Translations under genes and position numbers: made by a program
Shown here: positions 1 through 64,000 of the stretch, in pieces
How the letters are laid out: each line of letters opens with the position of its first letter
Position numbering within the stretch: the first letter of the stretch is position 1
Notes under the pieces: generated by a model
Seen by the model: the letters and a program-made list of their open reading frames with translations, nothing else
What the model was told of the DNA's origin: nothing
Databases searched by the model: none
Assembly: GCA_963204915.1 (NCBI GenBank)
Contig: CAUJHS010000083.1
Location: 10,130-74,129, forward strand
Source: Planctomycetota bacterium
Lineage (GTDB): Bacteria; Planctomycetota; Planctomycetia; Pirellulales; Pirellulaceae
DNA length: 64,000 bases
Reading direction: 5' to 3'

Positions 1-1840
1 GAACATTCCAACCGGCCAGGTCGCCTGGTCCGAATACCTCATAGCGCTGCACGGCCTGACTGCCGACAAGTTCGACGGGACCATCGGAGCGTTTCAGCGG
101 CTGGTCCATCCCGAAGACCTGGAAACGGTGCAGAGCGCCATCCAGGCCGCCATCGAACATCGCGCGCCCTTCGACGTCGAGTTCCGCATCGTCTGGCCGG
201 ACGGCAGCGTCCACTGGTTGGCCGGCAAGGGCAAAGCGTTCTACGATGAGCAAGGCGCGCCGTCGCACATGGTCGGCATTGGCATGGACATTACCGAACG
301 GCGCGAGGCGGCGGAGCGGCTCCGCCAAAGCGAGGAGCGGTTCCGCGGACTGATGGAGCAAGCCCCCTTCAGCATCCAAGTGATTGCGTGCAACGGCAAG
401 ACGCTGCAAGTCAATCGCGCCTGGGAGGAGCTGTGGGGCGCCAACCTCGATCTCCTGGCGGACTACAACATGCTCGAAGACGCGCAGCTCGAAGCCAAAG
501 GAATCCTCCCCCAGCTCCGCCGGGCGTTTGCAGGCGACGCGGTCCACCTCGCTCCCATCCAATACGACCCCAACGAGACGCTTCCCAACAGCAGCGGTCA
601 CCAGTACCCGCGCCGCTGGGTGTCGGCGGTCGCCTATCCCATCAAGGACCATGCCGGCAACGTGCGCGAGGTGATTCTCGTCCACCAGGACATTACCGCC
701 CGCCAGCGCGCCGAGGATGCGCTACGCGAAAGCGAAGAACGGTTCCGCGGCATGGTGAGCCACTCGGTCGCTGGAGTCGCCGAGGTGGACCTGTCGGGAA
801 GATACCTGTTTTGCAACGACCGCTATTGCGAAATCGTGGGGCGCTCGCGGGACGAGCTGATGCAGCTCCGCATGCAGGACATCACCCATCGCGACGACCT
901 GCGGGAAAACCTGCCGCTGTTCGAGCGGCTGGTGAAGACCGGCACGCCCTTCACCATTGAGAAGCGTTACCTGCGGCCCGACGGGGTCGCGGTGTGGGTC
1001 AACAACAGCGTCTCCGGAATCCGAGATCACGACGGCCGGGTGACTTCCATCGCCGCCGTGTGTGTCGATATCACCGCCCGCCATGAAGCCGAGGAGGCGC
1101 TGCGCCAGGCGGACCGCCGCAAGGATGAATTTCTGGCGATGCTGGCGCATGAGCTGCGCAACCCGCTCGCTCCCATTCGCACCGGCTTGGACATTCTCGC
1201 CCTCGGCCAATCGACGCCCGAAGTGGTCGGCCTGATGCAGCAGCAGGTAACGCACCTGGTGCGGCTGGTCGATGACCTTCTGGATGTGTCGCGCATCATG
1301 CGCGGGCGCATCGAGCTGCGGCCGGAAGTGGTCGAGCTGTCCCAAGTTGTGAAGCATGCGGTCGAGACGGCCCGGCCGCTGATCGACCGGCAACAACATC
1401 GGCTCACGTGCTCGCTGCCGCCGGAGCCGATCTGGCTGCATGCCGATCCGGTACGGCTGGCGCAGGTGGTGGCCAACTTGCTCAACAACGCCGCCAAGTA
1501 CACCGACCGCGGCGGACAAATCGCGCTCGCCGCCGCAAAGCACGGCGAGCACGTCTTGATTCGCGTGAGTGACAACGGCGTCGGCATGGAGCCGGAGCTT
1601 CTGCGGCAGGCGTTCGATTTGTTCACCCAGGGCAATCGCTCGCTCGACCGCTCGCAAGGCGGCCTGGGCATTGGCCTGACCGTGGTCAAGAACCTGGTCG
1701 AAATGCACGGCGGGACCGTCTCCGCTCACAGCGCCGGGCCAGGCCAGGGAAGCGAGTTCACCGTGCGACTGCCGATCCTTTCCCAATCGTCGCCAGCCCG
1801 CGACAAGACTCTCACAACCGCGGCGCAGGAGGCAAGGTGA
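1..1840 (+). CDS. PAS-domain sensor histidine kinase, 5'-partial (several PAS repeats, HisKA 'EFLAMLAHELRNPLAPI', HATPase_c 'GGLGIGLTVVKNLVEMHGG'). The reading frame is open from position 2 upstream of the GTG at 128. It ends at TGA 1838-1840.
   Basis: ORF 128..1840 translation carries PAS/HisKA/HATPase motifs; the same frame is open back to the window start. Confidence 0.85.
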   Translation, partial: NIPTGQVAWSEYLIALHGLTADKFDGTIGAFQRLVHPEDLETVQSAIQAAIEHRAPFDVEFRIVWPDGSVHWLAGKGKAFYDEQGAPSHMVGIGMDITERREAAERLRQSEERFRGLMEQAPFSIQVIACNGKTLQVNRAWEELWGANLDLLADYNMLEDAQLEAKGILPQLRRAFAGDAVHLAPIQYDPNETLPNSSGHQYPRRWVSAVAYPIKDHAGNVREVILVHQDITARQRAEDALRESEERFRGMVSHSVAGVAEVDLSGRYLFCNDRYCEIVGRSRDELMQLRMQDITHRDDLRENLPLFERLVKTGTPFTIEKRYLRPDGVAVWVNNSVSGIRDHDGRVTSIAAVCVDITARHEAEEALRQADRRKDEFLAMLAHELRNPLAPIRTGLDILALGQSTPEVVGLMQQQVTHLVRLVDDLLDVSRIMRGRIELRPEVVELSQVVKHAVETARPLIDRQQHRLTCSLPPEPIWLHADPVRLAQVVANLLNNAAKYTDRGGQIALAAAKHGEHVLIRVSDNGVGMEPELLRQAFDLFTQGNRSLDRSQGGLGIGLTVVKNLVEMHGGTVSAHSAGPGQGSEFTVRLPILSQSSPARDKTLTTAAQEAR

Positions 1841-2224
1841 ATTCTGATTGTAGACGACAACCACGCGGCCGCTGAAATGCTCTCGGTATTGTTGAAGACC
1901 TTCGGCGACCACGAAACCCAGCTCGCTCAGGACGGCCTCGCGGCGCTAGAGATGGCCATGACCCACAGGCCCGACATGATCCTACTGGGCATCGACCTTC
2001 CGAAGATGGATGGCTATGAGGTCGCCTGGTCGCTGCGCGAGCAGGGTCGCGACTCTCAAACACTGCTCGTGGCGATCACCGGATACGGCAACGCCGACGA
2101 CCGCCGCAATTCGCAGCAGGCCGGATTCGACGAACACCTGGTAAAACTCCTCGGCGCTGAAGACCTGCAACGGCTTTTCTCGCACCCCAAGTTGAAACGG
2201 CGCCCGGATGAAAACGTGGTTTAA
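1841..2224 (+). pseudogene. Response-regulator receiver (REC) domain, in frame immediately after the TGA that ends the histidine kinase ('QEAR*ILIVDDNHAAAEMLSVLLK...DLPKMDGYEV...LVAITGYG'). It has no start codon of its own in front of beta1. Likely the C-terminal REC of a hybrid HK disrupted by an in-frame stop.
   Basis: Codons 1841-1861 = ILIVDDN in HK frame; ORF track begins only at M1877, which would delete the beta1 strand. Confidence 0.55.
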
Positions 2225-2457
2225 CCTCAACCCACCGGGGAACGCGTAGGCGCGAGTTGAGATATTTCACTGCGTGCTCCCATTGGGTCGCGGTTAAGGC
2301 CAGAAGCTGAAAGCGGCGAAGAAACTTAAAGTCCAACCCCGCATCGGTCTGATGCTCGCGAAGCAACGCATCGCCCGCTTTGATGCTGCCGATCCTGGGA
2401 GCCATTCTGGCGATGGTCGTGGGCCACGTGTGGTTTACTGCAAACTGACATTCATGT

Positions 2458-2929
2458 TCACACTCGGCGAAATTGTTCCGCAGGGACACCTTTTCGACGA
2501 ATACCGGTGGTTGTCCGCGCTATCGATATGCGATCTCCGCTGGCGCATTCTCGGCCACGGTAGATTCCAGAAGACGTCGCGCCGGCGCCGTGAGCAGCCG
2601 CTGCGAAACTTTTTGAAAGGTGGTGAAGTGCGGAACGTGCGTCAGTCCGCGTGTTTTCGGGAGTACGGGATGGTCGGCCAGATGCGCCGCGAGGCCGCGG
2701 TCGTCGGTGCGCAGGTTGGCGCCAGGCAAGCAAAGGGTTGATGCTGCGTGAACTTCTTGGGGCTGTACCGATGAGCGAACTGCGGTAAGGCTCTCTGCGC
2801 CGCCGTCAACGCCGCAAGCACCACGGCCCGAAGAGATTTACAAGTCCGCGCCATGCATGCATGGCGCAATACCCCCACCCCATGGTTTAGTTGACATCCC
2901 TGGTTTTCTACACAGCCGGACGACACCAA
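2458..2929 (-). pseudogene. Degenerate IS5/IS1182-like transposase remnant (N-terminal DUF772-like 'VPHFTTFQKVSQRLL...LLESTV' motif), broken into several frames
   Basis: Minus-strand ORFs 2520..2729 and 2642..2929 resemble the transposase N-terminal helix-turn-helix; no intact DDE domain. Confidence 0.3.
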
Positions 2930-3507
2930 TTCCTAAGTGGAAAGAAGCCCTCAACCACTTCGCCATCCTGTTCGCCGACCGCATGCCCAAATATCTCAAT
3001 TGACTCACCCGAAATACCGACTGACACAAAATTCAGGACAAAGCCCCGACACGTCGGATTCACGCTCTAACCCATGCGATCGTTCGTCGATCTGAGAGAG
3101 AATGATTGCGTCGCGCCGTGGGGGGCGGCTTCACACACATATATTTCTTTCTCGTTGAGACATCGTACGACCTGGACCATATTACAGGGTCAAGGTGGGA
3201 AGGGCGGAGTTTTTCGCTTGCCATACCAGTGCAGATCGCTATGGGCGAGGCGTAACTTGTCGCCGTGCTGCCGCCCTGGTACGCTCGGGCCTCACTTAGC
3301 CCGTGCCGAGGATTGACGCCCAAGCTCCGTAGCACATCTGCCGCCGCAAGTGCGTGAGGAGCACTGGAGTCCTGGATTTTCTGCTCCAAAAGATTGCTCG
3401 CTTGCAATTCTGTGACGGCCGCCGTGATGCTAGGGTCGCCCTGATTGCGCCACAGCGTCTTTGTGCCCTTAGAAGGGCGAAGACTGTGTAAGCTCGATGA
3501 ACGGGCC

Positions 3508-3551
3508 AGGCCCAAAACGAAAACACCTGCGGCTGTCCGGCCGCAGGTGTC
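3508..3551 (-). terminator. Putative rho-independent terminator: perfect 9-bp hairpin ACCTGCGGC/GCCGCAGGT followed on the minus strand by a GTTTTCGTTTTG run, downstream of the 3594..4076 gene
   Basis: Inverted repeat read directly in the sequence plus a U-rich tract on the minus strand. Confidence 0.5.
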
Positions 3552-3593
3552 GAGGTGTGAACGCACGTCCGCCGATAGTTTGCCAAGCGGCAA

Positions 3594-4076
3594 TTATTCG
3601 ACCAGACGCACATTGCGATTGAAAACCCAGCCTTTGTATTCGCGGCCATCGACCGTCACCACGGCGCCAAGCCAGCCGTTGATTACCTTGGTTACTTTGA
3701 ATTCCAGACCTTTGGGAGCGACGCTGAGCACATTCAACCCCAGCATCAATTTGGCGTTATCGCCCGTCACGACCACCGAATCACCAGGGTGAATCCCGAT
3801 GGGTTCAAACGAAAAGCTGCGATACCCAGGTTCCCTGGCGATCGCTGGTTCGCTAGCGATCATGGGCTGCGGTGCGACGTAGTTATAGGACGGCCGAGCA
3901 TAATTAAAGGAGGGGCCGCTCCGCGAGGAGTACGATCGGCCGCCGCCTCCGCCCGATCCGTAGTAAGGCTTGCCAATGCCCAGGCGAGCCGCGTCTCGCT
4001 GCGCGAACGCGCCGCTCGCGCCAACCATCAACAGAGCCGCCACCATCGCTGCCATTGAAAGCTTCTTGTACATCAC
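3594..4076 (-). CDS. Secreted hypothetical protein (signal peptide, Gly/Ser-rich region, C-terminal SH3-like beta domain)
   Basis: ORF translation 'MMYKKLSMAAMVAALLMVGASGAFAQ...' has a typical signal peptide. Confidence 0.7.
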   Translation of the reverse strand: MMYKKLSMAAMVAALLMVGASGAFAQRDAARLGIGKPYYGSGGGGGRSYSSRSGPSFNYARPSYNYVAPQPMIASEPAIAREPGYRSFSFEPIGIHPGDSVVVTGDNAKLMLGLNVLSVAPKGLEFKVTKVINGWLGAVVTVDGREYKGWVFNRNVRLVE

Positions 4077-4377
4077 ACACCTCCAGGCTCGTTAGTAAGC
4101 CACGCGAATGATCAGCTTCATGCGCCGTAGGAAAGGGTCTGCACCCTGCAGGCCCAAAAAAATTTCAAACAGTTGATGAACTCGTTCTCACAACATTTGT
4201 TTAGATGCATCTCGTAATCGGTTTCTTCAGCAGTTCCGAAAAAATTTTCGATCATCACGGCGCCGCCGATCAGGAACCAATCCCGCCTGAACCGTGCGCC
4301 CAGCGCAAAACAAACCCACCGCAGCGGTCGAGTTGCGGTGGGTTAGACAGGCATACGCCGAAGGGATTGCTAGTCCG

Positions 4378-5214
4378 TTAGAGTGTATCGCGTTCTTCCG
4401 CGGTCGAGTGCTTGTCGAAATGCGCTACCAACTCCGTGACTTCTTGAAGGTCACGCGCCCCGACGACGGTAAATCGTCGCTTGTCAGAATGCCAGATCGC
4501 TGCGAGTAACTGGTCACGGCCCTGGACGATTTGGATTGGTTTTCGGCAGCATGCTGCAATTGCATTGGTCACAGGCCGGTCGCTGAAGCAGGCGCAGCGC
4601 CCCTCCTTACACTCCATAATCGCAACTTGGCTGCCATCAGGCCGTTGAAGCGTGATCAACGGACAGCGGCCACACGGCATATTAAGAACGCAGGTGCTCG
4701 CCACTTGGTAACTCGGCGGTGGAGTCGCAGCCGCCGGTGTGAAACCGGTGAACTGGAACATTTGGCGCACATCGATGTCTCGAGCCTGATAGTTTGCCGA
4801 CAAAACTTCGCGGCCGGCGGCGGGAGATTCGGCAAATGCATCGAAATAGCGGTCCAAGCTCGCCAGATCACCGCCGGGGGATTTCCAGGGCTGGCGTGCG
4901 ACGAATGAAATCCCTACCACGAGCAACACAGCGGCGGCGGCCGCCAGGGCACTTCGACTGACGGTCCACGCACCCCATGTTCCGGCCGCACGTGGCGATC
5001 TCGCGTTCAGCCGTTTCTCCAAGTCGGACCAGTCTGGGACACCACGGGCAACAGGTAATTCCTGAGCTTGCCGCGAAAGGTCTTGATACCCGGCGACGGC
5101 GCTGGCGCATGCGGAGCAGTGGGCCAGATGCTCAGCAATCGCTACGTCGAGCTCTGAATCCAGTTCATTGTCGTAATAAGCGGACAGCAATGCTTGGGCT
5201 TGTATACAGTTCAT
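4378..5214 (-). CDS. Zinc-dependent anti-sigma factor (ZAS-type, 'HLAHCSAC' motif), one TM helix, Cys-rich C-terminal domain
   Basis: HxxxCxxC motif at the N-terminus; sits directly downstream of the ECF sigma factor on the same strand. Confidence 0.8.
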   Translation of the reverse strand: MNCIQAQALLSAYYDNELDSELDVAIAEHLAHCSACASAVAGYQDLSRQAQELPVARGVPDWSDLEKRLNARSPRAAGTWGAWTVSRSALAAAAAVLLVVGISFVARQPWKSPGGDLASLDRYFDAFAESPAAGREVLSANYQARDIDVRQMFQFTGFTPAAATPPPSYQVASTCVLNMPCGRCPLITLQRPDGSQVAIMECKEGRCACFSDRPVTNAIAACCRKPIQIVQGRDQLLAAIWHSDKRRFTVVGARDLQEVTELVAHFDKHSTAEERDTL

Positions 5215-5243
5215 AGCGATTCAACATCCAACGTGGCGAATGT

Positions 5244-5858
5244 TCATGGGCGCCACCCCAATTCCGTTAAGTATTGTTGCAGCAAATCCCGGGCACGGTT
5301 AAGCCGGGATCCTACGGTACCTTCGTTTAAATCAAGGACGGCGGCGATTTCATGGTACGATAACCGCTCGACTTCACGCAGCACAAATAGCGAACGCAAC
5401 TCGGGGTCGAGGCGCGTTAGCGCTCGGTCAAGCAATTCACCCTCTTCACTTTGCGTCGTAGGAGACGCCGCACGATCCGAGGGCTCGAATACCAACGGGG
5501 CGAATCGCTTGCGGCTCCGACGCCGAAGGTGTTGTAACGCTTCATTGACTGCGACACGATATAACCAAGTCGAAAACTGCGAGCGCCCTGTAAACTTGCT
5601 GATCGTTTGGAGAACTCGCAGAAAAACGTCTTGCGTCAAGTCCGCCGCTTCTTCGCAGCCAACCATGCGCAACATCAACCGATGCACCTGGGCATGGTAC
5701 TGCTCGTATAAGCGCCGCTGTGCGTCGCGGTCGCCTCGCTGGCAATCCGCCACGAGATCGGCCTCGACCACCGTGGTTTGCTCCGGTTCAGTGTTTCGAT
5801 ACGTTTTGGATGCCGGAGCGAGCGCGTTCCTTCGCGCGTTTTGCATGATTACGTCCAT
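5244..5858 (-). CDS. ECF-type RNA polymerase sigma-70 factor (regions 2 and 4)
   Basis: Motifs 'DLTQDVFLRV', 'LSYHEIAAVLDLNEGTVGSRLNRAR' in the translation. Confidence 0.85.
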   Translation of the reverse strand: MDVIMQNARRNALAPASKTYRNTEPEQTTVVEADLVADCQRGDRDAQRRLYEQYHAQVHRLMLRMVGCEEAADLTQDVFLRVLQTISKFTGRSQFSTWLYRVAVNEALQHLRRRSRKRFAPLVFEPSDRAASPTTQSEEGELLDRALTRLDPELRSLFVLREVERLSYHEIAAVLDLNEGTVGSRLNRARDLLQQYLTELGWRP

Positions 5859-6109
5859 TTTTTCAACTGGTGTGGGGTGGTTTGTGACGGAGAACCTCCT
5901 GTCTCCGTCTTCTCCGCCAAGAGATTTCGCAAAATATCTAACTTCACAAAGGCAGGTTACGCGCCGATCGAAAATCCGAGGATTTTGACAGTTTTGCCTT
6001 CACATGAGCGCGCGACATTTGCACAGGCTGTGCGATATCGCACGATTACTCCGCGTCATTCTGATCGTGATGCTGTGGGACCGCCGCGTGGCTGGCCGAG
6101 AAGTATTCG

Positions 6110-6760
6110 GTGGACTGCATGTTTGGCGCTTCCGTCGTGGCGATTGAGAACCGCATGGTCCACGTATCCGACGGTCGGCGGCAGCGGGCCGAACGCATCA
6201 TCGTCTGCAGCGAGAGCGACCTGCAAACGCTTTATCCGCAAACCCTGGCCGAGTCGCGTCTAGTTCTATGCAAATTGCAAATGCTCAAGACGGCGCCGTC
6301 GCATCGCGGCGAATCATCGCCTCACCTCGCCAGTGGTTTGACTTTGCGTCATTATGCCGCGTTTCGCGATTGTCCTTCGGCGCCCGCTCTGCAAGCGCGC
6401 GTCCAGCGGGAGACGCCCAAGGTAAACGCGTATGGCGTTCGCGTGATGGCCTCGCAATTGGCCAACGGCGAAGTGATCTTGAGCGATTCCCGTGAAAACA
6501 GGTCGGACAATTCGCCTTTCGACAAATCGGAGATCGATGAATTGATTCTTAGCGAAGCGAAGAAGGTTTTTCGTTTGGATTGCTGGGGCGTAACCGAACG
6601 CTGGAATGTGATTTACGCAAAGCATCCAGTGTTGCCGGTCTTTGAGCAAACGATGGAAGAAGGCGTGCAGTTGTTCCTCGGAACGGGGGGAGCCGGAATG
6701 ACCATGTCGTTTGGATTAGCAGAGAACGCTTGGCGCGACTGGTTGGGAGAAACGTCGTGA
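6110..6760 (+). pseudogene. C-terminal half only of a DAO-family FAD-dependent oxidoreductase (TIGR03364-like, the type commonly adjacent to phnX). The N-terminal FAD-binding GxGxxG domain is absent. Probable truncated relic.
   Basis: C-terminal 'VQLFLGTGGAGMTMSFGLAE' DAO signature. Only ~250 nt lie upstream before the divergent sigma-factor gene, and no dinucleotide-binding motif is present there. Confidence 0.5.
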
Positions 6761-7563
6761 GCGAAAAGTTGCAGCATCTGACCGCCGTGGTCTTTGATTG
6801 GGCGGGAACCACCGTCGATCATGGGAGCCGCGCTCCCGCCTTGGTCTTTCAGGAGATTTTTCGGCGACGTGGCGTGGAGATTACGCTGCAGCAGGCTCGC
6901 GAACCGATGGGCATGTCCAAATGCGACCATATCGCCGCGATACTGAAGACGCCGGAGGTCGCCAACTTGTGGCGCCAACGCCACGGCGTCCCGTGGCAGG
7001 AGCGCGACATCGACGACCTGTACGAACATTTCCTTCCGCTCCAAAAAAGCGTGTTGCAGGAGTATTCCCAAGTGATTGCTGGCGTACCCGAAGCCGTCGC
7101 GGAGTGCCGCCGCATGGGCCTGATCATCGGCTCGACCACGGGATATACGCGTACGCTCATGGAAGTCGTTTCGAAGGTTGCTCGACAACAGAACTATGCG
7201 CCCGATGGCATTGTGTGCGCTGATGACGTCGCCCAAGGGCGGCCGGCCCCCGACCTGCTGATGGAAGCCGCGCGGCGACTCGGCGTCTCGCGGCTGGAGG
7301 AGGTCGTTAATGTGGACGATACACCGGTGGGCGTCGAAGCCGGACGCAACGCAGGCAGTTGGACGGTAAGCGTAACGCGCACCGGGAACTGTGTGGGACT
7401 TTCCCACGCGGAGTTGGACGCACTGCAACCCGAGGAATTGCGGCTCCGGTGCGATCAAGCGGCGGCTCGGCTTCGTGCGGCCGGCGCTCACTTTACCATC
7501 GAATCGGTCGTTGAAATCCCGCAGGTGCTGCGCGACATCGATCAACGTGCGGCGAGAGAATGA
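6730..7563 (+). CDS. phnX: Phosphonoacetaldehyde hydrolase (phosphonatase), HAD superfamily
   Basis: Motifs FDWAGTTVD, PMGxSKxDH, IGSTTGYTR, GRPAPD, GRNAGSWTVSV, GAHFTIE match PhnX along its whole length. Confidence 0.9.
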   Translation: MARLVGRNVVSEKLQHLTAVVFDWAGTTVDHGSRAPALVFQEIFRRRGVEITLQQAREPMGMSKCDHIAAILKTPEVANLWRQRHGVPWQERDIDDLYEHFLPLQKSVLQEYSQVIAGVPEAVAECRRMGLIIGSTTGYTRTLMEVVSKVARQQNYAPDGIVCADDVAQGRPAPDLLMEAARRLGVSRLEEVVNVDDTPVGVEAGRNAGSWTVSVTRTGNCVGLSHAELDALQPEELRLRCDQAAARLRAAGAHFTIESVVEIPQVLRDIDQRAARE

Positions 7564-7908
7564 TCATCGCGCTGAAGAGGCCAACCAGCTCTCGGCGCGG
7601 GCGATATCGAGAGCGACGTGGCGAAGCTGGCGCCGGGTATTTATTTCGCATGGGACATGCATTCCGCAGCCACCCGACTAACGTGCAATGTCGCATGTTT
7701 GGTGAAAAATCCCTTGGGGAGTGGCCGCTGATCTTGGGCGCTTGGCGGCCGGGTGGGGAGTTGCTCCCAGGCGAGCGTCGTCCGAAATGCATATCGCAGC
7801 GCGGACCATGGGCGTTTCTCAGAGATTTCAAGACTTCGGCCTCAAACCATTCCTGGGTAGGAACCTTGTATCGCCCCGCGGTCCGCCGTAACTCCGAACG
7901 TTGAAATA

Positions 7909-8631
7909 TTGAACCTACCGGTTACTTGCCCCGGATTACTCAGCCCCGCGACGGAATGGGCATCGATGCGACGCTTGCTCCCGCGGGCGCAACTGAACCT
8001 GGCGGCAGTCATGCACGCGGGCTTGGCGCTGGCGTTCAAGGACGATCAAGCGGTGGTCGTGGGCAACGCCAGCGTGAGCATGCTGAGGCGTTTCGATCAA
8101 ACGATCGACGTGCCGCGCGTCATGCTGCGCGATGCGTCGCCCACCGGCGACAAGCCGATCGTGCGCCCGAAGTCCCCCGAAACTCCCATGGGCTAAAACG
8201 ACAGTCCCTACCGGTTGGACGGCGAAATCCCGCGTGGCGGGATGAGGGCGATTCTCAAGGGCCGCGATACCGTCCTGGGGCGCGAACTGGCGATCAAGGT
8301 GCTGCTGGAAGCGCACAAGGACAAGCCGGAGGTCGTGCAGCGGTTCATCGAAGAGGCGCAAATCGGCGGCCAGTTGCAGCATCCGGGAATAGCGCCCGTG
8401 TACGAACTGGGGCAGTTCGCCGACCGGCGGCCCTTCTTCAGCATGAAGCTGGTTAAAGGCGAGACGCTTTCGAAGTTGCTCGCCGAGCGCGTCGATCCTT
8501 CTGCCGACCACAGCTGGTTGGTGGGCATCTTCGAGCAGGTCTGTCAGACGATGTCCTATGCGCACAGGCGAACGCGACTAAGCGAGGACGAGAACGTCCA
8601 GCAAGCTCTCAAAACGTTCATCCGCGAGTGA
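7909..8631 (+). pseudogene. Ser/Thr protein kinase remnant. The N-terminal lobe is present ('YRLDGEIPRGGM', 'LAIKVL', 'HPGIAPVYE', 'SYAHRR') but is interrupted by an in-frame TAA at 8194-8196 and truncated before the HRDLKPxN catalytic loop.
   Basis: ORFs 7909..8196 and 8215..8631 share one frame; kinase subdomains I-VIa only. Confidence 0.55.
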
Positions 8632-10557
8632 GTCGCCGTGATCCTGCGAGGTGTGCGTCAGTTTTCGTCCGTAGGACGCAAAGATGGAATCGCGGGCCTC
8701 GAGGGCTTGACGCGGCACGAGTCGGGAAGTCTCAAGGTTCGCGACTTGCCACGGCGGCGCCGGCAAATCCGAGGGGCCATTCACGCCCACGGTGACCTCA
8801 TACTTGGCCCAGCTATGTGCGCTAGAATCGCCCAGCCCCGCAACCAACAACGTCTCGGTCGAACTCGCAACGTCGCCGCTCGTGGCGCTCGGATCGCCCC
8901 ACACGCCGCCGGCGCCGACAGGACGGGCGGCGGCGCCCATGCCCCGCACGAGCAACGCCCAGGTGTAGATGTGAAGACCCTTGTAGGGGGCGGCTTCGAT
9001 GCCGATTTCATCCTCACCATCCACCCAGGTGTGGCCGGCCACATCCATGAAATACGCGGAAAACGTTTCGGCGTAGTCTTCAAACGGATTCGTGCGGGCG
9101 TAGTCGCGCACGAACGGGGCGGCGGTGGAGTACCACCAGTTCGTGTCGCTGGATACGGCAAAACCCGCCGTGGACGGCCTAGTCTGCGTCCAGCCGCTGG
9201 CCGCGCGAAATTCCGTTACCAGGTCCCCCCAACCTTGCAATAGGCGCTCCGTTTCCTCTGGCGTGTCCCAGTTGTGCCCGAACTCGTGGAACACGACCTG
9301 GATCGCCCAGTCCTCGCTGTAGACGCCATTCCACTGGAACGACTGGTTAGAGTAGTGCGTGTTGACGCCGTCGTTAAAGGCGACGTATTGGTTGGAGGCA
9401 TTTCCCAGACGGAACAACTGCGGCTCGCCGCCTTGCGAGTTGTAAAGCAGCGCGTTGTTGCGCGTCTCTTCGGCCATCGTTCCCAGCGCCTCGTCGATCA
9501 CCTTGATATCGCTGTCCGACCAGCTTCCGGCGGTATAGGTCGTGGTGCTTGGCGAGTAGCCGCTCGGCCAAGTGACGGTGCGAGCGCCTTCGTTGGTCAA
9601 GCGAATACGAATGTCTTCGTCCCCGTCGTCCAAGATGCTGTCACCGATGGAGATGGTGGTCCCACCGAACGTTTGTTGGAAGACGCCCGTCTCGTTGGTG
9701 AGGATTAGGAAGCGATCAGAATCGGGGCCCCCGTGCAGTTGGTCGATTCCCGAGCCGCCATACAGGCCGTCAATCCCTGCGCCGCCGTAGAGGAAGTCGA
9801 CGCCTCCGCCGCCGTACAGGCGATCATTGCCTTCCTCGCCCTCGAGCAAGTCCGGGTCGGCGCCGCCTTCCAACACATCATCGCCGCGCCCTCCGTAGAG
9901 GTCGTCGTAGCCCAAGCCGCCGCGGAGCGTATCGTTGCCGGAGTCGCCCCAAATGCGATCGCGCCCCGAGCCGCCCTCCAGCGTATCATTGCCGCCGCCG
10001 CCGTGGATCTCATCCAGCCCGGATCCACCGTAGACGGTGTCGTTGCCAAGGCCGGTCGTGATCACATCGTCGCTCCCCATCCCGTTCACCTCATGCGCGG
10101 GCGCATTGTTGTACCAGCCGACTCCCGTGGGCGCATAGTAGATGTCGGCGTAGTTGCTGCCTGAGAACTTGAACTTCATGATTTGCGACTTATGAAATGT
10201 ATACGACCGCTGGCCGTCATTGCTGGTGGTCACCACGATGTACACGTTGTTTGGGTTTATGTTATCGGGATGGTTGGATTGATCCAGATCAGCAATGTGG
10301 ACACGGCTCCCGGCGGGATCGGCGGTGATCGTGAGTTCGCCGGGCGCGGTGAAGGCGAGTGTCGCCGCCATCACCGTGCGGTCCTCCAACGACTCCAGCG
10401 CCATCGTGCGGCGAGGCTTGTTGTTCTCGGCTCGTCGCAGGGGCTTTGTGGATTTTCCGCTGAAGTCCAAGCAGTTGGAAACTCGTTTTGTAAGACTCAT
10501 GGTTTTCTCCCCGAAAAAGCAGGAACAGCAAGCGGAAGACGTGGCCCGAAGCGACAA
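8578..10557 (-). CDS. Secreted RTX-type calcium-binding repeat protein with an HExxH zinc-metalloprotease motif ('HEFGHNWD'), Planctomycete N-terminal 'LESLEDRTVMAA' motif. The start is probably the internal Met at ~10500.
   Basis: Tandem GGxGxDxL/I nonapeptide repeats, HEFGH, N-terminal LExLExR motif. Confidence 0.8.
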   Translation of the reverse strand: MSLRATSSACCSCFFGEKTMSLTKRVSNCLDFSGKSTKPLRRAENNKPRRTMALESLEDRTVMAATLAFTAPGELTITADPAGSRVHIADLDQSNHPDNINPNNVYIVVTTSNDGQRSYTFHKSQIMKFKFSGSNYADIYYAPTGVGWYNNAPAHEVNGMGSDDVITTGLGNDTVYGGSGLDEIHGGGGNDTLEGGSGRDRIWGDSGNDTLRGGLGYDDLYGGRGDDVLEGGADPDLLEGEEGNDRLYGGGGVDFLYGGAGIDGLYGGSGIDQLHGGPDSDRFLILTNETGVFQQTFGGTTISIGDSILDDGDEDIRIRLTNEGARTVTWPSGYSPSTTTYTAGSWSDSDIKVIDEALGTMAEETRNNALLYNSQGGEPQLFRLGNASNQYVAFNDGVNTHYSNQSFQWNGVYSEDWAIQVVFHEFGHNWDTPEETERLLQGWGDLVTEFRAASGWTQTRPSTAGFAVSSDTNWWYSTAAPFVRDYARTNPFEDYAETFSAYFMDVAGHTWVDGEDEIGIEAAPYKGLHIYTWALLVRGMGAAARPVGAGGVWGDPSATSGDVASSTETLLVAGLGDSSAHSWAKYEVTVGVNGPSDLPAPPWQVANLETSRLVPRQALEARDSIFASYGRKLTHTSQDHGDSLADERFESLLDVLVLA

Positions 10558-10861
10558 TGCCTAGTGGCCTTGCTGATCGCCCGCTGGATGTGACGGCTTC
10601 GATCCGCCTTCTAAAAGGGCATTGCCCATGCCGGAGGAAACCGGCCAGGAAGAGAGAAAACTCTTCGAGAAATTGCGCGCGTGAGAGTCGCGCGTCGATG
10701 GCCTACGATTTGGCCCGGCGAAAAGCGCAGCGTTTGCGACCGCAACCGCAGGAGCAGCAAACCCCGCCGTCGACCAGCACGCTTTGTGGTGCGAGGTTCA
10801 AAATGCGGAGGGAATCCTAGCTCATCCTTGTTTGAATTTATTGCGGAATTCGCAATCCAAT

Positions 10862-11530
10862 TCACGGATGCGCGTCGCTCAAGGAGCTTTCCAGTTCTTT
10901 GTCCCAGAGCGCCCGCACGCGTTCCAGAAGCCGGCGCACGGTGCGTTCGGAGCATTTCAAACGGTCGGCGATCTCAACTTGCGTCAACCCTTCCAGCTTA
11001 CAAAGCACCAACGCCTGTTGCTGACCGCTAAGCATTCCGAAAAAGCGCTGCATTGTGTCGGCAAAGTCCGCTATCTCCGCCGGAGTAGGAGCGCACGCCA
11101 GATTTTCGCCATCGCTCGGTTTTTCGCCAGGACTTTCTGCATCCAAAGGAACTTCTCTTTTAGGGGAGCGACGCTGGCGATAATGAAACCGCGCATGTTG
11201 CCGAACTTTCGTGAGCGTGATCGCGCACAGCAGCCGCCACAAGTTATCGGTTCCCTGAAGATCGAATTCCTGCTGACGCGCCCGGCGGAAAAAGGTGCGG
11301 CAAACCGATTGCACAACGTCATCGGGTCCAACCCGTTGCTGCAAGGCGGATGTCATTCGACTCTTGGCCAACCGCTGGAGGCTCGGTCCATATCGATCCC
11401 AAAACTCCCGGACGATCTCCTCGTCGCCCATCGGCAGTCGTCGCACCCACACGACTGATTCCTGGGAAATGTCCGCCATGGATTTTCGTGGTTTTGTCGA
11501 TAGGTGAGTGACTGAACGCGATTGCAACAT
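10862..11530 (-). CDS. ECF-family sigma-70 factor (Planctomycete type). The likely start is the Met of 'MADISQE'.
   Basis: Region-2-like 'VQSVCRTFFRR' and region-4 'LTQVEIADRLKCSERTVRRLL' helix-turn-helix. Confidence 0.75.
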   Translation of the reverse strand: MLQSRSVTHLSTKPRKSMADISQESVVWVRRLPMGDEEIVREFWDRYGPSLQRLAKSRMTSALQQRVGPDDVVQSVCRTFFRRARQQEFDLQGTDNLWRLLCAITLTKVRQHARFHYRQRRSPKREVPLDAESPGEKPSDGENLACAPTPAEIADFADTMQRFFGMLSGQQQALVLCKLEGLTQVEIADRLKCSERTVRRLLERVRALWDKELESSLSDAHP

Positions 11531-11952
11531 TCCTCTCTCGCCATTATAGCGATCTCGCCTGCGGCGGGCGTTTATTCTTTTTCATGAGCATCCTGGATGG
11601 GCAATTTCCGTTGGCGTCAACATCCAAGGTAAGCCGGTAGGCCACGTGCGGCAATTTCTGGTCGAAGGCGTCAGCCCGCGATTCGCTGCGAACGCGTCCC
11701 TCCAACTCAGAGGTGTCGCATCGCCAACAGGCACACCGACGCACGCCCCCCCGCGGCAAATGATGTAAGGGAGGGAAGCGCGGTTTCCTAGTTTTTTGGG
11801 GATGGAGACCTGCAGTATCTTGTCTCGCAACTGGGTTGTCGGCAGGTCGAGCCGGACGCACGGAAGGGTTGAATCGCCCTGACCAAAACTGGCGGCGTCA
11901 GGCGTCGTTGGTACAATGGCGGGTGAAGAAAACGCATTCCGCGCCCGCTGTC

Positions 11953-12513
11953 ATGCCCGATGTCACCCGCATCCTGTTGCAAATTGAGTCCGGCGATCGT
12001 TCGGCCGCAGAGCGACTCTTGCCGCTTGTGTATCAGGAGTTAAGGAAACTAGCGGCCGCGAAACTCGCTCAGGAAAGGCCGGGGCAGACTCTACAAGCCA
12101 CCGCGTTGGTTCACGAAGCGTTCTTACGTTTGGTAGGAGAGGAACGCGGTCCGAGATGGGACAATCGAGGTCATTTCTTTGCCGCGGCCGCCGAAGCGAT
12201 GCGGCGGATTCTTGTGGAGAACGCTCGCCGGAAACTTCGTCATAAACATGGAGGCCGACACCAGCGTATTGATCTGGATGATGCGGCTCTCGCGACGAAC
12301 TTGCCGCCCGATGAGATGCTGTTACTCAACGAAGCGCTAGACGAACTCGCGGCTCGTGATCCTTTGGCCGCACAGCTGGTTAAACTGCGGTATTTTGCCG
12401 GACTGTCGTTGACTGAAGCCGCCGAGGCGGTTAATGCACCGCGCACAACTGCTTATAGGCACTGGTCTTACGCACGCGCATGGCTAACGACCCGCGTTAA
12501 GGGATCGATTTGA
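11953..12513 (+). CDS. ECF sigma-70 factor of the TIGR02999 type ('VTRILLQIESGD...LLPLVYQELRKLAA...TLQATALVHEAFLRLV'). Start chosen at the ATG of 'MPDVTR'; the ORF track extends to 11836.
   Basis: Characteristic N-terminus of the Planctomycete/Verrucomicrobia ECF subfamily. Confidence 0.85.
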   Translation: MPDVTRILLQIESGDRSAAERLLPLVYQELRKLAAAKLAQERPGQTLQATALVHEAFLRLVGEERGPRWDNRGHFFAAAAEAMRRILVENARRKLRHKHGGRHQRIDLDDAALATNLPPDEMLLLNEALDELAARDPLAAQLVKLRYFAGLSLTEAAEAVNAPRTTAYRHWSYARAWLTTRVKGSI

Positions 12514-12538
12514 GATTCCGTCTCGGCCAACTTTTGAA

Positions 12539-13342
12539 TTGTTGCGTGGGATTCTAAGGCCCCAAAAATCGCATATCGGCGTAGCGACCCTCGTTTCCCA
12601 GGCAGGCGCCATGTCGATCGATCACACCAAAGCCCGCGACGTGTTTCTCGAAGCCATCGAAAAGCATGATGGCGCGGAGCGGCAGGCGTATCTGGAACAA
12701 ACATGTCAGGGAAATACGGCGCTGCGCGGCGAGGTCGAGAAACTCTTGGCGGCGCATCAGCAAAACAACGCCTTCCTTGATCCGCAGCGCGCCATCAACA
12801 TCGCCTGCCGGATGAGCGACATGGACCTTCGACAAATGGGTTGGGCCGCGAAATTCAACCTGGGAGCGCTTCTCTTCCGCAACGGTGAGTGCGTCCAGAC
12901 GCTTGATTGTCTGGAAGGCGTGCTCGGGGGCAGGGAACTCACCGGCGGAACGCATCTCTATCAGGCGATGGCGCACTGGCGGCTGAACGATCCTGAGGAA
13001 GCCCAGGGTTTTTTTGCACATGGCGTGTCGGATTTTCTGGCGCGGCCGGCAGCCGCGCCGTATACAGCCGCCAGGGACGAAGCGAGGCATCTTCTAGAGC
13101 GTATTCTTGAACAGCAGTATCAAACGACGCGACAGGTGCTAGATCGGGCAATTGAAACAGAACCATCGTTGCAGTTCCTGTGGATCCGCCGAGGCGCTGT
13201 CCAATTGAAACTGAACCGGTTTGCCGAGGATCTGTCGGACTATATGCGAGCCGTCGAACTACACCCAGCGACTGTTACGCCTGGGCCCGACAGATCCAGG
13301 TCCTGTACGCACTGGGCCGAGATGCCGAAATCCGACTATTGA
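12539..13342 (+). CDS. Sigma-factor-associated protein. Its N-terminus ('ARDVFLEAIEKHDGAERQAYLEQTCQGNTALRGEVEKLLAAH') is the conserved leader normally found on Ser/Thr kinases downstream of TIGR02999 sigma factors, but a TPR-like region follows instead of a kinase domain. A frameshift may continue it into the +1 ORF 13180..~13600.
   Basis: Translation; overlap with ORF 13180..14025 whose first ~140 aa look coding. Confidence 0.55.
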   Translation: MLRGILRPQKSHIGVATLVSQAGAMSIDHTKARDVFLEAIEKHDGAERQAYLEQTCQGNTALRGEVEKLLAAHQQNNAFLDPQRAINIACRMSDMDLRQMGWAAKFNLGALLFRNGECVQTLDCLEGVLGGRELTGGTHLYQAMAHWRLNDPEEAQGFFAHGVSDFLARPAAAPYTAARDEARHLLERILEQQYQTTRQVLDRAIETEPSLQFLWIRRGAVQLKLNRFAEDLSDYMRAVELHPATVTPGPDRSRSCTHWAEMPKSDY

Positions 13343-14061
13343 TTGCCGATGCGGTGAGCAAGATCGAGGCGGGACTGGGACGCGATCCTGTAAGGGTACC
13401 GAAAACTTTTGATTTCGCGTGGCATCTGGCGCGTATCGTTCCCGAGATCTGGGGCTCGTTCGATGAGACGGCCGCCTTTCTGGAGAAAACGAACGATTTC
13501 TCGGAAAACCGCGGGAGTTTCGAACGACTCTTCGTTGAAGCCGCCTGGCGACTGCAGAAAGGGGATCGCGCCGAACATCGTGTCATCGAAGCCACCGACG
13601 GCATTGAACGCGTCGCGAGTGCAGAACAAGAAGCAGCCGCTGGCCAGGCTCAGCAACCGGTACAGCGGGATGGCGATGGACTCCATCACGCGGCCATACA
13701 ACGGCACGGGCCGGTCGAAGCGAAACGCGCAGCCGCCGCCGGATGCCCCGCCGCGCATTGCTACGACTGCGGTGCGTACCGCCTCGGCGGTGACGATCGT
13801 GTCAGCGTCGACGAAGATCAGCATCTCGCCGCGTGCCGCTCGCGCGCCGGCGTTGCGCGTGGCGGCAATCTGCCGGTGGTTGACTTCGACCACCTGCGCG
13901 CCATGTTGCCGAGCCAACGCCGCGGTGCCGTCCGTCGAGACGTCATCGACCACGACGACTTCGAACGACTCCCCACTTGCCTGAGCCGCCGCATGGATTG
14001 CCTCCTGCGTCCGGCCCAAGACTGATGCTTCGTTATAAGCGGGGATGACCAAGGAAATCAC
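13336..14061 (-). CDS. Family 2 glycosyltransferase (GT-A fold; 'ISLVIPAYNEA', 'VVVDDVSTDGT', 'IFVDADT')
   Basis: GT2 signature motifs in the translation. Confidence 0.8.
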   Translation of the reverse strand: MISLVIPAYNEASVLGRTQEAIHAAAQASGESFEVVVVDDVSTDGTAALARQHGAQVVEVNHRQIAATRNAGARAARGEMLIFVDADTIVTAEAVRTAVVAMRGGASGGGCAFRFDRPVPLYGRVMESIAIPLYRLLSLASGCFLFCTRDAFNAVGGFDDTMFGAIPFLQSPGGFNEESFETPAVFREIVRFLQKGGRLIERAPDLGNDTRQMPREIKSFRYPYRIASQSRLDLAHRIGNQ

Positions 14062-14067
14062 AAGCGA

Positions 14068-14313
14068 CTATTCCCACAGGTCGAGATACCAGCCTATCGC
14101 TTTCTCGATCGGGTCGCATTCCTCGCAGAGCCAGGCGATCGGTGAATAAAACGCAACCAACGTCTCACGCACCGGGTGCGGTATCTCGAATCGATTGTCG
14201 ATCCAGGTCGCCGGTCCGATGCTGAACGGATAGAAGGCGAGGATCATTACAATCGCACAAGCAATCGCAGGCACAAAAAGCGCGGTTCGGCGGTCTTCGT
14301 CATCGTTGCTCAT
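14068..14313 (-). CDS. Small (81 aa) membrane protein. The real start is the Met of 'MSNDDEDRR'; the 233-aa ORF extension upstream is Arg/Gly-rich high-GC noise.
   Basis: Hydrophobic helix 'ALFVPAIACAIVMILAFYPF'. Confidence 0.5.
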   Translation of the reverse strand: MSNDDEDRRTALFVPAIACAIVMILAFYPFSIGPATWIDNRFEIPHPVRETLVAFYSPIAWLCEECDPIEKAIGWYLDLWE

Positions 14314-14339
14314 GGGCAATTCCTTTTGCAACAAGTCTC

Positions 14340-14815
14340 TCATTCTTTGGCCGCCACGGGCTGTGTGGGACCGGGCAACAGGTGTATGGCTAGCAGCGAG
14401 ATCAGCTGGCTGACAAAGATCACGCGGTGCACGCCTTCGGGCTGGTACGCCATGAACACCTCGTCGAGCACTTGAAACGTAGCCCACAAACCCAGGTTCA
14501 CGCCACAGGCCCAGACCGTTGCCGGCTCTTGCTCCAGTGGCCGCCCGCGGTAGGTCGCTGCAGCCCACCAGAACAGCAATGCCGCCAAGGTCTCCCAGGC
14601 AATCGCTCCTGCGAACAAAAATGTTTGCAGAGCGCGTGGAACATGGAGCGGGTCCATCGTCTGGTTGATCCAGGCCCAGTTGCCCGACACGAACTTGAAC
14701 GACGCCGGGAGTACTCCCAGCACTTGCAGCGCATTGAGGATGTTCGTCGCCGCGACGACGCTCAGCCACGCTGCCCAGAAGAACAGGATGATGCGTTTAA
14801 GGTGGTGCAAGGTCA
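14340..14815 (-). CDS. Integral membrane protein (4 TM helices). The GTG start overlaps the TGA stop of the upstream aldehyde dehydrogenase (GTGA). The 501-aa ORF extension is spurious.
   Basis: Translation 'LHHLKRIILFFWAAWLSVVAATNILNALQVLGVL...'; 4-nt start/stop overlap suggests translational coupling. Confidence 0.55.
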
Positions 14816-16243
14816 CGTCCAGCGCGTGGTGACTTTTTTCGATTGGGTCCAAAACGCGATGGAGCTTTTGCCGGTGATGTCGCCCACCCCGAACCGCGAA
14901 TGGTTCCAGCCGCCGAACCCGAACGGCTCGCGCGGGACGGGCACGCCGACGTTGACGCCGATCATGCCCGCGCTGGCGTCTTGAACGAACCGCTGGGCCG
15001 CTTCGCCGTTTTGCGTGTAGACCGCGGCGGCGTTGCCGTAGAGCGAAGCGTTCTCGATCGCCAAGGCTTCCTCCACATCGCGCACGCGGAGGATCGCCAG
15101 CACCGGGCCAAAGATTTCTTCCTGGGCAATGCGCATCTCGGGCCGCACGCCGTCGAGCACCGTGGGGCCGACGTAGAAGCCGTTTTCGCAACCGCGCACG
15201 GTCGCGCCGCGGCCATCGACCAGCACCTTCGCGCCGGCCGCTTCGGCTTCCGAAATGGACCGTTCGATCCGCTCTTTCGCTTCGCGCGAAATGACCGCGC
15301 CCAGGCTCTTGCCCGGCGCCACGCGGCGGGCTTCTTCGCACACGCGCTGGATGACCGGCTCCACGTCGCCTACCGCCACCAGCGAAGCTGCCGCCATACA
15401 GCGCTGGCCCGCACAGCCCGTAACCGACGCCACCACGTTCGCCGCGGTGGAGGACACGTCGGCGTCGGGCAACACCACCAGGTGATTCTTGGCGCCGCCG
15501 AGCGCCAACACGCGCTTGAGAGCGGCAGCGGCGCGGACGTAAACTTGCCGCGCTGCGGCGGTCGAACCGACGAACGACACGGCGGCGATATCTGCATGGT
15601 CGCAGATCGCCTCCACCACGCGCCGGTCGCCGTTCACCACGCTCATCGCTCCCTGTGGCAATCCGGCTTGGTGCAGCAGTTGCGCGGTTCGTTGCGCGGT
15701 GAGCGGGACCTTTTCCGATGGCTTGAGGATCAGGCAATTGCCCAGGCAGAGCGAGATGGGAATAGTCCAATGCGGCACCATGCAAGGGAAGTTGAACGGC
15801 GTGACCGAGGCCACCACGCCTAGCGGGAAGTGCCGCACGTGGCACTCTACGCCGGGGCTGACTTCCAGCACCTCGCCCGCGACCAGTTGCGGCAACGAAC
15901 AGGCGAACTCCGTAACTTCGATCGCCTTGGCCACCTCGGCCTTAGCCTCATCCGCCGTCTTGCCGTTCTCCTGGTGAATCAGCTCGGTCAATTCCGCTTC
16001 GTGCTCGGCGAGCAGCGCACGGTATGCGTAGAACACCTGCGAGCGTTCTTTGATGGTGCGGGCCGACCACTCGGGAAACACCCGGTGAGCGGCGGACACG
16101 GCGGAATCGAGCACCGCTGGCGTCGAAAGCGGCACGCGCGACAGCGTTGAACCACCCACCGGCGAGATTACGTCGAGGTGCTGGCCATCGAACGGCACAG
16201 GGCGCCCATCAATCCAGTTGCAAACCGGGGAATATTTCATCAT
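14813..16243 (-). CDS. mmsA: CoA-acylating methylmalonate-/malonate-semialdehyde dehydrogenase (ALDH6 family). The likely start is the Met of 'MMKYSPVCNWIDG'.
   Basis: ALDH motifs 'FPLGVVASVTPFNFP', 'GQRCMAAS', 'EEIFGPVL'. Confidence 0.9.
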   Translation of the reverse strand: MMKYSPVCNWIDGRPVPFDGQHLDVISPVGGSTLSRVPLSTPAVLDSAVSAAHRVFPEWSARTIKERSQVFYAYRALLAEHEAELTELIHQENGKTADEAKAEVAKAIEVTEFACSLPQLVAGEVLEVSPGVECHVRHFPLGVVASVTPFNFPCMVPHWTIPISLCLGNCLILKPSEKVPLTAQRTAQLLHQAGLPQGAMSVVNGDRRVVEAICDHADIAAVSFVGSTAAARQVYVRAAAALKRVLALGGAKNHLVVLPDADVSSTAANVVASVTGCAGQRCMAAASLVAVGDVEPVIQRVCEEARRVAPGKSLGAVISREAKERIERSISEAEAAGAKVLVDGRGATVRGCENGFYVGPTVLDGVRPEMRIAQEEIFGPVLAILRVRDVEEALAIENASLYGNAAAVYTQNGEAAQRFVQDASAGMIGVNVGVPVPREPFGFGGWNHSRFGVGDITGKSSIAFWTQSKKVTTRWT

Positions 16244-16406
16244 TGCGTCAACGTATCGGTGGAACTGCGAGCGTGCAAGCAACGGCTTGCAGCAGTCCGG
16301 GCGAATGCGAGAATGGTCGAGCGCTTTCGAGAAATGGGCAAGCGAAAAACAAGAGCTTACCTATGACGCCCTGTTTCACATGAGCGTCGCTGGGAATTAG
16401 CAGTCT

Positions 16407-17684
16407 ATGGAACGTGATACCGCCTTTCAGATGTCGGCGTCGAACATTCGCTTTGGCGTTGGCGTGACCCGCGAAGTGGGCTGGGACCTGCGCGACTTGC
16501 AGGCCGTGCGGGTGATGGTCGTTATCGATCCGGCGCTGGCCGATTTGCCGACGGGGCACGTGGTGCGCGAATCGCTGCGCCAAGCGGGCATTGGCTTCGA
16601 CGTATTCGATGCGGTGTCAGTGGAGCCGACCGACAAGAGCTTTCGCGCCGCGGCGGACGCGGCCGTGGAAGGGCGCTATGACGCGTTTGTCGCCGTCGGC
16701 GGAGGAAGCGCCATCGACACAGCCAAGGCGGCGAACCTGTATTCGACCTGGCCTGCGGACTTTTTCGATTACGTGAATGCGCCCATCGGGCGCGGTCTCC
16801 CTGTTCCCGGCCCACTGCGGCCGTTGATCGCCATTCCCACCACGGCGGGCACGGGCAGCGAAACGACCGGCGTGGCGATTTTCGATCACGTGGAAAAGCA
16901 CGCCAAGACCGGCATTGCCCATCGCTACTTGAAGCCGACCTTGGGCATTGTGGATGCCGACAACACACGCACGCTGCCGCCCGCCGTAGCGGCGTGTACG
17001 GGGCTGGATGTGTTGAGCCACGCACTAGAGTCGTACACCGCGCTCCCGTTCACCATGCGTCCTAAACCTGCCAGGCCGCTGGAGCGACCGGCGTATCAAG
17101 GCGCCAATCCGATTAGCGATATCTGGGCCCTGCGGGCGCTAGAGATCGTCGATGAATACCTGCTCCGCGCCTATCGGGATCCGACAGACGACGAAGCCCG
17201 CGCGCAGATGTTGCTGGCCGCGGCGATTGCGGGCATCGGTTTTGGAAACGCGGGCGTGCATTTGCCGCATGGGATGTCGTACCCCGTGGCGGGCGGAGTG
17301 CGCGACTACCGGCCTGCGGGATACGCGGTCGATCACCCGCTGGTTCCGCATGGCATGTCGGTCATCGTGCACACGCCGGCGGTGGTGCGGTTCACGGCGC
17401 CCGCTTCGCCGGAGCGGCACCTGCGCGCCGCCGCGGCGCTCGGCGCCGATGTTTCTGACGCCGGGCCGGAAGACTCGGGCGCCGTCCTGGCCGAGCGCGT
17501 GATCTACTTCATGCGCGCGCTCGACATGCCGGATGGCCTGGCCGCATTGGGCTATACGGGCGACGACATTCCCGCGCTGGTGGAAGGCACGTTGCCGCAG
17601 CATCGTGTCACCAAGCTTTCGCCCATCGCCGCAGGCGAAGCGGAACTGACCGCGCTGTTTCAAGACTCGCTACAAATCTGGTAG
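16407..17684 (+). CDS. Iron-containing alcohol dehydrogenase family protein (hydroxyacid-oxoacid transhydrogenase/4-hydroxybutyrate DH-like), transcribed divergently from mmsA
   Basis: 'AFVAVGGGSAIDTAKAANL', 'GVHLPHGMSYPVAG' Fe-ADH motifs. Confidence 0.9.
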   Translation: MERDTAFQMSASNIRFGVGVTREVGWDLRDLQAVRVMVVIDPALADLPTGHVVRESLRQAGIGFDVFDAVSVEPTDKSFRAAADAAVEGRYDAFVAVGGGSAIDTAKAANLYSTWPADFFDYVNAPIGRGLPVPGPLRPLIAIPTTAGTGSETTGVAIFDHVEKHAKTGIAHRYLKPTLGIVDADNTRTLPPAVAACTGLDVLSHALESYTALPFTMRPKPARPLERPAYQGANPISDIWALRALEIVDEYLLRAYRDPTDDEARAQMLLAAAIAGIGFGNAGVHLPHGMSYPVAGGVRDYRPAGYAVDHPLVPHGMSVIVHTPAVVRFTAPASPERHLRAAAALGADVSDAGPEDSGAVLAERVIYFMRALDMPDGLAALGYTGDDIPALVEGTLPQHRVTKLSPIAAGEAELTALFQDSLQIW

Positions 17685-18585
17685 CTGCACGATTTTTTTC
17701 TCGCCTTACGCCTTGGAGTCGCCTTGATACATGTCGACGGACAGATGGGAACCCCGTCGGAACAGATGCATCCCTGCCTATTTGCGAAAGGCGACGAACC
17801 ATGACACTTAACGACGATGTGACCACGGACAAAGTGAACGCCGATCTTGCCCAAAGCCTGGCGAAACACTACCACATTCCAGTGGCGCCGCGTCATCCGA
17901 CGCAGCCGGCCCCGCGCCACGCGGTACAAGTGTTCGACGCGGACTCACTTGCTCCCGAGGCGCGAATAGAAATCTTCGTTGAAGAAAAGGCATTAGGAAC
18001 GCTGTGTCGAAAACCTCAAAGTGCATGAGAATCATGAGGTTTTGAGGATGATTAAGCGGCGTTCTCGGCATGGGCTGTGGTAGGAGGGGGCGTAAACATG
18101 TACGCGCTAGCGATGCTTGATCATCGCGATGACAGTCAAGAACTGAGCGCGGCGGCGATACAACTCGTGAATCCATCGCGCAATCCCGGTGTAAACCCGG
18201 GCGCCGTACAACGAGGCGCAATCGATCGCGGCCAGCGTGGAAAAAAATCGTGGCGTCGTCACTGGCGCCCGCTCGGATCAGGAATGTGCTGCATTGCCAA
18301 CAGCAAACTCCCCGCGGAAGCGCATGACAAAGCAAAACCTCCCTGAAAAAAGACTCCCTGCTGCAAACACGAAATATTAAGCACCGCACCCACGCTAGAA
18401 AAAAGAAATGCCCTGGAGGTTAAGGACCGCGCGGGCATTAGCCCACGATGCTACATCTTGACAGTTTGTCGTGGTTTGAGCTCTACCTTTTGGGGCAAAG
18501 CCGTGCGGCGGCGTGGCTCGTAGTACAATGCGGTTATACTTCGTGAGGCGCGCACCGCCTTTCGGTTGAACTTGTTCGGAGCTTC

Positions 18586-20727
18586 TTGATGCCCTTGACG
18601 CCCGAAAACGCCCAGACGATGCGACAGATCATGGCCGCGCTGCTGGAGATTGACCCGGAGCGCGTGACGGGCGAGGCCAACTTCTTTCGGGACCTTGGCG
18701 GGAGTTTCGATCACCTCAAGCCGCTGCGGCTGAAGACCGAAGCGGCGTTCGACGTCGATATTACCGCGATCACCGACGAGGTGAACGCCCGAACCGGAAT
18801 GAACGCCGGCGGGCAGGTCACCAAGAAGTCGCTGAAGGCGATTGGCGACTACCTTGGACTTAAGTTCGAGAAGAAGATTTATACGTTCACCGACTTGTTT
18901 TCCGTAGCGTTTATTGAAGCGATCACGGCGAAGGCGATCGAGCATCGTCAGGGAAAGCACGAAGGCGCGGCGCCGGTGGACAAACCGGCCGTGCGGTTCG
19001 GTCCATTCTCACGGGCGGCCGAAGTCCGCAAGATCGTGGGCCGCATTTTGAATATCCCCGCCGATCGGTTATCGGCCGACACCGACCTTGGCCACATGGA
19101 CGGGTTGCTTCTCGCCGCCATCTTCTGCGAACTGGATGCTAGCTGGGGCATTTCCATGGCAAGGGCCGTGGAGGACATTCTCGCGGCGAGCCGACTCGAC
19201 GCGAAAGGAAGCTTGACGCGCGCTTCGCGCCGCAAGCTGGCGGAGCTGCTTCCCGGCGTCAAGTTCCCTGCAACGGGCAAAGTGGACTTGTCGTTCCTCA
19301 ACCGGCTGGGAGCACTGGAAGCGATCGTCGAGCGCGATGCGACTACCGAGCCAAAGGCTTCCCATCAACCGATCTTCCGTCTACCCGCGGGCCTGGCATG
19401 GACCGCCGAATCCTCGCAGCCTTTGTTGTCGTTGCAACAGACGCTCGGCGACCGCATGACGCAACGGGTGTTGGCCAAGTGCTGCCGCATTGCTAACACC
19501 GCTCACACGCCGTGGTCGTCGCTCGCGGAGCAGTGCATCGAGGCGATCGAGCGATTCGCCACAACCGGCAAAGGCAAGAAGGACTTGAAGGAACTGTCTC
19601 GCGATGTGAAGGACTGGGAGCACGAAGGCGTCCCGCTGCTGCGAGCGCTTGCCGAGGGTCTTAAGGTTGAAGTCCCCAACGACCTGCTCGTGTCAGCCGC
19701 CAAGGTGATGGCGGTCGCAGAGAACCTCGACCAGGCGCAAGCGGTGAAGCGCGTTCAAGAGGTGGCGACAGGCGTGGCAAGCGAAGAACCGCCGCGCGCA
19801 GGCGGCGCCAATGCCGGGAAGGGAAAGAAGAAACCGCTTCTCGCGCAACTCCCCAAGTCCGCGCAGCGCGAGTTGCCGGAGGTCATGCAACGATGCGGGA
19901 ACCGCACCCTCAGAGAGTACATCGCCTGGGAATGGAACTTCGAGCAACAGATGAACCCGGAACGCCGGACGCGTTTCCTGCAGGGCCTCCAAGACGGCCG
20001 GGGCGGGCTAACGTTCGAGCAGCGCCTGATGGGGACACGGTTCAGCCACGTTTACAGCAGCTTGGCGGACCTGGCCGTGGCGCGGCGCTTCTGTCTGGAG
20101 GATCCGGCGGAGATCTTGATCGGGCTGAGTCTGGCCGGACGAATCGGCTGGATGGAACAGGGGCTGAAGGGACGATCGTTCGATGACCCGCTGCTAGGAG
20201 CGCTGGCGGTCGGCGACTGGGCGGTTGCGGATCGCTACGTGGAGACGCTGCCGGTGTGGGACCCCAACAGCGACATCGACTTCGACCTGCGGTCCGACGG
20301 CGTGGTGTCGGTGCTGCGCCGCGACTACGCTCGCCTAGAGACAGCGCTCGATCGCGATATCGATCGATCCCACATTGCATGGTATCAGGCGATGATCGAC
20401 TTCTTCCGCGGCGTCATCGAGGATGATCCCAGCCAGACGATCGCGGCCCTGCAACGGTTCTTTGAGGCCATGAATCGCCTCCGCGATAAGCTCCAAATGG
20501 AGTTCGCCATCTCGACGACGACGCACGGCTTCTACCGGCTGGCCGAGTCGGTTTCCCCCGAGCTTGTCGCGGGCTTCGACATTTCCCAAAAGTTTCCCTG
20601 GGATGCCGAAGTGCACGCCTGCGTCAGCCGCGGGGAGCGTCCGTGGGAGGATTTCGACCTGAGCGATATTTCTCCCGAGTTACACCAGGCCGTGACGACG
20701 CTCAGCAGGCCCGTGTGGTGGACCTGA
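18586..20727 (+). CDS. Large hypothetical protein (713 aa) with two N-terminal acyl/peptidyl-carrier-protein-like helical domains ('FFRDLGGSFDHL', 'DTDLGHMDGLLLAAI') and a long C-terminal domain of unknown function
   Basis: Translation; resemblance to the PP-binding 'FFxLGGxSL' core but with shifted or absent Ser. Confidence 0.65.
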   Translation: MMPLTPENAQTMRQIMAALLEIDPERVTGEANFFRDLGGSFDHLKPLRLKTEAAFDVDITAITDEVNARTGMNAGGQVTKKSLKAIGDYLGLKFEKKIYTFTDLFSVAFIEAITAKAIEHRQGKHEGAAPVDKPAVRFGPFSRAAEVRKIVGRILNIPADRLSADTDLGHMDGLLLAAIFCELDASWGISMARAVEDILAASRLDAKGSLTRASRRKLAELLPGVKFPATGKVDLSFLNRLGALEAIVERDATTEPKASHQPIFRLPAGLAWTAESSQPLLSLQQTLGDRMTQRVLAKCCRIANTAHTPWSSLAEQCIEAIERFATTGKGKKDLKELSRDVKDWEHEGVPLLRALAEGLKVEVPNDLLVSAAKVMAVAENLDQAQAVKRVQEVATGVASEEPPRAGGANAGKGKKKPLLAQLPKSAQRELPEVMQRCGNRTLREYIAWEWNFEQQMNPERRTRFLQGLQDGRGGLTFEQRLMGTRFSHVYSSLADLAVARRFCLEDPAEILIGLSLAGRIGWMEQGLKGRSFDDPLLGALAVGDWAVADRYVETLPVWDPNSDIDFDLRSDGVVSVLRRDYARLETALDRDIDRSHIAWYQAMIDFFRGVIEDDPSQTIAALQRFFEAMNRLRDKLQMEFAISTTTHGFYRLAESVSPELVAGFDISQKFPWDAEVHACVSRGERPWEDFDLSDISPELHQAVTTLSRPVWWT

Positions 20728-20794
20728 AGTGCTCGATTCCGCCCAACTTGCCGCTCGGAAGAAAGGCCTTGGTATTACCGCGGCGACGACCTTG

Positions 20795-21193
20795 CTAAAC
20801 CTCCCTATCAAGAAATTTGACGCATTGCATTCTCAGTACAGTTTTCTTCACAACCCAGTGCAACGGAGCGCAAACGCTCGGCTCGGGACAGGTCTCCGAC
20901 AGCGTGCGGAAGTTCCGCATTTCGAACAGGTCCAGGGCGATCACCACGGGCTTCTGTTTCCACCGCTTGGACTTCAGCAGTTCGCGGATCACACCTCTCA
21001 TGGCGTCGCGCGCCTCAACCCGCGGATTCGCGGAAAAACGCCAACAGCGCTTGTTTCCAGGCTTGGCCCAGACGCCCAACAACCGCCGACCAATCTCCGA
21101 CAAGGAAACGCGACCCACGTCTCGGGCGGCTCCCACCAAGTCCGCCAAGGTATTCGCCTGGCTGGAAAGCCGTCCTGCCGCGATACTCCACAC
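20795..21193 (-). CDS. Hypothetical protein. The region 20730-21560 contains overlapping ORFs in several frames and is ambiguous.
   Basis: ORF track only. Confidence 0.25.
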   Translation of the reverse strand: MWSIAAGRLSSQANTLADLVGAARDVGRVSLSEIGRRLLGVWAKPGNKRCWRFSANPRVEARDAMRGVIRELLKSKRWKQKPVVIALDLFEMRNFRTLSETCPEPSVCAPLHWVVKKTVLRMQCVKFLDREV

Positions 21194-21573
21194 TCAACTC
21201 GATGCTTCCTTCCGATTCATGGCCGTCCCTCCGTTTTCTGGGGGCTACTCAATATCAACCCTTGACCGGAAAACGTTGGTTGAGGGACCGCCAGTTTTTT
21301 TGCGGTCATGCTTCACTCGAGATAAGTCAGGCCTTCGACCGGTTGATCACGACAACAATTCGGCAAACACTATTGCCAGCCGTGAAGGTTGTTGCAGAGC
21401 CCAGGCAGTGGCATGGCTCGCGCCAACGCCCTCTGCGTGGCGTCTTCAACGCCGTAAACCGTGAAACGATCCATGCGGCCATCGAGACTGCTCCAAGGGG
21501 TCGGTCCTGCCAATCGCCGCCAAGAACAAACCATTAGCAAGCCCAAGCTCCTTCTTTACAAGGTCTTGACGTT

Positions 21574-24051
21574 ATGCACTATCCGCTGGCGAGATACGTT
21601 CTGTGGGGGATCATCGTGGTCGGCGCGGCGCCGGTGGCGGCGCAAGAGGTGGAGGTTGTAAGCCAAGTCGAAGGGCAACCTCTCGCCGCGAATATCCAGC
21701 GGGTTATCGAAACGCTCGAATTCCTGGGAGCTCCGTTGCCCAGACCGCTTGTCGAGGATCTGAAGCAGGCGGGCGAGCAACGGGATGGAGCGCAGCTCCA
21801 AACGCTGCTTGATCGCCATGTTGTGTTTGTCGTCACGATCAACCCCGAAGTGCGCGTGAAAGTGCATCGCGGTCCAGGAGAGGCGAAAGTGCAGCAAGCC
21901 GGCTTTTCGCCGCTGGTCGTGAAGGTCATCAATCAAAGCACCGTGGCGAAACCGTTGCGGATCCGCAGCCCGCAAGCCGGCCCCGTCTATGCTGGGGCGG
22001 CCCTGGCGATTCTCAAGCGGCAAGCGCAAACCGAGCTTAACCACGACGAGAACAGCGACAAGCGAACCGACCGTTTCCTAAGTGTCGAAATGTTTCAAAG
22101 TCCTCCCATGACTCCGCACTTGAGTGGTTTGGACGTCGAATACGCCATCGCCCTGATTGCGAGTCAGGAGTCTGGCAAGCGAGAAGCGACCATTCAATTC
22201 GATGTCGGTCAAGGGACCCAAGATATTGGCTTTCGCAATGAAGCCCCGGTGCTCCTTGATGTCCGCAAGGCGATTCCCGTCACGCTGGCGATCCGTGACT
22301 TCGACGGCCAGCCAACCGCCGCGCGTTTGACGTTTCGTGATCAGGCGGGACGCGTTTATCCGCCGCAGGCCAAGCGACTCGCTCCTGATTTCTTCTTCCA
22401 ACCGCAAATCTACCGGCACGATGGGGGCGCCGTGTTATTGCCCCCGGAGAAGTTTGTTGTGGAGTTTAGCCGCGGACCCGAGTACGTCGATCAGCAGTTG
22501 GCATTTGAGGTTCCGCCTTCGGGCCCGGCGAAGCTCGAGCTGAATTTGCAGCGCTGGATTCATCCCATGCAGTGGGGCTTTTATTGCGGCGATCATCACA
22601 TCCATGGAGCCGGCTGTTCGCACTACGACATGCCAACCCAAGGCGTGGGGCCAGAAGATATGTTTGCGCAAGTGAAGGGCGAGGGACTGAACGTCGGCTG
22701 CGTGCTGACGTGGGGGCCCTGCTTTGAGTTCCAGCGGAGGTTCTTCGACCCCGAGGCGCATAATCTCAGCGAGAAACTGACGCTGTTAAAATACGACCTG
22801 GAAATCAGCGGGTTCGGATCGCAGGCTCTAGGACATGTCTGTTTGTTGAATCTCAAGAATCAGGTCTACCCCGGTTCGGACGGCGCCAAGGACAAGGGCT
22901 GGCCGACGTGGACCGTTCCGGTGCTCAAATGGTGCAAGGATCAAGGAGGAGTAACGGGTTATCCGCATTCGGCTTTGCACGTTAATCCCGACGCCGCAGC
23001 CCAACTGCTGCTTGAGCAGTGGGATCAGGATCGAGACGAAAGTCTGGGCATTGCCGAATGCGCCGCGGCGCTGTTGCCCTTCGATTTCACGGCGATCGAT
23101 GAAGATCGGAATGAACGGCTGAGCGAAGGCGAGTTAACGGCAAGTTTGTCGCGAGCCGCCGACCAACTCCCGAACCTGGCGATTCCCGACATGCGCGGCG
23201 GCGGGGCCCTGGAAATTTGCGTCAGCACCGCCGAGGGCGTGTGTGATTTCATCAGCGCTATGGACACCGCGCGGATTCCCGAATGGAACACCTGGTACCA
23301 TTTGATGAATTGCGGTTTCCCTCTCAAAGTAAGTGGCGAAACAGATTTTCCTTGCATGAGCAGCCGTCGTGTGGGTCAAGGTCGGGTTTATGTTCGGCTG
23401 GGCGACGTGGATCAGCTCGACTTCACGGCTTGGTGCAATGGTTTGCGTGACGGGCGCTCTTACGTTTCGGACGGCTACGCCCATGCGCTGGAATTCGCGG
23501 TGAATGGCGTACGTCCTGGCGAAGGGACGGTGCGCCTCACCCGAGCCGCACCGATCAAGGTCCAGGCGTCGGTGGCGTTCGCGCCAAAAACACCTGTGGG
23601 AGTCGCGTATGGCACGCAAACGACTCCGTTGGGGCGCCGGATGCTCGGAGACACGGTCGAACTTCACGCGCCTCGCTCGGCGGAACTGGTTCAAGGCGGC
23701 GATCGTATCGTGGAACTCGTCGTCAATGGTCGAACCGTCGCGACTCGCGCCATTCCTGCCGATGGAGAAGTCCATGATCTGGAATTCGAGGCGGAAATCG
23801 ACCAAAGCAGTTGGGTGGCCTTGCGACATTTCCCGGAGCTACATACCAACCCGGTTACGGTTCTCGTCGGCGATCGACCCATTCGTGCTTCCCGAGACAG
23901 CGCTCGCTGGTGCATGGAGGTCATTCACCAGCTATGGAACGTGCGACACAAATATATTGCCGAGGCCGAACGTCCCGCCGCACGCGCCGCCTATGACCGT
24001 GCGCTGCAGCGGTTTGAAAAGATCGCCGCAGAATCGACAAACGACCGTTGA
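21574..24051 (+). CDS. Secreted multidomain protein: signal peptide, predicted metal-dependent hydrolase core ('CGDHHIHGAGCSHYD', CehA/McbA/PHP-like) and an EF-hand-like calcium loop ('DEDRNERLSEGEL')
   Basis: Translation motifs; N-terminal hydrophobic signal 'VLWGIIVVGAAPVAAQ'. Confidence 0.7.
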   Translation: MHYPLARYVLWGIIVVGAAPVAAQEVEVVSQVEGQPLAANIQRVIETLEFLGAPLPRPLVEDLKQAGEQRDGAQLQTLLDRHVVFVVTINPEVRVKVHRGPGEAKVQQAGFSPLVVKVINQSTVAKPLRIRSPQAGPVYAGAALAILKRQAQTELNHDENSDKRTDRFLSVEMFQSPPMTPHLSGLDVEYAIALIASQESGKREATIQFDVGQGTQDIGFRNEAPVLLDVRKAIPVTLAIRDFDGQPTAARLTFRDQAGRVYPPQAKRLAPDFFFQPQIYRHDGGAVLLPPEKFVVEFSRGPEYVDQQLAFEVPPSGPAKLELNLQRWIHPMQWGFYCGDHHIHGAGCSHYDMPTQGVGPEDMFAQVKGEGLNVGCVLTWGPCFEFQRRFFDPEAHNLSEKLTLLKYDLEISGFGSQALGHVCLLNLKNQVYPGSDGAKDKGWPTWTVPVLKWCKDQGGVTGYPHSALHVNPDAAAQLLLEQWDQDRDESLGIAECAAALLPFDFTAIDEDRNERLSEGELTASLSRAADQLPNLAIPDMRGGGALEICVSTAEGVCDFISAMDTARIPEWNTWYHLMNCGFPLKVSGETDFPCMSSRRVGQGRVYVRLGDVDQLDFTAWCNGLRDGRSYVSDGYAHALEFAVNGVRPGEGTVRLTRAAPIKVQASVAFAPKTPVGVAYGTQTTPLGRRMLGDTVELHAPRSAELVQGGDRIVELVVNGRTVATRAIPADGEVHDLEFEAEIDQSSWVALRHFPELHTNPVTVLVGDRPIRASRDSARWCMEVIHQLWNVRHKYIAEAERPAARAAYDRALQRFEKIAAESTNDR

Positions 24052-24076
24052 AGTGAACCGTGAACCATCCGCTGTG

Positions 24077-27000
24077 TCACTTGGGCCGCAAGGGAGGCAG
24101 TACCGCCGTGAGAGACAGCGAAACGGCGGCGTCGCTACCAATTACGGGAAGTTGGAAAACAGCCTGGAGGCGGCGGGGAGTATCGAGCAAGATCGCCTCG
24201 CCGCTCACCAGTACGTGCTGTACGGAACGATTGGCGGCGTCGTCCGCGCCGCCGATGTAGTTCTGAAGCCAACGCTGCAACAATTCTTGACACGTCTTGG
24301 GGTCGTCGTGACACCGTAGCCAGGAACTCGCTAAGAGAACGAGGTGCTGCATGACGCGCGCCGCGGCCAAGAGCGGCGTCGCGGAAATGGCATGAAGGTG
24401 GTGCAGCGATCCTTGCGACGCCTTCAAAGTGAGCAGATTCACGGACGCGCCGGTTTCATTCGCGGCGCCTGTCGAAGGGCGAAACCAACCGTTTCGGGCG
24501 AACGAATCGGCCGCCTCGATCGCCAATCGCCAGATAGAATTAATCTCCCCACGTTCGCCTCCTTGATTCGCGAACGCCTCGTTGGACTTCGTCAAGGTTA
24601 AGATCGCGAACTGGAACGCTGGATCGACGCCCGCGGCCTGCCAGGCCGGTCCGAGATGCGAAGTTGTTGCTGGCAGATTGTGCGGCAATTCCTCCCTGCG
24701 ATCCTTACCGATCCACGCCGGCGCGAGTTCAACCACCACAGGACAACACATCGCGGCGGCGGCTCGCGCCAAATCGAGCAACAGTTCGCCGCCTGGCGGA
24801 TCGGGAGTAATGGGAAAGTCCGCAACTAACAGTCCTGGAGGCGTTCGTTGGGCGTGTCCCGCCAGGTACAAAGTTTGATAAAGGCGAGTTTCGTGAAGAG
24901 CCGATGCTCCGCGGAGATCCGCCTGCAATTCATCACGGCACACGTTCAGCATGCGAACCCGCAAGAGCGCCCCAGTCTCGGCTTGCGAGACGAGTTCATG
25001 CAGACCCCGCCACGCCGGAAGATTGCGCAGCGCATTCTCAAGCGAGAGACCGGGCTGTAGCTCCGCAAAACGTTCACCCAGCGAGTCGCGATCTACGTCG
25101 CGCCGCCGCTGCTCCCACGAAATCGCGCCTTGGCAAGTTGTTTCTCCCTGCGGTCCGCGAGAAAAATCCGCTACGGCGACAATCGTGAATGGCAATTCAA
25201 CGCGTTCGATTGCGCCGGACTCGTCAATCGGCACAAACATGCCCACACGAGGGGCGCGCACACGTTGAAGTCGCGAGGCGATCGACGCGCGTCCCGCCCT
25301 GTGCTCGGCATCCTTGGGGGACGATTGTTTCGCGGGGGCGGCGATGCTGGGGGCAAGCGGCGACGACTCGTCAAGCGGCGGCGTCAAGGTCTCTGTCGGC
25401 TCCTGAGTTTCGGGCAGTGGGGTTTTGTCCGCATGACCACCTTTCCCGTGCGTAAAGAGGCCGGCCAACCGGCCGAAGAATCCGCCGCGGCGAGGAGGCG
25501 CGGCTTCGCGCGAGGCGCTACGCCACATGGGCGGCGAGATTGCACCACGCGGCGCTGAGATCATGCCGTCCGAGGCTTTCGAATCGAGGGTAGGGGAGAT
25601 TTCGCTGGCGCCCTGACGGCGAGGCGCGGCCGCGTCCGTGTCGGTCACGCTTTCCGGCGTTTCATACGTCGCGGCAAGGCGCTGGAACTCGCTGCGTGCG
25701 AGGTTCCTAGGCGGCAAGCCGCGCACTGGATCACTGGGGAACGGCGTTTGCCAGTAAACGGGACGAATCCAGTCGCGGCGGTTCAGTGAGAGTGCGAATT
25801 CGCATTCTTCCTGCACCAGCCGCGAGTTCATGGCGTGCGCCGACCAGAAAAGCTGAAACACATCGGCGCCGCGAATTAGCTCCTGCAACTCTTGACCAAT
25901 CCGCCCTTGTGCGCGCAGCGCGCGGCACTCAGATAGATATTCATCGCCCAAGACCCGCGCGTAGTTTTCGAACTGGTGCACGATCGACCGATCGTTCTCT
26001 GCAAAGGCTGGGTAGATGCGGCGAAACCGGCGAGCGGCCACCGTTTCAGTTTGAGCTGCGCTTCCATCATCGGGGGCGACCGCCTCGACGCGAAAAGCAA
26101 GCGGAATCTCGGCGATCAAAATACTTCCCAGAAAGACGCTCATCCGGCCCTGGATACGTTGGCTTTCCCGAGCCGCCGGCGCCCGCATGCGAAACTCCTC
26201 GCGATGCACCGATTCACGCCACATAAAGGTGCGCTGCGGCGGATTGAATTCGATGCCTCGGGCGGTGGGGAGGAATGTCAACTCGCCTTCATGGGGAATC
26301 GGCTCACTGCTGTCTTGCCGGACATCAGCGTAGTCCCCGACCTGTTCGCCCAAGATGCGCTCCGCCTGACGTTGGATTTCCTCCAGAGGATCCGGTTGGT
26401 CGGATCGTGCATCCTTGGGAAGTTCGGCCAAATGGGCGAAAGCCAGAAGCAAATACCATCGCGCGGGCTGCACCGATTTGGGCCGAAAAACCGTGAACTG
26501 CACATTGTCGTCGCAAGCGCGGTCGAACGATTGGAGCAAATCGGGCCGTGGCGGCGGGGGGGCAAAACCGACGAGAGGCGAAATGTGCGAGGTCCGCCGC
26601 GCCAGCGCCGCGTGCAACGCCTCCGCCAAGTCACGGGCCGTCGCATACCGATGGGCGATTGACTTGTGCAGGCATCGTAAACAGATTTCCTCCAGATCGC
26701 GGGGGATCCGATCGTCGATCATCCGGCAGGGCTTCGGCTCGCGATGCTCGATCTGCTCAAGAACATCCTGCAAAGTCTTGCCAAAAAAGGGACGACGACG
26801 TGTCAGCAGCTCATACAGCACTACGCCCAAGGCCCAAATGTCGGTGCGGCCGTCCATACAATGCGCCTCGCCGCGCACCTGTTCGGGCGCCATATAAGCA
26901 GGCGTGCCGGAAATCTCCCCACGTCGCCAGGCCTGTTCGTCCTCGTGCAAAGCCAGGCCGAAGTCGACCAAACACGGTTCGCCCGAGGGCTGCAAAAGAA

Positions 27001-27943
27001 TGTTGGCCGGCTTGATGTCGCGATGTACGAGCCCGTGCAGATGGGCATGATGCACAGCCTCCGCCACAGCGGCGACAATCCGCGCCGATTCGGCGAAGGG
27101 CAGCGGCCCGGCTTCGCAATGGGTCTTCAGGTCGACGCCTTCAATCAGCTTCGACGCCATAAAACAGTAGCCGTCGCTGGTTCGCCCGGCATGGTACACC
27201 GGCACGATGCCTGGGTGGTCCAGCTGGGCCAAGCGGCGCGCCTCGGCTAGATAGGCTTGAATCTCTTCCTCGGTGGCGGCCAGGCGGCGATGCGGCACCT
27301 TAATCGCCACGCGTCGTTCTAACACAAGATCGAACGCCCGATAAACGACGCCGAACGCCCCTTGTCCTAACAGAGCTTCGAGGCGGTAGCCCGGAATCTT
27401 AGGAACGAAGTCCTCGCTGTCGTCCTGCCGATCCGCAAGCGGCGAGTGGCCTCCGCCCTGTTCCGGCGCGTCAAGAAGACGAGTTTCATCGGCGGAAGCA
27501 AGCCTCAATTTGCGAGAATGCGAGGCTCTGCCAAGAACATGACGAAGCTCATCGCATGCCGCCGAAGGAAGCATCGAAAAGCGCGCGAGGAAGGCCTCCA
27601 CCTCCACGCGTTCGCCGTGCTGCTCACGATAACCGAACTCTTCAAGAATCAACCATCCGATGTGCCACGTTTCGCTCGCCAGCGCGGGACACGCCGCCAG
27701 ATAGTCTTCGACCAAACGGGGACGTTCTCCTCGCCATTGACAATGCTGATCAATCAGGAACGCATCGCCCCAGTCCCGCGGGGTTGCAGCGGGAAAACCT
27801 CTCAAATACGCGATTACGTCGGGCGGCCCGGTGAAGCGGTCACACAATTCGCAGTACCCCTGCGCGATCACCCCGCGCGGCGGTTTTTCAAGCCACAAGT
27901 CCAGGGATTCGGGAAGCATGGATGACGAATTGTCGGGCGTCAC
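24077..27943 (-). CDS. 1288-aa multidomain protein in one ORF. Parts: N-terminal domain; Ser/Thr kinase ('LGQGAFGVVYRA', 'VAIKV', 'HRDIKPANILL', 'DFGLA', 'GTPAYMAPE'); TIR-like domain (~25650-26000; 'DVFQLFWSAHAMNSRLVQEECEFAL'); Pro/Ser/Thr-rich linker; C-terminal type-VI-secretion sheath-like module (~24080-25270) comprising TssB/VipA-like ('VELPFTIVAVADFSRG...RRRDVDRDSLGERFAELQP') fused to TssC/VipB-like ('LPAWRGLHELV...LRVRMLNVCRDELQADL...LYQTLY...PPGLLVADF...AAAAMCCPVVVELAP...SFARNGWF...LLQRWLQNYIGG')
   Basis: Continuous ORF in the track; motif-level alignment to kinase subdomains and to conserved blocks of VipA and VipB. Confidence 0.85.
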   Translation of the reverse strand: MTPDNSSSMLPESLDLWLEKPPRGVIAQGYCELCDRFTGPPDVIAYLRGFPAATPRDWGDAFLIDQHCQWRGERPRLVEDYLAACPALASETWHIGWLILEEFGYREQHGERVEVEAFLARFSMLPSAACDELRHVLGRASHSRKLRLASADETRLLDAPEQGGGHSPLADRQDDSEDFVPKIPGYRLEALLGQGAFGVVYRAFDLVLERRVAIKVPHRRLAATEEEIQAYLAEARRLAQLDHPGIVPVYHAGRTSDGYCFMASKLIEGVDLKTHCEAGPLPFAESARIVAAVAEAVHHAHLHGLVHRDIKPANILLQPSGEPCLVDFGLALHEDEQAWRRGEISGTPAYMAPEQVRGEAHCMDGRTDIWALGVVLYELLTRRRPFFGKTLQDVLEQIEHREPKPCRMIDDRIPRDLEEICLRCLHKSIAHRYATARDLAEALHAALARRTSHISPLVGFAPPPPRPDLLQSFDRACDDNVQFTVFRPKSVQPARWYLLLAFAHLAELPKDARSDQPDPLEEIQRQAERILGEQVGDYADVRQDSSEPIPHEGELTFLPTARGIEFNPPQRTFMWRESVHREEFRMRAPAARESQRIQGRMSVFLGSILIAEIPLAFRVEAVAPDDGSAAQTETVAARRFRRIYPAFAENDRSIVHQFENYARVLGDEYLSECRALRAQGRIGQELQELIRGADVFQLFWSAHAMNSRLVQEECEFALSLNRRDWIRPVYWQTPFPSDPVRGLPPRNLARSEFQRLAATYETPESVTDTDAAAPRRQGASEISPTLDSKASDGMISAPRGAISPPMWRSASREAAPPRRGGFFGRLAGLFTHGKGGHADKTPLPETQEPTETLTPPLDESSPLAPSIAAPAKQSSPKDAEHRAGRASIASRLQRVRAPRVGMFVPIDESGAIERVELPFTIVAVADFSRGPQGETTCQGAISWEQRRRDVDRDSLGERFAELQPGLSLENALRNLPAWRGLHELVSQAETGALLRVRMLNVCRDELQADLRGASALHETRLYQTLYLAGHAQRTPPGLLVADFPITPDPPGGELLLDLARAAAAMCCPVVVELAPAWIGKDRREELPHNLPATTSHLGPAWQAAGVDPAFQFAILTLTKSNEAFANQGGERGEINSIWRLAIEAADSFARNGWFRPSTGAANETGASVNLLTLKASQGSLHHLHAISATPLLAAARVMQHLVLLASSWLRCHDDPKTCQELLQRWLQNYIGGADDAANRSVQHVLVSGEAILLDTPRRLQAVFQLPVIGSDAAVSLSLTAVLPPLRPK

Positions 27944-28902
27944 AAATTACGAATCCATCCTACGGTGAAGATGCTGATCCTGCGCAAGTAGACAACGGAC
28001 ACGAGAGGTTCCGGGTGTGACGATTCATTATCTGCCCGCCGCGGACTGAAAACAACTTCCAATCGTTCTGATCGACCCACAGTTTATTCGTTCCTGACAT
28101 GGTTTTCCACGCGGCCTTTGATGCTGCCGGCCGCATGTGCCGTGCCAAAAAACTTGCGTACATGATAAGGACCTGGGTTGAGACCGCTTTCAGAGCGTCA
28201 TGCTTTGTTGACGAGTTGGTTCAACGAACCATGGCTCCGTCGATGGACTAGGTCTATTGGAAATGCGATCGCTCGGCGTTTGGCGCGGACGACTCAGGCA
28301 AGACGCGGCGTTTTGCGGGCAAGCTGACGGGCTTGACCTGCAGACCTATCGACTCGCAATCATGACCTCGGTTCCACACGGTGCAGCGACCGGAATGAGC
28401 GGGCAATTCGACCATCAGTCTTGAGCTTGCCGGCGCGTCCGGCGAACTGACGCTCCTACAATTCGTTCGTCGCAATTCGTTCGGCAACCACGGATTTTGT
28501 CCCAGACGATGGCTCTTAACCTAGCGCGGGTGATTGTCAACGAATAGCTTTCTGCTCCGCGCAAGCGTTGCCATCCGCGGAACGCTGCCCACGGCTTCTT
28601 CGGCCACGCCCTCACTTCGCGGCCACGATCGGACATAGCCCGCCCTGCGTTAATGGCGCCATTACGTCGGCCCCAACGCGCCTGGTCGAACTAGCGCGGG
28701 TTGCTTGTCCGCGTCGTGGGTCCTAAACTGGCGGGGCTCATGGCTGGCGCGTCGCTGCCCCCTAGCGCCCTCGCTCCGCGATTTCGTTAAGTCCATCGAC
28801 AAATACCTCCTGCTCCCAATTCAGACCAACACGCATAATCCTTTTTTCTCGAGGGTGTGAAAGCATTGAAGTCAGTTCGTTCGACGATGGAGGGCTCGCC
28901 CC

Positions 28903-30486
28903 ATGGCGGATGACTTGATGGTGTTTCGTGGCATCCGCTTCGCACGGGCTGAACGTTTCCGGCCGCCAGAGCCGATCCCGTTAACGGAGATGCCTTCACC
29001 CGGGGGACACTACGGCTCGCCGGCCCCCCAGAACCCAGACCCGCTCGACTACATGTGGGGCGAGGCCCTGGCTCCGGGCGATGAGGACTGCCTGACGCTC
29101 AACATTTGGACCCCGGCGGCCGACGACGCTCGCCGCCCGGTCATGGTCTACATCCACGGCGGAGCGTTCATTATCGGCTCCGGGCGGTGGGGCTGGTACG
29201 AAGGCACGAGATTGGTCCAACGAGAGCAAGTCGTCCTCGTGACCATCAACTATCGGCTCGGGGCGTTCGGGTTCCTCGACCTGAGCGGCGCTGGCGACCC
29301 CAAGTACTCTTCGGCGTCGAACTGTGGGCTGCTGGATCAGATCGCGGCCCTCCAATGGGTGAAGCAGCATATCGACCGGTTCGGAGGCGCTCCCGATCGC
29401 GTGACGGTGTTTGGTGAGTCCGCGGGGGGTATCAGCATCAGTTGCTTGCTCGCCTGTCCCCAAGCTCGCGGGTTATTCCGACGGGCAATCTCCATGAGCG
29501 GTCCGCCGAGCATGGTCCGGTCCAGGGAGTTCGCCCGCAGCGTCACCGAGAAGTTGATGCGGTTCGCGAGAGTCGACTCGGCCGATAAGCTCGTGATGTT
29601 GCCGGCGGCGAAACTCCTGGCCGCCCAGGAAAAGACGATCCGTAGCGCGGACTTCCTCGGAGAGTTGCTGTACGCGCCTACGATCGACGGGGATGTCCTC
29701 CCCAAGCCGCCGCTGCATGCGATCCGGGACGGCAGCGCGGCCGATGTCACGCTCCTGACCGGGACCACGTTAGACGAGGCGCGCCTCTGGAGCCTGTACA
29801 ACCCGATCCTCCGAATACTGCCCTTGGGAACATTAGGCCGCTGGTTCCGATCGCTCGGACTTGATCCGCGAGCCGTCCGCGCAGCCTATCGCTAAGCCAG
29901 GCCCGAGTTGGGGTTGGGTCAGTTAGCGATGGCGGTAGTCGGGGACTCTCTGTTCTGGCTACCGCAGATTCGCCTGGCGGAAGCACAGGCCGCGCATCGG
30001 CAGGATACCCGAATGTATCTCATCACGTGGCAGACGCCGGTTCTCGGCGGACGGCTTGGCGCTCCGCACGCCGTTGAGGAGCCGATGATATTTGCCAACC
30101 TCGACGCCAACGGCGCGAAGTACATGATTGGGGATCGGCCGGAGCAGTTGGCCGACCGAGAGGCATTCTCGCGGGCGATGCAGCGGGCTTGGGCGGCGTT
30201 CGCCCGGACGGGCGACCCGACCCACCCCGGTCTCCCAGACTGGCCGACGTATGATGTCGTCGGACGCGCCACGATGATCCTGAGCCGCAAACCTCGTGTC
30301 GAGAACGACCCGCTTTCGTCAATCCGCCGGACGTGGGACGAGTTGCCGTTCGATGGGGTCCATCCCGCCTGCGAGGAAATGCCCCCGATTGCCGACATCA
30401 CTCGCTACTTAGCGGTGCGCGGTGTGCTTGGCCTCGCCGTGGCCGTGTTGGTCGGAGCAGCGACATGGCTCTGGCTGGTTCGCTGA
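28903..30486 (+). pseudogene. Type-B carboxylesterase ('HGGAFIIGS', 'FGESAGG' nucleophile elbow), split by an in-frame TAA at 29893-29895. The C-terminal part (29896..30486) continues in frame and ends in a hydrophobic helix.
   Basis: ORFs 28903..29895 and 29908..30486 are both frame 1; esterase homology runs across the stop ('VGDSLFWLPQIRLAEAQA'). Confidence 0.7.
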
Positions 30487-30713
30487 GCCGCCGAAATCGG
30501 GCAATCGCGCGGTTAGCCCGGTCTGACCCTCAAACGATCTGGTATGTGGGTCCGCGCGAGGCGGTTCGACGAAACGAAGCAACCTCGGCCATATTTATCC
30601 AATTCGCATCGATGCGTCCGTCTCCGTAAATGAGGGAATCCGGAAGATGCTCTTTCTTCCCAACTGACACAAAGTTTTCTTCAGGCCCATTACGCCGAAA
30701 GCATGGGCGGCGA

Positions 30714-32504
30714 TTAACTCTTACTTTCGAGTTCCACCACGCCGTGCCAGTCGGGCGGCGGAGTGCGGTTGCGCTGGGCGATGTACACTACGAGAAAGTC
30801 CTTGACCTGATCTTCCGGCGGAACCCGGTTCAGGAGGGCGAGGGCGTCCGTCCAACGCCCCTCTTTGAAGGCGTCGACCGCCGCCTCGTAATCGGTCAGG
30901 TTCTGCTCGCTGAGAGCCGGCACTTCCGGCGTCGACGGCAGCAGCTCGGTAGGCTCCAAGGGGGTCGCCAAACCGTAGGGCTGAACGAGCGCTACGCGGC
31001 GGAAGTACGCTTCAGCGCGGGTCATTTGGGGGCGGACAATTTGGGCGGTTCGCTCGTCGATCAGAATCGGCGTCTTGAGAATCTTGGTCATCCCTTCTAG
31101 TCGTGAGGCCAGGTTCACGACCGGCCCGAACACCGTAACCTTCACCTGATCCGCCGTGCCGATCTTCCCGGCCACCGCTCGTCCTGTTGCGACGCCAATT
31201 CCCAAACGAAAGCCGGCCAACGAACTGGTCGAACGTTGGGCGCCCTGTTCGAACTCCGCGCGAATGCGCAGCGCCGCCCGGCAAGCGCGCAGCGCCGCCC
31301 CCTCCTGCGCGAGCGGCCAGCCCCAAAAACCCATGACCGCATCTCCGTGGAAATCTCCCACCACGCCTCCTTCGGCGAGGATCTCGCGAGTCGCCACGCC
31401 TAAAGCTCTACTTACCCGATCCAAAAGGCCAACGAGATCGTCGCCGGCCTGTTCGGACGCGCGTGAAAAACCTCGCAAATCGCAGAACAAAACCGAAACT
31501 TCACAAACTTGCGGCGCCAGGACGATGTCCGGGTCCTGAGCGGAGAGCGCCTTGAGCACCGGCGGTGAAAAGAACTGGCTCAATCCCGCCGTACGGCGTT
31601 CCAGCGACCGCAATTCGCGCAGGGAGCTGATCATTTCCGCGGCCAGCTCCGCAAATTTGACGTCTTCTCGCAGACTCGTGGGGTCCGAACCCGAGGCGAG
31701 ATCTGGTGCTCCGCCGGGAAACTGGCCCGAGACGTAAATAGCCCAAAGAAAGCCCGTTTTCTGTCGCACGGGCGTGCAGAACGCCCAGTCGGTGTTCTCA
31801 CTCACCGTGAACATTTGCGGTTCTTCCCGCGAACGCCAGACATGCGCCACGGTCTCCCCGCGTTCGATCGCTTGCAAGATCAGGCGCTCGCTCGGCTGAA
31901 AAGGTCGGCTATCTGTCCGGCGCCGATCCCATTGGAGTAGCTCAATGCGTCCGTCGGCCTGCGTCTCGGCAGGGACGGTCACCAGCGCCACCGCCTCGGC
32001 CCGCGGAACGCCGGCGAGCAGCATGTTCACGAGGTTCACAAACAACTCGGTATCGCTGCCGGCGGAGGCGATCACCTTCGGCAACCCGCTGAGAACCTCT
32101 AGACGCTGATCGGCGTCGCGAAACCGCGTGCGTCGCAGGTGCTGAACACTGAACGCGTGCTCCTCAGTGGGCGAGGGAGCCTCGGCGGAGAACTCGACCC
32201 GCTCCTCCAAGAGCACCAAGGTCGTGTCGCCAATCACGAAGTGCTGACCCGGCAGCAGTTCGAAGCTTTCGACCGGCTCGCCTTGAACGAAGATCGGATT
32301 GCGGGCCTTCGCCAGACGGCGCACGTGCAACCGCTTGCCATCCCACAGCAGTTCCGCATGTTCGCGGGAGACGCGCTCATCCCAAGGGACCGACCATTCG
32401 GGAGTGGCGCGGCCAAGAATCAGCCATTCGTCCCGAGGCAATGTCCGTCGCCAACGGTGGTCGGCGGCGGCGCCTTGAGCAATCAAGTCGGGCATAACCC
32501 CCAT
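30714..32504 (-). CDS. FHA-domain-containing class III adenylate/guanylate cyclase (N-terminal FHA, central GAF-like region, CHD cyclase domain 'VLFCDLRGFS...GDAVMGFWG', C-terminal TPR-like tail)
   Basis: Translation motifs. Confidence 0.85.
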   Translation of the reverse strand: MGVMPDLIAQGAAADHRWRRTLPRDEWLILGRATPEWSVPWDERVSREHAELLWDGKRLHVRRLAKARNPIFVQGEPVESFELLPGQHFVIGDTTLVLLEERVEFSAEAPSPTEEHAFSVQHLRRTRFRDADQRLEVLSGLPKVIASAGSDTELFVNLVNMLLAGVPRAEAVALVTVPAETQADGRIELLQWDRRRTDSRPFQPSERLILQAIERGETVAHVWRSREEPQMFTVSENTDWAFCTPVRQKTGFLWAIYVSGQFPGGAPDLASGSDPTSLREDVKFAELAAEMISSLRELRSLERRTAGLSQFFSPPVLKALSAQDPDIVLAPQVCEVSVLFCDLRGFSRASEQAGDDLVGLLDRVSRALGVATREILAEGGVVGDFHGDAVMGFWGWPLAQEGAALRACRAALRIRAEFEQGAQRSTSSLAGFRLGIGVATGRAVAGKIGTADQVKVTVFGPVVNLASRLEGMTKILKTPILIDERTAQIVRPQMTRAEAYFRRVALVQPYGLATPLEPTELLPSTPEVPALSEQNLTDYEAAVDAFKEGRWTDALALLNRVPPEDQVKDFLVVYIAQRNRTPPPDWHGVVELESKS

Positions 32505-32525
32505 CCTCTCGTTTGGCCGTCATCG

Positions 32526-34805
32526 CTAGGGAGCGTCCTTTCGTTCAATTCCGCCGTGATCCGTCGACCCTGCAGAGCTTGCGGAACTCGATGCTTCGGA
32601 GCTGCTTAGCGAATCGAATCGGCCGCGGTTACTCCAGCGTCCGCCCCAGCCCGCCGGCGCATAACTCCAAAGTACGAAACCCCACAGCGCCGTCACCACG
32701 ACGGCGAAGAGGCTAAGCTGAGCGATCATGATCCAAATCAAATCTCGTAACATCTCCTGCAGTGTCGCGCCGATCGCCTCCTCGTACGACTCTTGCACGA
32801 TCACCTCCCAACCCGTGTTGACGCCACGTGCTTTCACGGGCGCGTGATCGGCCAACCAGCGTACGGAGTAGGGTTTTCCCGCGGGATCTTTCGCCAAAGG
32901 GTCGCGATAATCCTCTTTCACGCGGCGCGTGTCGGGAAAGATGTTCTGGGTTACGAGGTAGTCGGCGTCCATGAACCCCAACGGATACTCGGGATAGCGA
33001 GCGAATAAGGGATGTTCCAAAATGAGTCCCTGATGTTTTCCTGCGCGGAGGTTGACCAACACGGGAAACTGTGTCTTGGCGCCCGGTAGGTCGGCGACCT
33101 TACCGACCTCAAACGTCATGGCGGTAACGCCGAGCAAATCGCCATCCTGGCGCACCGGAGTCGAGATCGCCACGATCCAGCGACGGGTCGCCTCACTGTG
33201 AAATACGGGCGACAACTCGGTCTTCGATAAAATGTCGTTTACACCGGCTGGTCGCCAATTCGGCTCCCGGTCGTATTCTCCCCCGTGAAAGTAGGCGCGC
33301 CAGGCGTAATTTCGGCCGATGGTGTCGCTGACGGGCCAACGCGCCAACTGGTTCCCGAGCGGATCGAAAACGAGCCAGCTCGCCTTCGGAGGCCCCGAGG
33401 GATCCTGCATGATTCGCCGCACCCGCTCTTGCAGGCGAGTCACCGGGCAATCGGGACGTTGCTGCATGTCGGCAAGATACCGCCCGCGCACTTGGTCGAG
33501 GACTTTCCTGTCTGTCTGTGGATCCGCGAGTACGGTCAGCGACGCGCTGAGTTCCGGGTCGCGAATCGCGCCGGCGAGTTCGCTTAGGAACTCCGGATCA
33601 TTGGCCAATCGCTCCACTTCCAGATAGCGGCGTTCCAAATCGTTAGTCACGGCGCTGGCCACGTATTCAGCGGCGAAACGGTCGCTTTCGAGGGCGCGCG
33701 TGACCAGCGCCTCGCGCGAGCGCGCCAGCACGGCTTGGAACGAATAATAGGCGAAGAACACCATCAGCATTAACAAGAATGCCGGTCCCGCCGCCCCCAG
33801 CACCAGCAACGGGCGCTTCGCCCTTCGCTGGGCCCGCAAATCTAAGTCGTTCAGCACCGCCTGGATGTTCGGGTAGCGGCGTTTGGGATGCCGTTCCAAA
33901 CAACGGCTCACAATGTCGCCAAGCGCTTGATCAACGCCCGCGATGCGGCGATGCTCATTCGGGGGCGGAGAATCGTGCAAGAGTTGGCGGTAGCGCGCGA
34001 GGCGATCATCCAGTCCGTCGGCTTCGCCCAAGTTCGCCAGCGCCTCCTCGGTTTGAAACGGCGGATGGCCAGTGAGCATACGGTAAAGGAGCGCGCCCAA
34101 GGCGTACACGTCCCAACGGGCGTCGGGCGCGGCGCCCAGGTCGGCTTGCTCGGGCGCCATGTAGAATAACGTTCCGAGGGAGGGCGTTTGCTCATGGGTC
34201 AACCGCGACTGCCCAAAGTCTGCCAAGCGCGGCTTACCGTCCTGATCCAACAAGATGTTGGCCGGCTTCACGTCGCAGTGAAGCACACCCTTGGCGTGGG
34301 CGTGCAGCAGGCCCTGCGCAACCTCCCGACCGCAGGCGACGATCTGCTCCACCGAGATTTTTTCTTGGGTCTTCAAGAATGCTTCGAGCGAGCCGCGCTC
34401 GACGTATTCCATCACATAGTAGGGCGGATCTGCGTCCCAGCCCACGTCCAAGAGTTGCACGACATAGCGATCGGCAGCGAGGAAAGCCAGTTTCTCAACT
34501 TCACGCGCCAGAAGCGGCCAGTCCAGGCCCGCATGCCGCGTGAAGAATTTGATCGCCACGCTTCGGCCAGTATTCCGATCAGTCCCAACCCAGACCTGCC
34601 CGAAAGTTCCGGCCCCAAGAAATCGTTGCACCTCGTAGCCGGGAGGCTCCGCTGGCGGCCCGCTCCGCCGCTTGCTCTGTTCGACCGCTCGTTGCTGCTC
34701 CTGGGTCGACTGGTAAACCGTCTCTCCGATGCCGGCTGGGCGGATTTGCTCCCCTCGTTTCGGCCGCTCCAACGGCGTTTCGGGAAGTTCGTGAGCGGAA
34801 GGCAT
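32526..34805 (-). CDS. Transmembrane receptor Ser/Thr kinase: N-terminal kinase domain ('LGAGTFGQVWVG', 'HCDVKPANILL', 'DFGQS'), TM helix, large extracytoplasmic sensor domain, second TM, Ser-rich tail. 21 nt upstream of the FHA-cyclase gene on the same strand.
   Basis: Translation; two hydrophobic segments bracketing ~330 aa. Confidence 0.85.
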   Translation of the reverse strand: MPSAHELPETPLERPKRGEQIRPAGIGETVYQSTQEQQRAVEQSKRRSGPPAEPPGYEVQRFLGAGTFGQVWVGTDRNTGRSVAIKFFTRHAGLDWPLLAREVEKLAFLAADRYVVQLLDVGWDADPPYYVMEYVERGSLEAFLKTQEKISVEQIVACGREVAQGLLHAHAKGVLHCDVKPANILLDQDGKPRLADFGQSRLTHEQTPSLGTLFYMAPEQADLGAAPDARWDVYALGALLYRMLTGHPPFQTEEALANLGEADGLDDRLARYRQLLHDSPPPNEHRRIAGVDQALGDIVSRCLERHPKRRYPNIQAVLNDLDLRAQRRAKRPLLVLGAAGPAFLLMLMVFFAYYSFQAVLARSREALVTRALESDRFAAEYVASAVTNDLERRYLEVERLANDPEFLSELAGAIRDPELSASLTVLADPQTDRKVLDQVRGRYLADMQQRPDCPVTRLQERVRRIMQDPSGPPKASWLVFDPLGNQLARWPVSDTIGRNYAWRAYFHGGEYDREPNWRPAGVNDILSKTELSPVFHSEATRRWIVAISTPVRQDGDLLGVTAMTFEVGKVADLPGAKTQFPVLVNLRAGKHQGLILEHPLFARYPEYPLGFMDADYLVTQNIFPDTRRVKEDYRDPLAKDPAGKPYSVRWLADHAPVKARGVNTGWEVIVQESYEEAIGATLQEMLRDLIWIMIAQLSLFAVVVTALWGFVLWSYAPAGWGGRWSNRGRFDSLSSSEASSSASSAGSTDHGGIERKDAP

Positions 34806-35131
34806 GATTTTTCAATCCTTCACTCCGACAGCAAGCTTCGGCTGAGCAAATGTGCACGGTGCGCGGTCGAATGAGCGCGCTGTTGTCTCCCTATCGCACA
34901 ACCCTCGGCTTACTTGTCAATCGCTAGGTTCAGGCTACGCCTATTCGGCGGCGCTGTCGGCTTTTCGCAAACCGCTATCGGTTTTTACCGCACATTTGGG
35001 GCCGGCACATGCAATTGGAACACAACAAACGTACGCAATACCATCGCAAGCCGACTGGTACGATATTTCCTCTTCAGGTTAACTCCCACACGAATGAGGG
35101 GCGCACGCAAAAGTCAAAACCGGGGGATATC

Positions 35132-36604
35132 ATGTTCGAGGTCGCTGAACTCGGCCAAACGCTCGACCGGGAAACGTTCGACGCCCGAGCTCCCGAGGTG
35201 CGGGAACGGTTGCTGGACGCGCAGTTTCGGCTCGCATCGAGCGATGTTTCCGTGATTATTCTCATCGGCGGCGTCGAGGGCGCCGGCAAGGGGGAGACGG
35301 TCAACTTGCTGCTCGAGTGGCTCGACTCGCGAGGCATAGTGACCCACGCTTTAGGTAAGCCAACGCGCGAAGAGCAAGAGCGGCCCGAATTTTACCGATT
35401 CTGGCGTCGGCTTCCACCTAAGGGACGCATCGGGATTTTTTTCGGGTCCTGGTATACGCGGCCGATTGTGGATCGTGCACTTGGACGTTGCGACGACGCC
35501 AGGTTCGATCGTGACTTGGCGCGCATCGTCCACTTCGAGGAAATGCTTTCCCAGGAAGGGGTCCTGCTGCTGAAATTCTGGCTGCATATCTCCAAAAGAC
35601 AACAACGCCGCCGGTTTAAGAAGCAAGCCGCCGATCCGGACACTGCCTGGCGGGTCACTTCGCGGGACTGGAAATTTCATGCACAGTACGATGAATTCGC
35701 TCGAACAAGCGCCCATGCGCTGCGCCGTACGAGTACGGGGTTTGCGCCTTGGGAAATTATCGAAGCCCACGACCGCTGCTTTCGTCATCTGACGGTTGCC
35801 GAGAAGGTTTGCGTTGCTCTCGAACAGCGGCTCGCGGCGGCGCCTGCTCCGCCGCCCGAGACGGTCCCATGCCCTTCCCCGGATCCTTGTAATCTCTTGC
35901 GCAATTTGGACCTCCAACGAAAGATCGCGCCCGACGACTACGAAGCCAAACTGAAGAAAAACCAAGGCAAAGTGGGGACGCTCTCGCGGCAACTCCAAAC
36001 GCATCGCCGATCCGTGGTGATCGTATTCGAGGGGCCCGATGCGGCCGGTAAGGGTGGGTGCATTCGGCGCATCACTCAATGCATCGATAGCCGCTATTAC
36101 CGCGTGATCCCGATTGCGGCGCCGACCGAGGAAGAACGAAGGCAACCGTATCTCTGGCGCTTCTGGCGTCACTTGCCAGGCTACGGAAAATATGCGATTT
36201 TCGACCGTAGCTGGTATGGCCGCGTGTTGGTCGAACGCGTGGAAGGACTGTGCGCACCCGCCGATTGGCGACGTGCGTACGCCGAGATCAATGCGTTTGA
36301 AGAACAGCTCGTGGAGTCGGGCGTGCTGTTGTTCAAATTCTGGCTGGCGATCAGTCCCGAGGAACAGCTCCGCCGCTTCAAAGAGCGCGAAGCAACCGGC
36401 TACAAACGGTATAAGCTTACTGAGGAAGACGTGAAGAATCGCGCCAAATGGCCGGACTATGAGACGGCGGCTTGCGAGGCGTTCGCTCGCACCAGCACCG
36501 AGATGGCAAACTGGACGCTGGTCGAAGCGGAAGACAAATACCACGCGAGAATCAAAGTCCTCAAAACGTTGTCGGCGCGGCTCCGCGACGCGCTGCAAGA
36601 TTGA
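35132..36604 (+). CDS. ppk2: Two-domain polyphosphate kinase 2 (PPK2; polyphosphate:AMP/nucleotide phosphotransferase type) with two Walker A loops ('GVEGAGKGE', 'FEGPDAAGKGG')
   Basis: Duplicated PPK2 domain motifs; ATG at 35132 ('MFEVAELGQ'). Confidence 0.9.
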   Translation: MFEVAELGQTLDRETFDARAPEVRERLLDAQFRLASSDVSVIILIGGVEGAGKGETVNLLLEWLDSRGIVTHALGKPTREEQERPEFYRFWRRLPPKGRIGIFFGSWYTRPIVDRALGRCDDARFDRDLARIVHFEEMLSQEGVLLLKFWLHISKRQQRRRFKKQAADPDTAWRVTSRDWKFHAQYDEFARTSAHALRRTSTGFAPWEIIEAHDRCFRHLTVAEKVCVALEQRLAAAPAPPPETVPCPSPDPCNLLRNLDLQRKIAPDDYEAKLKKNQGKVGTLSRQLQTHRRSVVIVFEGPDAAGKGGCIRRITQCIDSRYYRVIPIAAPTEEERRQPYLWRFWRHLPGYGKYAIFDRSWYGRVLVERVEGLCAPADWRRAYAEINAFEEQLVESGVLLFKFWLAISPEEQLRRFKEREATGYKRYKLTEEDVKNRAKWPDYETAACEAFARTSTEMANWTLVEAEDKYHARIKVLKTLSARLRDALQD

Positions 36605-36883
36605 CTTTGCGAGCCGGAAAAGCTTGGGGGCGAAGGGGCGGGCGTTCCACACCCTCCGCGCAATAAACGGATTGCTGCGCTCGGCCGGTCACGCGAGTGA
36701 AACTCTGCAACGCGCTCGGATCAACTGCGGGTTGACCTCAGCGGCGAGGTTCGCCAAGTTTTCGCTCGATGCCGACAAAGCTGTCACAACGCACTCGACG
36801 GTTTCTTGCTTCCCGGGGCGCGGCGAATCTACACTAGCGATGCGTCGATCATTCCGTCACCCGTGTAGCGCAGAGTTGCGGTC

Positions 36884-39800
36884 ATGTTTGGCCATCATTT
36901 TATTAGCTATTCCTCGCTGGACGGGCTGGACCTGGCGTTGCATCTGCATGACGCGTTGACCTCGGGCGAGCCGCCGTTGCCGGTGTGGTTGGATCGGCAT
37001 GAGTTGCGAGCCGGTTCGCCCCGGTGGGACGCCCAGCTCGACGATGCGCTGCGAAGCTGCGCCAGCCTGATCTTCCTGATGACGCCCGACAGCGTGGAGC
37101 ACCAGTCAGAGTGCGCCAACGAATGGTCGCGGGCGATGCGTTACAAGAAACCGATCACGCTGGTGCTAGGCGACCCCGCGGCGGCGCCGCCGTTCGCCTT
37201 TGAACGTAGGCAGTACATCGACTGTTCGCACTCGTTCCAGGCCGGCGTGTCCGCCTTGCGCAAACATCTGGAGTGGCTGAAAACTCCGCCAGGCATTTTG
37301 CAGGAACTGCAATTCCGCCGCGAAACAGCGCTGCGCGACTTGCGCCGAGCTCAGCGCGACCCGCTGATCGATCCAACGCGCGTCGCACGCATCGAGGCCG
37401 AGCTGAACGAACTGGATCAGCAGATCCACGAGCAAGAAGAGATTGTGGCCGATCCTGCCGCCGCAGCGCGACGGGTCGAGAACAGCATTGCCTTGGGGTT
37501 GGAGCGCGAGCGGCAACAAGCCGGCTCGGCCATGGCGCCGCGTACGAAGTTCATCAATCCGCCGCCGGGGCTGGCGCCGGAGTATTTTCAGGACCGCTAC
37601 GTCGAAACGAAGTTGATTGCCGAGTTCCTGCAGAACGACTCCCAACGGTTGATGACCCTGGTGGGACGCGGCGGCGTGGGCAAGACGGCTCTCTCGTGCC
37701 GGCTGCTCAAATCGCTTGAGTCCGGCGTACTGCCGGACGACCTGGGAACTTTGTCGATTGACGGCATTGTGTACCTCAGCGGCGTTGGCTCACACAAGAT
37801 CCAAACCGCGAACCTGTTTGGCGACTTGTCTCGCCTGCTGCCACACGACGCCGCAGCCAAAATGGAGGCGTTGTACAAAAACGCCCATGTGGGCATTCGC
37901 GCCAAGCTGGAAGCCCTGCTTGATGTGCTGCCGCCGGGACGAGTTGTGGTCCTGCTGGATAACTTCGAAGATGTGGTCGATCCACAAAACCGCAAATTGT
38001 GTGACCCTGATCTCTTCGAAGCATTGCAAGCCTTGTTGCAGTTGCCGCATCATGCGGTCAAGCTCGTGTTGACAACGCGCGTGGCGGCGCTTGACCTGGC
38101 TCAAGTGCAGCCGGGGCGGCAAGCCCGCATCGACCTGGATGAAGGACTGCCGACGCCGTTTGCGGAGAATATTCTGCGCGCTATGGACGCGGACGGCAAA
38201 GTGGGCCTACGCGACGCTCCCGCCGCCTTACTGCGAGAGGCGCAGACGCGCACGCGCGGCTATCCTCGCGCGCTTGAAGCGCTGTTCGCGATCCTTTCGG
38301 CCGACCGGGACACCAGCTTGGGTGAGGTGCTGGCCCAGACCGAAGCTCTGCCCGAAGGCGTGGTCGAAGCGCTCGTGGGCGACGCATTCAGTCGCTTGGA
38401 CGCCGTGGCGCAGCAGGTGATGCAGGCGCTGGCGATTTACGGCCGTCCGGTCACGTCGAACGCCGTCGACTATTTGTTGCAGCCGTACCTTCCGAGCATT
38501 GACAGCGCCCGCGTGCTGGGCCGGTTGGTCAACATGTTACTCGTCCGTAAGGATGCGGGGCGGTATCACCTGCACCCGGTGGATGGGGCTTACGCTTTGA
38601 GCCGCTTGCCCGATGGAGAACCGGCGGATCACGTGGTGCAGCCGTTGCCCTATTCTCGCTATGCCTTGCTGCACCGCGGAGCGGAATACTTCCGCCAGGC
38701 GCGCAAGCCCGCCGACCAGTGGAAAACGCTAGATGACCTCTTGCCGCAACTGGCCGAGTTCGACCTGCGGTGCGCCAGCCAGGACTTTGAAACCGCGGCC
38801 CGGGTGTTGATCGAGATCGACTTCCAGTACTTGCGGCGGTGGGGGCATTATGCGTTGTGCGCCCAATTGCACGAACGCTTGCGCGATCAGTTGACGGATC
38901 CAGCCCTGGAAACCACCTGCGTGGGCAACTTGGGCATCGCCTATCGCGACTTGGGCGAGGCCGAGCGAGCGATCGCCTGTTTTGAACGAGCGCTGACGCT
39001 GGCTCGGCAACGTCGGGCGTTGTCGGCCCAGGCGGTGTGGTTGTGCAACATTGGAGCGACCTGCGATGCGTTGGGGCAAACGCAACGCTCGCTGCAATGC
39101 CACCAAGAAGCGCTCGTGATCGATCAAAAACTGGGTGACGAAGACGGCGTGGCGGTCGATCTGCATAATCTTTCGGGCCGCTTCGCCGAACTAGGACAAA
39201 CGGAACAAGCCCTCGCCGCCTGCCGCCGGTCGATCGAAATTGCCCGCCGCATGTATGCGCATAGCGCCAAAGGGCAACAGCCGCGCAAGGCCGATAACCA
39301 GCGTTACGCCGTCGCTCTGCGGCTAGGTACACTCGCGCGGCTGCTTGACGACGCTGGCGATTTTCCGCAAGCCATCGCGGCGGCCAAGGAGGGACTCCAT
39401 CTGGCGGAAGATTTCCACAGCCCGGAGATCAACACGCGCAATCGTTACTACTTGGGTCTGGCCCAGTTGCTGTTGGGCGAGTTCGACGCCGCCCGCGACA
39501 CGGTCGAAGCGGCGGCCCGGTACGACTTCCCGCGGTATAACCATCGGTTATTGGTGCTCTCCGGCTTGGTGCGGTGGCGCATGAGGCGTCAAGACGAGGC
39601 CGCCGCCTTGTTCGACGAAGCCGCCGCCGTCGCACGAAAGTTGACCGACCATTGTCCTAACTATTACGAAGCGCAAGAATCGCTGGCATTGGCTCAGTGC
39701 GGTCGATCGGCCTGTGGCCATGGCGACCACTGGAGTGAGGCCGAGCGGCTGTTTCGCCGCCTGCGGCAAATCAACGCCTTTCCGGGCAAAGTGAAGCGCA

Positions 39801-39889
39801 CACTCCAATTGCTCGACCAACTCGAGTCCCCGGAAACCGCCGCCGTGCTCGCCAAAGTTCGCCCTATCGCTCAAGGGCAAGCCGAGTAA
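36884..39889 (+). CDS. TIR-NB-ARC-TPR STAND NTPase (bacterial NLR-like): N-terminal TIR ('HHFISYSSLDG...SECANEW'), coiled coil, P-loop NB-ARC ('LVGRGGVGKTAL...VVVLLDNFEDV'), C-terminal TPR array
   Basis: Translation motifs; architecture typical of anti-phage TIR-STAND proteins. Confidence 0.85.
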   Translation: MFGHHFISYSSLDGLDLALHLHDALTSGEPPLPVWLDRHELRAGSPRWDAQLDDALRSCASLIFLMTPDSVEHQSECANEWSRAMRYKKPITLVLGDPAAAPPFAFERRQYIDCSHSFQAGVSALRKHLEWLKTPPGILQELQFRRETALRDLRRAQRDPLIDPTRVARIEAELNELDQQIHEQEEIVADPAAAARRVENSIALGLERERQQAGSAMAPRTKFINPPPGLAPEYFQDRYVETKLIAEFLQNDSQRLMTLVGRGGVGKTALSCRLLKSLESGVLPDDLGTLSIDGIVYLSGVGSHKIQTANLFGDLSRLLPHDAAAKMEALYKNAHVGIRAKLEALLDVLPPGRVVVLLDNFEDVVDPQNRKLCDPDLFEALQALLQLPHHAVKLVLTTRVAALDLAQVQPGRQARIDLDEGLPTPFAENILRAMDADGKVGLRDAPAALLREAQTRTRGYPRALEALFAILSADRDTSLGEVLAQTEALPEGVVEALVGDAFSRLDAVAQQVMQALAIYGRPVTSNAVDYLLQPYLPSIDSARVLGRLVNMLLVRKDAGRYHLHPVDGAYALSRLPDGEPADHVVQPLPYSRYALLHRGAEYFRQARKPADQWKTLDDLLPQLAEFDLRCASQDFETAARVLIEIDFQYLRRWGHYALCAQLHERLRDQLTDPALETTCVGNLGIAYRDLGEAERAIACFERALTLARQRRALSAQAVWLCNIGATCDALGQTQRSLQCHQEALVIDQKLGDEDGVAVDLHNLSGRFAELGQTEQALAACRRSIEIARRMYAHSAKGQQPRKADNQRYAVALRLGTLARLLDDAGDFPQAIAAAKEGLHLAEDFHSPEINTRNRYYLGLAQLLLGEFDAARDTVEAAARYDFPRYNHRLLVLSGLVRWRMRRQDEAAALFDEAAAVARKLTDHCPNYYEAQESLALAQCGRSACGHGDHWSEAERLFRRLRQINAFPGKVKRTLQLLDQLESPETAAVLAKVRPIAQGQAE

Positions 39890-40167
39890 CGCACCATGCG
39901 CCCGGCAAGGTCCCCCGCCACACCTTCCCTCGTGTGCTGCGGCGGAAGAGTTTCGCTGCGCTGTATGAAACGCCCCCACGCGAGAAGAGGATCATGGGGG
40001 CCGGCCCTTCGACGCTTTTGCAGGCAAACTCACGACGCCTGCATGAACTTTTCCCGCGAGCGGCGCGTGTGAGTACGCGCCGCTTGGTCGTGCAAATCCT
40101 TTTGTCCCCGTCCGACGCGATCCTCGTCGGGAAAGTTAGGCCGTCGAACGCGCATCGTAACCGTCCG

Positions 40168-40755
40168 CTATTGCGTCAGATCGGCGTTTCGCATGATCGT
40201 TTGGCCGGTGCGAACGTCCCGGAGGTAGATTTCGACAAACCCATCCGAATACCGTATGGCATGAGCCAGTTGTTGCGGCGAGCTGACCGCAACGCCGTCA
40301 ATCGAGTAAATGATGTCGCCGGGCTCAATCCCTATGCGAAACGCGGCGCTGTAAGGCGTAACATGGGTTACATAGACCCCGCGGCCGTCCCACGTCGCGG
40401 ACGTGGTTACTCCGAGAAACTTCGCTACCGGCGGCTGGACCGACGACGGCGGGTACCATACTTGCACCGACGGATACGTCGGTTGCACCGGCGGGTACAC
40501 CGGCTGAGCCGGCGGATACCAAGACGGGATCGACGGCACATAGGGGTCGCTAGACGCAGTCGGATCCGTGTAGCTTCCACCTGGTCGAAACGTATCGGAC
40601 GATGCCGTCGGATCCGACTTGTGCTGGCGTACACCTGGGGCGTGAACTTGGCCAAAGGCGCCGGCGGATTCTCGCCGCCAATTCTGTGCTTGAACCTGTT
40701 CCGTAGAAAGGGCAATGCCTCCGACTAACAACAGTAAACCGATCGTTCTCATCAC
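40168..40755 (-). CDS. Secreted PDZ-domain protein with Pro/Tyr-rich repeat region
   Basis: Signal peptide 'MMRTIGLLLLVGGIALSTEQVQA', C-terminal PDZ 'GVYVTHVTPYSAAFRIGIEPGDIIYSIDGVAV'. Confidence 0.7.
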   Translation of the reverse strand: MMRTIGLLLLVGGIALSTEQVQAQNWRRESAGAFGQVHAPGVRQHKSDPTASSDTFRPGGSYTDPTASSDPYVPSIPSWYPPAQPVYPPVQPTYPSVQVWYPPSSVQPPVAKFLGVTTSATWDGRGVYVTHVTPYSAAFRIGIEPGDIIYSIDGVAVSSPQQLAHAIRYSDGFVEIYLRDVRTGQTIMRNADLTQ

Positions 40756-41265
40756 AAAACACCTCGTGAACGGTGACCAATCCGATCTGCCTTGCGAGAC
40801 ATTCGCATGGCGTTCTCTTTAGATCATGACGAGTCAACGTTCAGGACAGACATCGAAAGTGCTTCATGCAATTTGCTGCGGCGACGATCTGCTCTAGATG
40901 TTTGTCCCGGCAGTAGATTCTTTCTGCGCGATGGATACTTTTCAGGCTGCCGAGCGTTTAAGTGACTACCAACGTTGATTGCGTCAGTTTTTGCAAATCA
41001 AGAAATTTTTGCGAACCAACGCAGGACAACAGCGTCTATATCTACAACACGCGACGAACAGGGTTGCGGCCTAAGAAATTTGAATACCAGTAAGTCACCG
41101 GATACGGAATCATGGCTTCATTACGGCTCAGTTTTACCCGGTCAATACTGACCGAACGATTTCGTGAATATGAGGATGGGACCGTGTCGCGAGACGCGAA
41201 TGCGCTCCCCTTGCATCCACGTCGGTGGTAACACTCGGCCGAACTAACGAAGCAACGTTGGCGAA

Positions 41266-41300
41266 CCCGGTGTTATCCCAAGAGTGACACCGGGTTTTTT
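41266..41300 (+). terminator. Hairpin CCCGGTGT/ACACCGGG (13-nt loop) followed by TTTTTT, ~30 nt upstream of the first tRNA of the array
   Basis: Seen in sequence. Confidence 0.45.
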
Positions 41301-41330
41301 CGTGTCAATTTGCAACGTTTGACCTACCGA

Positions 41331-41402
41331 TGGACTGGTAGCTGAGACGGTATAGCGCTGGCCTGAAGAGCCGGAGAGGAGGGTTCGAGCACCTCCCAGT
41401 CC
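41331..41402 (+). tRNA. tRNA-Phe (anticodon GAA)
   Basis: Acceptor GGACTGG/CCAGTCC, D-arm GCTG-AGACGGTA-TAGC, anticodon loop CTGAAGA. Confidence 0.65.
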
Positions 41403-41472
41403 ACTGGTTACGCATTTGGCAAAAGCACATGGATAACAACTGCGGTCGAGATACGCGCCTATACAACCAACG

Positions 41473-41547
41473 TCGGCTCGTTCGACTTCTGGTGAGGTCG
41501 CTGGTCTTTCAAGCCAGCTAGGTTGGGTTCGAATCCCACACGAGTCG
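41473..41547 (+). tRNA. tRNA-Glu (anticodon TTC), copy 1
   Basis: Acceptor CGGCTCG/CGAGTCG, anticodon arm CTGGT-CTTTCAA-GCCAG; T-arm has one mismatch. Confidence 0.55.
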
Positions 41548-41560
41548 CTGACATAACGAA

Positions 41561-41628
41561 TGGGCTTGCCGACGGGTCGGCGCTTTGACTTGCACTCAAG
41601 GCTTCAGGGTTCAACTCCCTGCATGTCC
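41561..41628 (+). tRNA. tRNA-Ala-like (anticodon TGC, G3:U70 wobble in the acceptor) with a compressed D-arm
   Basis: Acceptor GGGCTTG/CATGTCC, anticodon arm TTTGA-CTTGCAC-TCAAG, T-arm CAGGG-TTCAACT-CCCTG. Confidence 0.45.
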
Positions 41629-41702
41629 ACTGAACAATGAACAGCACTGGAGACGACGATGCAATCACTTAGTTGCTTGAAACGCATACCCATAGCCATT
41701 CA

Positions 41703-41774
41703 TGAGGCTGTGGTGTAGCGGCGGCACGGCGGACTTTTAATCCGTAAAGCGTGGGTTCGAATCCCACCGGCCTC
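41703..41774 (+). tRNA. tRNA-Lys (anticodon TTT)
   Basis: Acceptor GAGGCTG/CGGCCTC, D GTGT-AGCGGCG-GCAC, anticodon GCGGA-CTTTTAA-TCCGT, T GTGGG-TTCGAAT-CCCAC. Confidence 0.8.
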
Positions 41775-41780
41775 ACTTGT

Positions 41781-41853
41781 TCGGCGTGAAGCTCGCTGGT
41801 CCGAGCAGCGTCCTTATAAGACGAAGTTCGAAGGTTCGATTCCTTCCACGCCG
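41781..41853 (+). tRNA. tRNA with anticodon TAT (would decode AUA, Ile). Unusual in bacteria.
   Basis: Acceptor CGGCGTG/CACGCCG, D GCTC-GCTGGTCC-GAGC, anticodon loop CTTATAA, T GAAGG-TTCGATT-CCTTC. Confidence 0.55.
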
Positions 41854-41879
41854 ACTTGAAGGAGAAACGCCGAGGGGAT

Positions 41880-41957
41880 TGTGCCAGACAAGGTAAAGCA
41901 CCAAACGCTTCATCTGGTCGAAGGAGGTTCAATGCCCACCGATCCCGCTACTTGAAT
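41880..41957 (+). tRNA. tRNA-like element with an aberrant T-arm (GGAGG-TTCAATG-CCCAC); isotype unresolved
   Basis: T-loop-like motif and partial acceptor complementarity only. Confidence 0.3.
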
Positions 41958-42035
41958 AAGCACGGATGGTCGAATGGCATGACCCCGCTTTCGTAAAGCG
42001 GCTGCGTGCGTTCGATTCCGGGCGCCGACGTACTC
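41955..42035 (+). tRNA. tRNA-Thr-like (anticodon arm CCGCT-TTCGTAA-AGCGG, anticodon CGT) with a non-pairing T-stem
   Basis: Anticodon hairpin clear; acceptor and T-arm not canonical. Confidence 0.3.
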
Positions 42036-42085
42036 GTTGGTCGCGGTGCTCTTTGATCTTTGACAATCTGGTTAAGCCAACAAAA

Positions 42086-42157
42086 GGCGTCCATGGTGTA
42101 GTGGGAACCCATCTGCTTGCCATGCAGAAAACGCGAGTTCGATTCTCGCTGGACGCT
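42086..42157 (+). tRNA. tRNA-Gly (anticodon GCC)
   Basis: Acceptor GCGTCCA/TGGACGC, anticodon TCTGC-TTGCCAT-GCAGA, T GCGAG-TTCGATT-CTCGC. Confidence 0.8.
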
Positions 42158-42166
42158 CTTCATGTA

Positions 42167-42241
42167 TCAGGGTGTGGGAAAGCCTGGCTACTCCGCGTGC
42201 TTCGGGAGCACGAGATCGTCGGTTCAAATCCGACCATCCTG
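42167..42241 (+). tRNA. tRNA-Pro (anticodon CGG)
   Basis: Acceptor CAGGGTG/CATCCTG, anticodon CGTGC-TTCGGGA-GCACG, T GTCGG-TTCAAAT-CCGAC. Confidence 0.7.
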
Positions 42242-42254
42242 ACTAATTTTTTCT

Positions 42255-42330
42255 TGTGGGTCCTTTTTTGGTAAGGGAAGGCTCCGGTTCATCGCCTAGA
42301 CGTAAGTTCGATTCCTGTCTCTGGTCCTGA
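42255..42330 (+). tRNA. tRNA-like element with an over-long or aberrant T-region (…GACGTAAGTTCGATTCCTGTC…); isotype unresolved
   Basis: TTCGATTCC motif without a canonical stem. Confidence 0.25.
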
Positions 42331-42408
42331 GGTCGTCCTGAATTGGTTCAGAAACTTGCCGATGACCCCAGTTTATGGCGGACTGATTCCGATCAGTCGC
42401 CCTATGAA

Positions 42409-42492
42409 TGGAAGACATCTGGCTGGATGAGGAAACCGCCTTGAAAGCGGCTGGCGCTGATAACGCTTCAGGGTTCGAGTCCCTGGTCTTCC
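42409..42492 (+). tRNA. tRNA-Ser (anticodon TGA), type II with a long variable arm
   Basis: Acceptor GGAAGAC/GTCTTCC, anticodon loop CTTGAAA, variable hairpin, T CAGGG-TTCGAGT-CCCTG. Confidence 0.7.
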
Positions 42493-42503
42493 GCCTTGTT
42501 TGA

Positions 42504-42581
42504 AACAATCCTGTCGTCTGGCGGCGAAGGCGCCTGGTTTACACCCAGTCGATCGACGGTTCGAGTCCCTCCAGGACTACT
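42504..42581 (+). tRNA. tRNA-Val-like (anticodon loop TTTACAC, anticodon TAC) with a mismatched T-stem
   Basis: Acceptor AATCCTG/CAGGACT (6/7 pairs), anticodon CTGG-TTTACAC-CCAG. Confidence 0.35.
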
Positions 42582-42598
42582 TTGTGTTGAAGTTTAAA

Positions 42599-42673
42599 CA
42601 CCCAGATACGCCAACCTGGCAGAGCGGCTCGGCTCAGACCCGAGGGTTTGCAGGTTCAAGTCCTGCTCTGGGT
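42599..42673 (+). tRNA. Type-I (short variable arm) tRNA with anticodon CAG. Would read CUG (Leu), but it lacks the long variable arm of bacterial tRNA-Leu.
   Basis: Acceptor ACCCAGA/TCTGGGT, anticodon CTCGG-CTCAGAC-CCGAG, T GCAGG-TTCAAGT-CCTGC. Confidence 0.5.
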
Positions 42674-42686
42674 ACTGTTGTCGGTA

Positions 42687-42760
42687 TGGCTCGGTAGGCA
42701 ATCGGCAGACCACGCTGTTTCAAACTCAGTGATGCTGTGGGTTCAAATCCCACCTGAGCC
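42687..42760 (+). tRNA. tRNA-like; the anticodon arm is ambiguous (loop TTTCAAA or TTCAAAC; anticodon TCA or CAA)
   Basis: Acceptor GGCTCGG/CTGAGCC, T GTGGG-TTCAAAT-CCCAC; weak anticodon stem. Confidence 0.4.
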
Positions 42761-42774
42761 ATTGAAGAAAACTA

Positions 42775-42849
42775 TGTCCTCGTGGAGCAGCCTGGAGTGC
42801 TCGCTACCCTGTCACGGTAGAGATCGTGGGTTCAAATCCCATCGGGGAC
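42775..42849 (+). tRNA. tRNA-Asp (anticodon GTC)
   Basis: Acceptor GTCCTCG/CGGGGAC, D GAGC-AGCCTGGA-GTGCTC, anticodon CTACC-CTGTCAC-GGTAG, T GTGGG-TTCAAAT-CCCAT. Confidence 0.8.
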
Positions 42850-42954
42850 GCTGTGTCGAGAGGAACGACGACAGAAAAGTAACCATCCATGAGCGCTGGG
42901 CACGCATTCTCCCGTCCCGTGTTTGTTTGGCTGGTTGCGTTGCGCGGTGCTTTA

Positions 42955-43037
42955 TGCGTCGGTTGGGCATTGGCAAGCCTCAGTGGCTGTAATCCACCCG
43001 CCTTTCTGGCTTTGCAGGTTCAACTCCTGCCCGGCGC
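42955..43037 (+). tRNA. tRNA-Tyr (anticodon GTA), type II
   Basis: Acceptor GCGTCGG/CCGGCGC, anticodon GTGG-CTGTAAT-CCAC, variable hairpin GCC-TTTCT-GGC, T GCAGG-TTCAACT-CCTGC. Confidence 0.65.
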
Positions 43038-43054
43038 ACTTGAAGTGGTTTGTT

Positions 43055-43127
43055 TGGCGCGGTGCGATGTTGGTTTTGCAACGAGGCTTTCAATCTCGTC
43101 TACGCGGGTTCAATTCCCGTCCGCGTC
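43055..43127 (+). tRNA. tRNA-Glu (anticodon TTC), copy 2
   Basis: Acceptor GGCGCGG/CCGCGTC, anticodon CGAGG-CTTTCAA-TCTCG, T GCGGG-TTCAATT-CCCGT. Confidence 0.65.
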
Positions 43128-43140
43128 ACTTGGTATAACA

Positions 43141-43208
43141 ATGCAGGTGGGCAGGGTCCCAACCAGCCCTCATAAGGCCGGTCTCTCGGTTCGATTCCGT
43201 GACCTGCA
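43141..43208 (+). tRNA. tRNA-Met-like (anticodon CAT). A lysidine-modified Ile or initiator identity cannot be excluded.
   Basis: Acceptor TGCAGGT/ACCTGCA, anticodon loop CTCATAA; T-stem has one mismatch. Confidence 0.5.
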
Positions 43209-43267
43209 ATTTGGCAATCGCGCAGCACCGAACAAAGTAATGCGAACCAAGTAACGTCGTAATTGTA

Positions 43268-43342
43268 TGGCCGGGTACGCAAACAGGTAAAGCGAGCAGT
43301 TCGAGACGCTGCGATTTTGTGGGTTCGATTCCCACCCTGGTC
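43268..43342 (+). tRNA. tRNA-like with anticodon arm GCAGT-TCGAGAC-GCTGC (anticodon GAG, position 33 not U); isotype uncertain
   Basis: Acceptor GGCCGGG/CCTGGTC, T GTGGG-TTCGATT-CCCAC. Confidence 0.4.
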
Positions 43343-43429
43343 ACTTCCATCGTGGTGCAAGCGTTAGTATGCCCGATTCGTGGCGCACTGTGACCGTTGA
43401 ACATCGCTCCATCGCGATGAAACGTCTCT

Positions 43430-43500
43430 GGGTCTGTTGGTGTTGTGGCGGCACGCGTTCGTGGTAAGGACGAAGATCGGGTTCGATTCCCGGACGGACC
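43430..43500 (+). tRNA. tRNA-Thr (anticodon GGT)
   Basis: Acceptor GGTCTGT/ACGGACC, D GTGT-TGTGGCG-GCAC, anticodon CGTTC-GTGGTAA-GGACG, T TCGGG-TTCGATT-CCCGG. Confidence 0.7.
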
Positions 43501-43621
43501 TTTTGCCTGATTGATGGGCTGCTCGTTCAACGGCAGGACGCCTGCTTTGTACGCCAGGAGATCGGGGATCATTTCCTCGGCGGTCCACTCATCGCTAACT
43601 CGAAATTGGCAAAATTCGCAG

Positions 43622-43698
43622 TTTGGCTCGATGGTGAAACGGAAATCATTCCACCCTTCGAGCGCGGCGTTCTAGGTTGGAATCCCGGGCGAGCCAAT
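43622..43698 (+). tRNA. tRNA-like element: perfect 7-bp acceptor TGGCTCG/CGAGCCA and a T-arm with a mutated loop (TTGGAAT), but no foldable D/anticodon arms
   Basis: Seen in sequence. Confidence 0.3.
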
Positions 43699-43803
43699 CA
43701 AACTCGTTGAAGGAATGTGACGGGAAGCAAAGATAAACGTGGATATGCATACGGTGGTTCGATTTCTCGGCAGGGGGACTTAGCTGAGAGTTCGACAACG
43801 ACA

Positions 43804-43876
43804 GGTCCTTGGAGTGTGCCGGACAAGCACGCGACTGTGCGAAGGTCGAGGATCAGGTTCGATTCCTGACGAGGAC
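43804..43876 (+). tRNA. tRNA with anticodon GCG (would read CGC/CGU, Arg); non-standard for bacteria, which normally use ACG
   Basis: Acceptor GTCCTTG/CGAGGAC, D GTGT-GCCGGACAA-GCAC, anticodon CGACT-GTGCGAA-GGTCG, T TCAGG-TTCGATT-CCTGA. Confidence 0.5.
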
Positions 43877-44060
43877 GCTTTTCCCCTAATGGCGCCGCGA
43901 CGAATGAGATCGTTGGCCGTCTTTCTACCCGGAAGTATTGTGGAGACGTCGAAATTTTTGCCGTGTTATCACTTGGTTTGCTACCGCGTTGGGGAGAAAG
44001 ATTTTGGCAAATCGGAGGGGGCGATTATAATCGTGGCTCCTTCGGCAGGAGAGCACAATC

Positions 44061-45416
44061 ATGCAAGCAGCAGACATTGCCGCTGGCATTCGCACGGTGA
44101 CACACGCGGCGAATTACTTCGACGAGCTAAAGTCCAATGCCTCTCGTTTAGCACAACGCACCGCAGGTCAGGAGCGCGGATACTTGACACCGAACGAAGA
44201 AGACGAGATTCGCGGAGTCTTGATTTCCTATTGGCAGGTTCGCAACGCGCTACTTGAACTGATTACCTCCTACCGGCTGGATCAAGAACTTCTTCCCGAA
44301 GATCGGCCGGCGGCGTTTCTGACGGCGTTCGCCGGCGCCGTTGTGCTTATCGATGCGGCTCGATTTTTACGTGAGAATGTTCATCATCGATCACTCGTAC
44401 GCGCCAAACTGAACGAGGCGGCGCCGCAGTTCGGCATTCCTGAACGCGTTTACGAATCGGTCCAGGAATCGCTCTTAAGCGCGCACAACGCGTGGCATCT
44501 CTATCACGCCATACGATACTTTGACGAGCATGAGTCGGAGCTTCGCAACCTCGCGGCGACGGAGCCGCTGATTGAAATCATCGATGGGCGAAGGCATCGC
44601 CTGGATGTATCTATGGCACAGTTCGCCCGAGCGAGGATGCGAGCGCGTGCCTCAGGCGCGGTCCGCGCTTTGATGTTCGACACGCTTTCCCGAGCGTTGT
44701 ACGGACTGCAAAAGCTGGGCGGCAATATGCTCTCGGATAAATACGTGCGGCGGGGACATCAACCGCAGCTCCCATTTTCCATTGCGGAACAACTCAAACC
44801 TCTCTTGTTGCCAGGCGATGTGTTGGTGGTGCGTAAGGAGCACGCCCTGACGAACTATTTTCTACCCGGTTTTTGGCCCCACGCCGCATTATACCTGGGC
44901 GACGTCGCTTCGTTGAAGCAAATGGGCGTGGATTACCACGCACATGTTCAACCGCGCTGGGCAAAGCTGCTAGCGATGTCCGACGTCGAACCACGATGCG
45001 TACTCGAGGCAATGAAGGATGGCGTTCAAATTCGCTCCCTGAAATCTCCGTTTGGCTCGGACTCAATTGTCGTTCTGCGGCCGCATTTGACGTCGCAAGA
45101 CATCGCCGTCGCGATGGCGCGGGTCATGTCGCACGAGGGGAAAACGTACGACTTCGATTTTGATTTTCGCCGTTCGGATCGGTTGGTGTGCACTGAAGTG
45201 GTGTATCGTGCTTACGACGGAATTGGTCCCGTTCAATTCCCTCTTGTACGCCGCGCCGGTCGACCGACACTCTCCGGCAGCGACTTAATTGGAATGGGAC
45301 TTTCACGTCGGCATTTTGACCCGATCGCGGTATATATCCCCGGTGGCGAACTTGTCGTCGGCGACGGAGCCGCACGGATTATTTCGGCCGCACATTCAGC
45401 CCATGGCGCCTCATAG
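44061..45416 (+). CDS. Hypothetical protein with a C-terminal permuted-papain-fold (YiiX/NlpC-P60-like) domain ('FLPGFWPHAALYLGD...LVCTEVVYRAYDG')
   Basis: His-then-Cys order of motifs in the translation. Confidence 0.55.
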   Translation: MQAADIAAGIRTVTHAANYFDELKSNASRLAQRTAGQERGYLTPNEEDEIRGVLISYWQVRNALLELITSYRLDQELLPEDRPAAFLTAFAGAVVLIDAARFLRENVHHRSLVRAKLNEAAPQFGIPERVYESVQESLLSAHNAWHLYHAIRYFDEHESELRNLAATEPLIEIIDGRRHRLDVSMAQFARARMRARASGAVRALMFDTLSRALYGLQKLGGNMLSDKYVRRGHQPQLPFSIAEQLKPLLLPGDVLVVRKEHALTNYFLPGFWPHAALYLGDVASLKQMGVDYHAHVQPRWAKLLAMSDVEPRCVLEAMKDGVQIRSLKSPFGSDSIVVLRPHLTSQDIAVAMARVMSHEGKTYDFDFDFRRSDRLVCTEVVYRAYDGIGPVQFPLVRRAGRPTLSGSDLIGMGLSRRHFDPIAVYIPGGELVVGDGAARIISAAHSAHGAS

Positions 45417-45424
45417 AACGTCGT

Positions 45425-45808
45425 TTAGTGAGGCGGTGCGACGGGCGACTCTCCTTCGGCAGGTGTTGTTTCAGGTTTGTCTTCACGGGCGGCCGATTTT
45501 AACTTGGGCTTTTTGGGTTTCCGTTCTTTTGAGGGAATGACCGCCGTGCTTTCCGGAAATAGCATTGCGGAGGTCTTCTTCAACTCAGCCAGTTTCTTTT
45601 CGGTCGCAGCGATTTCATCGGCCAGCTTTTGCGCCAACTCGGCCCGCTGACTGAGAAATGCTTGGACTTCCTCGAAAAGTGGTTCGTCGCCGGGCGCTGA
45701 AGGAGTTGTCGCCTCTTGTAGAGAATGCGGTTCGGTCGCCTCGATATGCGTGGACGTTATTTGTTCGGGTTTCACAGGATGGTTCTCCCGCTGCTTCTTT
45801 CGACTCAT
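45425..45808 (-). CDS. Small Lys/Glu/Pro-rich hypothetical protein
   Basis: ORF track only. Confidence 0.35.
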   Translation of the reverse strand: MSRKKQRENHPVKPEQITSTHIEATEPHSLQEATTPSAPGDEPLFEEVQAFLSQRAELAQKLADEIAATEKKLAELKKTSAMLFPESTAVIPSKERKPKKPKLKSAAREDKPETTPAEGESPVAPPH

Positions 45809-46158
45809 AATTCGCCTTGGTAAGTGTTCTCACGTTTGGCTCAGCTCAAGGGCCCCAGCCAATACTCTCGCTGATAGATTCGTTCGTTGTAAAGTGAGTT
45901 GACGAATCTTTCCAGGCCAATCGCGTCTCTCAGTTTTTGATCGCTCGAACAGATTTTCAAATGACGAATCGAACGATTGGCTACCGGGTTTTAATGAAAC
46001 CGTTTTAACGCGTTTCGAGTCGCGATAGAATATTGCTATTGGCGCAAAGGCGACGTGGGTGGGTTGCCCGCATTTCCTTCGATAGTCGCTGTTGCCTCGC
46101 ACGCTAAATCAAGGATCGATTCGACACGCCCCTACGTTGAAGGGAGCTGATAAACGTT

Positions 46159-47163
46159 ATGACGTACGGACTTGCATACGGCCTTTGTCTGGTTGTGGTG
46201 TCCACTTATCCCTATGCGGCGCCTGCGGTAACCAGTCTAACGCGTGGTGACGTGAAGTATACGACGCCCGAAGAGCATTTCGTCACACTGCGCCGTGGCG
46301 AGATCACAGCGATCATCGTCGGCAATCACGCTATCGATAATGACGAATTACCTGGCCACCGCGCCGGTTATAACGGTGTTGCGTGTTTGATGCATGCACG
46401 CCGTCCGGAGAATTTGTTCGTGGGAGCGCTCGCGGGGCTGAATTTCGAGCACATTCATGACGGTACGCTTTCAGTATCTCAGGAAAAATTTGCGCCCCGA
46501 ACCGCGCCAATGCATTTGCGAAAGATCGACGCACAGACCGTCGAACTTTACCAACCTCCGACCAAACCTTGGATGCTTGAGAGTTGCGGGCGATTCCATT
46601 TACTAGAGGATGGGGTGATTGAATACACATTTGAGTGCATTCCGCGCGCCGAGGTGTTCACGCAAGGTTACATGGGTTTGTTCTGGGCAAGTTATATTGC
46701 GGATCCGGAAGATCGAGCCATTAATTTTTTTGCAACGACGTCGGGCGCTGAAGATGCAGGGAAGCTTCTTCACAGCGTTAGCCCTCAGCACGGCGTCAAT
46801 GCGACCCATCCGCCGGCCGTCCAATTGCCAGACATCAGGATCGATCCGGAATTTCCCTTGAAGCTAGTCACAGGCCGATCGCCCTACGTGTACACCAAAC
46901 CGTGGTATTACGGCGTCAGCCATGGCATGGCGTTCGTGCAAATGTTTCGTCCCGATGACCATATTTGGTTTGCCCAATCGCCCAGCGGAGGAGGCGGCAG
47001 AAATCCTGCATGGGACTTCCAGTGGTTCGTGCCCAACGTTCGAGTCGGTCGAGCTTATGGCTTTATCATGCGAGCCGCTTATTTGCCTTATCACGACCAC
47101 GAACAGGTCGCCCGGGATTGTCGTTCCCACCGCGAGGCGATGGATCCTCGCGAGTCGCCGTAA
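46159..47163 (+). CDS. Secreted hypothetical protein (signal peptide 'LCLVVVSTYPYAAPA')
   Basis: Translation. Confidence 0.6.
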   Translation: MTYGLAYGLCLVVVSTYPYAAPAVTSLTRGDVKYTTPEEHFVTLRRGEITAIIVGNHAIDNDELPGHRAGYNGVACLMHARRPENLFVGALAGLNFEHIHDGTLSVSQEKFAPRTAPMHLRKIDAQTVELYQPPTKPWMLESCGRFHLLEDGVIEYTFECIPRAEVFTQGYMGLFWASYIADPEDRAINFFATTSGAEDAGKLLHSVSPQHGVNATHPPAVQLPDIRIDPEFPLKLVTGRSPYVYTKPWYYGVSHGMAFVQMFRPDDHIWFAQSPSGGGGRNPAWDFQWFVPNVRVGRAYGFIMRAAYLPYHDHEQVARDCRSHREAMDPRESP

Positions 47164-47198
47164 TCACAACATTTCGCCTTGGCCATCGCCAGGATTTG

Positions 47199-50100
47199 TT
47201 ATTGCGCGGCAGCGGGCGTCTCATCGGCGAGTTCGACGAGCATTTCTCCATTCATCACCTTCCAATGTCCTGGAAAGGAACAAAGAAACGGATAACGTCC
47301 TGGTTCTCGAGGAGCGTGGAAGTAAACGGTAAATTCATCCCGAGGCAAAACCACATCGGTGTACGTCAAGACATCGCTGGTTTGCGGAATATAATGGCGC
47401 ACTACCGCTTCAGGGTCGGCAATCAACCGATTTGCCAAATCTCCGACGTGTTCTAGTGTTCCCGGCTTCGCTAAAACCCAGTTGTGAGGCACAACATCGG
47501 GGTTACGCAAGGTCAATGCAATCGCCTCGCCTGCAGACACGCGAATGAAGCGAGTTTGGAACGTAAGGTTGCTGCCTGTTTCGATCACAATCGGTCTCGC
47601 ATTTGCGATTTTTTTGCGATGGGGATTGGGGATGCTGCGCGTCGCCATTGCCAAATCGGCGAGCAAAGGATGTGGTTGGATCGTCTTCGCTTCGGGCTGG
47701 TAGTTCGAAAAGTCGGTGAATGGGGAGTCGAGGCGATGAACCGTCAAAAACAAATCGTGAAATTGTCCCGAATTCGATTGGACTCGAAGATGAAGTTGGT
47801 TCACGGGTTGGAGTTCAGGCAATTGCAGGAATAGCGTTCGACCATCCCGTTGAACGTGCGCCGACGCGATGGCTAATGTGTCATGGCCGCGTACCCCAAC
47901 ATGGCGGCTCGAGAGTTCGGGCGACCCATAACCGGAACTGTAACGGTAGTTCCAACATTGCGCAAAATGGCTTGTTGCGTCGCCAGCCACCTCCTTATCT
48001 AAAGGCTCGGAAAATTCGATCATCACGCCGTTCTGATGAACATGGAACCCAATTGGAAGTTGCGCCGCGTCGCCCGTGAAACGAACGCGTTGAAAGCAAC
48101 CGTCTTTCGGAGTGTAGGAGCCCCATCCTTGCATGCCGGTCACATAAAGTTGCCCGTCATCGGGGCTGAAGCGTCCTCGGTGAACACCCGATTGAAACTC
48201 GCCGGCCAACGGAACGATAGCGCCTTGGACTTGCCCTTGAACCTCATCGCGCAGAATGAGGAAGTGCGAACCTGCGCCAAACGAGAAGTGGAGTAATTGG
48301 CCAGTGAGCGGCCCCCAGCGCTCATCGGGAACCATGGTTTGCCCGCCACTGGAATTATCGAGGCCGCGGGGTAAGTACGCCAACGGCAATTCGGGCGCCT
48401 GGCCCGGCTTGGGGCCTCCATACCCGAAGTGTGGAGTTTTCAATTGTGGTCGCACGGCGCAGATCATGGACGCTGGAGTCCATTCTCCTTCGGAGCAAGG
48501 AACGGTCACGGTTCCGTCGGACAGCAATCCCAGGCCATCGGGATTTCGAAAGCCTGTCGCCAAGACTTCTGCATACCGGCCATCGGACGAAACGCGAACT
48601 AACCCCTGATTGCCTGACGCCGTATAGAAGCGACCCTCTGCGTCGCGTTCCAAACCGCAGATGAAATCGTGACCGGCCGGTGATGTTTGAAATGCATTGC
48701 TGAAGCACTCGTAAAAGTCTGCTTCACCATCGCCATTCTGATCATGTAGCCGCGTGATCTGATCGCGACCTAGCACGGAAACACCGTCCTGATCGACGAC
48801 AATTCCGAGCGCATGATGCAAACCTGCCGCAAATCTCCGCCAGACGGCCTTAGAAGATGGGTGTTTGAAACCTTCCACGCGCCAAACGTCCCCTTGCATC
48901 GTACAGACGAGAGCCGAACCGTCAGGCAGAAAAGCATGACCGCCACAGAACAACAAAGCGCGCCACGGATTGTCCCAAGGTAAATCCACGGTGTCGACCG
49001 CATACGGAGCGCCAACGCCCAGATGAATTTTCGTCTCCAGTCGCTGCGGCCATTGTGTTGGCGCATTTTTGAGCAAATGTCTGAAAGGGTGTTCATCAAC
49101 GGGCGCCACGGTTCGCGTGAACCGGCCGTCCTCAACCCAGGGAGAGTCAAGCAGTTCGGTCTCTCCAATCCGGTATGCAAACACGACGCGTTTCCCGTGC
49201 CGGTAAAATCCTCGGTAGATGAACGGTTGCGTAGGTTTATGCCCGATTGGCGTCGGCTGTAATTCGCCGTCCATTAGTAATCCATGCATAAATCCATGCC
49301 GCACGGATGAAAACTTCACGAAACCTCCAGACCAAACCACATCGTATTTAAGCGTTTCAGGATTAAAGCACGCCGATAATTCGCCGTTGTCTCCCAGACG
49401 CACGCATACGCCGCGTGGCACAGTCACCCCACCGCCGCGAAATACGCCGCACTGGACCGTACCGAGCAAAGTCTCATTCCAACGATCGCTTTTCCATACG
49501 TCTTCGTTTTGATTGCCCCAGTGTCCTAGTTCACCTCCGTCCAATCCAGGGAATTCGCTTAACAAAGGAGGCGTAACGGGCAATCTTCTGAAGTGGTCCG
49601 CCTGCTTGGAGTAAAAGTCGTAGATGCGGTCTCGATTGACAGGATGCCGCCAATGGGGCCATTGTTCCGGAACCAAAGGGTCGCGGTTGAAAGAGAACGT
49701 GGCGGGACCATGGGAATGTGCGTTCGCGTGCAATAACAGCGCGTCGATTTCGTTCAACGCGACGCCGCCTTCGCCCCCAAGCCCCATGAGAAACTGCAAT
49801 AGATCGTGCAACTGTTGTTGCGTCATCGAAGCGACCAAATTATCGGGCATGAGCGTGCCGACTTCACGCGTTTCAATATTGTCGCGCGCAAAGGCAATGG
49901 CATGATCAGGTCCCTGTGTCGGATCGCGCAGGACGAGTTGCTTTTCATCGTGTTTCACGATGTAGCCCTGATGAGTGCGTCCTTCCGCGTCAAGCACAAC
50001 ATGCGCGACAAACTCAGGCTTGATTTGCCGTTTTGGCCACACGACCGCCTCGACCAGCTCATGCGGTTTGCGTTCCTTGGCGATAACAGTTAAGTCCGGG

Positions 50101-51785
50101 CCTACGCTGCCGCCGTGCCGTCCAACTTTGTGGCATGACGAGCAAGCGGATGTGGCTGAGGCGAACACCAGGAGACCGCGATGTGCATCTCCATGTCGGC
50201 GAGCTTGTTCCACGAGGTCGGACACGAATTGCTCGGAATACACTGGCGACTGAGTTTTGGAATCCTTTTCATCCCTTGGCGCTACAGGCGTTTCCTGACG
50301 CCATAGAAGCACTGTAGAGTCGTCCTGCTCCACTTCGCCTTGCGCCGACGAGCGTGGAATGCGAGCACCACGGACGATATGCACCCACTCAACTCGACCA
50401 CGGCAGCCCAATCCGCCCTCAACGAGTCGGCCAATCGCTAAGTCGCCAGGAGTTGCGGGACGGTCTTTCGGCTCAATTGCTTGATCGGCCGCTTGTCGCC
50501 CATCGACGAATAGCTGCACGCGCCGCGCTTCATAGACCAGGGCGATGTGATGCGGCTCACCGTCGCAAATTGACGTCCGGGAATACACATGATCCGGATG
50601 CATCCCAGGAAGGTAAGCCGTGACATAGCCCTGGCCCGGCGAGGTGAAGATTTCCCAATGCGCGCCGGATTGCTTCGTGTCGCTGGCGACCAGGATGTTG
50701 TAATCATCGCTCGCAGGCAGCGTGACGCGGCACTCCACCGTAAGCGGCGGTTGGCGGTAGTCGGATTTTCCGCCCAGAATGATGCCGTCGAAAAGCTTGC
50801 CTTGCGATGTTCCCGGTGCGGCGGGGGACCAGGTGCGGTAAGTAGGACGTGGCCCCGTCGGCTTGTCTTGCACCTGTGGCAAGACCCAATCGAGGCCGTC
50901 CAGGTTATCTTTTAGTCGCAGTTCGACGTCATCTTGCGTGTGACCGATTACGCCGAGCGGTCCGTCATAGCCCGACTTGGCGATGGTTTGAAATAACGTC
51001 ACATCTAACTCGCCGGCCCCTATGGGCAAGATTTTTTTGCCGATTCGATCGCCGCCGCGCGTCATGCCATTTAAGTTCAAGCAAAGCAGATACGGCTTCA
51101 TTTCTTCGAGCGACTGAGCAAAGTCGTCGACATGATCATGCGCATGATGCAAGTTGTACACGATGCCGACATGCGGCGCGTTGTATTGGTCGCGCAAATA
51201 CTTGCAAACGGCAACGAGGTTTTGCGGCTCGCCTCCCCAACCGCCATGGTTATACAATCCCAGCGAACTTCCTAGTTGCCGCGTGCGTTCAATGAGCGGC
51301 GCCAATTGCGCGGCAGCAACTTTGACTCGTTCGGCGTTGGTTGAAGCCTCAGGCGAAGGCGCCGTTTGCCAAACTTGGGGGTGAAGTCCGTGTTTCTCAA
51401 ACAAACGAAAGGCTTCTTCGTGAACCCCCCAAAATGCAAAGTACTCAAGACCATGCTTCTTGTACTGTACGATTTCTTCTTCAAATGTCGGCACATGATT
51501 TTCGCGCCAGTCGTATGCAACGCGATGCAGACCCAAGCGTTGGAGCATTTCCGCTCGTTCTTTCGGTCCGCGGTTCTTAATGTCAAAGGGCACAATACAC
51601 CACGCAACGAGATTCTTTCTCTCGAAATTCGAGAGTGGCTTTTCGTCACGCTTCTCCTGACCCCCGGCGGGAAGCCCACTTACCACGACGGCGATAATCG
51701 TGAAAGCAAAAGCCCGGTTTTGCTGAAAAGGTAACTTTTGAGGAATTCGCATGTTCGCATTAACAGGTAAGAAAGATACCAACAT
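47199..51785 (-). CDS. Giant (1528 aa) secreted multidomain redox protein: xylose-isomerase-like TIM barrel, LamG/concanavalin-like domain, CxxCH cytochrome-c ('CSSCH'), Planctomycete 'membrane-bound dehydrogenase' beta-propeller, C-terminal cupredoxin ('PGRYPFLCSFPGHWKVMNG')
   Basis: Domain motifs along the translation. Confidence 0.85.
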   Translation of the reverse strand: MLVSFLPVNANMRIPQKLPFQQNRAFAFTIIAVVVSGLPAGGQEKRDEKPLSNFERKNLVAWCIVPFDIKNRGPKERAEMLQRLGLHRVAYDWRENHVPTFEEEIVQYKKHGLEYFAFWGVHEEAFRLFEKHGLHPQVWQTAPSPEASTNAERVKVAAAQLAPLIERTRQLGSSLGLYNHGGWGGEPQNLVAVCKYLRDQYNAPHVGIVYNLHHAHDHVDDFAQSLEEMKPYLLCLNLNGMTRGGDRIGKKILPIGAGELDVTLFQTIAKSGYDGPLGVIGHTQDDVELRLKDNLDGLDWVLPQVQDKPTGPRPTYRTWSPAAPGTSQGKLFDGIILGGKSDYRQPPLTVECRVTLPASDDYNILVASDTKQSGAHWEIFTSPGQGYVTAYLPGMHPDHVYSRTSICDGEPHHIALVYEARRVQLFVDGRQAADQAIEPKDRPATPGDLAIGRLVEGGLGCRGRVEWVHIVRGARIPRSSAQGEVEQDDSTVLLWRQETPVAPRDEKDSKTQSPVYSEQFVSDLVEQARRHGDAHRGLLVFASATSACSSCHKVGRHGGSVGPDLTVIAKERKPHELVEAVVWPKRQIKPEFVAHVVLDAEGRTHQGYIVKHDEKQLVLRDPTQGPDHAIAFARDNIETREVGTLMPDNLVASMTQQQLHDLLQFLMGLGGEGGVALNEIDALLLHANAHSHGPATFSFNRDPLVPEQWPHWRHPVNRDRIYDFYSKQADHFRRLPVTPPLLSEFPGLDGGELGHWGNQNEDVWKSDRWNETLLGTVQCGVFRGGGVTVPRGVCVRLGDNGELSACFNPETLKYDVVWSGGFVKFSSVRHGFMHGLLMDGELQPTPIGHKPTQPFIYRGFYRHGKRVVFAYRIGETELLDSPWVEDGRFTRTVAPVDEHPFRHLLKNAPTQWPQRLETKIHLGVGAPYAVDTVDLPWDNPWRALLFCGGHAFLPDGSALVCTMQGDVWRVEGFKHPSSKAVWRRFAAGLHHALGIVVDQDGVSVLGRDQITRLHDQNGDGEADFYECFSNAFQTSPAGHDFICGLERDAEGRFYTASGNQGLVRVSSDGRYAEVLATGFRNPDGLGLLSDGTVTVPCSEGEWTPASMICAVRPQLKTPHFGYGGPKPGQAPELPLAYLPRGLDNSSGGQTMVPDERWGPLTGQLLHFSFGAGSHFLILRDEVQGQVQGAIVPLAGEFQSGVHRGRFSPDDGQLYVTGMQGWGSYTPKDGCFQRVRFTGDAAQLPIGFHVHQNGVMIEFSEPLDKEVAGDATSHFAQCWNYRYSSGYGSPELSSRHVGVRGHDTLAIASAHVQRDGRTLFLQLPELQPVNQLHLRVQSNSGQFHDLFLTVHRLDSPFTDFSNYQPEAKTIQPHPLLADLAMATRSIPNPHRKKIANARPIVIETGSNLTFQTRFIRVSAGEAIALTLRNPDVVPHNWVLAKPGTLEHVGDLANRLIADPEAVVRHYIPQTSDVLTYTDVVLPRDEFTVYFHAPREPGRYPFLCSFPGHWKVMNGEMLVELADETPAAAQ

Positions 51786-51831
51786 TCAATCTTAATCAGT
51801 TGTTGAGGCCGGAGCGCTCTGCGATAACGCA

Positions 51832-52170
51832 TTAGCCGCGAATTCGATAGCCCGCCTCGCTAAGCATGTGGCGTACGCGTTCCAAGTGATTCCCTTGAAT
51901 TTCCATACCATCCTCTTTGAGCGCGCCTCCCGCCCCACAGGCCGACTTGAGCTGCGCTAACAATCCAGGCAAGTCATTTCCTTCGGCCGGCAAGCCACGC
52001 ACTACGGTCACCACTTTTCCTCGGGCTCGCTTTTCAACCGCGAGTTTGGCGGTTTGCTTTTGCGGTGGAATGCGCGGCGCCGGCGCCGGTGGGCATGTAC
52101 ATGCAGTTTCGAGTTCCCCACAACGGTCACATCGTGGCGGGCGGTCGAACTGCGTGCCTTCAAACAAACG
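51832..52170 (-). CDS. yciH: Translation initiation factor SUI1/YciH family (start at 'MRLFEGTQFD')
   Basis: 'KVVTVVRGL...LKSACGAGGALKEDGMEIQGNHLERV' eIF1/SUI1 signature. Confidence 0.8.
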   Translation of the reverse strand, partial: RLFEGTQFDRPPRCDRCGELETACTCPPAPAPRIPPQKQTAKLAVEKRARGKVVTVVRGLPAEGNDLPGLLAQLKSACGAGGALKEDGMEIQGNHLERVRHMLSEAGYRIRG

Positions 52171-52287
52171 CATTTCGCGACTCCCTCTCGATGATGTATA
52201 CGGCGAATGCGGCATGCGTTCGGCCGCACGTGATAGTACCATAGGTCGCAACGTGCCACACGATCCTATGTTCCACGGAGCGTAACC

Positions 52288-54357
52288 ATGCGAGCGATCG
52301 TTTTGCTTAGCCTACTATCGACGGTCTTTTGCATCGCGCCATTGACCGCACAAGAGACGCAGGCCGAACCATCAAGGGACTTCCTGCGATTCATCAGGAA
52401 CCACGCTGAGAATCTTCGCGCGCAAGATCAACCCCCAAAAACGCGAGAAGCCTGGGATCAACGTCAGGAGGACCTGCGACACCAATTGGCCATCGCTTGG
52501 GGCGAGTTTCCAACCACAAAGTGTGAGTTGGCGGCGCAGTCGTTCGGCGAAATGCAGCGCGACGGCTACCGTGTGGAGCGTTTGATGTTTCAAACACTTC
52601 CCGGAGTATGGATGACTGCCAACGCGTATGTGCCGGAGCGCGAAGGCAAGGTACCCGCTGTATTGTGCGTTCATGGCCACTGGCAAGGAGCGAAGCAGGA
52701 TCCAGTGGTGCAACAGCGTTGCATGGGGTTGGTGAAGCTCGGTTTTTTCGTACTGGCGGTCGATGCCTTTGGGGCCGGTGAGCGCGGCCAGGGGAAGGCT
52801 TTGGGCGAATATCATGGAGAAATGACGGCTGCGGCGCTCTTGCCCGTCGGACTACCGCTCGCGGGGCTGCAAGTTTACGAAAACGTTCGCGCCATCGATT
52901 ATCTGTGTGAACGTCCCGAGGTGGATCCGAAGCGAATCGGCGTCACCGGCGCCAGTGGCGGAGGAAACCAGGCAATGTACGCGGGTGCTTGGGATGAACG
53001 CCTTCGAGCCGTTGTTCCCGTTTGTTCCGTCGGCAATTATCGAGCGTATTTGGGCGCCGCCTGCTGTATGTGTGAAGTTGTGCCGGGAGCGCTACGTTTT
53101 ACTGAAGAAGGCGATATCTTGGGTTTGGCCGCTACGCGCGGGTTGATGGTCATCAGCGCTACACGCGACGCGCCGCAGTTCTCCGTCGCGGAATCGCAAC
53201 GGTCGGTCGCCCGTGCGCAAGAGATTGCGCGATTGTCAGGAACGCCTGCCTTGGTACGTCATACGATTATTGAGTCTTCGCACGACTACAATCGCATCAT
53301 GCGTGAGGCGATGTACGGCTGGATGACGCTCCACCTTAAAGGCGAAGGAGACGGCTCTCCGATTCCTGAGCCCGATCTGCAACCCGAAGACCCTGAAAAA
53401 CTGCGATGCTTCCCTGGCGATAGTCGCGCCGATGATTTTATGACTATTCCACGCTTTGCCGCCCTCGAAGCTCGCCGCCTGCTGTCGTTGCGCGCCGCGC
53501 CGAAAGATATTTCGAACTGGCGCGTCGAAAAGCAACGGCAACGCGAGGTTCTAGAAAATAAGGTGCTTGGTGGGAATCCGCCTTCCGAACCTTTGCAGGT
53601 GCGAGATTTAGAAAGTGGGAATTCCTCGAGAAAGCGTTTCCAGTTTGTCAGCGAGCGGGGCATTACGCTGCAGGCCGAGCTAGAGCCAGCCAATGCGCCA
53701 GTGAGTCGCCTCGCGGTAGTGTTGAATTTGGATGGAACCGACACGCCAGAGACAAACGATCTGGCCGGGCGACTTGTGCAAGCGGGATGGCGCGTATTAA
53801 GACCCGAATTGCGAGCAACGGGGCGATTAGCCGTACCTCGCGACAAGATTGGACAAGCGCCCGACCACAATTCGGCAGAATGGTCGTTGTGGATCGGTCG
53901 ACCACTCCTTGGTCAATGGGTCTGGGATGTTCGACGATCGCTTGACGCACTTCGCGAATTGCATGATGAGCTGCCTCAAGAGATTGCGATCATCGGCATT
54001 GGACCTGCTGGCGTACCAGCGCTATGCGCCGCGGCCATCGATGAACGCTTCACACATACGGCGACAATTGATACTTTGGCGACATTCGTCACCGAAGAAA
54101 CCTATCGTGGGCAAAGGCTTGGGATTTTGGCGCCGGGAATCGTGCGAGACATAGGCGACATTTGCCATGTGGCCGCCCTCATTTCGCCGCGGCCTGTTGT
54201 CGTTGCGGGCGGCGTTCTTGGCAATGGAGAACCCTTTACTCTGACCGAGTTAGAGCGATTGTATGCGCCCGCCCGAAAGACTTTCGCCCTTGAAGGAGCA
54301 GAAACATCGCTTCGTCTGGTGGCGCGCGAAGACGCTATCAAAAGTATTGCTCCGTAA
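52288..54357 (+). CDS. Secreted alpha/beta-hydrolase-fold protein (acetyl-xylan-esterase/dienelactone-hydrolase-like; 'GVTGASGGG' nucleophile elbow) with a second degenerate alpha/beta-hydrolase half
   Basis: Signal peptide, GxSxG. Confidence 0.8.
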   Translation: MRAIVLLSLLSTVFCIAPLTAQETQAEPSRDFLRFIRNHAENLRAQDQPPKTREAWDQRQEDLRHQLAIAWGEFPTTKCELAAQSFGEMQRDGYRVERLMFQTLPGVWMTANAYVPEREGKVPAVLCVHGHWQGAKQDPVVQQRCMGLVKLGFFVLAVDAFGAGERGQGKALGEYHGEMTAAALLPVGLPLAGLQVYENVRAIDYLCERPEVDPKRIGVTGASGGGNQAMYAGAWDERLRAVVPVCSVGNYRAYLGAACCMCEVVPGALRFTEEGDILGLAATRGLMVISATRDAPQFSVAESQRSVARAQEIARLSGTPALVRHTIIESSHDYNRIMREAMYGWMTLHLKGEGDGSPIPEPDLQPEDPEKLRCFPGDSRADDFMTIPRFAALEARRLLSLRAAPKDISNWRVEKQRQREVLENKVLGGNPPSEPLQVRDLESGNSSRKRFQFVSERGITLQAELEPANAPVSRLAVVLNLDGTDTPETNDLAGRLVQAGWRVLRPELRATGRLAVPRDKIGQAPDHNSAEWSLWIGRPLLGQWVWDVRRSLDALRELHDELPQEIAIIGIGPAGVPALCAAAIDERFTHTATIDTLATFVTEETYRGQRLGILAPGIVRDIGDICHVAALISPRPVVVAGGVLGNGEPFTLTELERLYAPARKTFALEGAETSLRLVAREDAIKSIAP

Positions 54358-54435
54358 TGTCAACACATTGCCAAGGTTGACACCACTGAAAAAATCGGGT
54401 GCATGCCGTTCCTACATGGCCTTGGAATGTCCAGT

Positions 54436-57400
54436 TTATTTTGACTTTGCGCTGAGTTGTTGAAGGTAGGCGTAAAGATCGACTAGTTCCTCGTCGGTCG
54501 CGTTACGTAAGAGCCCGGTCGGCATCGGCGAAAGCGGACTTTTGTCGATTGACAGGATCTCGTCACCCGCAATGCGGACCGTCGTGTCAGCACTGGTTTG
54601 AACCAAAGTTGCTTCGGGCGATTCATAGATAATCTGCCCGACCACTACTCGTCCTTCCGCCGTGACTACTTGCGACATGCGATAGGCCTGCGAAACATCG
54701 CGGTTGGGATCGACAATTGCTTGGAATAAGTCCTGGCGCGAGAATCGCTGGCCCACGCCGCTAAGGTCAGGTCCCAGTCGCGCCGGTCCGGCGTGACAGC
54801 GAGCGCACGTCAATCGCTGAAATGCGATTTCTCCACGTTGTCTATCACCGACGGACCAATCGAGCATGGGCAGGCGGCTCAACAGCGCCGCGGCGTCTTG
54901 TTCCGGCGACACGGCCAATTGCGCCGCCTCGTCGGGAAATAGATATTGGAATCGGTGGAGCCATCGTTCGTAAACAGCGGTGGGTTTGCGCTGCAATTCG
55001 ATCGCTGGAGTTGGTGCGCCGTCGAGCCATACTGCTAAGAGCCGATCAAGTGAAGTGAGGGTATCCGCCGCCTGCTTTTCGCGCACGTGTTGCCGCATGG
55101 CGTCCAGCGCCACGGCGATTTCTCCCGGTTGACGGGTTCGGCTTAGCGATGCAAGCGCCTTGGCGGCAACGGGGATTGTTTCCTGCGCCCCCACGCGCAA
55201 CATTTCAATGAAGCGTGCGCGATCGTCTTCCCGGGGCGAGTTGGCCAGAACGGCGGTGACTGCATCGCGTAAAGAGAAAGCATGATCCCATACCTCTCTC
55301 AAGCGTGGCTGATGGGTCGTAGCGGGCAGCGTGCCAACAAGTCGTACAAGGTCCGCGGACCAATCGTCGTCGACCGTTTCCAAGAGCCGTACCGCTGCGC
55401 GGAGTTGTTGGGGTTTGCTCATCGTCAAACCAAACAGACTTTGTGCAGGAGCACGAAACTGAGGATGAATGAGCACGGCCTCAACTAACGCAGGATCGCG
55501 GTCCGACAACGCGGTGAAGGTTTCACTGATCCGCTCGGGCCAAAAGCGACTGGCGTACATTTCGCCTCGCGTCATTTTGGGATGAAGTTCGGTTAATGCC
55601 GATGCCGTGCGATTGGTGACTTCCTGGCTTCGCGGCCCAGGAAGCCGCGAAAGTACGATCAGATAATGAATATCGTCTTCGACGCGCGATGTGGCGCTCC
55701 ACTTCGCCGACAGCGCATAAATCAGCGGCAATGAAACGTTGTCAAGCATTCCAGCCAACCGGCTCAATTCGAAATCGAGTGACTCATTTCCTGAAGGAAA
55801 AAGCGACTCGACGGTGCGCATGACCTGCAGCCTGTCATCGTCCGAAATGCGCCATTCGGTTGGTTGCGGCGCATAGCCTGCATACACATAGGGGGGCGTC
55901 GGTTCAATTTGCACGTCGCCCCACAAGATTTGAAGAATCCGCACCGCCTCAAGTTTCAAAGAAGGCTCTTTGCAATGGGCCAAAATCTGTCTTGCTCCAG
56001 CGATTTCGCTCCCATCCAGTTGGTGACGAAAGTGCTTGGCCCATAAAACCGCCAGTCGCCACGAAAAGCTGGATCGGCTTGTTTCCAAATGTGCGAAGAT
56101 TTCGTCGTTGAGTCTTGCGGCTGCGAGCACTGCAGCGGCTCGCACGCGTCGCGGTCGTTCCTCGCTCAAGTCGTCCCAATCTGCTGTAAGTCCGGCCTGA
56201 CTTAACTCAGGCAAAGCACCTAACGACTCCCATGCCGCTCGCTCGATCCAAGGTACTTCAGAATGCGTAAGTTCACTTAGAAACAACTCGCCACCCTGCG
56301 GAGGCGGCCAGCGTGATAACGCCCAAGCGACCCGCGTTGTCACCAACGGATCGGCTGTTTCTGTGATCGACTTCGCCAACGGAATCGATACGCCGCTAAA
56401 AAGTTCTACGAGCACTTCGATGGCGCGAATACGTTCGACCGGCGAACGAGAACCATCCTGTGCGGCTTCCTCAAACGCGGCCTTCCCTAGTTCCTTGGCG
56501 GTCGGAATCCACGCGGCTCTTGACCAACTCGACAAGGGTTGATTCGCCGACAAAACCGCTTCGAGTGAACTGCGGTTTGTGTCCGCCGTGTCTGATGCAG
56601 TTTTCGATCTGCTCGGGGGAGCGCTCGAATACGAGATGCGAAAAACACCACCGCGCGTACCGCGTCCTCCTATGGCGACAAACAAATCGCCTTGGGGGCC
56701 GACAGCCAAATCGACAGGTGCGAAACCTTCACTGCCCGTCGATTCGAGAAAAATCTCGGCGCGGCTGCTAGACGTTGCGCCGTCGGGGCTGATGGGAAAG
56801 TGATAGATTCGCCCGAGGCTCCAGCAGCAACTCAAAAGACCTCCGACATAGGTTGTCGGGAACTGATCATGACGATACACGTCGATCCCAGTCGGCGAGC
56901 CGCGCCCAGTTTCAACGACGCGCTCGGTGTTGTCAAAAAACCAAGCTGGACGATTCCAGCTACGCGCCCAGCCGGCGAGCATCCACCCGTGGTGCATGCC
57001 TTGCGCTACGTCGAACAAACGTGTTGGGCTGTACCAGGGAAGATATTGGTCTCTCTCTCCGTCGGAGTCGACAAGCCACAAGGAGCCTCTTGGATCGAAC
57101 GTCAAATCGTAGCCATTCCGAAAACCGTGAGCGATCACTTCCGATTGGGCGCCGTCGGGTGAGACGCGTACGATGGCGCCTTGCCTCGGATCGCGCACGG
57201 GCGAATGATCGGTTGTTACATGACTCTCGTTAATTCCTACATCATTCCCGCACGTGACATAATACCAGCCATCGGGGCCTTTAATTACGCCATTAGTTGA
57301 GTGTTCCCCAGCCTGACGTAGAGGCGCCAGAATCACGGGGGGGCCATCCGCCGCCAGATCGCCATTGTGATCTTCATAGCGCGCCAGAGCGTTATCACCG

Positions 57401-57720
57401 GTACAAATCAAGTGTGGCCCATCAAAGTACATGCCCCGCGCGCCTTCGATGGGCGTACTGGCGAATAACGTCGCACGATCTGCATGGCCGTCAGCGTCAT
57501 CATCATGCAACGTTTTGACATACCCTCGCCCCGCCACAACAACACGGCCGGCGGCGTCGAGTGTCATCGAAAAAATGTCATGAGCCAGATCGTCATCCGC
57601 AAAGAGCGTCACTCGGAATCCGTCGGGCGCCCGTAGTCCTTGCACGGTGGCGTCTTGTGACCACGCGTAAGGGATCACAAAATTGAACAGCACGATCGTA
57701 AGTAGGATATGACGATTCAT
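54436..57720 (-). CDS. Secreted 'membrane-bound dehydrogenase' beta-propeller - HEAT-repeat - C-terminal heme-binding (CxxCH 'CARCH') protein typical of Planctomycetota/Verrucomicrobiota
   Basis: Translation motifs. Confidence 0.85.
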   Translation of the reverse strand: MNRHILLTIVLFNFVIPYAWSQDATVQGLRAPDGFRVTLFADDDLAHDIFSMTLDAAGRVVVAGRGYVKTLHDDDADGHADRATLFASTPIEGARGMYFDGPHLICTGDNALARYEDHNGDLAADGPPVILAPLRQAGEHSTNGVIKGPDGWYYVTCGNDVGINESHVTTDHSPVRDPRQGAIVRVSPDGAQSEVIAHGFRNGYDLTFDPRGSLWLVDSDGERDQYLPWYSPTRLFDVAQGMHHGWMLAGWARSWNRPAWFFDNTERVVETGRGSPTGIDVYRHDQFPTTYVGGLLSCCWSLGRIYHFPISPDGATSSSRAEIFLESTGSEGFAPVDLAVGPQGDLFVAIGGRGTRGGVFRISYSSAPPSRSKTASDTADTNRSSLEAVLSANQPLSSWSRAAWIPTAKELGKAAFEEAAQDGSRSPVERIRAIEVLVELFSGVSIPLAKSITETADPLVTTRVAWALSRWPPPQGGELFLSELTHSEVPWIERAAWESLGALPELSQAGLTADWDDLSEERPRRVRAAAVLAAARLNDEIFAHLETSRSSFSWRLAVLWAKHFRHQLDGSEIAGARQILAHCKEPSLKLEAVRILQILWGDVQIEPTPPYVYAGYAPQPTEWRISDDDRLQVMRTVESLFPSGNESLDFELSRLAGMLDNVSLPLIYALSAKWSATSRVEDDIHYLIVLSRLPGPRSQEVTNRTASALTELHPKMTRGEMYASRFWPERISETFTALSDRDPALVEAVLIHPQFRAPAQSLFGLTMSKPQQLRAAVRLLETVDDDWSADLVRLVGTLPATTHQPRLREVWDHAFSLRDAVTAVLANSPREDDRARFIEMLRVGAQETIPVAAKALASLSRTRQPGEIAVALDAMRQHVREKQAADTLTSLDRLLAVWLDGAPTPAIELQRKPTAVYERWLHRFQYLFPDEAAQLAVSPEQDAAALLSRLPMLDWSVGDRQRGEIAFQRLTCARCHAGPARLGPDLSGVGQRFSRQDLFQAIVDPNRDVSQAYRMSQVVTAEGRVVVGQIIYESPEATLVQTSADTTVRIAGDEILSIDKSPLSPMPTGLLRNATDEELVDLYAYLQQLSAKSK

Positions 57721-58020
57721 ACGACGGAAATTAGAGAAGGCGATAACCGAGGAGAAGCGAACTCATAAAAGGGGTGAACCTTCTCAGCGTAAGCTCGGTC
57801 ATATAAACATATCAGGACGTCCGTTTCCTCACCAGAATCGCCTTCGGCGGTCAATCATTCGCCTTGATTCACCTACTTCAAACGACGATTGCGCGTCTCA
57901 AGTTCAAACGTGATTTACCGAGGAGAGTGGCGCATTTGACGTGAGAAATCTTCTCGCTTGCCGCCTCGAAGGCGAGTTGACAAACAATGAACCTTTCTTA
58001 AGAATAGACGCATAACCAAC

Positions 58021-58093
58021 GCCCCCTTCGTCTAGTGGCCCAGGACGTCGGGTTCTCAGTCCGAAAACAGGGGTTCGACTCCCCTAGGGGGTA
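58021..58093 (+). tRNA. tRNA-Glu (anticodon CTC), canonical, no CCA encoded
   Basis: GCCCCCTTCGTCTAGTGGCCCAGGACGTCGGGTTCTCAGTCCGAAAACAGGGGTTCGACTCCCCTAGGGGGTA closely resembles bacterial tRNA-Glu. Confidence 0.9.
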
Positions 58094-58154
58094 CTAGGTC
58101 GTCCATCGCAGCGATTTGCATTGTGTCGCTGCTAATTGCGGCAAGTGGAGTTTC

Positions 58155-58180
58155 AGCCCGGTTTTTCCGGGCTTTTTTAT
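58155..58180 (+). terminator. Rho-independent terminator AGCCCGG-TTTTT-CCGGGCT + TTTTTT downstream of tRNA-Glu
   Basis: Seen in sequence. Confidence 0.7.
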
Positions 58181-58384
58181 TGTTTTCGCCCTCCGTTTGC
58201 GAATCGCCGCGATTCTCCGCGCGTGCTTGCTGCGCTCGATTTTGCGCCGTCCGTGCGCCGCTTTTTGACTCGATTAAGTGAAGCGGCAGCTCTTTTTGCG
58301 TATCGCCGTTCTTGCTGTCGCAGTAACCTTTGATTGATCGATGAGTTATGGCCCGCCAGGGTTGTTTCGTGCAAACTGGCGAGC

Positions 58385-58426
58385 GCGCGTGAATAAAGGT
58401 CTCGTCCATGGTCGTTGGACGAGACC
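58385..58426 (-). terminator. 11-bp perfect hairpin GGTCTCGTCCA/TGGACGAGACC downstream of the SPFH gene on the minus strand
   Basis: Seen in sequence. Confidence 0.5.
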
Positions 58427-58432
58427 TTGGGG

Positions 58433-59533
58433 CTACAGCAGGTTGACGACGCGCTGGGCCAGCCCTTGTTCGCCTAAGACGACGTTGAGATGACCGGCCG
58501 AGGCGATCTTTTCGAGCACCTCCAACTCTCGCAGGCGCATCAGCGTCGGGTTGTTCTCCAACAACTTGGCCGTATTAGCTTGGCTGCGCATGGCGGCAGT
58601 TTCTTCCCGGCGCACAATCAAGTTGGCTTCTGCGGCTTTGCGGGCTTCAGTCACCTTGTTCATCAGGTCCTTCATGTCGCCGGGCAGGATCACATCGCGA
58701 ACGCCGGCTGCGACGATTTCAATCCCTAACGCACCGGCGCGGCGACGAACGATCTGCTCCATTTCCGCCGCGACCGCATCTTTGTCGGTCAGGAAGGCGT
58801 CCAGGTCACGCGCGCCAACGACCGCTCGCAAGGCGAGCTGCGTTTCGCGGTATAGCGCTTGACGCACGTCATCCGACACGGTTACCGCACGGTGCGCATC
58901 GGCGATGCGGTACACCACCACCGCGTTCATCCGCAGCGTGACCTTGTCGGCGGTCATGATTTCCTGCCCCGACACGTCGAGGTTCGTCTCGCGAAGGTCG
59001 AGTTGAACCATTTGCACATGCGCCACGCCACGCCAGAACACATACCGGCCAGGCCGTAGGGTAGCGACGTACTTTCCATCGAGGAAAAGTACGCCCGCGC
59101 GTCCCTCTTCGACCTGATGCATTTCCAGGCTTATGAGGGCCGCCCGATGCCGTACGATGGTCGCCGTTTCAGCATGTTCAAATCGCACATCGCGCACGTC
59201 CACCACTTCAATCTTGATCGTCCGATGCGCAGTCCAGAAGGCGTGCAACCCCGGCAACAGGATGTCGGCGAAGCGACCGTCGACCCATACCAAGGCGCGC
59301 TCGTGGTCCTTCAGATCAAGCACCAAGGCTTGTTCGGTCAAAACGCCTGAGCGAACAATCATGTCGAGTTTCTCGTGCGCCAACCGCGGTTCGCGCTGGG
59401 AAACGACTTCAATACGCATCTTGCGCAGAGGATCAAAGAACCAGTGCCGGCCCTCCAGAAGCAAGCGCCGAAACTCACCATCCTGGAATACTAATCCTAC
59501 TTCAAATGAACGAATCTTGACGATGCGGAACAT
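58433..59533 (-). CDS. SPFH/band-7 (stomatin/flotillin-like) domain protein with a duplicated N-terminal beta domain
   Basis: Translation. Confidence 0.8.
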   Translation of the reverse strand: MFRIVKIRSFEVGLVFQDGEFRRLLLEGRHWFFDPLRKMRIEVVSQREPRLAHEKLDMIVRSGVLTEQALVLDLKDHERALVWVDGRFADILLPGLHAFWTAHRTIKIEVVDVRDVRFEHAETATIVRHRAALISLEMHQVEEGRAGVLFLDGKYVATLRPGRYVFWRGVAHVQMVQLDLRETNLDVSGQEIMTADKVTLRMNAVVVYRIADAHRAVTVSDDVRQALYRETQLALRAVVGARDLDAFLTDKDAVAAEMEQIVRRRAGALGIEIVAAGVRDVILPGDMKDLMNKVTEARKAAEANLIVRREETAAMRSQANTAKLLENNPTLMRLRELEVLEKIASAGHLNVVLGEQGLAQRVVNLL

Positions 59534-60113
59534 GATTTAGCCCCTTCCCGTGTAGCTTATTCCAAACGGACCAAGTGAATTGAATAAAGTCCGGCGCTTG
59601 TCGTGTGTGACTTAAGGTTTTAATGGGTCGCCATCTGCGCTGGCGTTGCGTTTCACTACTTAGATTTATTTCGTTGTCGAGTCGAGTGTTGCGAGCGAGT
59701 GGATATGCCACGGAAAGTGTTCGAAAAATCCCTCCGGCGGCGAAGCAAATGGTGATCACGCGTCGAAGCACGGAGCGACGTTTAAGCCGGTTGAGGCTGC
59801 AGGGCTTCGCATGATGAGGCTGTGATGTAGGCCGAGACGATCGAGCCTCGGCGCGTACGTCAAGCCAACACCATGCGAGGCGCATGAGCGCTAACCGGCG
59901 GAATCTACGCGCTACAAGGAGCTTGTACGCGTTGCCATCTCAATGGAGGATACGCTATCCACATAGAAACCTCGACTTGCTCGGCAAGCCGACTACGTGT
60001 GCAGCGCACCTACAAGAACTGAGACGGCCGACCACGGCCTTGCTTGCCGCCGTTGGGCGGTGATGGTGGACGCCTGCGCGCCCTTCATGGAGCCGATTTC
60101 TCAATCGGCCGTC

Positions 60114-64000: not shown

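What the first reader, a model, noticed from the sequence alone, without database searches (positions are those of the whole stretch)
36884..39889. TIR-NB-ARC-TPR STAND NTPase (bacterial NLR-like) close to the second TIR-containing protein, PPK2 and a nucleotide cyclase
The protein has an N-terminal TIR domain with the conserved 'FISYSS' beta-A and a Glu-containing 'SECANEW' segment. A coiled coil, a P-loop NB-ARC module and about 10 TPR repeats follow. This is the architecture of anti-phage Avs/bNLR-type sensors that trigger TIR NADase activity on ligand recognition. It lies 9 kb from the kinase-TIR-sheath gene, and two unrelated TIR proteins within 16 kb suggest a defence island. The intervening genes are a two-domain PPK2 (nucleotide/polyphosphate metabolism) and an FHA-adenylate/guanylate cyclase. 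Both could feed into, or respond to, nucleotide-derived immune signals.
Basis: partly seen in the sequence, partly recalled or inferred. Interest (0 to 1): 0.6.

Follow-up and report, generated by a model that had tools for sequence, protein, structure and literature searches.

The report
Stand-alone TIR–STAND–TPR NLR-like protein

Summary
ORF 36884-39889 (+) encodes 1001 aa: a TIR domain with an invariant Glu80 at the catalytic position, a three-helix linker, a divergent STAND P-loop NTPase (nucleotide-binding, helical and winged-helix parts) and about 10 TPR-like helix pairs. It is under strong purifying selection (dN/dS 0.10 against a 94%-identical relative).

It belongs to a discrete, unnamed family of about 1,000 clusters at 50% identity. 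The family is scattered over many bacterial phyla and two archaeal MAGs. No Pfam NB-ARC, NCBIfam or PADLOC Avs model reaches threshold.

Across 88 loci no neighbouring gene is conserved. Homologues mostly lie among housekeeping genes, and in Pyrinomonadaceae in a fixed slot beside uvrA. No member was found in the viral, phage or plasmid collections. The proposed defence island with PPK2, the cyclase and the second TIR protein is therefore not supported. PPK2 is an ordinary polyphosphate:AMP phosphotransferase.

An immune or cell-death role is still the best reading. Some relatives add a caspase or PNP domain in front of the TIR. Their TPR sensor consists of near-identical 40-aa units whose number varies (1-19) and whose differences cluster at a few positions, as in fungal NLRs. 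The window copy is a divergent form with degenerate units.

Verdict: a new member of a known kind, of moderate interest.

The parts
36884..39889 (+). Complete gene for the TIR-linker-STAND-TPR protein (1001 aa)
   Evidence: ORF listing and translation. The N-terminus matches the family consensus MxxHHFISYSS. dN/dS is 0.096 against L001.
36884..37276 (+). TIR domain (aa 1-131), with beta-A FISYSS (36899-36916) and the SECANEW segment (37106-37126) that holds Glu80
   Evidence: Pfam TIR_2 at 61 bits. The family profile hits the TIR structures of TLR2, TLR10, AbTIR, TIR-APAZ and TIR-SAVED. E80 is invariant and aligns with SARM1 E642. The model shows a beta-alpha fold.
37286..37519 (+). Three long helices (aa 135-212) that link the TIR to the NTPase, a coiled-coil-like linker
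   Evidence: AlphaFold2 helices H135-158, H164-189 and H191-212. Family conservation here is 0.59-0.73.
37547..37597 (+). Family-specific invariant motif KFINPPPG...YFQDR (aa 222-238) just before the NTPase
   Evidence: Invariant columns in A1 and A2. The motif has low model confidence and its role is unknown.
37580..38143 (+). STAND nucleotide-binding domain (aa 233-420): Walker A 37664-37687, Walker B 37952-37972, TTR 38072-38080
38159..38632 (+). Helical domain and winged-helix domain (aa 426-583), with GYPRALE (38258-38278) and the MHD-like LHPVD (38570-38584)
38657..39874 (+). Alpha-solenoid of 20 helices (aa 592-997), the TPR sensor
   Evidence: Pfam TPR_12, TPR_1 and TPR_MalT. PDB hits to LGN/GPSM2, KLC and PH0952 TPRs. 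Model pLDDT above 90.
38921..39280 (+). Three degenerate 40-aa TPR units (aa 680-799). These correspond to the copy-number-variable unit array of the family.
   Evidence: The unit HMM recognises only aa 720-755 in the window protein. There is no DNA tandem repeat here, against 120 bp x 5 at 92% identity in L091.

Best explanation
This is a single-gene, NLR-like switch that most likely serves regulated cell death or immunity.

Proposed mechanism:
1. At rest the protein is a nucleotide-bound, autoinhibited monomer.
2. A ligand, probably a protein or peptide and of unknown identity, binds the concave face of the C-terminal TPR solenoid.
3. Binding releases the winged-helix/NTPase lock and allows nucleotide-dependent oligomerisation of the STAND module.
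4. Oligomerisation brings the N-terminal TIR domains together through the three-helix linker.
5. Composite NADase sites built around Glu80 form and cleave NAD+, which stops growth or kills the cell.

Shown here: the domain anatomy, conservation of the catalytic and ATPase residues, purifying selection, the stand-alone genetic organisation, effector accretion in relatives, and variation in repeat number.

Inferred only: ligand sensing, oligomerisation, NADase activity and the biological trigger (phage or otherwise).
For: - TIR_2 scores above threshold. E80 is invariant and sits at the catalytic position.
- The STAND fold (nucleotide-binding, helical and winged-helix domains) has intact Walker A and B, TTR, GxP and MHD-like motifs.
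- The full-length model resembles the STAND-TPR protein PH0952, the plant TIR-NLR RPP1 and Apaf-1.
- dN/dS is 0.06-0.17 in every domain.
- No partner gene is conserved in 88 loci, so effector and sensor must lie in the one chain.
- Relatives place Peptidase_C14 or PNP_UDP_1 in front of the TIR, or carry two TIRs. Such effector accretion is a stated criterion for conflict systems (PMC7159879).
- Sensor units of 40 aa are up to 95% identical within a protein. Their number ranges from 1 to 19. Two units differ between two otherwise near-identical strains. Variation concentrates at unit positions 6, 9, 10, 39 and 40. Fungal and bacterial NLRs show the same pattern (PMC4986451; 10.1101/2020.01.06.895854).
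- The phyletic distribution is patchy, and the nearest relatives are often in other phyla.
- By the effector-domain criterion of PMC13581612, a clade in which at least 50% of members carry such an effector domain counts as defence-associated. I could not check that TIR is on that paper's effector list (its Supplementary Table 3 is not held), so this point assumes it is.
Against: - No PADLOC Avs or bNACHT model and no NCBIfam model matches.
- Homologues lie mostly among housekeeping genes.
- In 141 neighbour ORFs from 16 loci, only about 10 hit PADLOC models, and most of those hits are generic.
- In Pyrinomonadaceae the gene holds a fixed slot beside uvrA across at least 7 species, unlike typical mobile defence islands.
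- It is absent from IMG/VR, the phage records and the plasmid records.
- Identity of 50-65% over the full length across phyla, sensor included, is unusual for an arms-race receptor.
- The window copy has degenerate repeats.
- There is no experimental datum for any member.
Confidence: 0.55

Rival explanations
1. It is a non-immune signalling or regulatory STAND protein, comparable to MalT, AfsR or NPHP3. The TPR senses an endogenous metabolite or protein. The TIR acts as a scaffold or makes a physiological nucleotide signal, and the gene belongs to the stable core genome.
For: - The gene keeps a fixed syntenic slot (yqeY | gene | uvrA) in Pyrinomonadaceae and a second slot (aroC-def | gene) in Blastocatellia.
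- Its neighbours are housekeeping genes.
- Sequence conservation is very high across phyla, including the sensor, and purifying selection is strong.
- No members were found on viral contigs, phages or plasmids.
- The best structural matches, PH0952 and MalT, are non-immune STANDs.
- A BTAD regulator is among the nearest annotated relatives of the NTPase.
Against: - There is no DNA-binding or other regulatory output domain. The only output is a TIR with an invariant catalytic Glu.
- Relatives add caspase or PNP effector domains.
- Repeat number varies and hypervariable positions exist.
- The distribution is patchy and consistent with horizontal transfer.
- The Pyrinomonadaceae slot also gains and loses an MBL-fold gene and a TIR-DUF4440 gene, so it behaves like a small variable islet.
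Confidence: 0.2
2. The TIR generates a signal rather than depleting NAD+, as in Thoeris. After activation it makes a cADPR-type or His-ADPR-type messenger. That messenger switches on an effector encoded elsewhere in the genome, or fused in cis in the caspase and PNP variants.
For: - Caspase-TIR and PNP-TIR fusions occur in the family.
- TIR-to-caspase signalling is known from type IV Thoeris (cited in PMC13581612).
- Weak TIR similarity to the Thoeris type III ThcB4 and SAVED-TIR models.
Against: - No effector gene is conserved next to the family in 88 loci.
- TIRs in Avs proteins and in stand-alone proteins are generally treated as NAD+-depleting effectors (10.64898/2025.12.03.692087).
- Most members, including the window protein, have no second effector domain.
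Confidence: 0.15
3. One reading: the gene is one component of a multi-gene defence island that also includes the kinase-TIR-sheath protein, PPK2 and the FHA-cyclase, with these genes exchanging nucleotide signals.
For: - The genes lie within 16 kb of each other, and the block is collinear in one 94%-identical relative.
- The cyclase has a weak PycC-like hit and the kinases hit PD-T4-6 and mad6 models.
Against: - None of these genes is a neighbour of any other family member.
- PPK2 is a standard polyphosphate:AMP phosphotransferase, and its 80% orthologue has different neighbours.
- Ser/Thr kinases are simply abundant in this genome; the window holds at least three, at 24077, 32526 and 61338.
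- The gene orientations are mixed.
- The TIR of the kinase protein does not match this family's TIR profile.
Confidence: 0.05

Closest known systems
Avs (AVAST) antiviral STAND proteins with TIR effectors, and bacterial NLR-related proteins in general (Gao 2022; Kibby 2023; PMC13581612)
   Same: A single polypeptide with an N-terminal effector (here TIR), a central STAND NTPase and a C-terminal TPR-like sensor. No partner gene is needed. The expected logic is ligand-induced oligomerisation that activates the effector.
   Different: There is no HMM match to Avs1-5 or bNACHT models. The NTPase forms its own small clade, with 2,837 hits in 1.84 billion representatives. The sensor is made of canonical TPR_12-type 40-aa units. 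A conserved three-helix linker is present. The family is not visibly associated with defence islands. No trigger is known.
AP-ATPase / NB-ARC proteins with N-terminal TIR and C-terminal TPRs from multicellular bacteria (Leipe 2004; Kaur 2020, PMC7159879)
   Same: The same three-part architecture. The motifs TTR, GxP and an MHD-like His are typical of the clade. The nearest annotated NTPase relatives are 'NB-ARC domain-containing proteins'. The family occurs in Actinomycetes, Chloroflexi and Cyanobacteria.
   Different: The Pfam NB-ARC score is below threshold. The gene is not linked to the FxSxx peptide-processing or vWA-MoxR systems described there. The family is also common in Acidobacteriota, Bacteroidota and Desulfobacterota, and occurs in two archaeal MAGs.
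Fungal NB-ARC/NACHT-TPR NLRs with internally conserved repeats (Dyrka 2014, PMC4986451) and bacterial counterparts (10.1101/2020.01.06.895854)
   Same: TPR units of about 40-42 aa are 80-95% identical within one protein. Repeat number is polymorphic. Variability is confined to a few positions. PNP_UDP and TIR occur as N-terminal domains.
   Different: This is a prokaryotic family with usually one, occasionally two, copies per genome, not a large paralogous repertoire. The window copy itself has lost repeat identity.
Plant TIR-NLRs (RPP1, ROQ1)
   Same: TIR followed by a STAND-type NTPase and then a repeat sensor. RPP1 is among the Foldseek hits to the full-length model. The catalytic Glu is conserved.
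   Different: The sensor is TPR rather than LRR. There is no C-JID domain, and a long helical linker is present. Homology is likely only at the domain level.
E. coli TIR-II system (TIR + TPR, about 30% of members with an ATPase; PMC11350192)
   Same: It combines TIR, TPR and sometimes an ATPase, and has been shown experimentally to defend against phage.
   Different: Sequence relatedness could not be tested because no sequence was available here. No family member was found in the plasmid or phage collections.

Membership tests
Catalytic (NADase-type) TIR domain | TIR fold or profile match above the curated threshold | tested here: met
   Pfam TIR_2 at 61.1 bits against a cut-off of 28. The family profile hits solved TIR structures. 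The model shows a beta-alpha fold.
Catalytic (NADase-type) TIR domain | Conserved Glu in the helix after beta-C (SARM1 E642 / AbTir E208 position) | tested here: met
   E80 is invariant in 36 of 36 sequences.
Catalytic (NADase-type) TIR domain | NAD+ cleavage activity | not testable with these tools
   This needs an enzyme assay, for example etheno-NAD or LC-MS.
STAND NTPase, NB-ARC / AP-ATPase clade | Walker A and Walker B P-loop motifs | tested here: met
   GRGGVGKT at aa 261-268 and LLDNFED at aa 357-363, conserved in the family.
STAND NTPase, NB-ARC / AP-ATPase clade | Three-part fold of nucleotide-binding, helical and winged-helix domains | tested here: met
STAND NTPase, NB-ARC / AP-ATPase clade | Pfam NB-ARC (PF00931) gathering score | tested here: not met
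   21.5 bits against a cut-off of 23.5. Homologues variously carry weak NACHT, nSTAND1 or NB-ARC hits.
STAND NTPase, NB-ARC / AP-ATPase clade | Clade-level placement by phylogeny or nearest relatives | tested here: inconclusive
Avs1-5 / bNACHT as modelled in PADLOC-DB v2 | HMM match to a family model | tested here: not met
   Only domain-level TPR and TIR hits were found.
Defence-associated STAND clade (criteria of PMC13581612) | At least 50% of members carry a defence effector domain | tested here: inconclusive
   TIR_2 is listed in nearly all of the 120 best homologues, and in most representatives the NTPase starts at about aa 212, after the TIR and linker. That paper's effector list (Supplementary Table 3) is not held, so whether TIR is on it could not be checked.
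Defence-associated STAND clade (criteria of PMC13581612) | Enrichment of known defence systems within 5 kb (null 0.0153) | tested here: inconclusive
   Ten annotated contexts show no recognisable defence system. PADLOC HMMs on 141 neighbour ORFs from 16 loci gave about 10 hits, mostly generic; mad3 and mad8 hits may mark one or two real systems. System-level DefenseFinder could not be run.
Thoeris | TIR gene paired with a conserved adjacent effector gene | tested here: not met
   No neighbour is conserved in 88 loci.
Pycsar (for the neighbouring FHA-cyclase) | Cyclase with an adjacent effector that binds cyclic nucleotides | tested here: not met
   The cyclase hits PycC only at domain level. 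Its neighbours are a Ser/Thr kinase and a split carboxylesterase, and neither has a cNMP-binding domain.
NLRs with internally conserved, copy-number-variable TPR units | Units at least 80-85% identical within a protein, with repeat-number polymorphism | tested here: met
   This holds for the family. L091 has 120 bp x 5 at 92% nucleotide identity. P0052 and P0005 differ by two units. Unit number ranges from 1 to 19. It does not hold for the window copy, which has no DNA repeat and only one recognisable unit.

The most novel reading that the evidence does not exclude
The family could be a widespread, single-gene prokaryotic NLR that diversifies its receptor by shuffling near-identical 40-aa TPR units, with hypervariable unit positions 6, 9, 10, 39 and 40. 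Despite that, it is kept as a stable chromosomal resident, for example beside uvrA throughout Pyrinomonadaceae. That would make it a vertically maintained 'core' innate-immune or cell-death receptor that senses a conserved trigger, and a close prokaryotic counterpart of fungal NB-ARC-TPR NLRs. The window protein would then be a branch whose sensor has become fixed.
Probability: 0.2. Interest if true: 0.6.

Novelty: new member of a known kind. Interest (0 to 1): 0.35.

Why it matters
If the mechanism holds, this is one more bacterial NLR that couples a TPR sensor to a TIR NADase. It belongs to a family that no defence-annotation resource currently names. The family is common in soil phyla that are rarely tested experimentally: Acidobacteriota, Chloroflexota, Actinomycetes and Planctomycetes-like genomes.

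At family level, repeat-number-variable sensor units combined with stable chromosomal residence would make a tractable system for asking how bacterial NLR sensors diversify. Members exist in cultured strains, including Paractinoplanes deccanensis NBRC 13994.

For this window specifically, the main result is a correction. The gene is a stand-alone module, and the surrounding PPK2, cyclase, kinase and second TIR genes should not be read as one defence island.

Tried and rejected
- A sequence search of the whole protein and of the NTPase-only profile against PDB returned only TPR hits, or nothing for the NTPase. The fold had to be assigned from a predicted structure.
- NCBIfam has no model above cut-off.
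- The promoter and terminator scan around the gene was uninformative, with 0 promoter-like sites and terminator-like sites at or below the shuffle expectation.
- The supplementary tables of PMC13581612 are not held. I could not check whether the family is one of its 589 STAND clades or whether TIR is on its effector list.
Gene content (DUF7133, DUF6797, 3-keto-disaccharide hydrolase, BlaR-type pairs, many Ser/Thr kinases) only suggests Planctomycetota or Verrucomicrobiota.
- The 264-aa ORF at 39934-40728 (+) was considered as a downstream partner and rejected. The real gene there is a PDZ protein on the minus strand.
- A conserved operon partner was rejected.
- Phage, prophage or plasmid carriage was rejected for the collections searched.
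- The automatic 'other phylum' count is inflated by inconsistent taxon labels. I counted the clear cross-phylum cases by eye, about 20-25 of 64.
Full report
**Observation**

The ORF at 36884-39889 on the + strand is real and intact, starts with ATG and encodes 1001 aa. Its N-terminus, MFGHHFISYSS, matches the consensus start of its family, so the start codon is right.

- **TIR.** Pfam gives TIR_2 over aa 6-124 at 61 bits against a gathering score of 28.
- **NTPase.** Several P-loop and STAND models hit aa 235-403 only weakly: AAA_22 at 25.9 bits (cut-off 27), NB-ARC at 21.5 (cut-off 23.5), plus AAA_16 and ATPase_2.
- **TPR.** Strong TPR_12, TPR_1 and TPR_8 hits lie at aa 678-920.
- **Motif positions.** 'FISYSS' is aa 6-11 and 'SECANEW' is aa 75-81.

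A full-length AlphaFold2 model built on 36 homologues has mean pLDDT 81.5. It shows:
- a beta-alpha TIR domain (aa 1-131);
- three long helices (aa 135-212);
- a nucleotide-binding domain (aa 233-420);
- a helical domain and a winged helix (aa 426-583, lower confidence);

**TIR domain**

A profile of the family's TIR region finds the solved TIR structures of TLR2, TLR10, AbTIR, TIR-APAZ, TIR-SAVED and Cat1. Glu80 is invariant in all 36 aligned sequences, and C77 and W81 are nearly or fully so. Glu80 aligns with the Glu of the TLR10 WCHYE motif. In a profile comparison it also aligns with the Glu of SARM1 WVHKE, the catalytic E642.

**NTPase module**

The following motifs are invariant in the family, and by my own knowledge of these families they are typical of the AP-ATPase/NB-ARC clade:
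- Walker A GRGGVGKT
- Walker B LLDNFED
- TTR
- GYPRALE
- LHPVD

The nearest annotated relatives of the module share 23-32% identity. They are cyanobacterial 'NB-ARC domain-containing proteins', a BTAD regulator and Streptomyces trypsin-STAND proteins. The Pfam NB-ARC threshold is still not reached, and I built no tree. I call the module NB-ARC-like rather than a proven NB-ARC member.

Searching 1.84 billion representative proteins with the NTPase profile gave only 1,058 hits at E <= 1e-30 and 2,837 at E <= 1e-3. The family is a small, sharply bounded clade.

**The family**

More than 1,300 homologues were found, mostly 980-1,140 aa long and sharing the same architecture.

- **Position of the window protein.** It is an outlier, about 50% identical to all others. 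The others share 60-80% identity with each other. It departs from them at 58 otherwise conserved positions, none of them in a catalytic motif.
- **Closest relative.** One metagenomic contig carries a 98%-identical copy and is collinear with window 26711-42581 at about 94% nucleotide identity.
- **Selection.** dN/dS between the two copies is 0.096, and 0.06-0.17 in each domain. The gene is functional.
- **Taxonomic spread.** In one-genome-per-species data the family occurs in Acidobacteriota, Chloroflexota, Actinomycetes, Desulfobacterota, Bacteroidota, Nitrospirota, Cyanobacteria, Planctomycetes, KSB1 and two archaeal MAGs.
- **Inheritance.** Some clades follow taxonomy: Pyrinomonadaceae at 66-79% and Actinomycetes at 59-80%. 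Many nearest relatives lie in other phyla, for example Geobacter and Pedobacter at 82%. This indicates vertical descent mixed with horizontal transfer.

**Genomic context**

I clustered crude ORF calls from 88 loci. No neighbour is shared beyond lineage-specific synteny. Ten contexts with Pfam annotation are mostly housekeeping genes: proS, SHMT, nusA-infB, uvrA, uvrB, aroC, def and tricorn protease.

In Pyrinomonadaceae the gene sits in a fixed slot, rimP-nusA...yqeY | gene | uvrA, in at least seven species. Zero to two variable genes, an MBL-fold protein and a TIR-DUF4440 protein, lie between it and uvrA. A second slot, aroC-def | gene, is seen in Blastocatellia.

PADLOC HMMs run on 141 neighbour ORFs from 16 loci gave about ten hits, mostly generic. 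No member was found in IMG/VR viral contigs, phage records or plasmid records.

The gene is therefore a stand-alone module and is not visibly tied to defence islands.

**The proposed island in the window**

- **PPK2.** It is a polyphosphate:AMP phosphotransferase, TIGR03708 at 671 bits against a cut-off of 548. Thousands of ordinary homologues exist. Its 80%-identical orthologue has entirely different neighbours.
- **Kinases and cyclase.** Their PADLOC hits to PD-T4-6, mad6 and PycC cover only the generic catalytic domains. No cNMP-binding effector is adjacent. The window holds at least three Ser/Thr kinases.
- **The second TIR.** The TIR of the kinase-sheath protein does not match this family's TIR profile.
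- **Conclusion.** The island hypothesis rests on proximity alone, in one lineage.

**Why an immune or cell-death role remains the best reading**

The only output domain is a TIR with a conserved catalytic residue.

Relatives place a caspase domain (Peptidase_C14) or a PNP_UDP_1 domain in front of the TIR, or carry two TIRs. Such effector accretion is a stated hallmark of conflict systems (PMC7159879).

The sensor is built from 40-aa TPR units with these properties:
- In L091 the units form a 120-bp tandem array of five copies at 92% nucleotide identity.
- Two otherwise near-identical strains differ by two units.
- Unit number ranges from 1 to 19 among 120 homologues, and protein lengths step by about 40 aa.
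- Differences between units concentrate at unit positions 6, 9, 10, 39 and 40.

This is the pattern described for fungal NLR TPRs (PMC4986451) and already noted for bacterial NLRs (10.1101/2020.01.06.895854).

The window copy has three degenerate units and no DNA repeat.

Under the effector-domain criterion of PMC13581612 the clade would count as defence-associated, provided TIR is on that paper's effector list, which I could not check. The genomic-context criterion could not be properly tested here.

**Mechanism and novelty**

I propose ligand binding to the TPR solenoid, nucleotide-dependent oligomerisation of the STAND module, and clustering of the TIRs into active NADase sites that deplete NAD+. 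I give this a confidence of 0.55. Every step after the anatomy is inferred by analogy with Avs proteins, plant TIR-NLRs and SARM1.

Rival readings and my confidence in each:
- a non-immune regulatory STAND (0.2);
- a signal-generating TIR with an unlinked or fused effector (0.15);

The architecture has been known since the STAND survey of 2004, and TIR-bearing Avs proteins are established. The finding is therefore a new, unnamed member of a known kind and of moderate interest.

Noticed in passing
window 41332-43878 (+); L001 14472-16591: An array of 19 tRNA genes lies 1.4 kb downstream of the gene. It includes an unusual tRNA-Ile(UAU), and only 13 of the 19 reach the Rfam gathering score. The 94%-identical relative also has an array of 18 tRNAs. 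The first nine are in the same order and the rest differ. Synteny breaks at window 42581, inside the array. GC content falls from about 0.62 to about 0.55 near 40 kb.
   Followed up: partly
window 24077-27943 (-): A 1288-aa fusion of a Ser/Thr kinase, a weak TIR_2 domain (24 bits, below threshold) and T6SS sheath VipA/VipB-like domains. It is conserved in the close relative L001. Its TIR is unrelated to the TIR of the studied family.
   Followed up: partly
window 28903-29895 and 29908-30486 (+): A carboxylesterase is split into two ORFs and is probably a pseudogene. It is also split in L001, but at a different point (115 + 361 aa).
   Followed up: no
window 39934-40728 (+) versus 40168-40755 (-): The 264-aa plus-strand ORF just after the gene has no Pfam hit and is probably spurious. 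The minus-strand ORF encodes a PDZ protein, and that is the gene called in the relative.
   Followed up: yes
window 35009-36604 (+): Homologues of the PPK2/PAP protein are about 490 aa and cover 92% of this ORF. The true start is probably about 40 codons downstream of the listed ATG.
   Followed up: no
L080 8001-10936 (Acaryochloris marina MBIC11017 chromosome): The family member in this complete genome is frameshifted after about aa 102 of the TIR domain. It is a likely pseudogene or a sequencing error.
   Followed up: partly
L004, L006, L007, L010 (Pyrinomonadaceae), between the family gene and uvrA: A variable mini-islet. An MBL-fold gene, which hits the LmuA, Avs1a and RTasMBL effector models at domain level, and a TIR_2-DUF4440 gene are present in some species and absent in others.
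   Followed up: partly
L091 8443-8504: A 15-bp tandem repeat (x4.1, encoding VGAHG) lies inside the helical domain of a family member. It differs by one copy from the near-identical P0052.
   Followed up: no
L025 (Geobacter MAG) and L030 (Pedobacter MAG); L024 ('Enterobacteriaceae' MAG): Family proteins from a Geobacter MAG and a Pedobacter MAG are 82% identical. This means either very recent cross-phylum transfer or contamination from binning. The Enterobacteriaceae label of L024 also looks doubtful.
   Followed up: no
window 47199-57720: Very large proteins with DUF7133, DUF6797, Laminin_G_3, cupredoxin and cytochrome c domains. A 3-keto-disaccharide hydrolase is encoded at 60593-61285. This gene content is typical of Planctomycetota or Verrucomicrobiota. 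The source organism could not be named.
   Followed up: partly

What the first reader, a model, noticed from the sequence alone, without database searches (positions are those of the whole stretch)
41331..43880. Tandem array of ~20 tRNA and tRNA-like genes on a lower-GC island
Within ~2.6 kb at least 20 cloverleaf-type elements follow one another on the same strand. Isotypes read include Phe, Glu x2, Ala-like, Lys, Gly, Pro, Ser, Val-like, Asp, Tyr, Met, Thr x2 and others. Spacers are 10-100 nt and no CCA is encoded. The segment 40.8-44.0 kb is visibly more AT-rich than the ~62% GC flanks, and a hairpin terminator sits just upstream of the first tRNA. High-density tRNA arrays are rare in bacterial chromosomes. 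Where they have been described they are usually horizontally acquired and often mobile-element or phage associated. An array of this size inside a Planctomycete-like chromosome deserves attention. It could supplement codon usage for a co-resident foreign element or counter a tRNA-targeting defence system, for example an anticodon nuclease. That is notable given the TIR/STAND genes a few kb away.
Basis: seen in the sequence. Interest (0 to 1): 0.75.

Follow-up and report, generated by a model that had tools for sequence, protein, structure and literature searches.

The report
Partly eroded accessory tRNA gene array
A 2.5-kb stretch of a Planctomycete-like chromosome carries 19 clear and 4 degraded tRNA genes in a row, an extra, mobile-type tRNA set of a kind already described in several bacterial phyla, so it is real but not new.

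Summary
ARAGORN finds 19 same-strand tRNA genes at 41332-43878, and 23 with relaxed settings. None encodes CCA, and a strong hairpin plus U-tract lies 34 nt upstream.

The "low-GC island" does not hold. GC steps down at about 40.5 kb and stays low to the window end. tRNA bodies are 59.5% GC; only the spacers are AT-rich.

The array is not a housekeeping cluster:
- Rfam tRNA scores are low: median 46 bits, 14 of 23 pass.
- Several members are aberrant, and tRNA-sized gaps hold remnants.
- The two Glu(UUC) genes resemble neither each other nor the host-type Glu(CUC) 14 kb away.

It shares hallmarks with transferred arrays, namely a phage-like metagenome contig (L115) and a Mycolicibacterium plasmid (L117). 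These hallmarks are tRNA-Leu without the long variable arm (CAG, CAA, GAG), Ile-UAU, Arg-GCG/UCG and a 68-nt CAU tRNA. Some are already published for mycobacterial clusters, and tRNA arrays are already listed for Planctomycetes.

No integrase, phage gene or att repeat flanks it, and no sigma-70-like promoter was found.

Best reading: a horizontally acquired, partly eroded accessory tRNA operon, normally silent or gated by the upstream terminator. A back-up role against tRNA damage is inferred only. It is a new member of a known kind, of moderate-low interest.

The parts
40753..41331 (+). 579-nt intergenic region between the divergent PDZ-protein gene (40168-40752, minus strand) and the first tRNA. 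It must hold any promoter of the array.
   Evidence: ORF translations and Pfam PDZ hit. GC 0.494. No sigma-70-like site at the scan threshold.
41090..41300 (+). Structured leader RNA candidate that ends in the terminator hairpin
   Evidence: Fold of 41090-41331: MFE -88.3 kcal/mol, z = -3.87, 0 of 200 shuffles as stable. No Rfam family at E<=10.
41263..41303 (+). Intrinsic-terminator-like hairpin (14 bp, 7-nt loop) plus U6 tract, 34 nt upstream of tRNA 1
   Evidence: Fold -22.3 kcal/mol, z = -3.75. No upstream + strand gene for it to terminate; the neighbouring gene is on the minus strand.
41332..41404 (+). tRNA-Phe(GAA), 73 nt, G37
   Evidence: ARAGORN; RF00005 53.6 bits; loop features
41475..41548 (+). 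tRNA-Glu(UUC) copy 1
   Evidence: ARAGORN; RF00005 43.5 bits
41562..41630 (+). 69-nt tRNA(UGC) with truncated D arm GCCGACGGGTCGGC and G3:U70 (Ala identity pair)
   Evidence: ARAGORN. No RF00005 match reported at E<=10. D arm matches the L115 69-nt Gln tRNAs.
41704..41776 (+). tRNA-Lys(UUU), best-scoring member
   Evidence: RF00005 67.4 bits
41782..41855 (+). tRNA-Ile(UAU), a rare bacterial isoacceptor typical of transferred clusters
   Evidence: ARAGORN; RF00005 53.0 bits; PMC6582537
41875..41948 (+). Degenerate tRNA-like element (CUU), 10 irregular stem positions, G33
   Evidence: ARAGORN relaxed only
41957..42029 (+). Degenerate tRNA-like element (CGU)
   Evidence: ARAGORN relaxed; RF00005 25.6 bits, below threshold
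42087..42158 (+). tRNA-Gly(GCC)
   Evidence: RF00005 62.4 bits
42168..42243 (+). tRNA-Pro(CGG)
   Evidence: RF00005 52.5 bits
42253..42327 (+). Degenerate tRNA-like element (CCG)
   Evidence: ARAGORN relaxed only
42410..42495 (+). tRNA-Ser(UGA), class II, 86 nt
   Evidence: ARAGORN; weak tRNA-Sec model hit of 32.2 bits
42507..42580 (+). tRNA-Val(UAC), mismatches in stems
   Evidence: RF00005 36.2 bits
42600..42675 (+). tRNA-Leu(CAG) without long variable arm (class I body), A73
   Evidence: ARAGORN; RF00005 47.8 bits; alignment A1
42687..42762 (+). tRNA-Leu(CAA) without long variable arm, A73
   Evidence: ARAGORN; RF00005 40.9 bits; A1
42776..42851 (+). tRNA-Asp(GUC)
   Evidence: RF00005 54.8 bits; 84-93% identical over 44-70 nt to phage tRNA-Asp genes
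42956..43039 (+). tRNA-Tyr(GUA), class II, 84 nt
   Evidence: ARAGORN; weak tRNA-Sec model hit
43056..43129 (+). tRNA-Glu(UUC) copy 2, not similar to copy 1
   Evidence: RF00005 36.5 bits; the pair is not among the top pairs, where the 25th pair is 0.66
43142..43209 (+). 68-nt tRNA(CAU) with truncated D arm, U1-A72, A73. Same type as in L115.
   Evidence: ARAGORN; alignment A2
43269..43344 (+). tRNA-Leu(GAG) without long variable arm; C33 instead of U33
   Evidence: ARAGORN; RF00005 44.2 bits
43430..43502 (+). tRNA-Thr(GGU), G32
   Evidence: RF00005 40.4 bits
43516..43588 (+). tRNA-Thr(UGU) with aberrant T loop ATCATTT
   Evidence: RF00005 34.0 bits
43624..43697 (+). Degenerate tRNA-like element (UCG)
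   Evidence: ARAGORN relaxed; RF00005 23.8 bits
43698..43804 (+). 107-nt gap with a T-arm remnant (CGGTGGTTCGATTTCT at 43752-43767), probably a decayed tRNA
   Evidence: Repeat family D4; sequence
43805..43878 (+). tRNA-Arg(GCG), last member, G32
   Evidence: ARAGORN default, clean stems; no RF00005 match reported
44004..44031 (+). Near-consensus sigma-70-type promoter (11/12) of the downstream C92 peptidase gene. It marks the right-hand end of the array unit.

Best explanation
This is a horizontally acquired accessory tRNA operon, a 'tRNA array unit' or L-array, now sitting bare in a Planctomycetota chromosome and partly eroded.

Shown:
- There are 19 well-formed and 4 degenerate tRNA genes in one orientation, 5-107 nt apart, with no periodicity and no recent duplication.
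- About a dozen members keep all hallmark tRNA positions.
- The array holds tRNA types typical of transferred arrays: tRNA-Leu CAG/CAA/GAG without the long variable arm, Ile-UAU, Arg-GCG/UCG, a 68-nt CAU tRNA and a 69-nt short-D-arm tRNA.
- Every 3' end lacks CCA and almost always reads N73-C-U.

Inferred mechanism:
- The genes are transcribed as one precursor starting in the 579-nt upstream region.
- Most transcripts stop at the strong hairpin-U6 just before tRNA 1, so the array is silent or weakly expressed unless read-through occurs.
- The precursor is cut by RNase P and RNase Z, and CCA is added enzymatically.
- The surviving members supply isodecoders for the host's commonest codons. Their bodies and anticodon domains differ from the housekeeping tRNAs.
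- They could therefore sustain translation when housekeeping tRNAs are depleted or cleaved, as under translational stress, toxin RNases or anticodon nucleases. This is the role shown for the Anabaena L-array and proposed for phage and plasmid arrays.

My estimates: identity as a transferred-type array about 0.85; still functional and conditionally expressed about 0.4.
For: - Array anatomy.
- Divergence from host type: the two Glu(UUC) genes are not among the more similar pairs, neither to each other nor to the host-type Glu(CUC) at 58021-58094. The 25th-ranked pair is 0.66. The host Glu has clean stems and 55 bits.
- Erosion: median RF00005 is 46 bits with 14 of 23 passing. The comparison arrays give 59 (L115) and 58.6 (L117), Mann-Whitney p = 2.6e-4. 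There are tRNA-sized gaps with T-arm remnants.
- Shared hallmarks: L115, a 46-kb phage-like contig, has a 28-tRNA array with armless Leu GAG/CAG/CAA, Arg-GCG/UCG, Pro-CGG, a 68-nt CAU tRNA and 69-nt short-D-arm tRNAs. The Mycolicibacterium plasmid pTY66_01 array has armless Leu CAG/UAA, next to HNH, TnpB and RNB genes. Alignment of the 8 armless Leu tRNAs keeps U8, A14, G18G19 and A73.
- Literature: a short-variable-loop Leu, Ile-TAT and Arg-TCG occur in expressed, transferred mycobacterial clusters (PMC6582537). L-arrays spread by HGT, are listed for Planctomycetes, and are stress-induced in Anabaena (PMC8421152, PMC4758250).
- Not syntenic: C92 homologues at 72, 70 and 60% identity have no tRNAs nearby. 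A spurious ORF across the array has no homologue among 5.8 billion proteins.
- Gating: hairpin at -22.3 kcal/mol, z = -3.75. No sigma-70-like promoter upstream, while the next gene has an 11/12 one.
- Trailer motif: N73-C-U in 18 of 23, P = 7e-19. It is shared with the host Glu gene, which argues that host processing shaped or selected the 3' ends.
- Codon match: anticodons read CGC, GGC, CCG, CTG, TTG and CTC, the host's top codons.
Against: - No mobile-element gene, integrase or att repeat lies within 64 kb, so transfer is inferred from tRNA types, not from context.
- The nearest relatives available are only about 72% identical in the neighbouring protein, and their gene order is already scrambled. 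Absence of the array there is therefore weak evidence.
- The full tRNA complement of the genome is unknown, so redundancy with a housekeeping set is shown only for Glu.
- Same-anticodon identity to L115 tRNAs (0.63-0.74) is barely above the background of 0.59.
- L115 was found by a pattern built on the Leu-CAG/Leu-CAA adjacency, so that shared feature is ascertained.
- Comparator arrays encode CCA; this one does not.
- No expression data exist. A terminator plus no visible promoter is equally what a dead locus would show. Members with C33, G32 or broken T loops may be inactive.
Confidence: 0.6

Rival explanations
1. Dead relic. The array is what remains of a phage or plasmid tRNA cluster. Its carrier genes have been deleted, it is no longer transcribed, and it is decaying neutrally.
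For: - 9 of 23 elements fail the Rfam threshold, and the scores are lower than in arrays still carried on mobile elements.
- Some members have a C33, G32, G33 or a broken T loop.
- tRNA-sized gaps hold T-arm remnants.
- No promoter was detected, and a strong terminator lies in front.
- No mobile-element genes are left.
Against: - About 12 members keep U8, GG, U33, R37, TTCRA and clean stems.
- The N73-C-U trailer is kept in 18 of 23, and U at +2 in 22 of 23. Neutral decay would not preserve this.
- The anticodon set still matches the host's major codons.
Confidence: 0.3
2. Ordinary housekeeping tRNA operon of this lineage, built up by accretion, vertically inherited and constitutively used.
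For: - tRNA bodies have host-like GC of 0.595.
- The 3' trailer matches the host Glu gene.
- Anticodons match major codons.
- The flanks are ordinary Planctomycete genes.
Against: - Rfam scores are low and several members are degenerate.
- Canonical class II Leu, Gln, His, Asn, Cys, Trp, Ile-GAU and Arg-ACG are all missing.
- The Glu genes are unlike the host-type Glu.
- No array was found next to C92 homologues.
- No consensus promoter was found.
- It shares oddities with plasmid and phage arrays.
Confidence: 0.06
3. Dedicated partner of the neighbouring TIR-NB-ARC-TPR (STAND) gene. The array would be either an antidote to a tRNA-damaging immune effector encoded in the same island, or a decoy set for it.
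For: - The TIR-STAND gene ends 1.4 kb upstream.
- A second TIR-containing kinase fusion lies at 24077-27943.
- tRNA arrays are discussed as anti-defence elements (PMC12803027, PMC10264068, PMC11555353).
Against: - A divergently oriented PDZ gene and a GC step separate the two.
- No anticodon-nuclease-type domain was found in the neighbours by Pfam or PADLOC.
- TIR effectors of STAND proteins usually degrade NAD+ rather than tRNA (general knowledge).
- No second locus shows the same pairing.
Confidence: 0.04

Closest known systems
L-arrays / trn operon of Anabaena sp. PCC 7120 (Santamaria-Gomez et al. 2021, PMC8421152)
   Same: - Both are long, non-periodic, same-strand arrays of about 20-26 tRNA genes, and both include aberrant members.
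- Both are supernumerary in character and normally poorly expressed.
- The phylum Planctomycetes is listed among those with L-arrays.
   Different: - No HNH homing endonuclease, RtcB or other RNA-repair gene lies nearby.
- A terminator hairpin sits in front, instead of the repressor-binding direct repeats mapped in Anabaena.
- No sequence or order similarity to the cyanobacterial arrays was tested or seen.
Horizontally transferred tRNA gene clusters / tRNA array units of mycobacteria and their plasmids and phages (PMC5966550, PMC6582537, PMC12803027; pTY66_01 locus L117)
   Same: - Both hold tRNA-Leu with a short variable loop, rare Ile-UAU and Arg-UCG.
- Their tRNAs differ from the chromosomal isoacceptors in the D, anticodon and variable regions.
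- Gene number and density are similar.
   Different: - The mycobacterial arrays encode CCA, score higher in Rfam, and sit on plasmids or phages with HNH, TnpB and RNB genes.
- Here there is no CCA, more erosion, a bare chromosomal site and a different phylum.
Metagenome contig FUIF01017248.1 (L115), a phage-like 28-tRNA array
   Same: - It has the same three armless Leu anticodons (GAG, CAG, CAA), Arg-GCG, Arg-UCG and Pro-CGG.
- It has a 68-nt CAU tRNA with a UGC...GCA-A acceptor, and 69-nt tRNAs with a GCCGACGGNTCGGC D arm.
- Its GC is high.
   Different: - All 28 tRNAs encode CCA and most score well.
- It also has Gln, His, Cys and Asn.
- It is flanked by small phage-like ORFs.
- tRNA-level identity to the window is only 0.63-0.74, and gene order is largely different.
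Phage tRNA clusters acting against anticodon nucleases (T5-like and others; PMC10264068, PMC11555353)
   Same: Both are dense sets of tRNAs whose anticodon-domain sequences differ from those of host tRNAs.
   Different: - Those clusters are on lytic phage genomes and are expressed during infection.
- This array is in a cellular chromosome with no phage genes.
- No cognate nuclease has been identified.

Membership tests
tRNA array unit (Tran et al. 2016, PMC4758250) | At least 20 tRNA genes in one region | tested here: inconclusive
   19 with ARAGORN defaults and 23 with relaxed thresholds. 14 pass the Rfam gathering score.
tRNA array unit (Tran et al. 2016, PMC4758250) | Density of at least 2 tRNA genes per kb | tested here: met
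   19-23 genes in 2547 nt gives 7.5-9 per kb.
L-array (PMC8421152) | Genes in the same orientation and close enough to be co-transcribed | tested here: met
   All are on the + strand with spacers of 5-107 nt. No strong internal terminators or promoters on the + strand beyond tRNA-stem look-alikes.
L-array (PMC8421152) | Not periodic; not built by local duplication | tested here: met
   TRF finds nothing. All pairwise identities are 0.70 or less, with a median of 0.59.
L-array (PMC8421152) | Patchy distribution among related species (HGT) | tested here: inconclusive
   No tRNAs lie near the C92 homologues at 60-72% identity, and the spurious ORF has no homologue. However, no close relative exists in the databases, and synteny is already broken.
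L-array (PMC8421152) | Supernumerary: duplicates anticodons of a complete housekeeping set | not testable with these tools
   Only 64 kb of the genome is available. Only one host-type Glu(CUC) tRNA can be compared.
Phage- or mobile-element-borne tRNA cluster | Flanked by phage, plasmid, integrase, transposase or homing-endonuclease genes | tested here: not met
   Pfam and PHROGs on the flanking ORFs and on the large ORFs across the window give none. No flanking att-like repeats were found.
Housekeeping tRNA operon | Canonical, high-scoring tRNAs with canonical isotype architecture (class II Leu) | tested here: not met
   The median is 46 bits and 9 of 23 fall below threshold. All three Leu genes lack the long arm.
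Stress-inducible tRNA operon (Anabaena trn type) | Induced on translational stress and contributes to survival | not testable with these tools
   Needs RNA and genetic data. Only a leader plus terminator is seen.

The most novel reading that the evidence does not exclude
The structured leader and terminator in front of the array would be a sensing attenuator. It would open an emergency tRNA set when housekeeping tRNAs are damaged or ribosomes stall. The armless tRNA-Leu family shared by Planctomycete, Mycolicibacterium-plasmid and phage-like arrays would be a conserved, LeuRS-chargeable design that escapes nucleases or toxins recognising class II tRNAs.
Probability: 0.08. Interest if true: 0.65.

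Novelty: new member of a known kind. Interest (0 to 1): 0.33.

Why it matters
It adds a Planctomycete example, bare in the chromosome and visibly eroding, to the known class of transferred tRNA arrays.

It shows that odd tRNA types recur across very distant hosts. These are tRNA-Leu without the long arm, a 68-nt CAU tRNA, Ile-UAU and Arg-GCG/UCG. That points to a common pool of mobile arrays and to some selective reason for these designs.

If the array proved inducible, it would be a second case, after Anabaena, of a bacterium splitting its tRNA genes into a housekeeping and a reserve set. As it stands it changes no concept.

Tried and rejected
- Genome-collection scan with the upstream PPK2 protein. 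The best hits were 63% identical Chloroflexi genes with no synteny and no arrays.
- BLASTN of the leader plus array against 50,697 phage and 72,556 plasmid records. It gave only single-tRNA matches (Asp, Pro, Phe, Ser) and no array-level homologue.
- Viral-contig pattern scan for the Lys-UUU/Ile-UAU adjacency. It returned only unrelated low-GC phages.
- The Leu-CAG/Leu-CAA pattern in viral contigs gave nothing.
- The L115 flanking protein in viral contigs had no relatives.
- Protein search with a spurious ORF spanning four array tRNAs, as a trick to find related arrays, found only itself.
- Look-up of another spurious ORF to recover a contig spanning the left junction found nothing on record. 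Short-read Logan contigs stop at about 40.2 kb and resume at 42.56 or 42.96 kb. I read this as coverage or assembly breaks and drew no conclusion.
- Rare-codon supplementation was rejected on codon counts.
- A link between the weak C92-like ORF in L115 and the C92 gene here was rejected: BLASTP E = 2.6, and the C92 gene is conserved without arrays.
- Shared gene order with L115 (Asp-Glu-Met, Thr-Thr) was judged no better than chance.
- An antiterminator pairing in the leader was looked for by eye. Only a 6-nt complement 160 nt upstream was found, which is not convincing.
- A T-box or other known riboswitch was ruled out, with no Rfam hit at E<=10.

Full report
**Observation.** ARAGORN with default settings finds 19 tRNA genes on the + strand between 41332 and 43878. 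Only two further tRNA genes occur in the other 61 kb. Relaxed settings add four degenerate cloverleaves at 41875-41948, 41957-42029, 42253-42327 and 43624-43697, giving 23. The Rfam tRNA model passes 14 of them at 34-67 bits. It scores two of the degenerate ones just below threshold, at 25.6 and 23.8 bits. The class II Ser and Tyr, a 69-nt UGC tRNA, a 68-nt CAU tRNA and Arg-GCG are called by ARAGORN only. Spacers are 5-107 nt and no gene encodes CCA. A 14-bp hairpin followed by six U sits at 41263-41297, 34 nt before the first tRNA. It folds at -22.3 kcal/mol with z = -3.75.

**Composition.** The claim of an AT-rich island between 62% GC flanks is not correct. In 2-kb bins GC is 0.58-0.645 up to 40 kb. 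It then drops to 0.54-0.58 and stays there to the end of the window. The array is 0.548 and the 20 kb downstream is 0.557. The tRNA bodies are 0.595 GC. The spacers (0.453) and the 579-nt upstream region (0.494) are AT-rich, like other intergenic stretches on that side. The array lies at a compositional step, not in an island. GC3 of genes is 0.73 to the left and 0.59 to the right. Which side is native cannot be decided from the window.

**Surroundings.** The true upstream neighbour is a secreted PDZ-domain protein on the minus strand at 40168-40752. The arginine-rich + strand ORF there is its antisense shadow.
- Further left lie a TIR-NB-ARC-TPR protein (36884-39889), PPK2, Ser/Thr kinases and an FHA-cyclase.
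- To the right lie a C92 (YiiX-like) peptidase, two ORFs without Pfam families, and large Planctomycete-type proteins (DUF6797, DUF7133, Laminin_G, cytochrome). There are also SUI1, an esterase, a Band 7 protein and others.
- Homologues of the C92 protein are named Planctomycetota, Pirellulales or Planctomycetaceae by their sources, so the host assignment is reasonable.
- The window has no integrase, transposase, homing endonuclease or phage structural gene, and no att-like direct repeats bracket the array.
- PADLOC hits to the kinases are generic kinase-domain matches. The TIR-STAND protein gives only weak TIR and TPR hits.

**The tRNAs themselves.** All pairwise identities among the 23 elements are 0.70 or less, with a median of 0.59. 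TRF finds no periodicity, so the array was not built by recent duplication. The two Glu(UUC) genes are not among the more similar pairs, neither to each other nor to the host-type Glu(CUC) gene at 58021-58094; the 25th-ranked pair is 0.66. That host gene has perfect stems and scores 55 bits.

About a dozen members keep U8, GG in the D loop, U33, a purine at 37, the TTCRA T loop and clean stems. Others deviate:
- C33 in Leu-GAG.
- G32 in Thr-GGU and Arg-GCG.
- A T loop ATCATTT in Thr-UGU.
- Truncated D arms in the 68- and 69-nt members.
- 6-14 irregular stem positions in the degenerate elements.

Several spacers are tRNA-sized, and one holds a T-arm remnant at 43752-43767.

Most striking, the three tRNAs with leucine anticodons (CAG, CAA, GAG) are 76 nt long and lack the long variable arm that bacterial tRNA-Leu normally has. 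Ser and Tyr in the same array do have it. The array has no Gln, His, Asn, Cys or Trp gene and no canonical Leu, Ile-GAU or Arg-ACG. It does have the rare Ile-UAU and Arg-GCG.

**3' ends.** The base after the discriminator is C in 19 of 23 and the next is U in 22 of 23. N73-C-U occurs in 18 of 23, against a CT dinucleotide frequency of 0.056 (binomial P = 7e-19). The host-type Glu gene has the same A-C-U. This is not what neutral decay of CCA would give. I infer that the 3' trailers are, or recently were, under selection for the host's CCA-less processing route (RNase Z plus CCA-adding enzyme). That route is general knowledge and was not tested here.

**Codon match.** In 14,059 codons from 23 window genes, the array's anticodons mostly read the most-used synonymous codons:

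| Codon | RSCU |
|---|---|
| CGC | 2.55 |
| GGC | 1.94 |
| CCG | 1.73 |
| CTG | 1.72 |
| TTG | 1.60 |
| ACC | 1.26 |
| CTC | 1.24 |

A minority read rare codons (ATA 0.07, GTA 0.38, TCA 0.39, GCA 0.41, ACA 0.48). The three leucine anticodons are exactly the three commonest leucine codons. Rare-codon supplementation is therefore not the logic of the set. It looks like a spare set for a high-GC genome.

**Relatives.**
- The nearest homologues of the adjacent C92 protein are 72%, 70% and 60% identical. Their contigs (L086, L087-L089, L090-L092) hold no tRNA genes. Gene order around C92 is already rearranged at that distance, so this is only weak evidence of patchy distribution.
- A spurious 148-aa ORF that runs across four array tRNAs has no homologue other than itself among 5.8 billion proteins.
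- BLASTN against phage and plasmid collections gives only single-tRNA matches.
- A pattern built from the Leu-CAG anticodon loop, a T loop and the Leu-CAA anticodon loop at class I spacing found one real match in 241 million metagenome records. This was contig FUIF01017248.1 (L115).

L115 carries 28 tRNA genes in 3.4 kb. They include adjacent armless Leu-GAG, Leu-CAG and Leu-CAA, Arg-GCG, Arg-UCG and Pro-CGG. It also has a 68-nt CAU tRNA with the same UGC...GCA-A acceptor as the window's, and 69-nt tRNAs whose D arm GCCGACGGCTCGGC matches the window's 69-nt tRNA. Its flanks are short same-strand ORFs with PHROG hits to a phage RNA-binding protein and a tail protein.

The tRNA array of Mycolicibacterium plasmid pTY66_01 (L117) also contains armless Leu-CAG and Leu-UAA. 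That array is flanked by HNH endonuclease, TnpB and an RNB ribonuclease. The eight armless Leu tRNAs align with invariant U8, A14, G18G19 and A73. From general knowledge, A73 and D-loop geometry rather than the long arm are the main LeuRS determinants in E. coli. These tRNAs could therefore be real leucine acceptors, but this is untested.

**Literature.**
- Tran et al. defined tRNA array units and listed Planctomycetes among phyla with a few of them (PMC4758250).
- Santamaria-Gomez et al. defined L-arrays, which spread by HGT and are supernumerary. They listed Planctomycetes among the phyla with L-arrays. They also showed that the Anabaena array is silent until translation is impaired and then aids survival (PMC8421152).
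- Behra et al. reported that transferred mycobacterial tRNA clusters contain a tRNA-Leu with a short variable loop, plus the rare Ile-TAT and Arg-TCG, and that the cluster tRNAs they tested are expressed (PMC6582537).
- tRNA arrays are now discussed as anti-defence devices (PMC12803027). Phage tRNAs have been shown or argued to evade anticodon nucleases and retron effectors (PMC10264068, PMC11555353).

Both the kind of element and its odd members are therefore known.

**State of this copy.** Rfam scores of the window's members have a median of 46 bits, with 14 of 23 passing. L115 (59) and L117 (58.6) score higher, Mann-Whitney p = 2.6e-4. Together with the degenerate members and remnant-bearing gaps, this indicates erosion since acquisition. 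The scan finds no sigma-70-like promoter in the 579 nt upstream. The same scan finds an 11/12 consensus promoter immediately after the array, for the C92 gene. The only notable signals in front of the array are a significantly structured leader (41090-41331, z = -3.87) and the terminator hairpin. That hairpin cannot belong to any upstream gene, because the neighbour is transcribed away from it. No Rfam family matches the leader.

**Interpretation.** The best-supported reading is a horizontally acquired accessory tRNA operon of the array-unit or L-array kind. It is now fixed without its carrier in a Planctomycetota chromosome, is partly eroded, and is kept silent or gated by the upstream terminator. 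A reserve function during tRNA depletion or cleavage is plausible by analogy with Anabaena and with phage tRNAs. It is supported here only indirectly, by the preserved core members, the selected 3' trailer and the major-codon anticodon set.

The main rival is a functionless relic. A housekeeping operon is unlikely, and a specific partnership with the neighbouring TIR-STAND gene has no support beyond proximity. The independent short-read contig L001 is 100% identical to the window and runs from inside the array into the right-hand genes, which argues against a chimeric right junction. The left junction was not independently confirmed.

**Verdict.** The element is a new member of a known class, so interest is moderate-low.

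Noticed in passing
window 60111-60184 (minus strand): A solitary 74-nt tRNA scoring 57.6 bits in Rfam. It has the leucine anticodon AAG on a class I body, G37, and two mismatches at the top of the acceptor stem. It is another armless 'Leu' tRNA outside the array, possibly a pseudogene or an integration-site remnant.
   Followed up: partly
window ~40500: GC steps from 0.61 (1-40 kb, GC3 0.73) to 0.556 (44-64 kb, GC3 0.59). The PPK2 gene on the high-GC side has its best genome hits in Chloroflexi (63%) rather than Planctomycetota (54-57%). One side may be a large acquired block with the tRNA array at its edge.
   Followed up: partly
window 24077-27943 (minus strand): A 1288-aa protein combines a Ser/Thr kinase domain, a weak TIR_2 match, and T6SS sheath-like VipA and VipB N-terminal domains. 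This is an unusual fusion.
   Followed up: no
window 41090-41300 (+): An orphan structured RNA region (z = -3.9) ends in a strong terminator and matches no Rfam family. It could be an independent small RNA rather than a leader of the array. Short ORFs of 27 and 39 codons overlap it.
   Followed up: partly
window 41332-43878, 3' ends of all tRNAs: The conserved N73-C-U trailer (U at +2 in 22 of 23) is also present at the host-type Glu(CUC) gene. It may be a lineage-specific 3'-processing signal.
   Followed up: partly
window 40447-40519: Three 21-nt tandem-like repeats (71% identity) lie inside the PDZ-protein gene. They encode its proline-rich repeats (YPPxQP).
   Followed up: no
L115 5224-8663 (FUIF01017248.1): This phage-like metagenome contig has 28 CCA-encoding tRNA genes, including three armless tRNA-Leu, two 69-nt tRNA-Gln and a 68-nt CAU tRNA. 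No relatives of its flanking protein were found in IMG/VR.
   Followed up: partly
window 40196-42963: Short-read (Logan) contigs from three runs of the same study end at 40196-40260 and resume at 42558 or 42963. The left half of the array is therefore missing from the contigs retrieved. The cause could be coverage, strain variation or assembler behaviour, and was not determined.
   Followed up: partly

Follow-up and report, generated by a model that had tools for sequence, protein, structure and literature searches.

The stretch of DNA analysed here (the window) comprises 64,000 nucleotides from a Planctomycetota bacterium and contains a dense array of tRNA genes at positions 41332-43878. At default threshold 19 tRNA genes are called within 2.55 kb (~7.5 per kb), accompanied by five to six relics. 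All genes lie on the plus strand and are separated by gaps of 5-231 nt, the long gaps being occupied by the relics, and no tandem periodicity was detected in the array beyond the shared T-arms. Only two other tRNA genes are found in the window. Defence-like genes, with one for a TIR-NB-ARC-TPR protein, are located just upstream of the array, and the named homologues of the flanking gene all stem from Planctomycetota MAGs. The source assembly and two Logan assemblies from separate sequencing runs are 100% identical over the array, which is thus at least stably carried.

The array belongs to a conserved family of arrays that was recovered from a single tailed-phage contig and from 47 contigs of metagenomes. 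The phage contig (locus L034) has genes for a tape-measure protein and collagen-like tail fibres, and window positions 41243-42581 share 78-87% identity with it, spacers included; the same applies to 13 further loci. Anticodon order is the same across the 47 metagenome contigs, whose flanks differ from one contig to another and are mostly Planctomycete-like, e.g. a Ser/Thr kinase with TPR repeats, a sulfatase and a DUF7133-HEAT-cytochrome c protein. In its full form the family has a fixed order of about 32-38 tRNA genes (31-32 are counted in sister arrays) with an HNH endonuclease gene embedded in it; this gene is present in L034, L087, L091, L094 and L124 (Pfam HNH_5, 1e-14). Relative to this full order ~14 tRNA genes have been lost from the window copy, and so has the HNH gene, for which neither a tblastx match in the window nor an HNH-domain ORF near the array was found. 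The 3' half (42600-43878) is far more diverged (67-83%) and rearranged when compared to the sampled family, so that orthology is less secure in this part. The original prediction of a horizontally transferred tDNA array is strongly supported by this homology, which includes the spacers and extends to a phage contig and many unrelated chromosomal contexts. No array stands beside the nearest relatives of the flanking gene; as synteny around the gene is not conserved in these relatives, this 'empty site' is weak evidence. No phage gene was found near the array in the window, and no cultured phage record with a related array.

Read from its 5' end, the array starts with intact genes for tRNA-Phe(GAA) (41332-41404; ARAGORN; Rfam 53.6 bits; up to 100% identity to family copies) and tRNA-Glu(TTC) (41475-41548; 43.5 bits; median identity to the family 95.9%). 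A compact tRNA-Ala(TGC) (41562-41630) precedes a canonical tRNA-Lys(TTT) (41704-41776; 67.4 bits; no stem mismatches), and tRNA-Ile(TAT) (41782-41855) is followed by intact tRNA-Gly(GCC) (42087-42158; 62.4 bits), tRNA-Pro(CGG) (42168-42243; 52.5 bits; with an 80-nt exact block common to phage locus L034) and type II tRNA-Ser(TGA) (42410-42495; ARAGORN; median family identity 84.9%). A unit at 42504-42581 had been listed as broken, but the tRNA-Val(TAC) gene located there (42507-42580) reaches 36.2 bits, which exceeds the gathering cut-off of the Rfam tRNA family RF00005 (29 bits), and is therefore marginal rather than broken despite three stem mismatches; in the family its T-stem is perfect. 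The 3' half contains three type-I tRNA genes with Leu anticodons, i.e. CAG (42600-42675), CAA (42687-42762) and GAG (43269-43344), intact tRNA-Asp(GTC) (42776-42851; 54.8 bits), type II tRNA-Tyr(GTA) (42956-43039; ARAGORN; cloverleaf fold), a second tRNA-Glu(TTC) (43056-43129; 36.5 bits), a compact tRNA-Met(CAT) (43142-43209), intact tRNA-Thr(GGT) (43430-43502; 40.4 bits; 83% identity to the family), tRNA-Thr(TGT) (43516-43588; 34.0 bits) and intact tRNA-Arg(GCG) (43805-43878). The nearest family member of the second Glu gene is Glu-CTC (76% identity), from which it probably arose by an anticodon shift. Judging from its T-loop, ATCATTT, and two anticodon-stem mismatches, tRNA-Thr(TGT) is probably impaired; this aberrant T-loop had been overlooked previously. 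Asn, His, Gln, Cys and Trp are without a tRNA gene in the array.

A non-coding leader (40988-41262, plus strand) is conserved 5' of the array in every family member. It is ~300 nt long and 56-81% identical to the upstream regions of the family loci, depending on the locus; RNAalifold yields a multi-stem structure with little covariation, and a search of Rfam gave no family match. The leader is followed by a terminator-like hairpin (41263-41305, plus strand), composed of a 14-bp stem and a T6 run 30 nt 5' of the first tRNA gene, whose median identity across 14 family loci (92%) exceeds that of the surrounding leader. As no sigma-70-like promoter was found for the array and this strong hairpin is located directly in front of the first gene, the array may be silent.

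Several members deviate from what is commonly found in bacteria. The anticodon UAU, predicted near 41781-41853, is borne out by the tRNA-Ile(TAT) gene called by ARAGORN (Rfam 53.0 bits). In the family alignment its mean column identity is 92% and the loop CTTATAA is invariant, with one orthologue (L107) carrying CAT, and an identical arm is present in 9 viral contigs; position 8 is A in the window, but T or C in the family. In Mycoplasma mobile, tRNA-Ile(UAU) decodes AUA without lysidine and replaces the TilS-dependent CAU tRNA, and in bacteria of this type the UAU tRNA is the sole housekeeping decoder of AUA and IleRS is co-adapted. The Ile-UAU described here, in contrast, is a member of a mobile array, and its orthologue L107 still has CAT. 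The Arg anticodon GCG, expected near 43804-43876, belongs to a gene with 21 of 21 stem pairs that is called by ARAGORN, was missed by whole-region Rfam scans and scores 38.1 bits when scanned alone. In an alignment of nine sequences all 21 pairs are standard, four of them with compensatory change, and 100% of the 189 cells are paired as compared to 25-47% with the partners slid. ArgRS identity elements are A20, C35 and G/U36 according to the E. coli rules, and the alignment shows no variation in either the D-loop GGA (G18, G19, A20) or the anticodon GCG. Positions 32 and 73 are both G in the window copy, as opposed to C/T32 and A73 in the family. Only GCG, TCG and TCT occur as Arg anticodons in the family, and only GAT and TAT as Ile anticodons. 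A shift of the anticodon loop (e.g. UAU actually being CAU) was found in none of the units.

The Leu-CAG gene without a long variable arm was recognized correctly (47.8 bits), whereas two more type-I genes, Leu-CAA (40.9 bits) and Leu-GAG (44.2 bits), had escaped notice. All three have A73 and a variable region of 5-6 nt, in contrast to the stem-loop of >10 nt of class II tRNA-Leu, and a short variable arm is also found in 31 of 34 family Leu genes and in all four Leu genes of the Anabaena array. In an alignment of 27 type-I Leu sequences 98% of the cells are paired, 19 of 20 pairs exhibit compensatory change, A73 is invariant, and U8, A14/15, G18-G19 and G53-T54-T55-C56 are invariant or nearly so. 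The anticodon arm of Leu-CAG is identical in 17 viral contigs, 15 of which contain it in a type-I tRNA. The Ala-like tRNA with G3:U70 and a compressed D-arm proved to be a 69-nt unit with a 5-bp D hairpin closed by a 4-nt loop; residues 8-9 are absent, so its shape is otherwise non-canonical, and the U5.G68 pair of the family is replaced by a U5.U68 mismatch in the window copy. Forty family copies are 94-100% identical, and a 65-nt exact block is common to phage locus L034. The tRNA-Met(CAT) unit (68 nt) likewise has a miniature D-arm, and two to three of its stem pairs are mismatched in the window; the family consensus folds into a cloverleaf (z = -3.6), but the window copy does not (z = -1.0). 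These two compact units are called by ARAGORN only. The odd but intact tRNAs are real: Ile-TAT, Leu-CAG and Arg-GCG fold well, and these three as well as Leu-CAA and Leu-GAG score above the Rfam cut-off. The Ile-UAU, Arg-GCG, three type-I Leu, 69-nt Ala and Met units are standing, structurally conserved family members, not locus-specific anomalies, and the cloverleaf of Arg-GCG and of the type-I Leu tRNAs is kept through compensatory changes.

The broken units are of a different nature. The tRNA-Lys(CTT) relic (41875-41948), previously placed at 41880-41957 (earlier coordinates were off by 1-9 nt), is seen by ARAGORN at low threshold only, but aligns over its full length with intact family Lys-CTT (median identity 79.7%); it carries U33->G and A37->C and has mismatched D, anticodon and T stems. 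In the tRNA-Thr(CGT) relic (41960-42051; 25.6 bits), aligned to intact orthologues, a 26-nt insertion (42019-42044) that recurs within other family tRNA genes displaces the 3' acceptor strand. The tRNA-Asn(GTT) relic (42252-42327; ARAGORN at low threshold; median identity to the family 78.7%) shares U33->G and A37->C and forms 4-5 of 7 acceptor pairs; the anticodon 'CCG' assigned there by ARAGORN is a register artefact. A tRNA-His(GTG) relic (42329-42402), missed by every tRNA finder used and overlooked as a sixth relic in the original prediction, is 79% identical over 72 nt to family His-GTG, with U33->G, G34->A and a destroyed T-loop. The mutated T-loop TTGGAAT noted before is located in the tRNA-Arg(TCT) relic (43624-43697; 23.8 bits; 77% identity to family Arg-TCT), whose anticodon is now TCG and which has four stem mismatches. 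All five relics are encoded on the plus strand; Thr-CGT and Arg-TCT score below the Rfam cut-off, and Lys-CTT, Asn and His give no Rfam tRNA match at all. At least five units had been described as having near-perfect acceptor stems, which is true for 41875-41948 and 43624-43697, but not for the Asn relic and the insertion-split Thr-CGT. Each relic occupies the position of an intact orthologue in the sister arrays, to which it aligns from end to end, and the damage is specific to the window. Median identity to the family is 89-98% for intact genes, 74-80% for relics and 58-77% for spacers, i.e. the relics diverge in a spacer-like manner, and the broken units are therefore pseudogenes, five or six in number: Lys-CTT, Thr-CGT, Asn-GTT, His-GTG, Arg-TCT and, probably, Thr-TGT.

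By the definition of Tran et al. (2016, PMC4758250), a tRNA array unit has a minimum of 20 tRNA genes and of 2 such genes per kb. The density of the window array exceeds this value, and its 19 callable genes are one short of 20 unless the relics are counted. L-arrays are on record for Planctomycetes, and a link between L-arrays and HNH genes has been described (PMC8421152). They are supernumerary, as the family described here probably is too, and like it they are patchy and horizontally spread and contain a few pseudogenes; frequent insertions, deletions and duplications are reported for them (PMC8421152). In our case the family occurs in a phage and at differing chromosomal sites. The window copy lacks an embedded or linked HNH gene, which is a frequent, not a strictly defining, feature of L-arrays. 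The plasmid delta trn operon of Anabaena sp. PCC 7120, in which 23 of 26 tRNAs were found to be aminoacylated in vivo (Santamaria-Gomez et al. 2021, PMC8421152), resembles the family in that over 20 tRNA genes follow one another on the same strand, separated by short spacers and in non-periodic order, among them four type-I Leu genes. Gene order differs between this operon and the window array, however, and no sequence similarity beyond generic tRNA features was detectable; moreover, the Anabaena array contains Arg-ACG and a normal Ala tRNA of 75 nt but lacks Ile-UAU, and is regulated via 9-nt promoter repeats instead of a structured leader ending in a terminator-like hairpin. The arrays of Mycobacterium (Morgado & Vicente 2018, PMC5966550), including M. 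avium (PMC12803027), share with the family a single embedded HNH gene, occurrence in both phages and cellular replicons (here mycobacteriophages, plasmids and chromosomes), and unrelated flanks between copies, but they belong to another phylum and show no sequence relationship, and the window copy is a decayed version; compact 69-nt tRNAs and a leader of this kind are not reported in these papers. Phage tRNA clusters (T4 with SegB, T5, large environmental phages) are likewise associated with homing endonucleases, and the nearest homologue of the window array adjoins tail genes in a phage contig, whereas the window array itself resides in a bacterial chromosome without a nearby phage gene. Taken together, the array is very probably a horizontally acquired, partly decayed L-array (tRNA array unit) of phage type in a Planctomycetota chromosome. 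Arrays of this kind are already known, and what is modestly new concerns the compact tRNAs, the leader and the mini-insertion.

It is conceivable, but unlikely, that the whole array is a dead relic, a recent arrival from a phage that is not transcribed and owes the apparent conservation of its intact genes only to selection in the donor. The missing promoter-like site, the conserved hairpin upstream, the loss of the HNH gene and ~14 tRNA genes, the window-specific stem mismatches in Val-TAC, Met-CAT, Thr-TGT and Ala, and the poor expression reported for L-arrays (PMC8421152) would fit this reading. Within one collinear block, however, the relics show 20-26% lineage-specific change and the adjacent genes 0-6%, indicating that, in this lineage, the intact genes stayed under selection for a long time after inactivation of the relics. 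The selection deduced from these rates may date from an earlier carrier (phage or other host) instead of from this chromosome. Stable carriage also argues against a dead relic, as do the Leu and Glu anticodons of the array (CAG, CAA, GAG, TTC), which match the commonest Leu and Glu codons of the host, whereas family Leu anticodons are mostly TAG and TAA. At the opposite extreme, the array might be the host's own essential tRNA complement, its odd anticodons reflecting a host without TilS and TadA. AUA does occur, if rarely (1.0 per 1000 codons), Arg is most often encoded by CGC, and further tRNA genes are scarce in the window; but the array recurs in a phage and at unrelated chromosomal sites, is absent beside the orthologous gene in relatives, lacks tRNAs for five amino acids and has bit scores (34-67) that are low for housekeeping tRNAs, rendering this explanation very improbable.

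Two more proposals concern individual units. The broken units could be functional tRNA mimics, serving as decoys or sacrificial substrates for tRNA-targeting toxins, an idea that the original prediction raised without naming anticodon nucleases, which would be one such toxin, or as regulatory tRNA-like RNAs. U33->G is common to three relics and A37->C to two, loop changes have been proposed to let phage tRNAs escape anticodon nucleases (PMC10264068), and the TIR-NB-ARC-TPR gene is close by. Yet divergence of this level is expected to produce about three shared changed positions by chance, the damage extends over all stems and T-loops with one unit being split by an insertion, and the altered states are confined to the window while the orthologues are intact in more than 10 other arrays. 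Together with the spacer-like divergence of the relics this leaves the decoy or toxin-substrate reading unsupported and makes functional mimics extremely unlikely. The type-I tRNAs with Leu anticodons might be charged with another amino acid, so that CUG, UUG and CUC would be recoded or mistranslated. As LeuRS does not use the anticodon as an identity element, the anticodon alone is no proof of Leu identity; in addition, the class-II variable arm is absent, and some Anabaena operonic tRNAs have aberrant acid-gel mobility (PMC8421152). This possibility is nevertheless very improbable, considering that A73, the main LeuRS determinant, and the tertiary core are kept, that the D-arm resembles that of type-II Leu tRNAs with the same anticodon arm (L014, L015), that in Aquifex tRNA-Leu A73 is crucial and removal of the variable arm chiefly reduces affinity (PMC2377443), and that mistranslation was not detected in Anabaena (PMC8421152).

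If the array is a partly decayed L-array whose intact genes remain usable, the surviving 14-17 genes may be transcribed as one precursor, which would be cut by RNase P and RNase Z. CCA is encoded by none of the genes and would thus have to be added post-transcriptionally. The tRNAs would then be charged by the host synthetases, with LeuRS relying on A73 and the tertiary core instead of the variable arm, ArgRS reading A20, C35 and G36 in Arg-GCG, and AlaRS reading G3:U70 in the compact Ala. If the Anabaena L-array and phage tRNA clusters are a guide, the array may constitute a supplementary pool of tRNAs that is normally silent and could be useful when host tRNAs become limiting or are attacked, with the conserved leader and terminator possibly acting as a gate. 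The four-codon boxes would each be decoded by G34 and U34 and AUA by UAU, so that the set could do without both TadA (the A34 deaminase) and TilS (the lysidine synthetase), an independence that would suit a tRNA pool having to function in any host.

[quoted passage not shown] The window array differs from this kind in that it has 19 callable genes, whereas the formal threshold is 20, lacks an HNH gene and is clearly decaying.

ARAGORN, run on the window, places the 19 tRNA genes on one strand and finds two lone tRNAs further downstream. In a whole-window scan the Rfam tRNA gathering score is reached by 15 tRNAs, of which 13 belong to the array. Scanning shorter sequences brings Thr-GGT (40.4 bits) and Arg-GCG (38.1 bits) above it as well, and their absence from the whole-window scan is thus a filter effect. 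A lowered ARAGORN threshold adds four weak units (41875-41948, 41957-42029, 42253-42327 and 43624-43697). CCA is encoded by none of the array tRNA genes, and in 17 of the 19 a C-T directly follows the discriminator, which may represent a common 3'-processing context. A lone tRNA on the minus strand (60111-60184, 74 nt, type I, i.e. without long variable arm, 57.6 Rfam bits) carries the Leu anticodon AAG and G37; its first two acceptor pairs are mismatched (A.G, C.C), as if the 5' strand had lost one G, and its anticodon arm has no match in viral contigs.

The original prediction, which had read odd anticodons and broken units from the sequence, was largely correct. The anticodons of Ile-TAT (41782-41855, 53.0 bits) and Arg-GCG (43805-43878, 21 of 21 stem pairs standard) are as predicted and unshifted, and Leu-CAG (42600-42675) indeed lacks a long variable arm, its variable region being 5 nt long. 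A frame shift in any of these three anticodons is ruled out, as ARAGORN, Infernal and orthologue alignments agree; the only frame artefact is the "CCG" that ARAGORN assigns to the damaged Asn-GTT copy. The Ala unit (41562-41630) has the expected G3:U70 pair and a compact D-arm (5-bp D hairpin, 4-nt loop); it is 69 nt long, and its acceptor stem abuts the D hairpin directly; a Met unit (43142-43209) shows the same compact build. Leu-CAA (42687-42762) and Leu-GAG (43269-43344) are type I as well, and all three window Leu genes have A73.

Relatives of the array occur in phages and metagenomes. When IMG/VR was searched with the anticodon arm of Leu-CAG, 17 viral contigs matched, 15 of which carry a 75-78-nt Leu-CAG in a phage tRNA cluster, and a scan with the Ile-TAT arm returned nine phage Ile-TAT genes, one of them in L034, a tailed-phage contig that codes for a tape-measure protein and collagen-like tail fibres. 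L034 contains a 32-tRNA array with almost the gene order of the window; window 41243-42581 is 78-87% identical to it, spacers and upstream region included, with exact blocks of 65 nt in the Ala unit and 80 nt in Pro-CGG. Using the Ala D-arm sequence, we found 47 metagenome contigs with the same array family. Its consensus order is Phe-GAA, Glu-TTC, Ala-TGC (69 nt), Pro-TGG, Ile-GAT, Lys-TTT, Ile-TAT, Lys-CTT, Thr-CGT, Gly-GCC, Pro-CGG, Asn-GTT, Ser-CGA, Gly-TCC, Gln-TTG, Gln-CTG, His-GTG, Ser-TGA, Val-TAC, (Cys-GCA), Asp-GTC, Leu-TAG (74 nt), Arg-GCG, Arg-TCG, Leu-CAA (75 nt), Leu-TAA (75 nt), Tyr-GTA, Glu-CTC, Leu-CAG (84 nt), Met-CAT (69 nt), Met-CAT, Leu-GAG (78 nt), Val-GAC, Thr-GGT, Ala-GGC, Ser-GCT, Arg-TCT, an HNH gene (Pfam HNH_5, 1e-14) and Trp-CCA. 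At individual slots the anticodon has changed: window Glu-TTC (43056-43129) probably occupies the family Glu-CTC slot, and the metagenome locus L120 has CAT where other loci have Thr-CGT.

Where contigs are long enough to show flanking genes, these (Ser/Thr kinase with TPR repeats, sulfatase, DUF7133-HEAT-cytochrome c protein, FG-GAP proteins) vary between contigs, and two metagenome loci, L100 and L106, have glycosyl- and methyltransferase genes in common with the phage contig. Together with the phage context of L034 this argues that the family is mobile between a phage and many Planctomycete-like chromosomes, and it bears out the horizontal transfer proposed originally. Searches of cultured phage genomes and PLSDB plasmids for a related array gave generic single-tRNA matches only. 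A 15-mer from the Arg-GCG anticodon arm had 34 chance hits in viral contigs, never within a tRNA, and a conserved plus-strand ORF upstream of several sister arrays was discarded as an array gene because it lies antisense to the gene of a flanking CoA-binding protein. Just downstream of several sister arrays lies a gene for a Ro60/TROVE and vWA protein (L087 10487-12166, L094 4052-5446, L126 1-564, oriented; Pfam vWA_Ro60 1.8e-13, TROVE 1.9e-10), and an ADP-ribosylglycohydrolase-like ORF is found by the arrays of L091, L095 and L128. Such RNA-quality-control neighbours have likewise been reported for cyanobacterial L-arrays.

Those odd members that are intact are traits of the whole family, and their structure is under selection. 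In an alignment of nine Arg-GCG sequences all 189 of 189 pair cells are standard, compensatory changes occur in four pairs, and G18, G19, A20 and the anticodon are invariant; with the partners slid as a control, only 25-47% are paired. Among 27 type-I Leu sequences (three from the window, CAG genes from phages, and TAG, CAA, TAA and GAG genes from the family) 98% of the cells are paired, 19 of 20 pairs show compensatory change, and A73, U8, G18-G19 and the T-loop are invariant. Ile-TAT has a mean column identity of 92% with an invariant CTTATAA loop, and its orthologue in locus L107 has CAT, which ties the gene to the Ile2 lineage. The 69-nt Ala is 94-100% identical across 40 family copies, the search pattern lying in its D-arm, and the family consensus of the 69-nt Met folds into a cloverleaf (z = -3.6). 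Arg anticodons in the family are restricted to GCG, TCG and TCT and Ile anticodons to GAT and TAT, and each four-codon box is read by G34 plus U34; from this we infer that the set needs neither TadA nor TilS. As to the missing variable arm, A73 and the tertiary core are critical for Aquifex LeuRS, and deletion of the arm mainly reduces affinity (PMC2377443). The L-array of Anabaena PCC 7120 likewise has four Leu genes with a short variable arm, and 23 of its 26 tRNAs are charged in vivo, three being pseudogenes (PMC8421152). As at most three genes are uncharged there, at least one of the four type-I Leu tRNAs is charged.

On sequence grounds the broken units, in contrast, are pseudogenes. Five of them had been predicted, and all exist, their coordinates having been off by up to 9 nt; the near-perfect acceptor stems ascribed to them hold for two and fail for the others, and one, Val-TAC (42507-42580), is still above the Rfam cut-off. 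A sixth, the His-GTG relic, had been missed, as had Thr-TGT with its T-loop ATCATTT. For each relic, sister arrays have an intact orthologue in the corresponding position to which it can be aligned along its whole length, and the damage is window-specific. In Lys-CTT (41875-41948) U33 is changed to G and A37 to C and three stems contain mismatches; Asn-GTT (42252-42327) has the same two changes and 4 of 7 acceptor pairs; His-GTG (42329-42402) has U33 to G, G34 to A and a destroyed T-loop; Arg-TCT (43624-43697) now has the anticodon TCG and the T-loop TTGGAAT; and in Thr-CGT (41960-42051) the 5' two-thirds are intact and the T-arm is split by a 26-nt insertion (42019-42044). Relative to intact orthologues, the U33 to G change recurs in three independent relics (41875-41948, 42252-42327, 42329-42402) and A37 to C in two, which may be due to chance or may reflect the original inactivating hits.

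The original prediction had offered decoys as another reading of such units, and the full-length alignment with intact orthologues, the window-specific damage and a divergence like that of spacers leave it unsupported. In one collinear block, compared with 14 family loci, intact genes have a median identity of 89-98%, against 58-77% for spacers and 74-80% for relics. The orthologues of the relics hardly vary across the family, and the excess change therefore arose in the window lineage; since the genes adjoining the relics have changed by only 0-6%, purifying selection was maintained on these neighbours while the relics drifted.

Decay extends beyond the relics. Of the consensus genes, those lost from the window are Pro-TGG, Ile-GAT, Ser-CGA, Gly-TCC, Gln-TTG, Gln-CTG, Cys, Arg-TCG, one Leu, one Met, Val-GAC, Ala-GGC, Ser-GCT, Trp and the one for HNH. 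Val-TAC, Met-CAT, Thr-TGT and Ala of the window have one to three new stem mismatches. The 3' half of the array is rearranged and more diverged (67-83% identity), and the spacers 42852-42955, 43210-43268, 43345-43429 and 43698-43804 have no homology to any family sequence. The last of these, the 107-nt spacer before Arg-GCG, contains a T-arm-like remnant (43752-43767, CGGTGGTTCGATTTCT), hinting at one further, fully decayed unit without remaining family homology.

The 26-nt insertion is hairpin-like (reverse complement GCGACCAACGAGTACGTCGGCGCCCG) and occurs seven times, in either orientation and always within array-family tRNA genes (Thr-CGT, Ile-TAT, Phe-GAA, Asp-GTC, Lys-TTT): besides window 42019-42044, at L090 1226-1252, L092 4088-4114, L094 749-779 and 1793-1819, and L116 706-736 and 1750-1776 (loci oriented with the Ala gene on the plus strand; L090, L092 and L094 as fetched, L116 reverse-complemented). 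None was found outside tRNA genes in the loci or the window, and the element loosely resembles the leader segment 41243-41272. Other insertions of 12-20 nt turn family tRNA genes of 72-76 nt into versions of 86-96 nt that ARAGORN mis-assigns, e.g. 15 nt in the D-arm region of Pro-CGG (L092, L110, L123), about 17 nt in the anticodon loop of Val-TAC (L095, L097, L124, L126, L094, L116), and further ones in Ala-GGC (L087) and a Lys-TTT homologue (L130).

A scan upstream of the array found no sigma-70-like promoter. A non-coding leader of about 250-300 nt (40988-41305) ends in a terminator-like hairpin of 14 bp with T6 (41263-41297), 30 nt before Phe-GAA. Leader and hairpin are kept in all 27 of 27 family loci examined, the phage copy included, and the hairpin is strongly conserved. 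RNAalifold predicts a multi-stem fold with few informative substitutions; one of its hairpins is capped by GCAA and shows a compensatory change from C-G to U-A. The leader matches no Rfam family, the T-box and Y-RNA models included. The element may be a leader/attenuator or a separate small RNA.

The surroundings of the array are chromosomal and Planctomycete-like (DUF7133-cytochrome c protein, Ser/Thr kinases, TIR-NB-ARC-TPR protein, PPK2, C92 peptidase); phage genes, an integrase and att-like direct repeats were sought around it and not found, the only direct repeats being shared T-arms. G+C is about 0.61 over 1-40 kb and about 0.55 over 40-64 kb, with the step near 40000; the array sits at the start of the lower-G+C part, which also contains ordinary Planctomycete genes. 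Every named homologue of the flanking C92 peptidase is from Planctomycetota MAGs, and the orthologous gene of the nearest relatives (57-72% amino-acid identity) has no adjacent tRNA gene; a contig scan with the peptidase led to a 57%-identical Planctomycetaceae MAG with neither array nor synteny, which says little on the insertion site. At the array, the window sequence is matched with 100% identity by two Logan assemblies, each from a separate sequencing run. Two proteins encoded upstream have defence-like or unusual architectures: a TIR-NB-ARC/AAA-TPR (STAND-like) protein (36884-39889) ending about 1.4 kb before the array, and, further upstream, a 1288-aa protein in which a Ser/Thr kinase and a TIR domain are fused to VipA/VipB-like (type VI sheath) segments (24077-27943).

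Among 10,825 codons counted in Pfam-supported genes of the window, no sense codon is rarer than ATA (1.0 per 1000, 3% of Ile), and CGC is the commonest Arg codon (43%). Leu is encoded mainly by CTG (28%), TTG (28%) and CTC (20%), matched by the window anticodons CAG, CAA and GAG, the family having mostly TAG and TAA; this is compatible with some host adaptation. Otherwise retention and loss do not track codon frequency, as Lys-CTT and Thr-CGT decayed yet read the commonest Lys and Thr codons.

In the searchable literature we found no explicit account of tRNA-Leu with a short variable arm in phage or array tRNAs, nor a description of the family's GCG/UCG/UAU decoding set, its conserved Ala and Met of 69 nt, the structured leader or the 26-nt insertion, which is no proof of novelty; some of these family-level features are worth following up. 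A joint reading, which we regard as improbable, would combine them into a minimal host-independent decoding kit with leader-gated read-through and a new mobile element or nuclease footprint. The kit would consist of G34 and U34 tRNAs per box, Arg-GCG/UCG replacing the TadA-dependent ACG, Ile-UAU replacing the TilS-dependent CAU, Leu without variable arm, and Ala and Met of 69 nt whose D-loop has 4 nt; bacterial ribosomes would have to accept every one of them. The structured leader of about 250 nt and its terminator hairpin would act as an attenuator gating read-through in response to translational stress or infection, and the 26-nt hairpin element, whose insertions are confined to the tRNA genes of such arrays, would represent either a miniature mobile element of a new sort or the footprint of the array HNH endonuclease.

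The apparent anomalies resolve into one coherent history, that of a phage-type tRNA array probably captured by a Planctomycete and trimmed gene by gene, in which conserved genes next to decaying neighbours provide a built-in contrast showing which tRNAs stayed under selection. Mobile arrays regularly contain Arg-GCG, Ile-UAU and tRNA-Leu that lacks a long variable arm, and these are not annotation errors, which bears on tRNA annotation pipelines and on the question why tRNA sets are carried by phages and mobile elements. Ala and Met of 69 nt, being strictly conserved, offer a concrete, testable lead on how far bacterial translation tolerates truncated tRNAs, and the structured leader with its terminator one on how such arrays get switched on.
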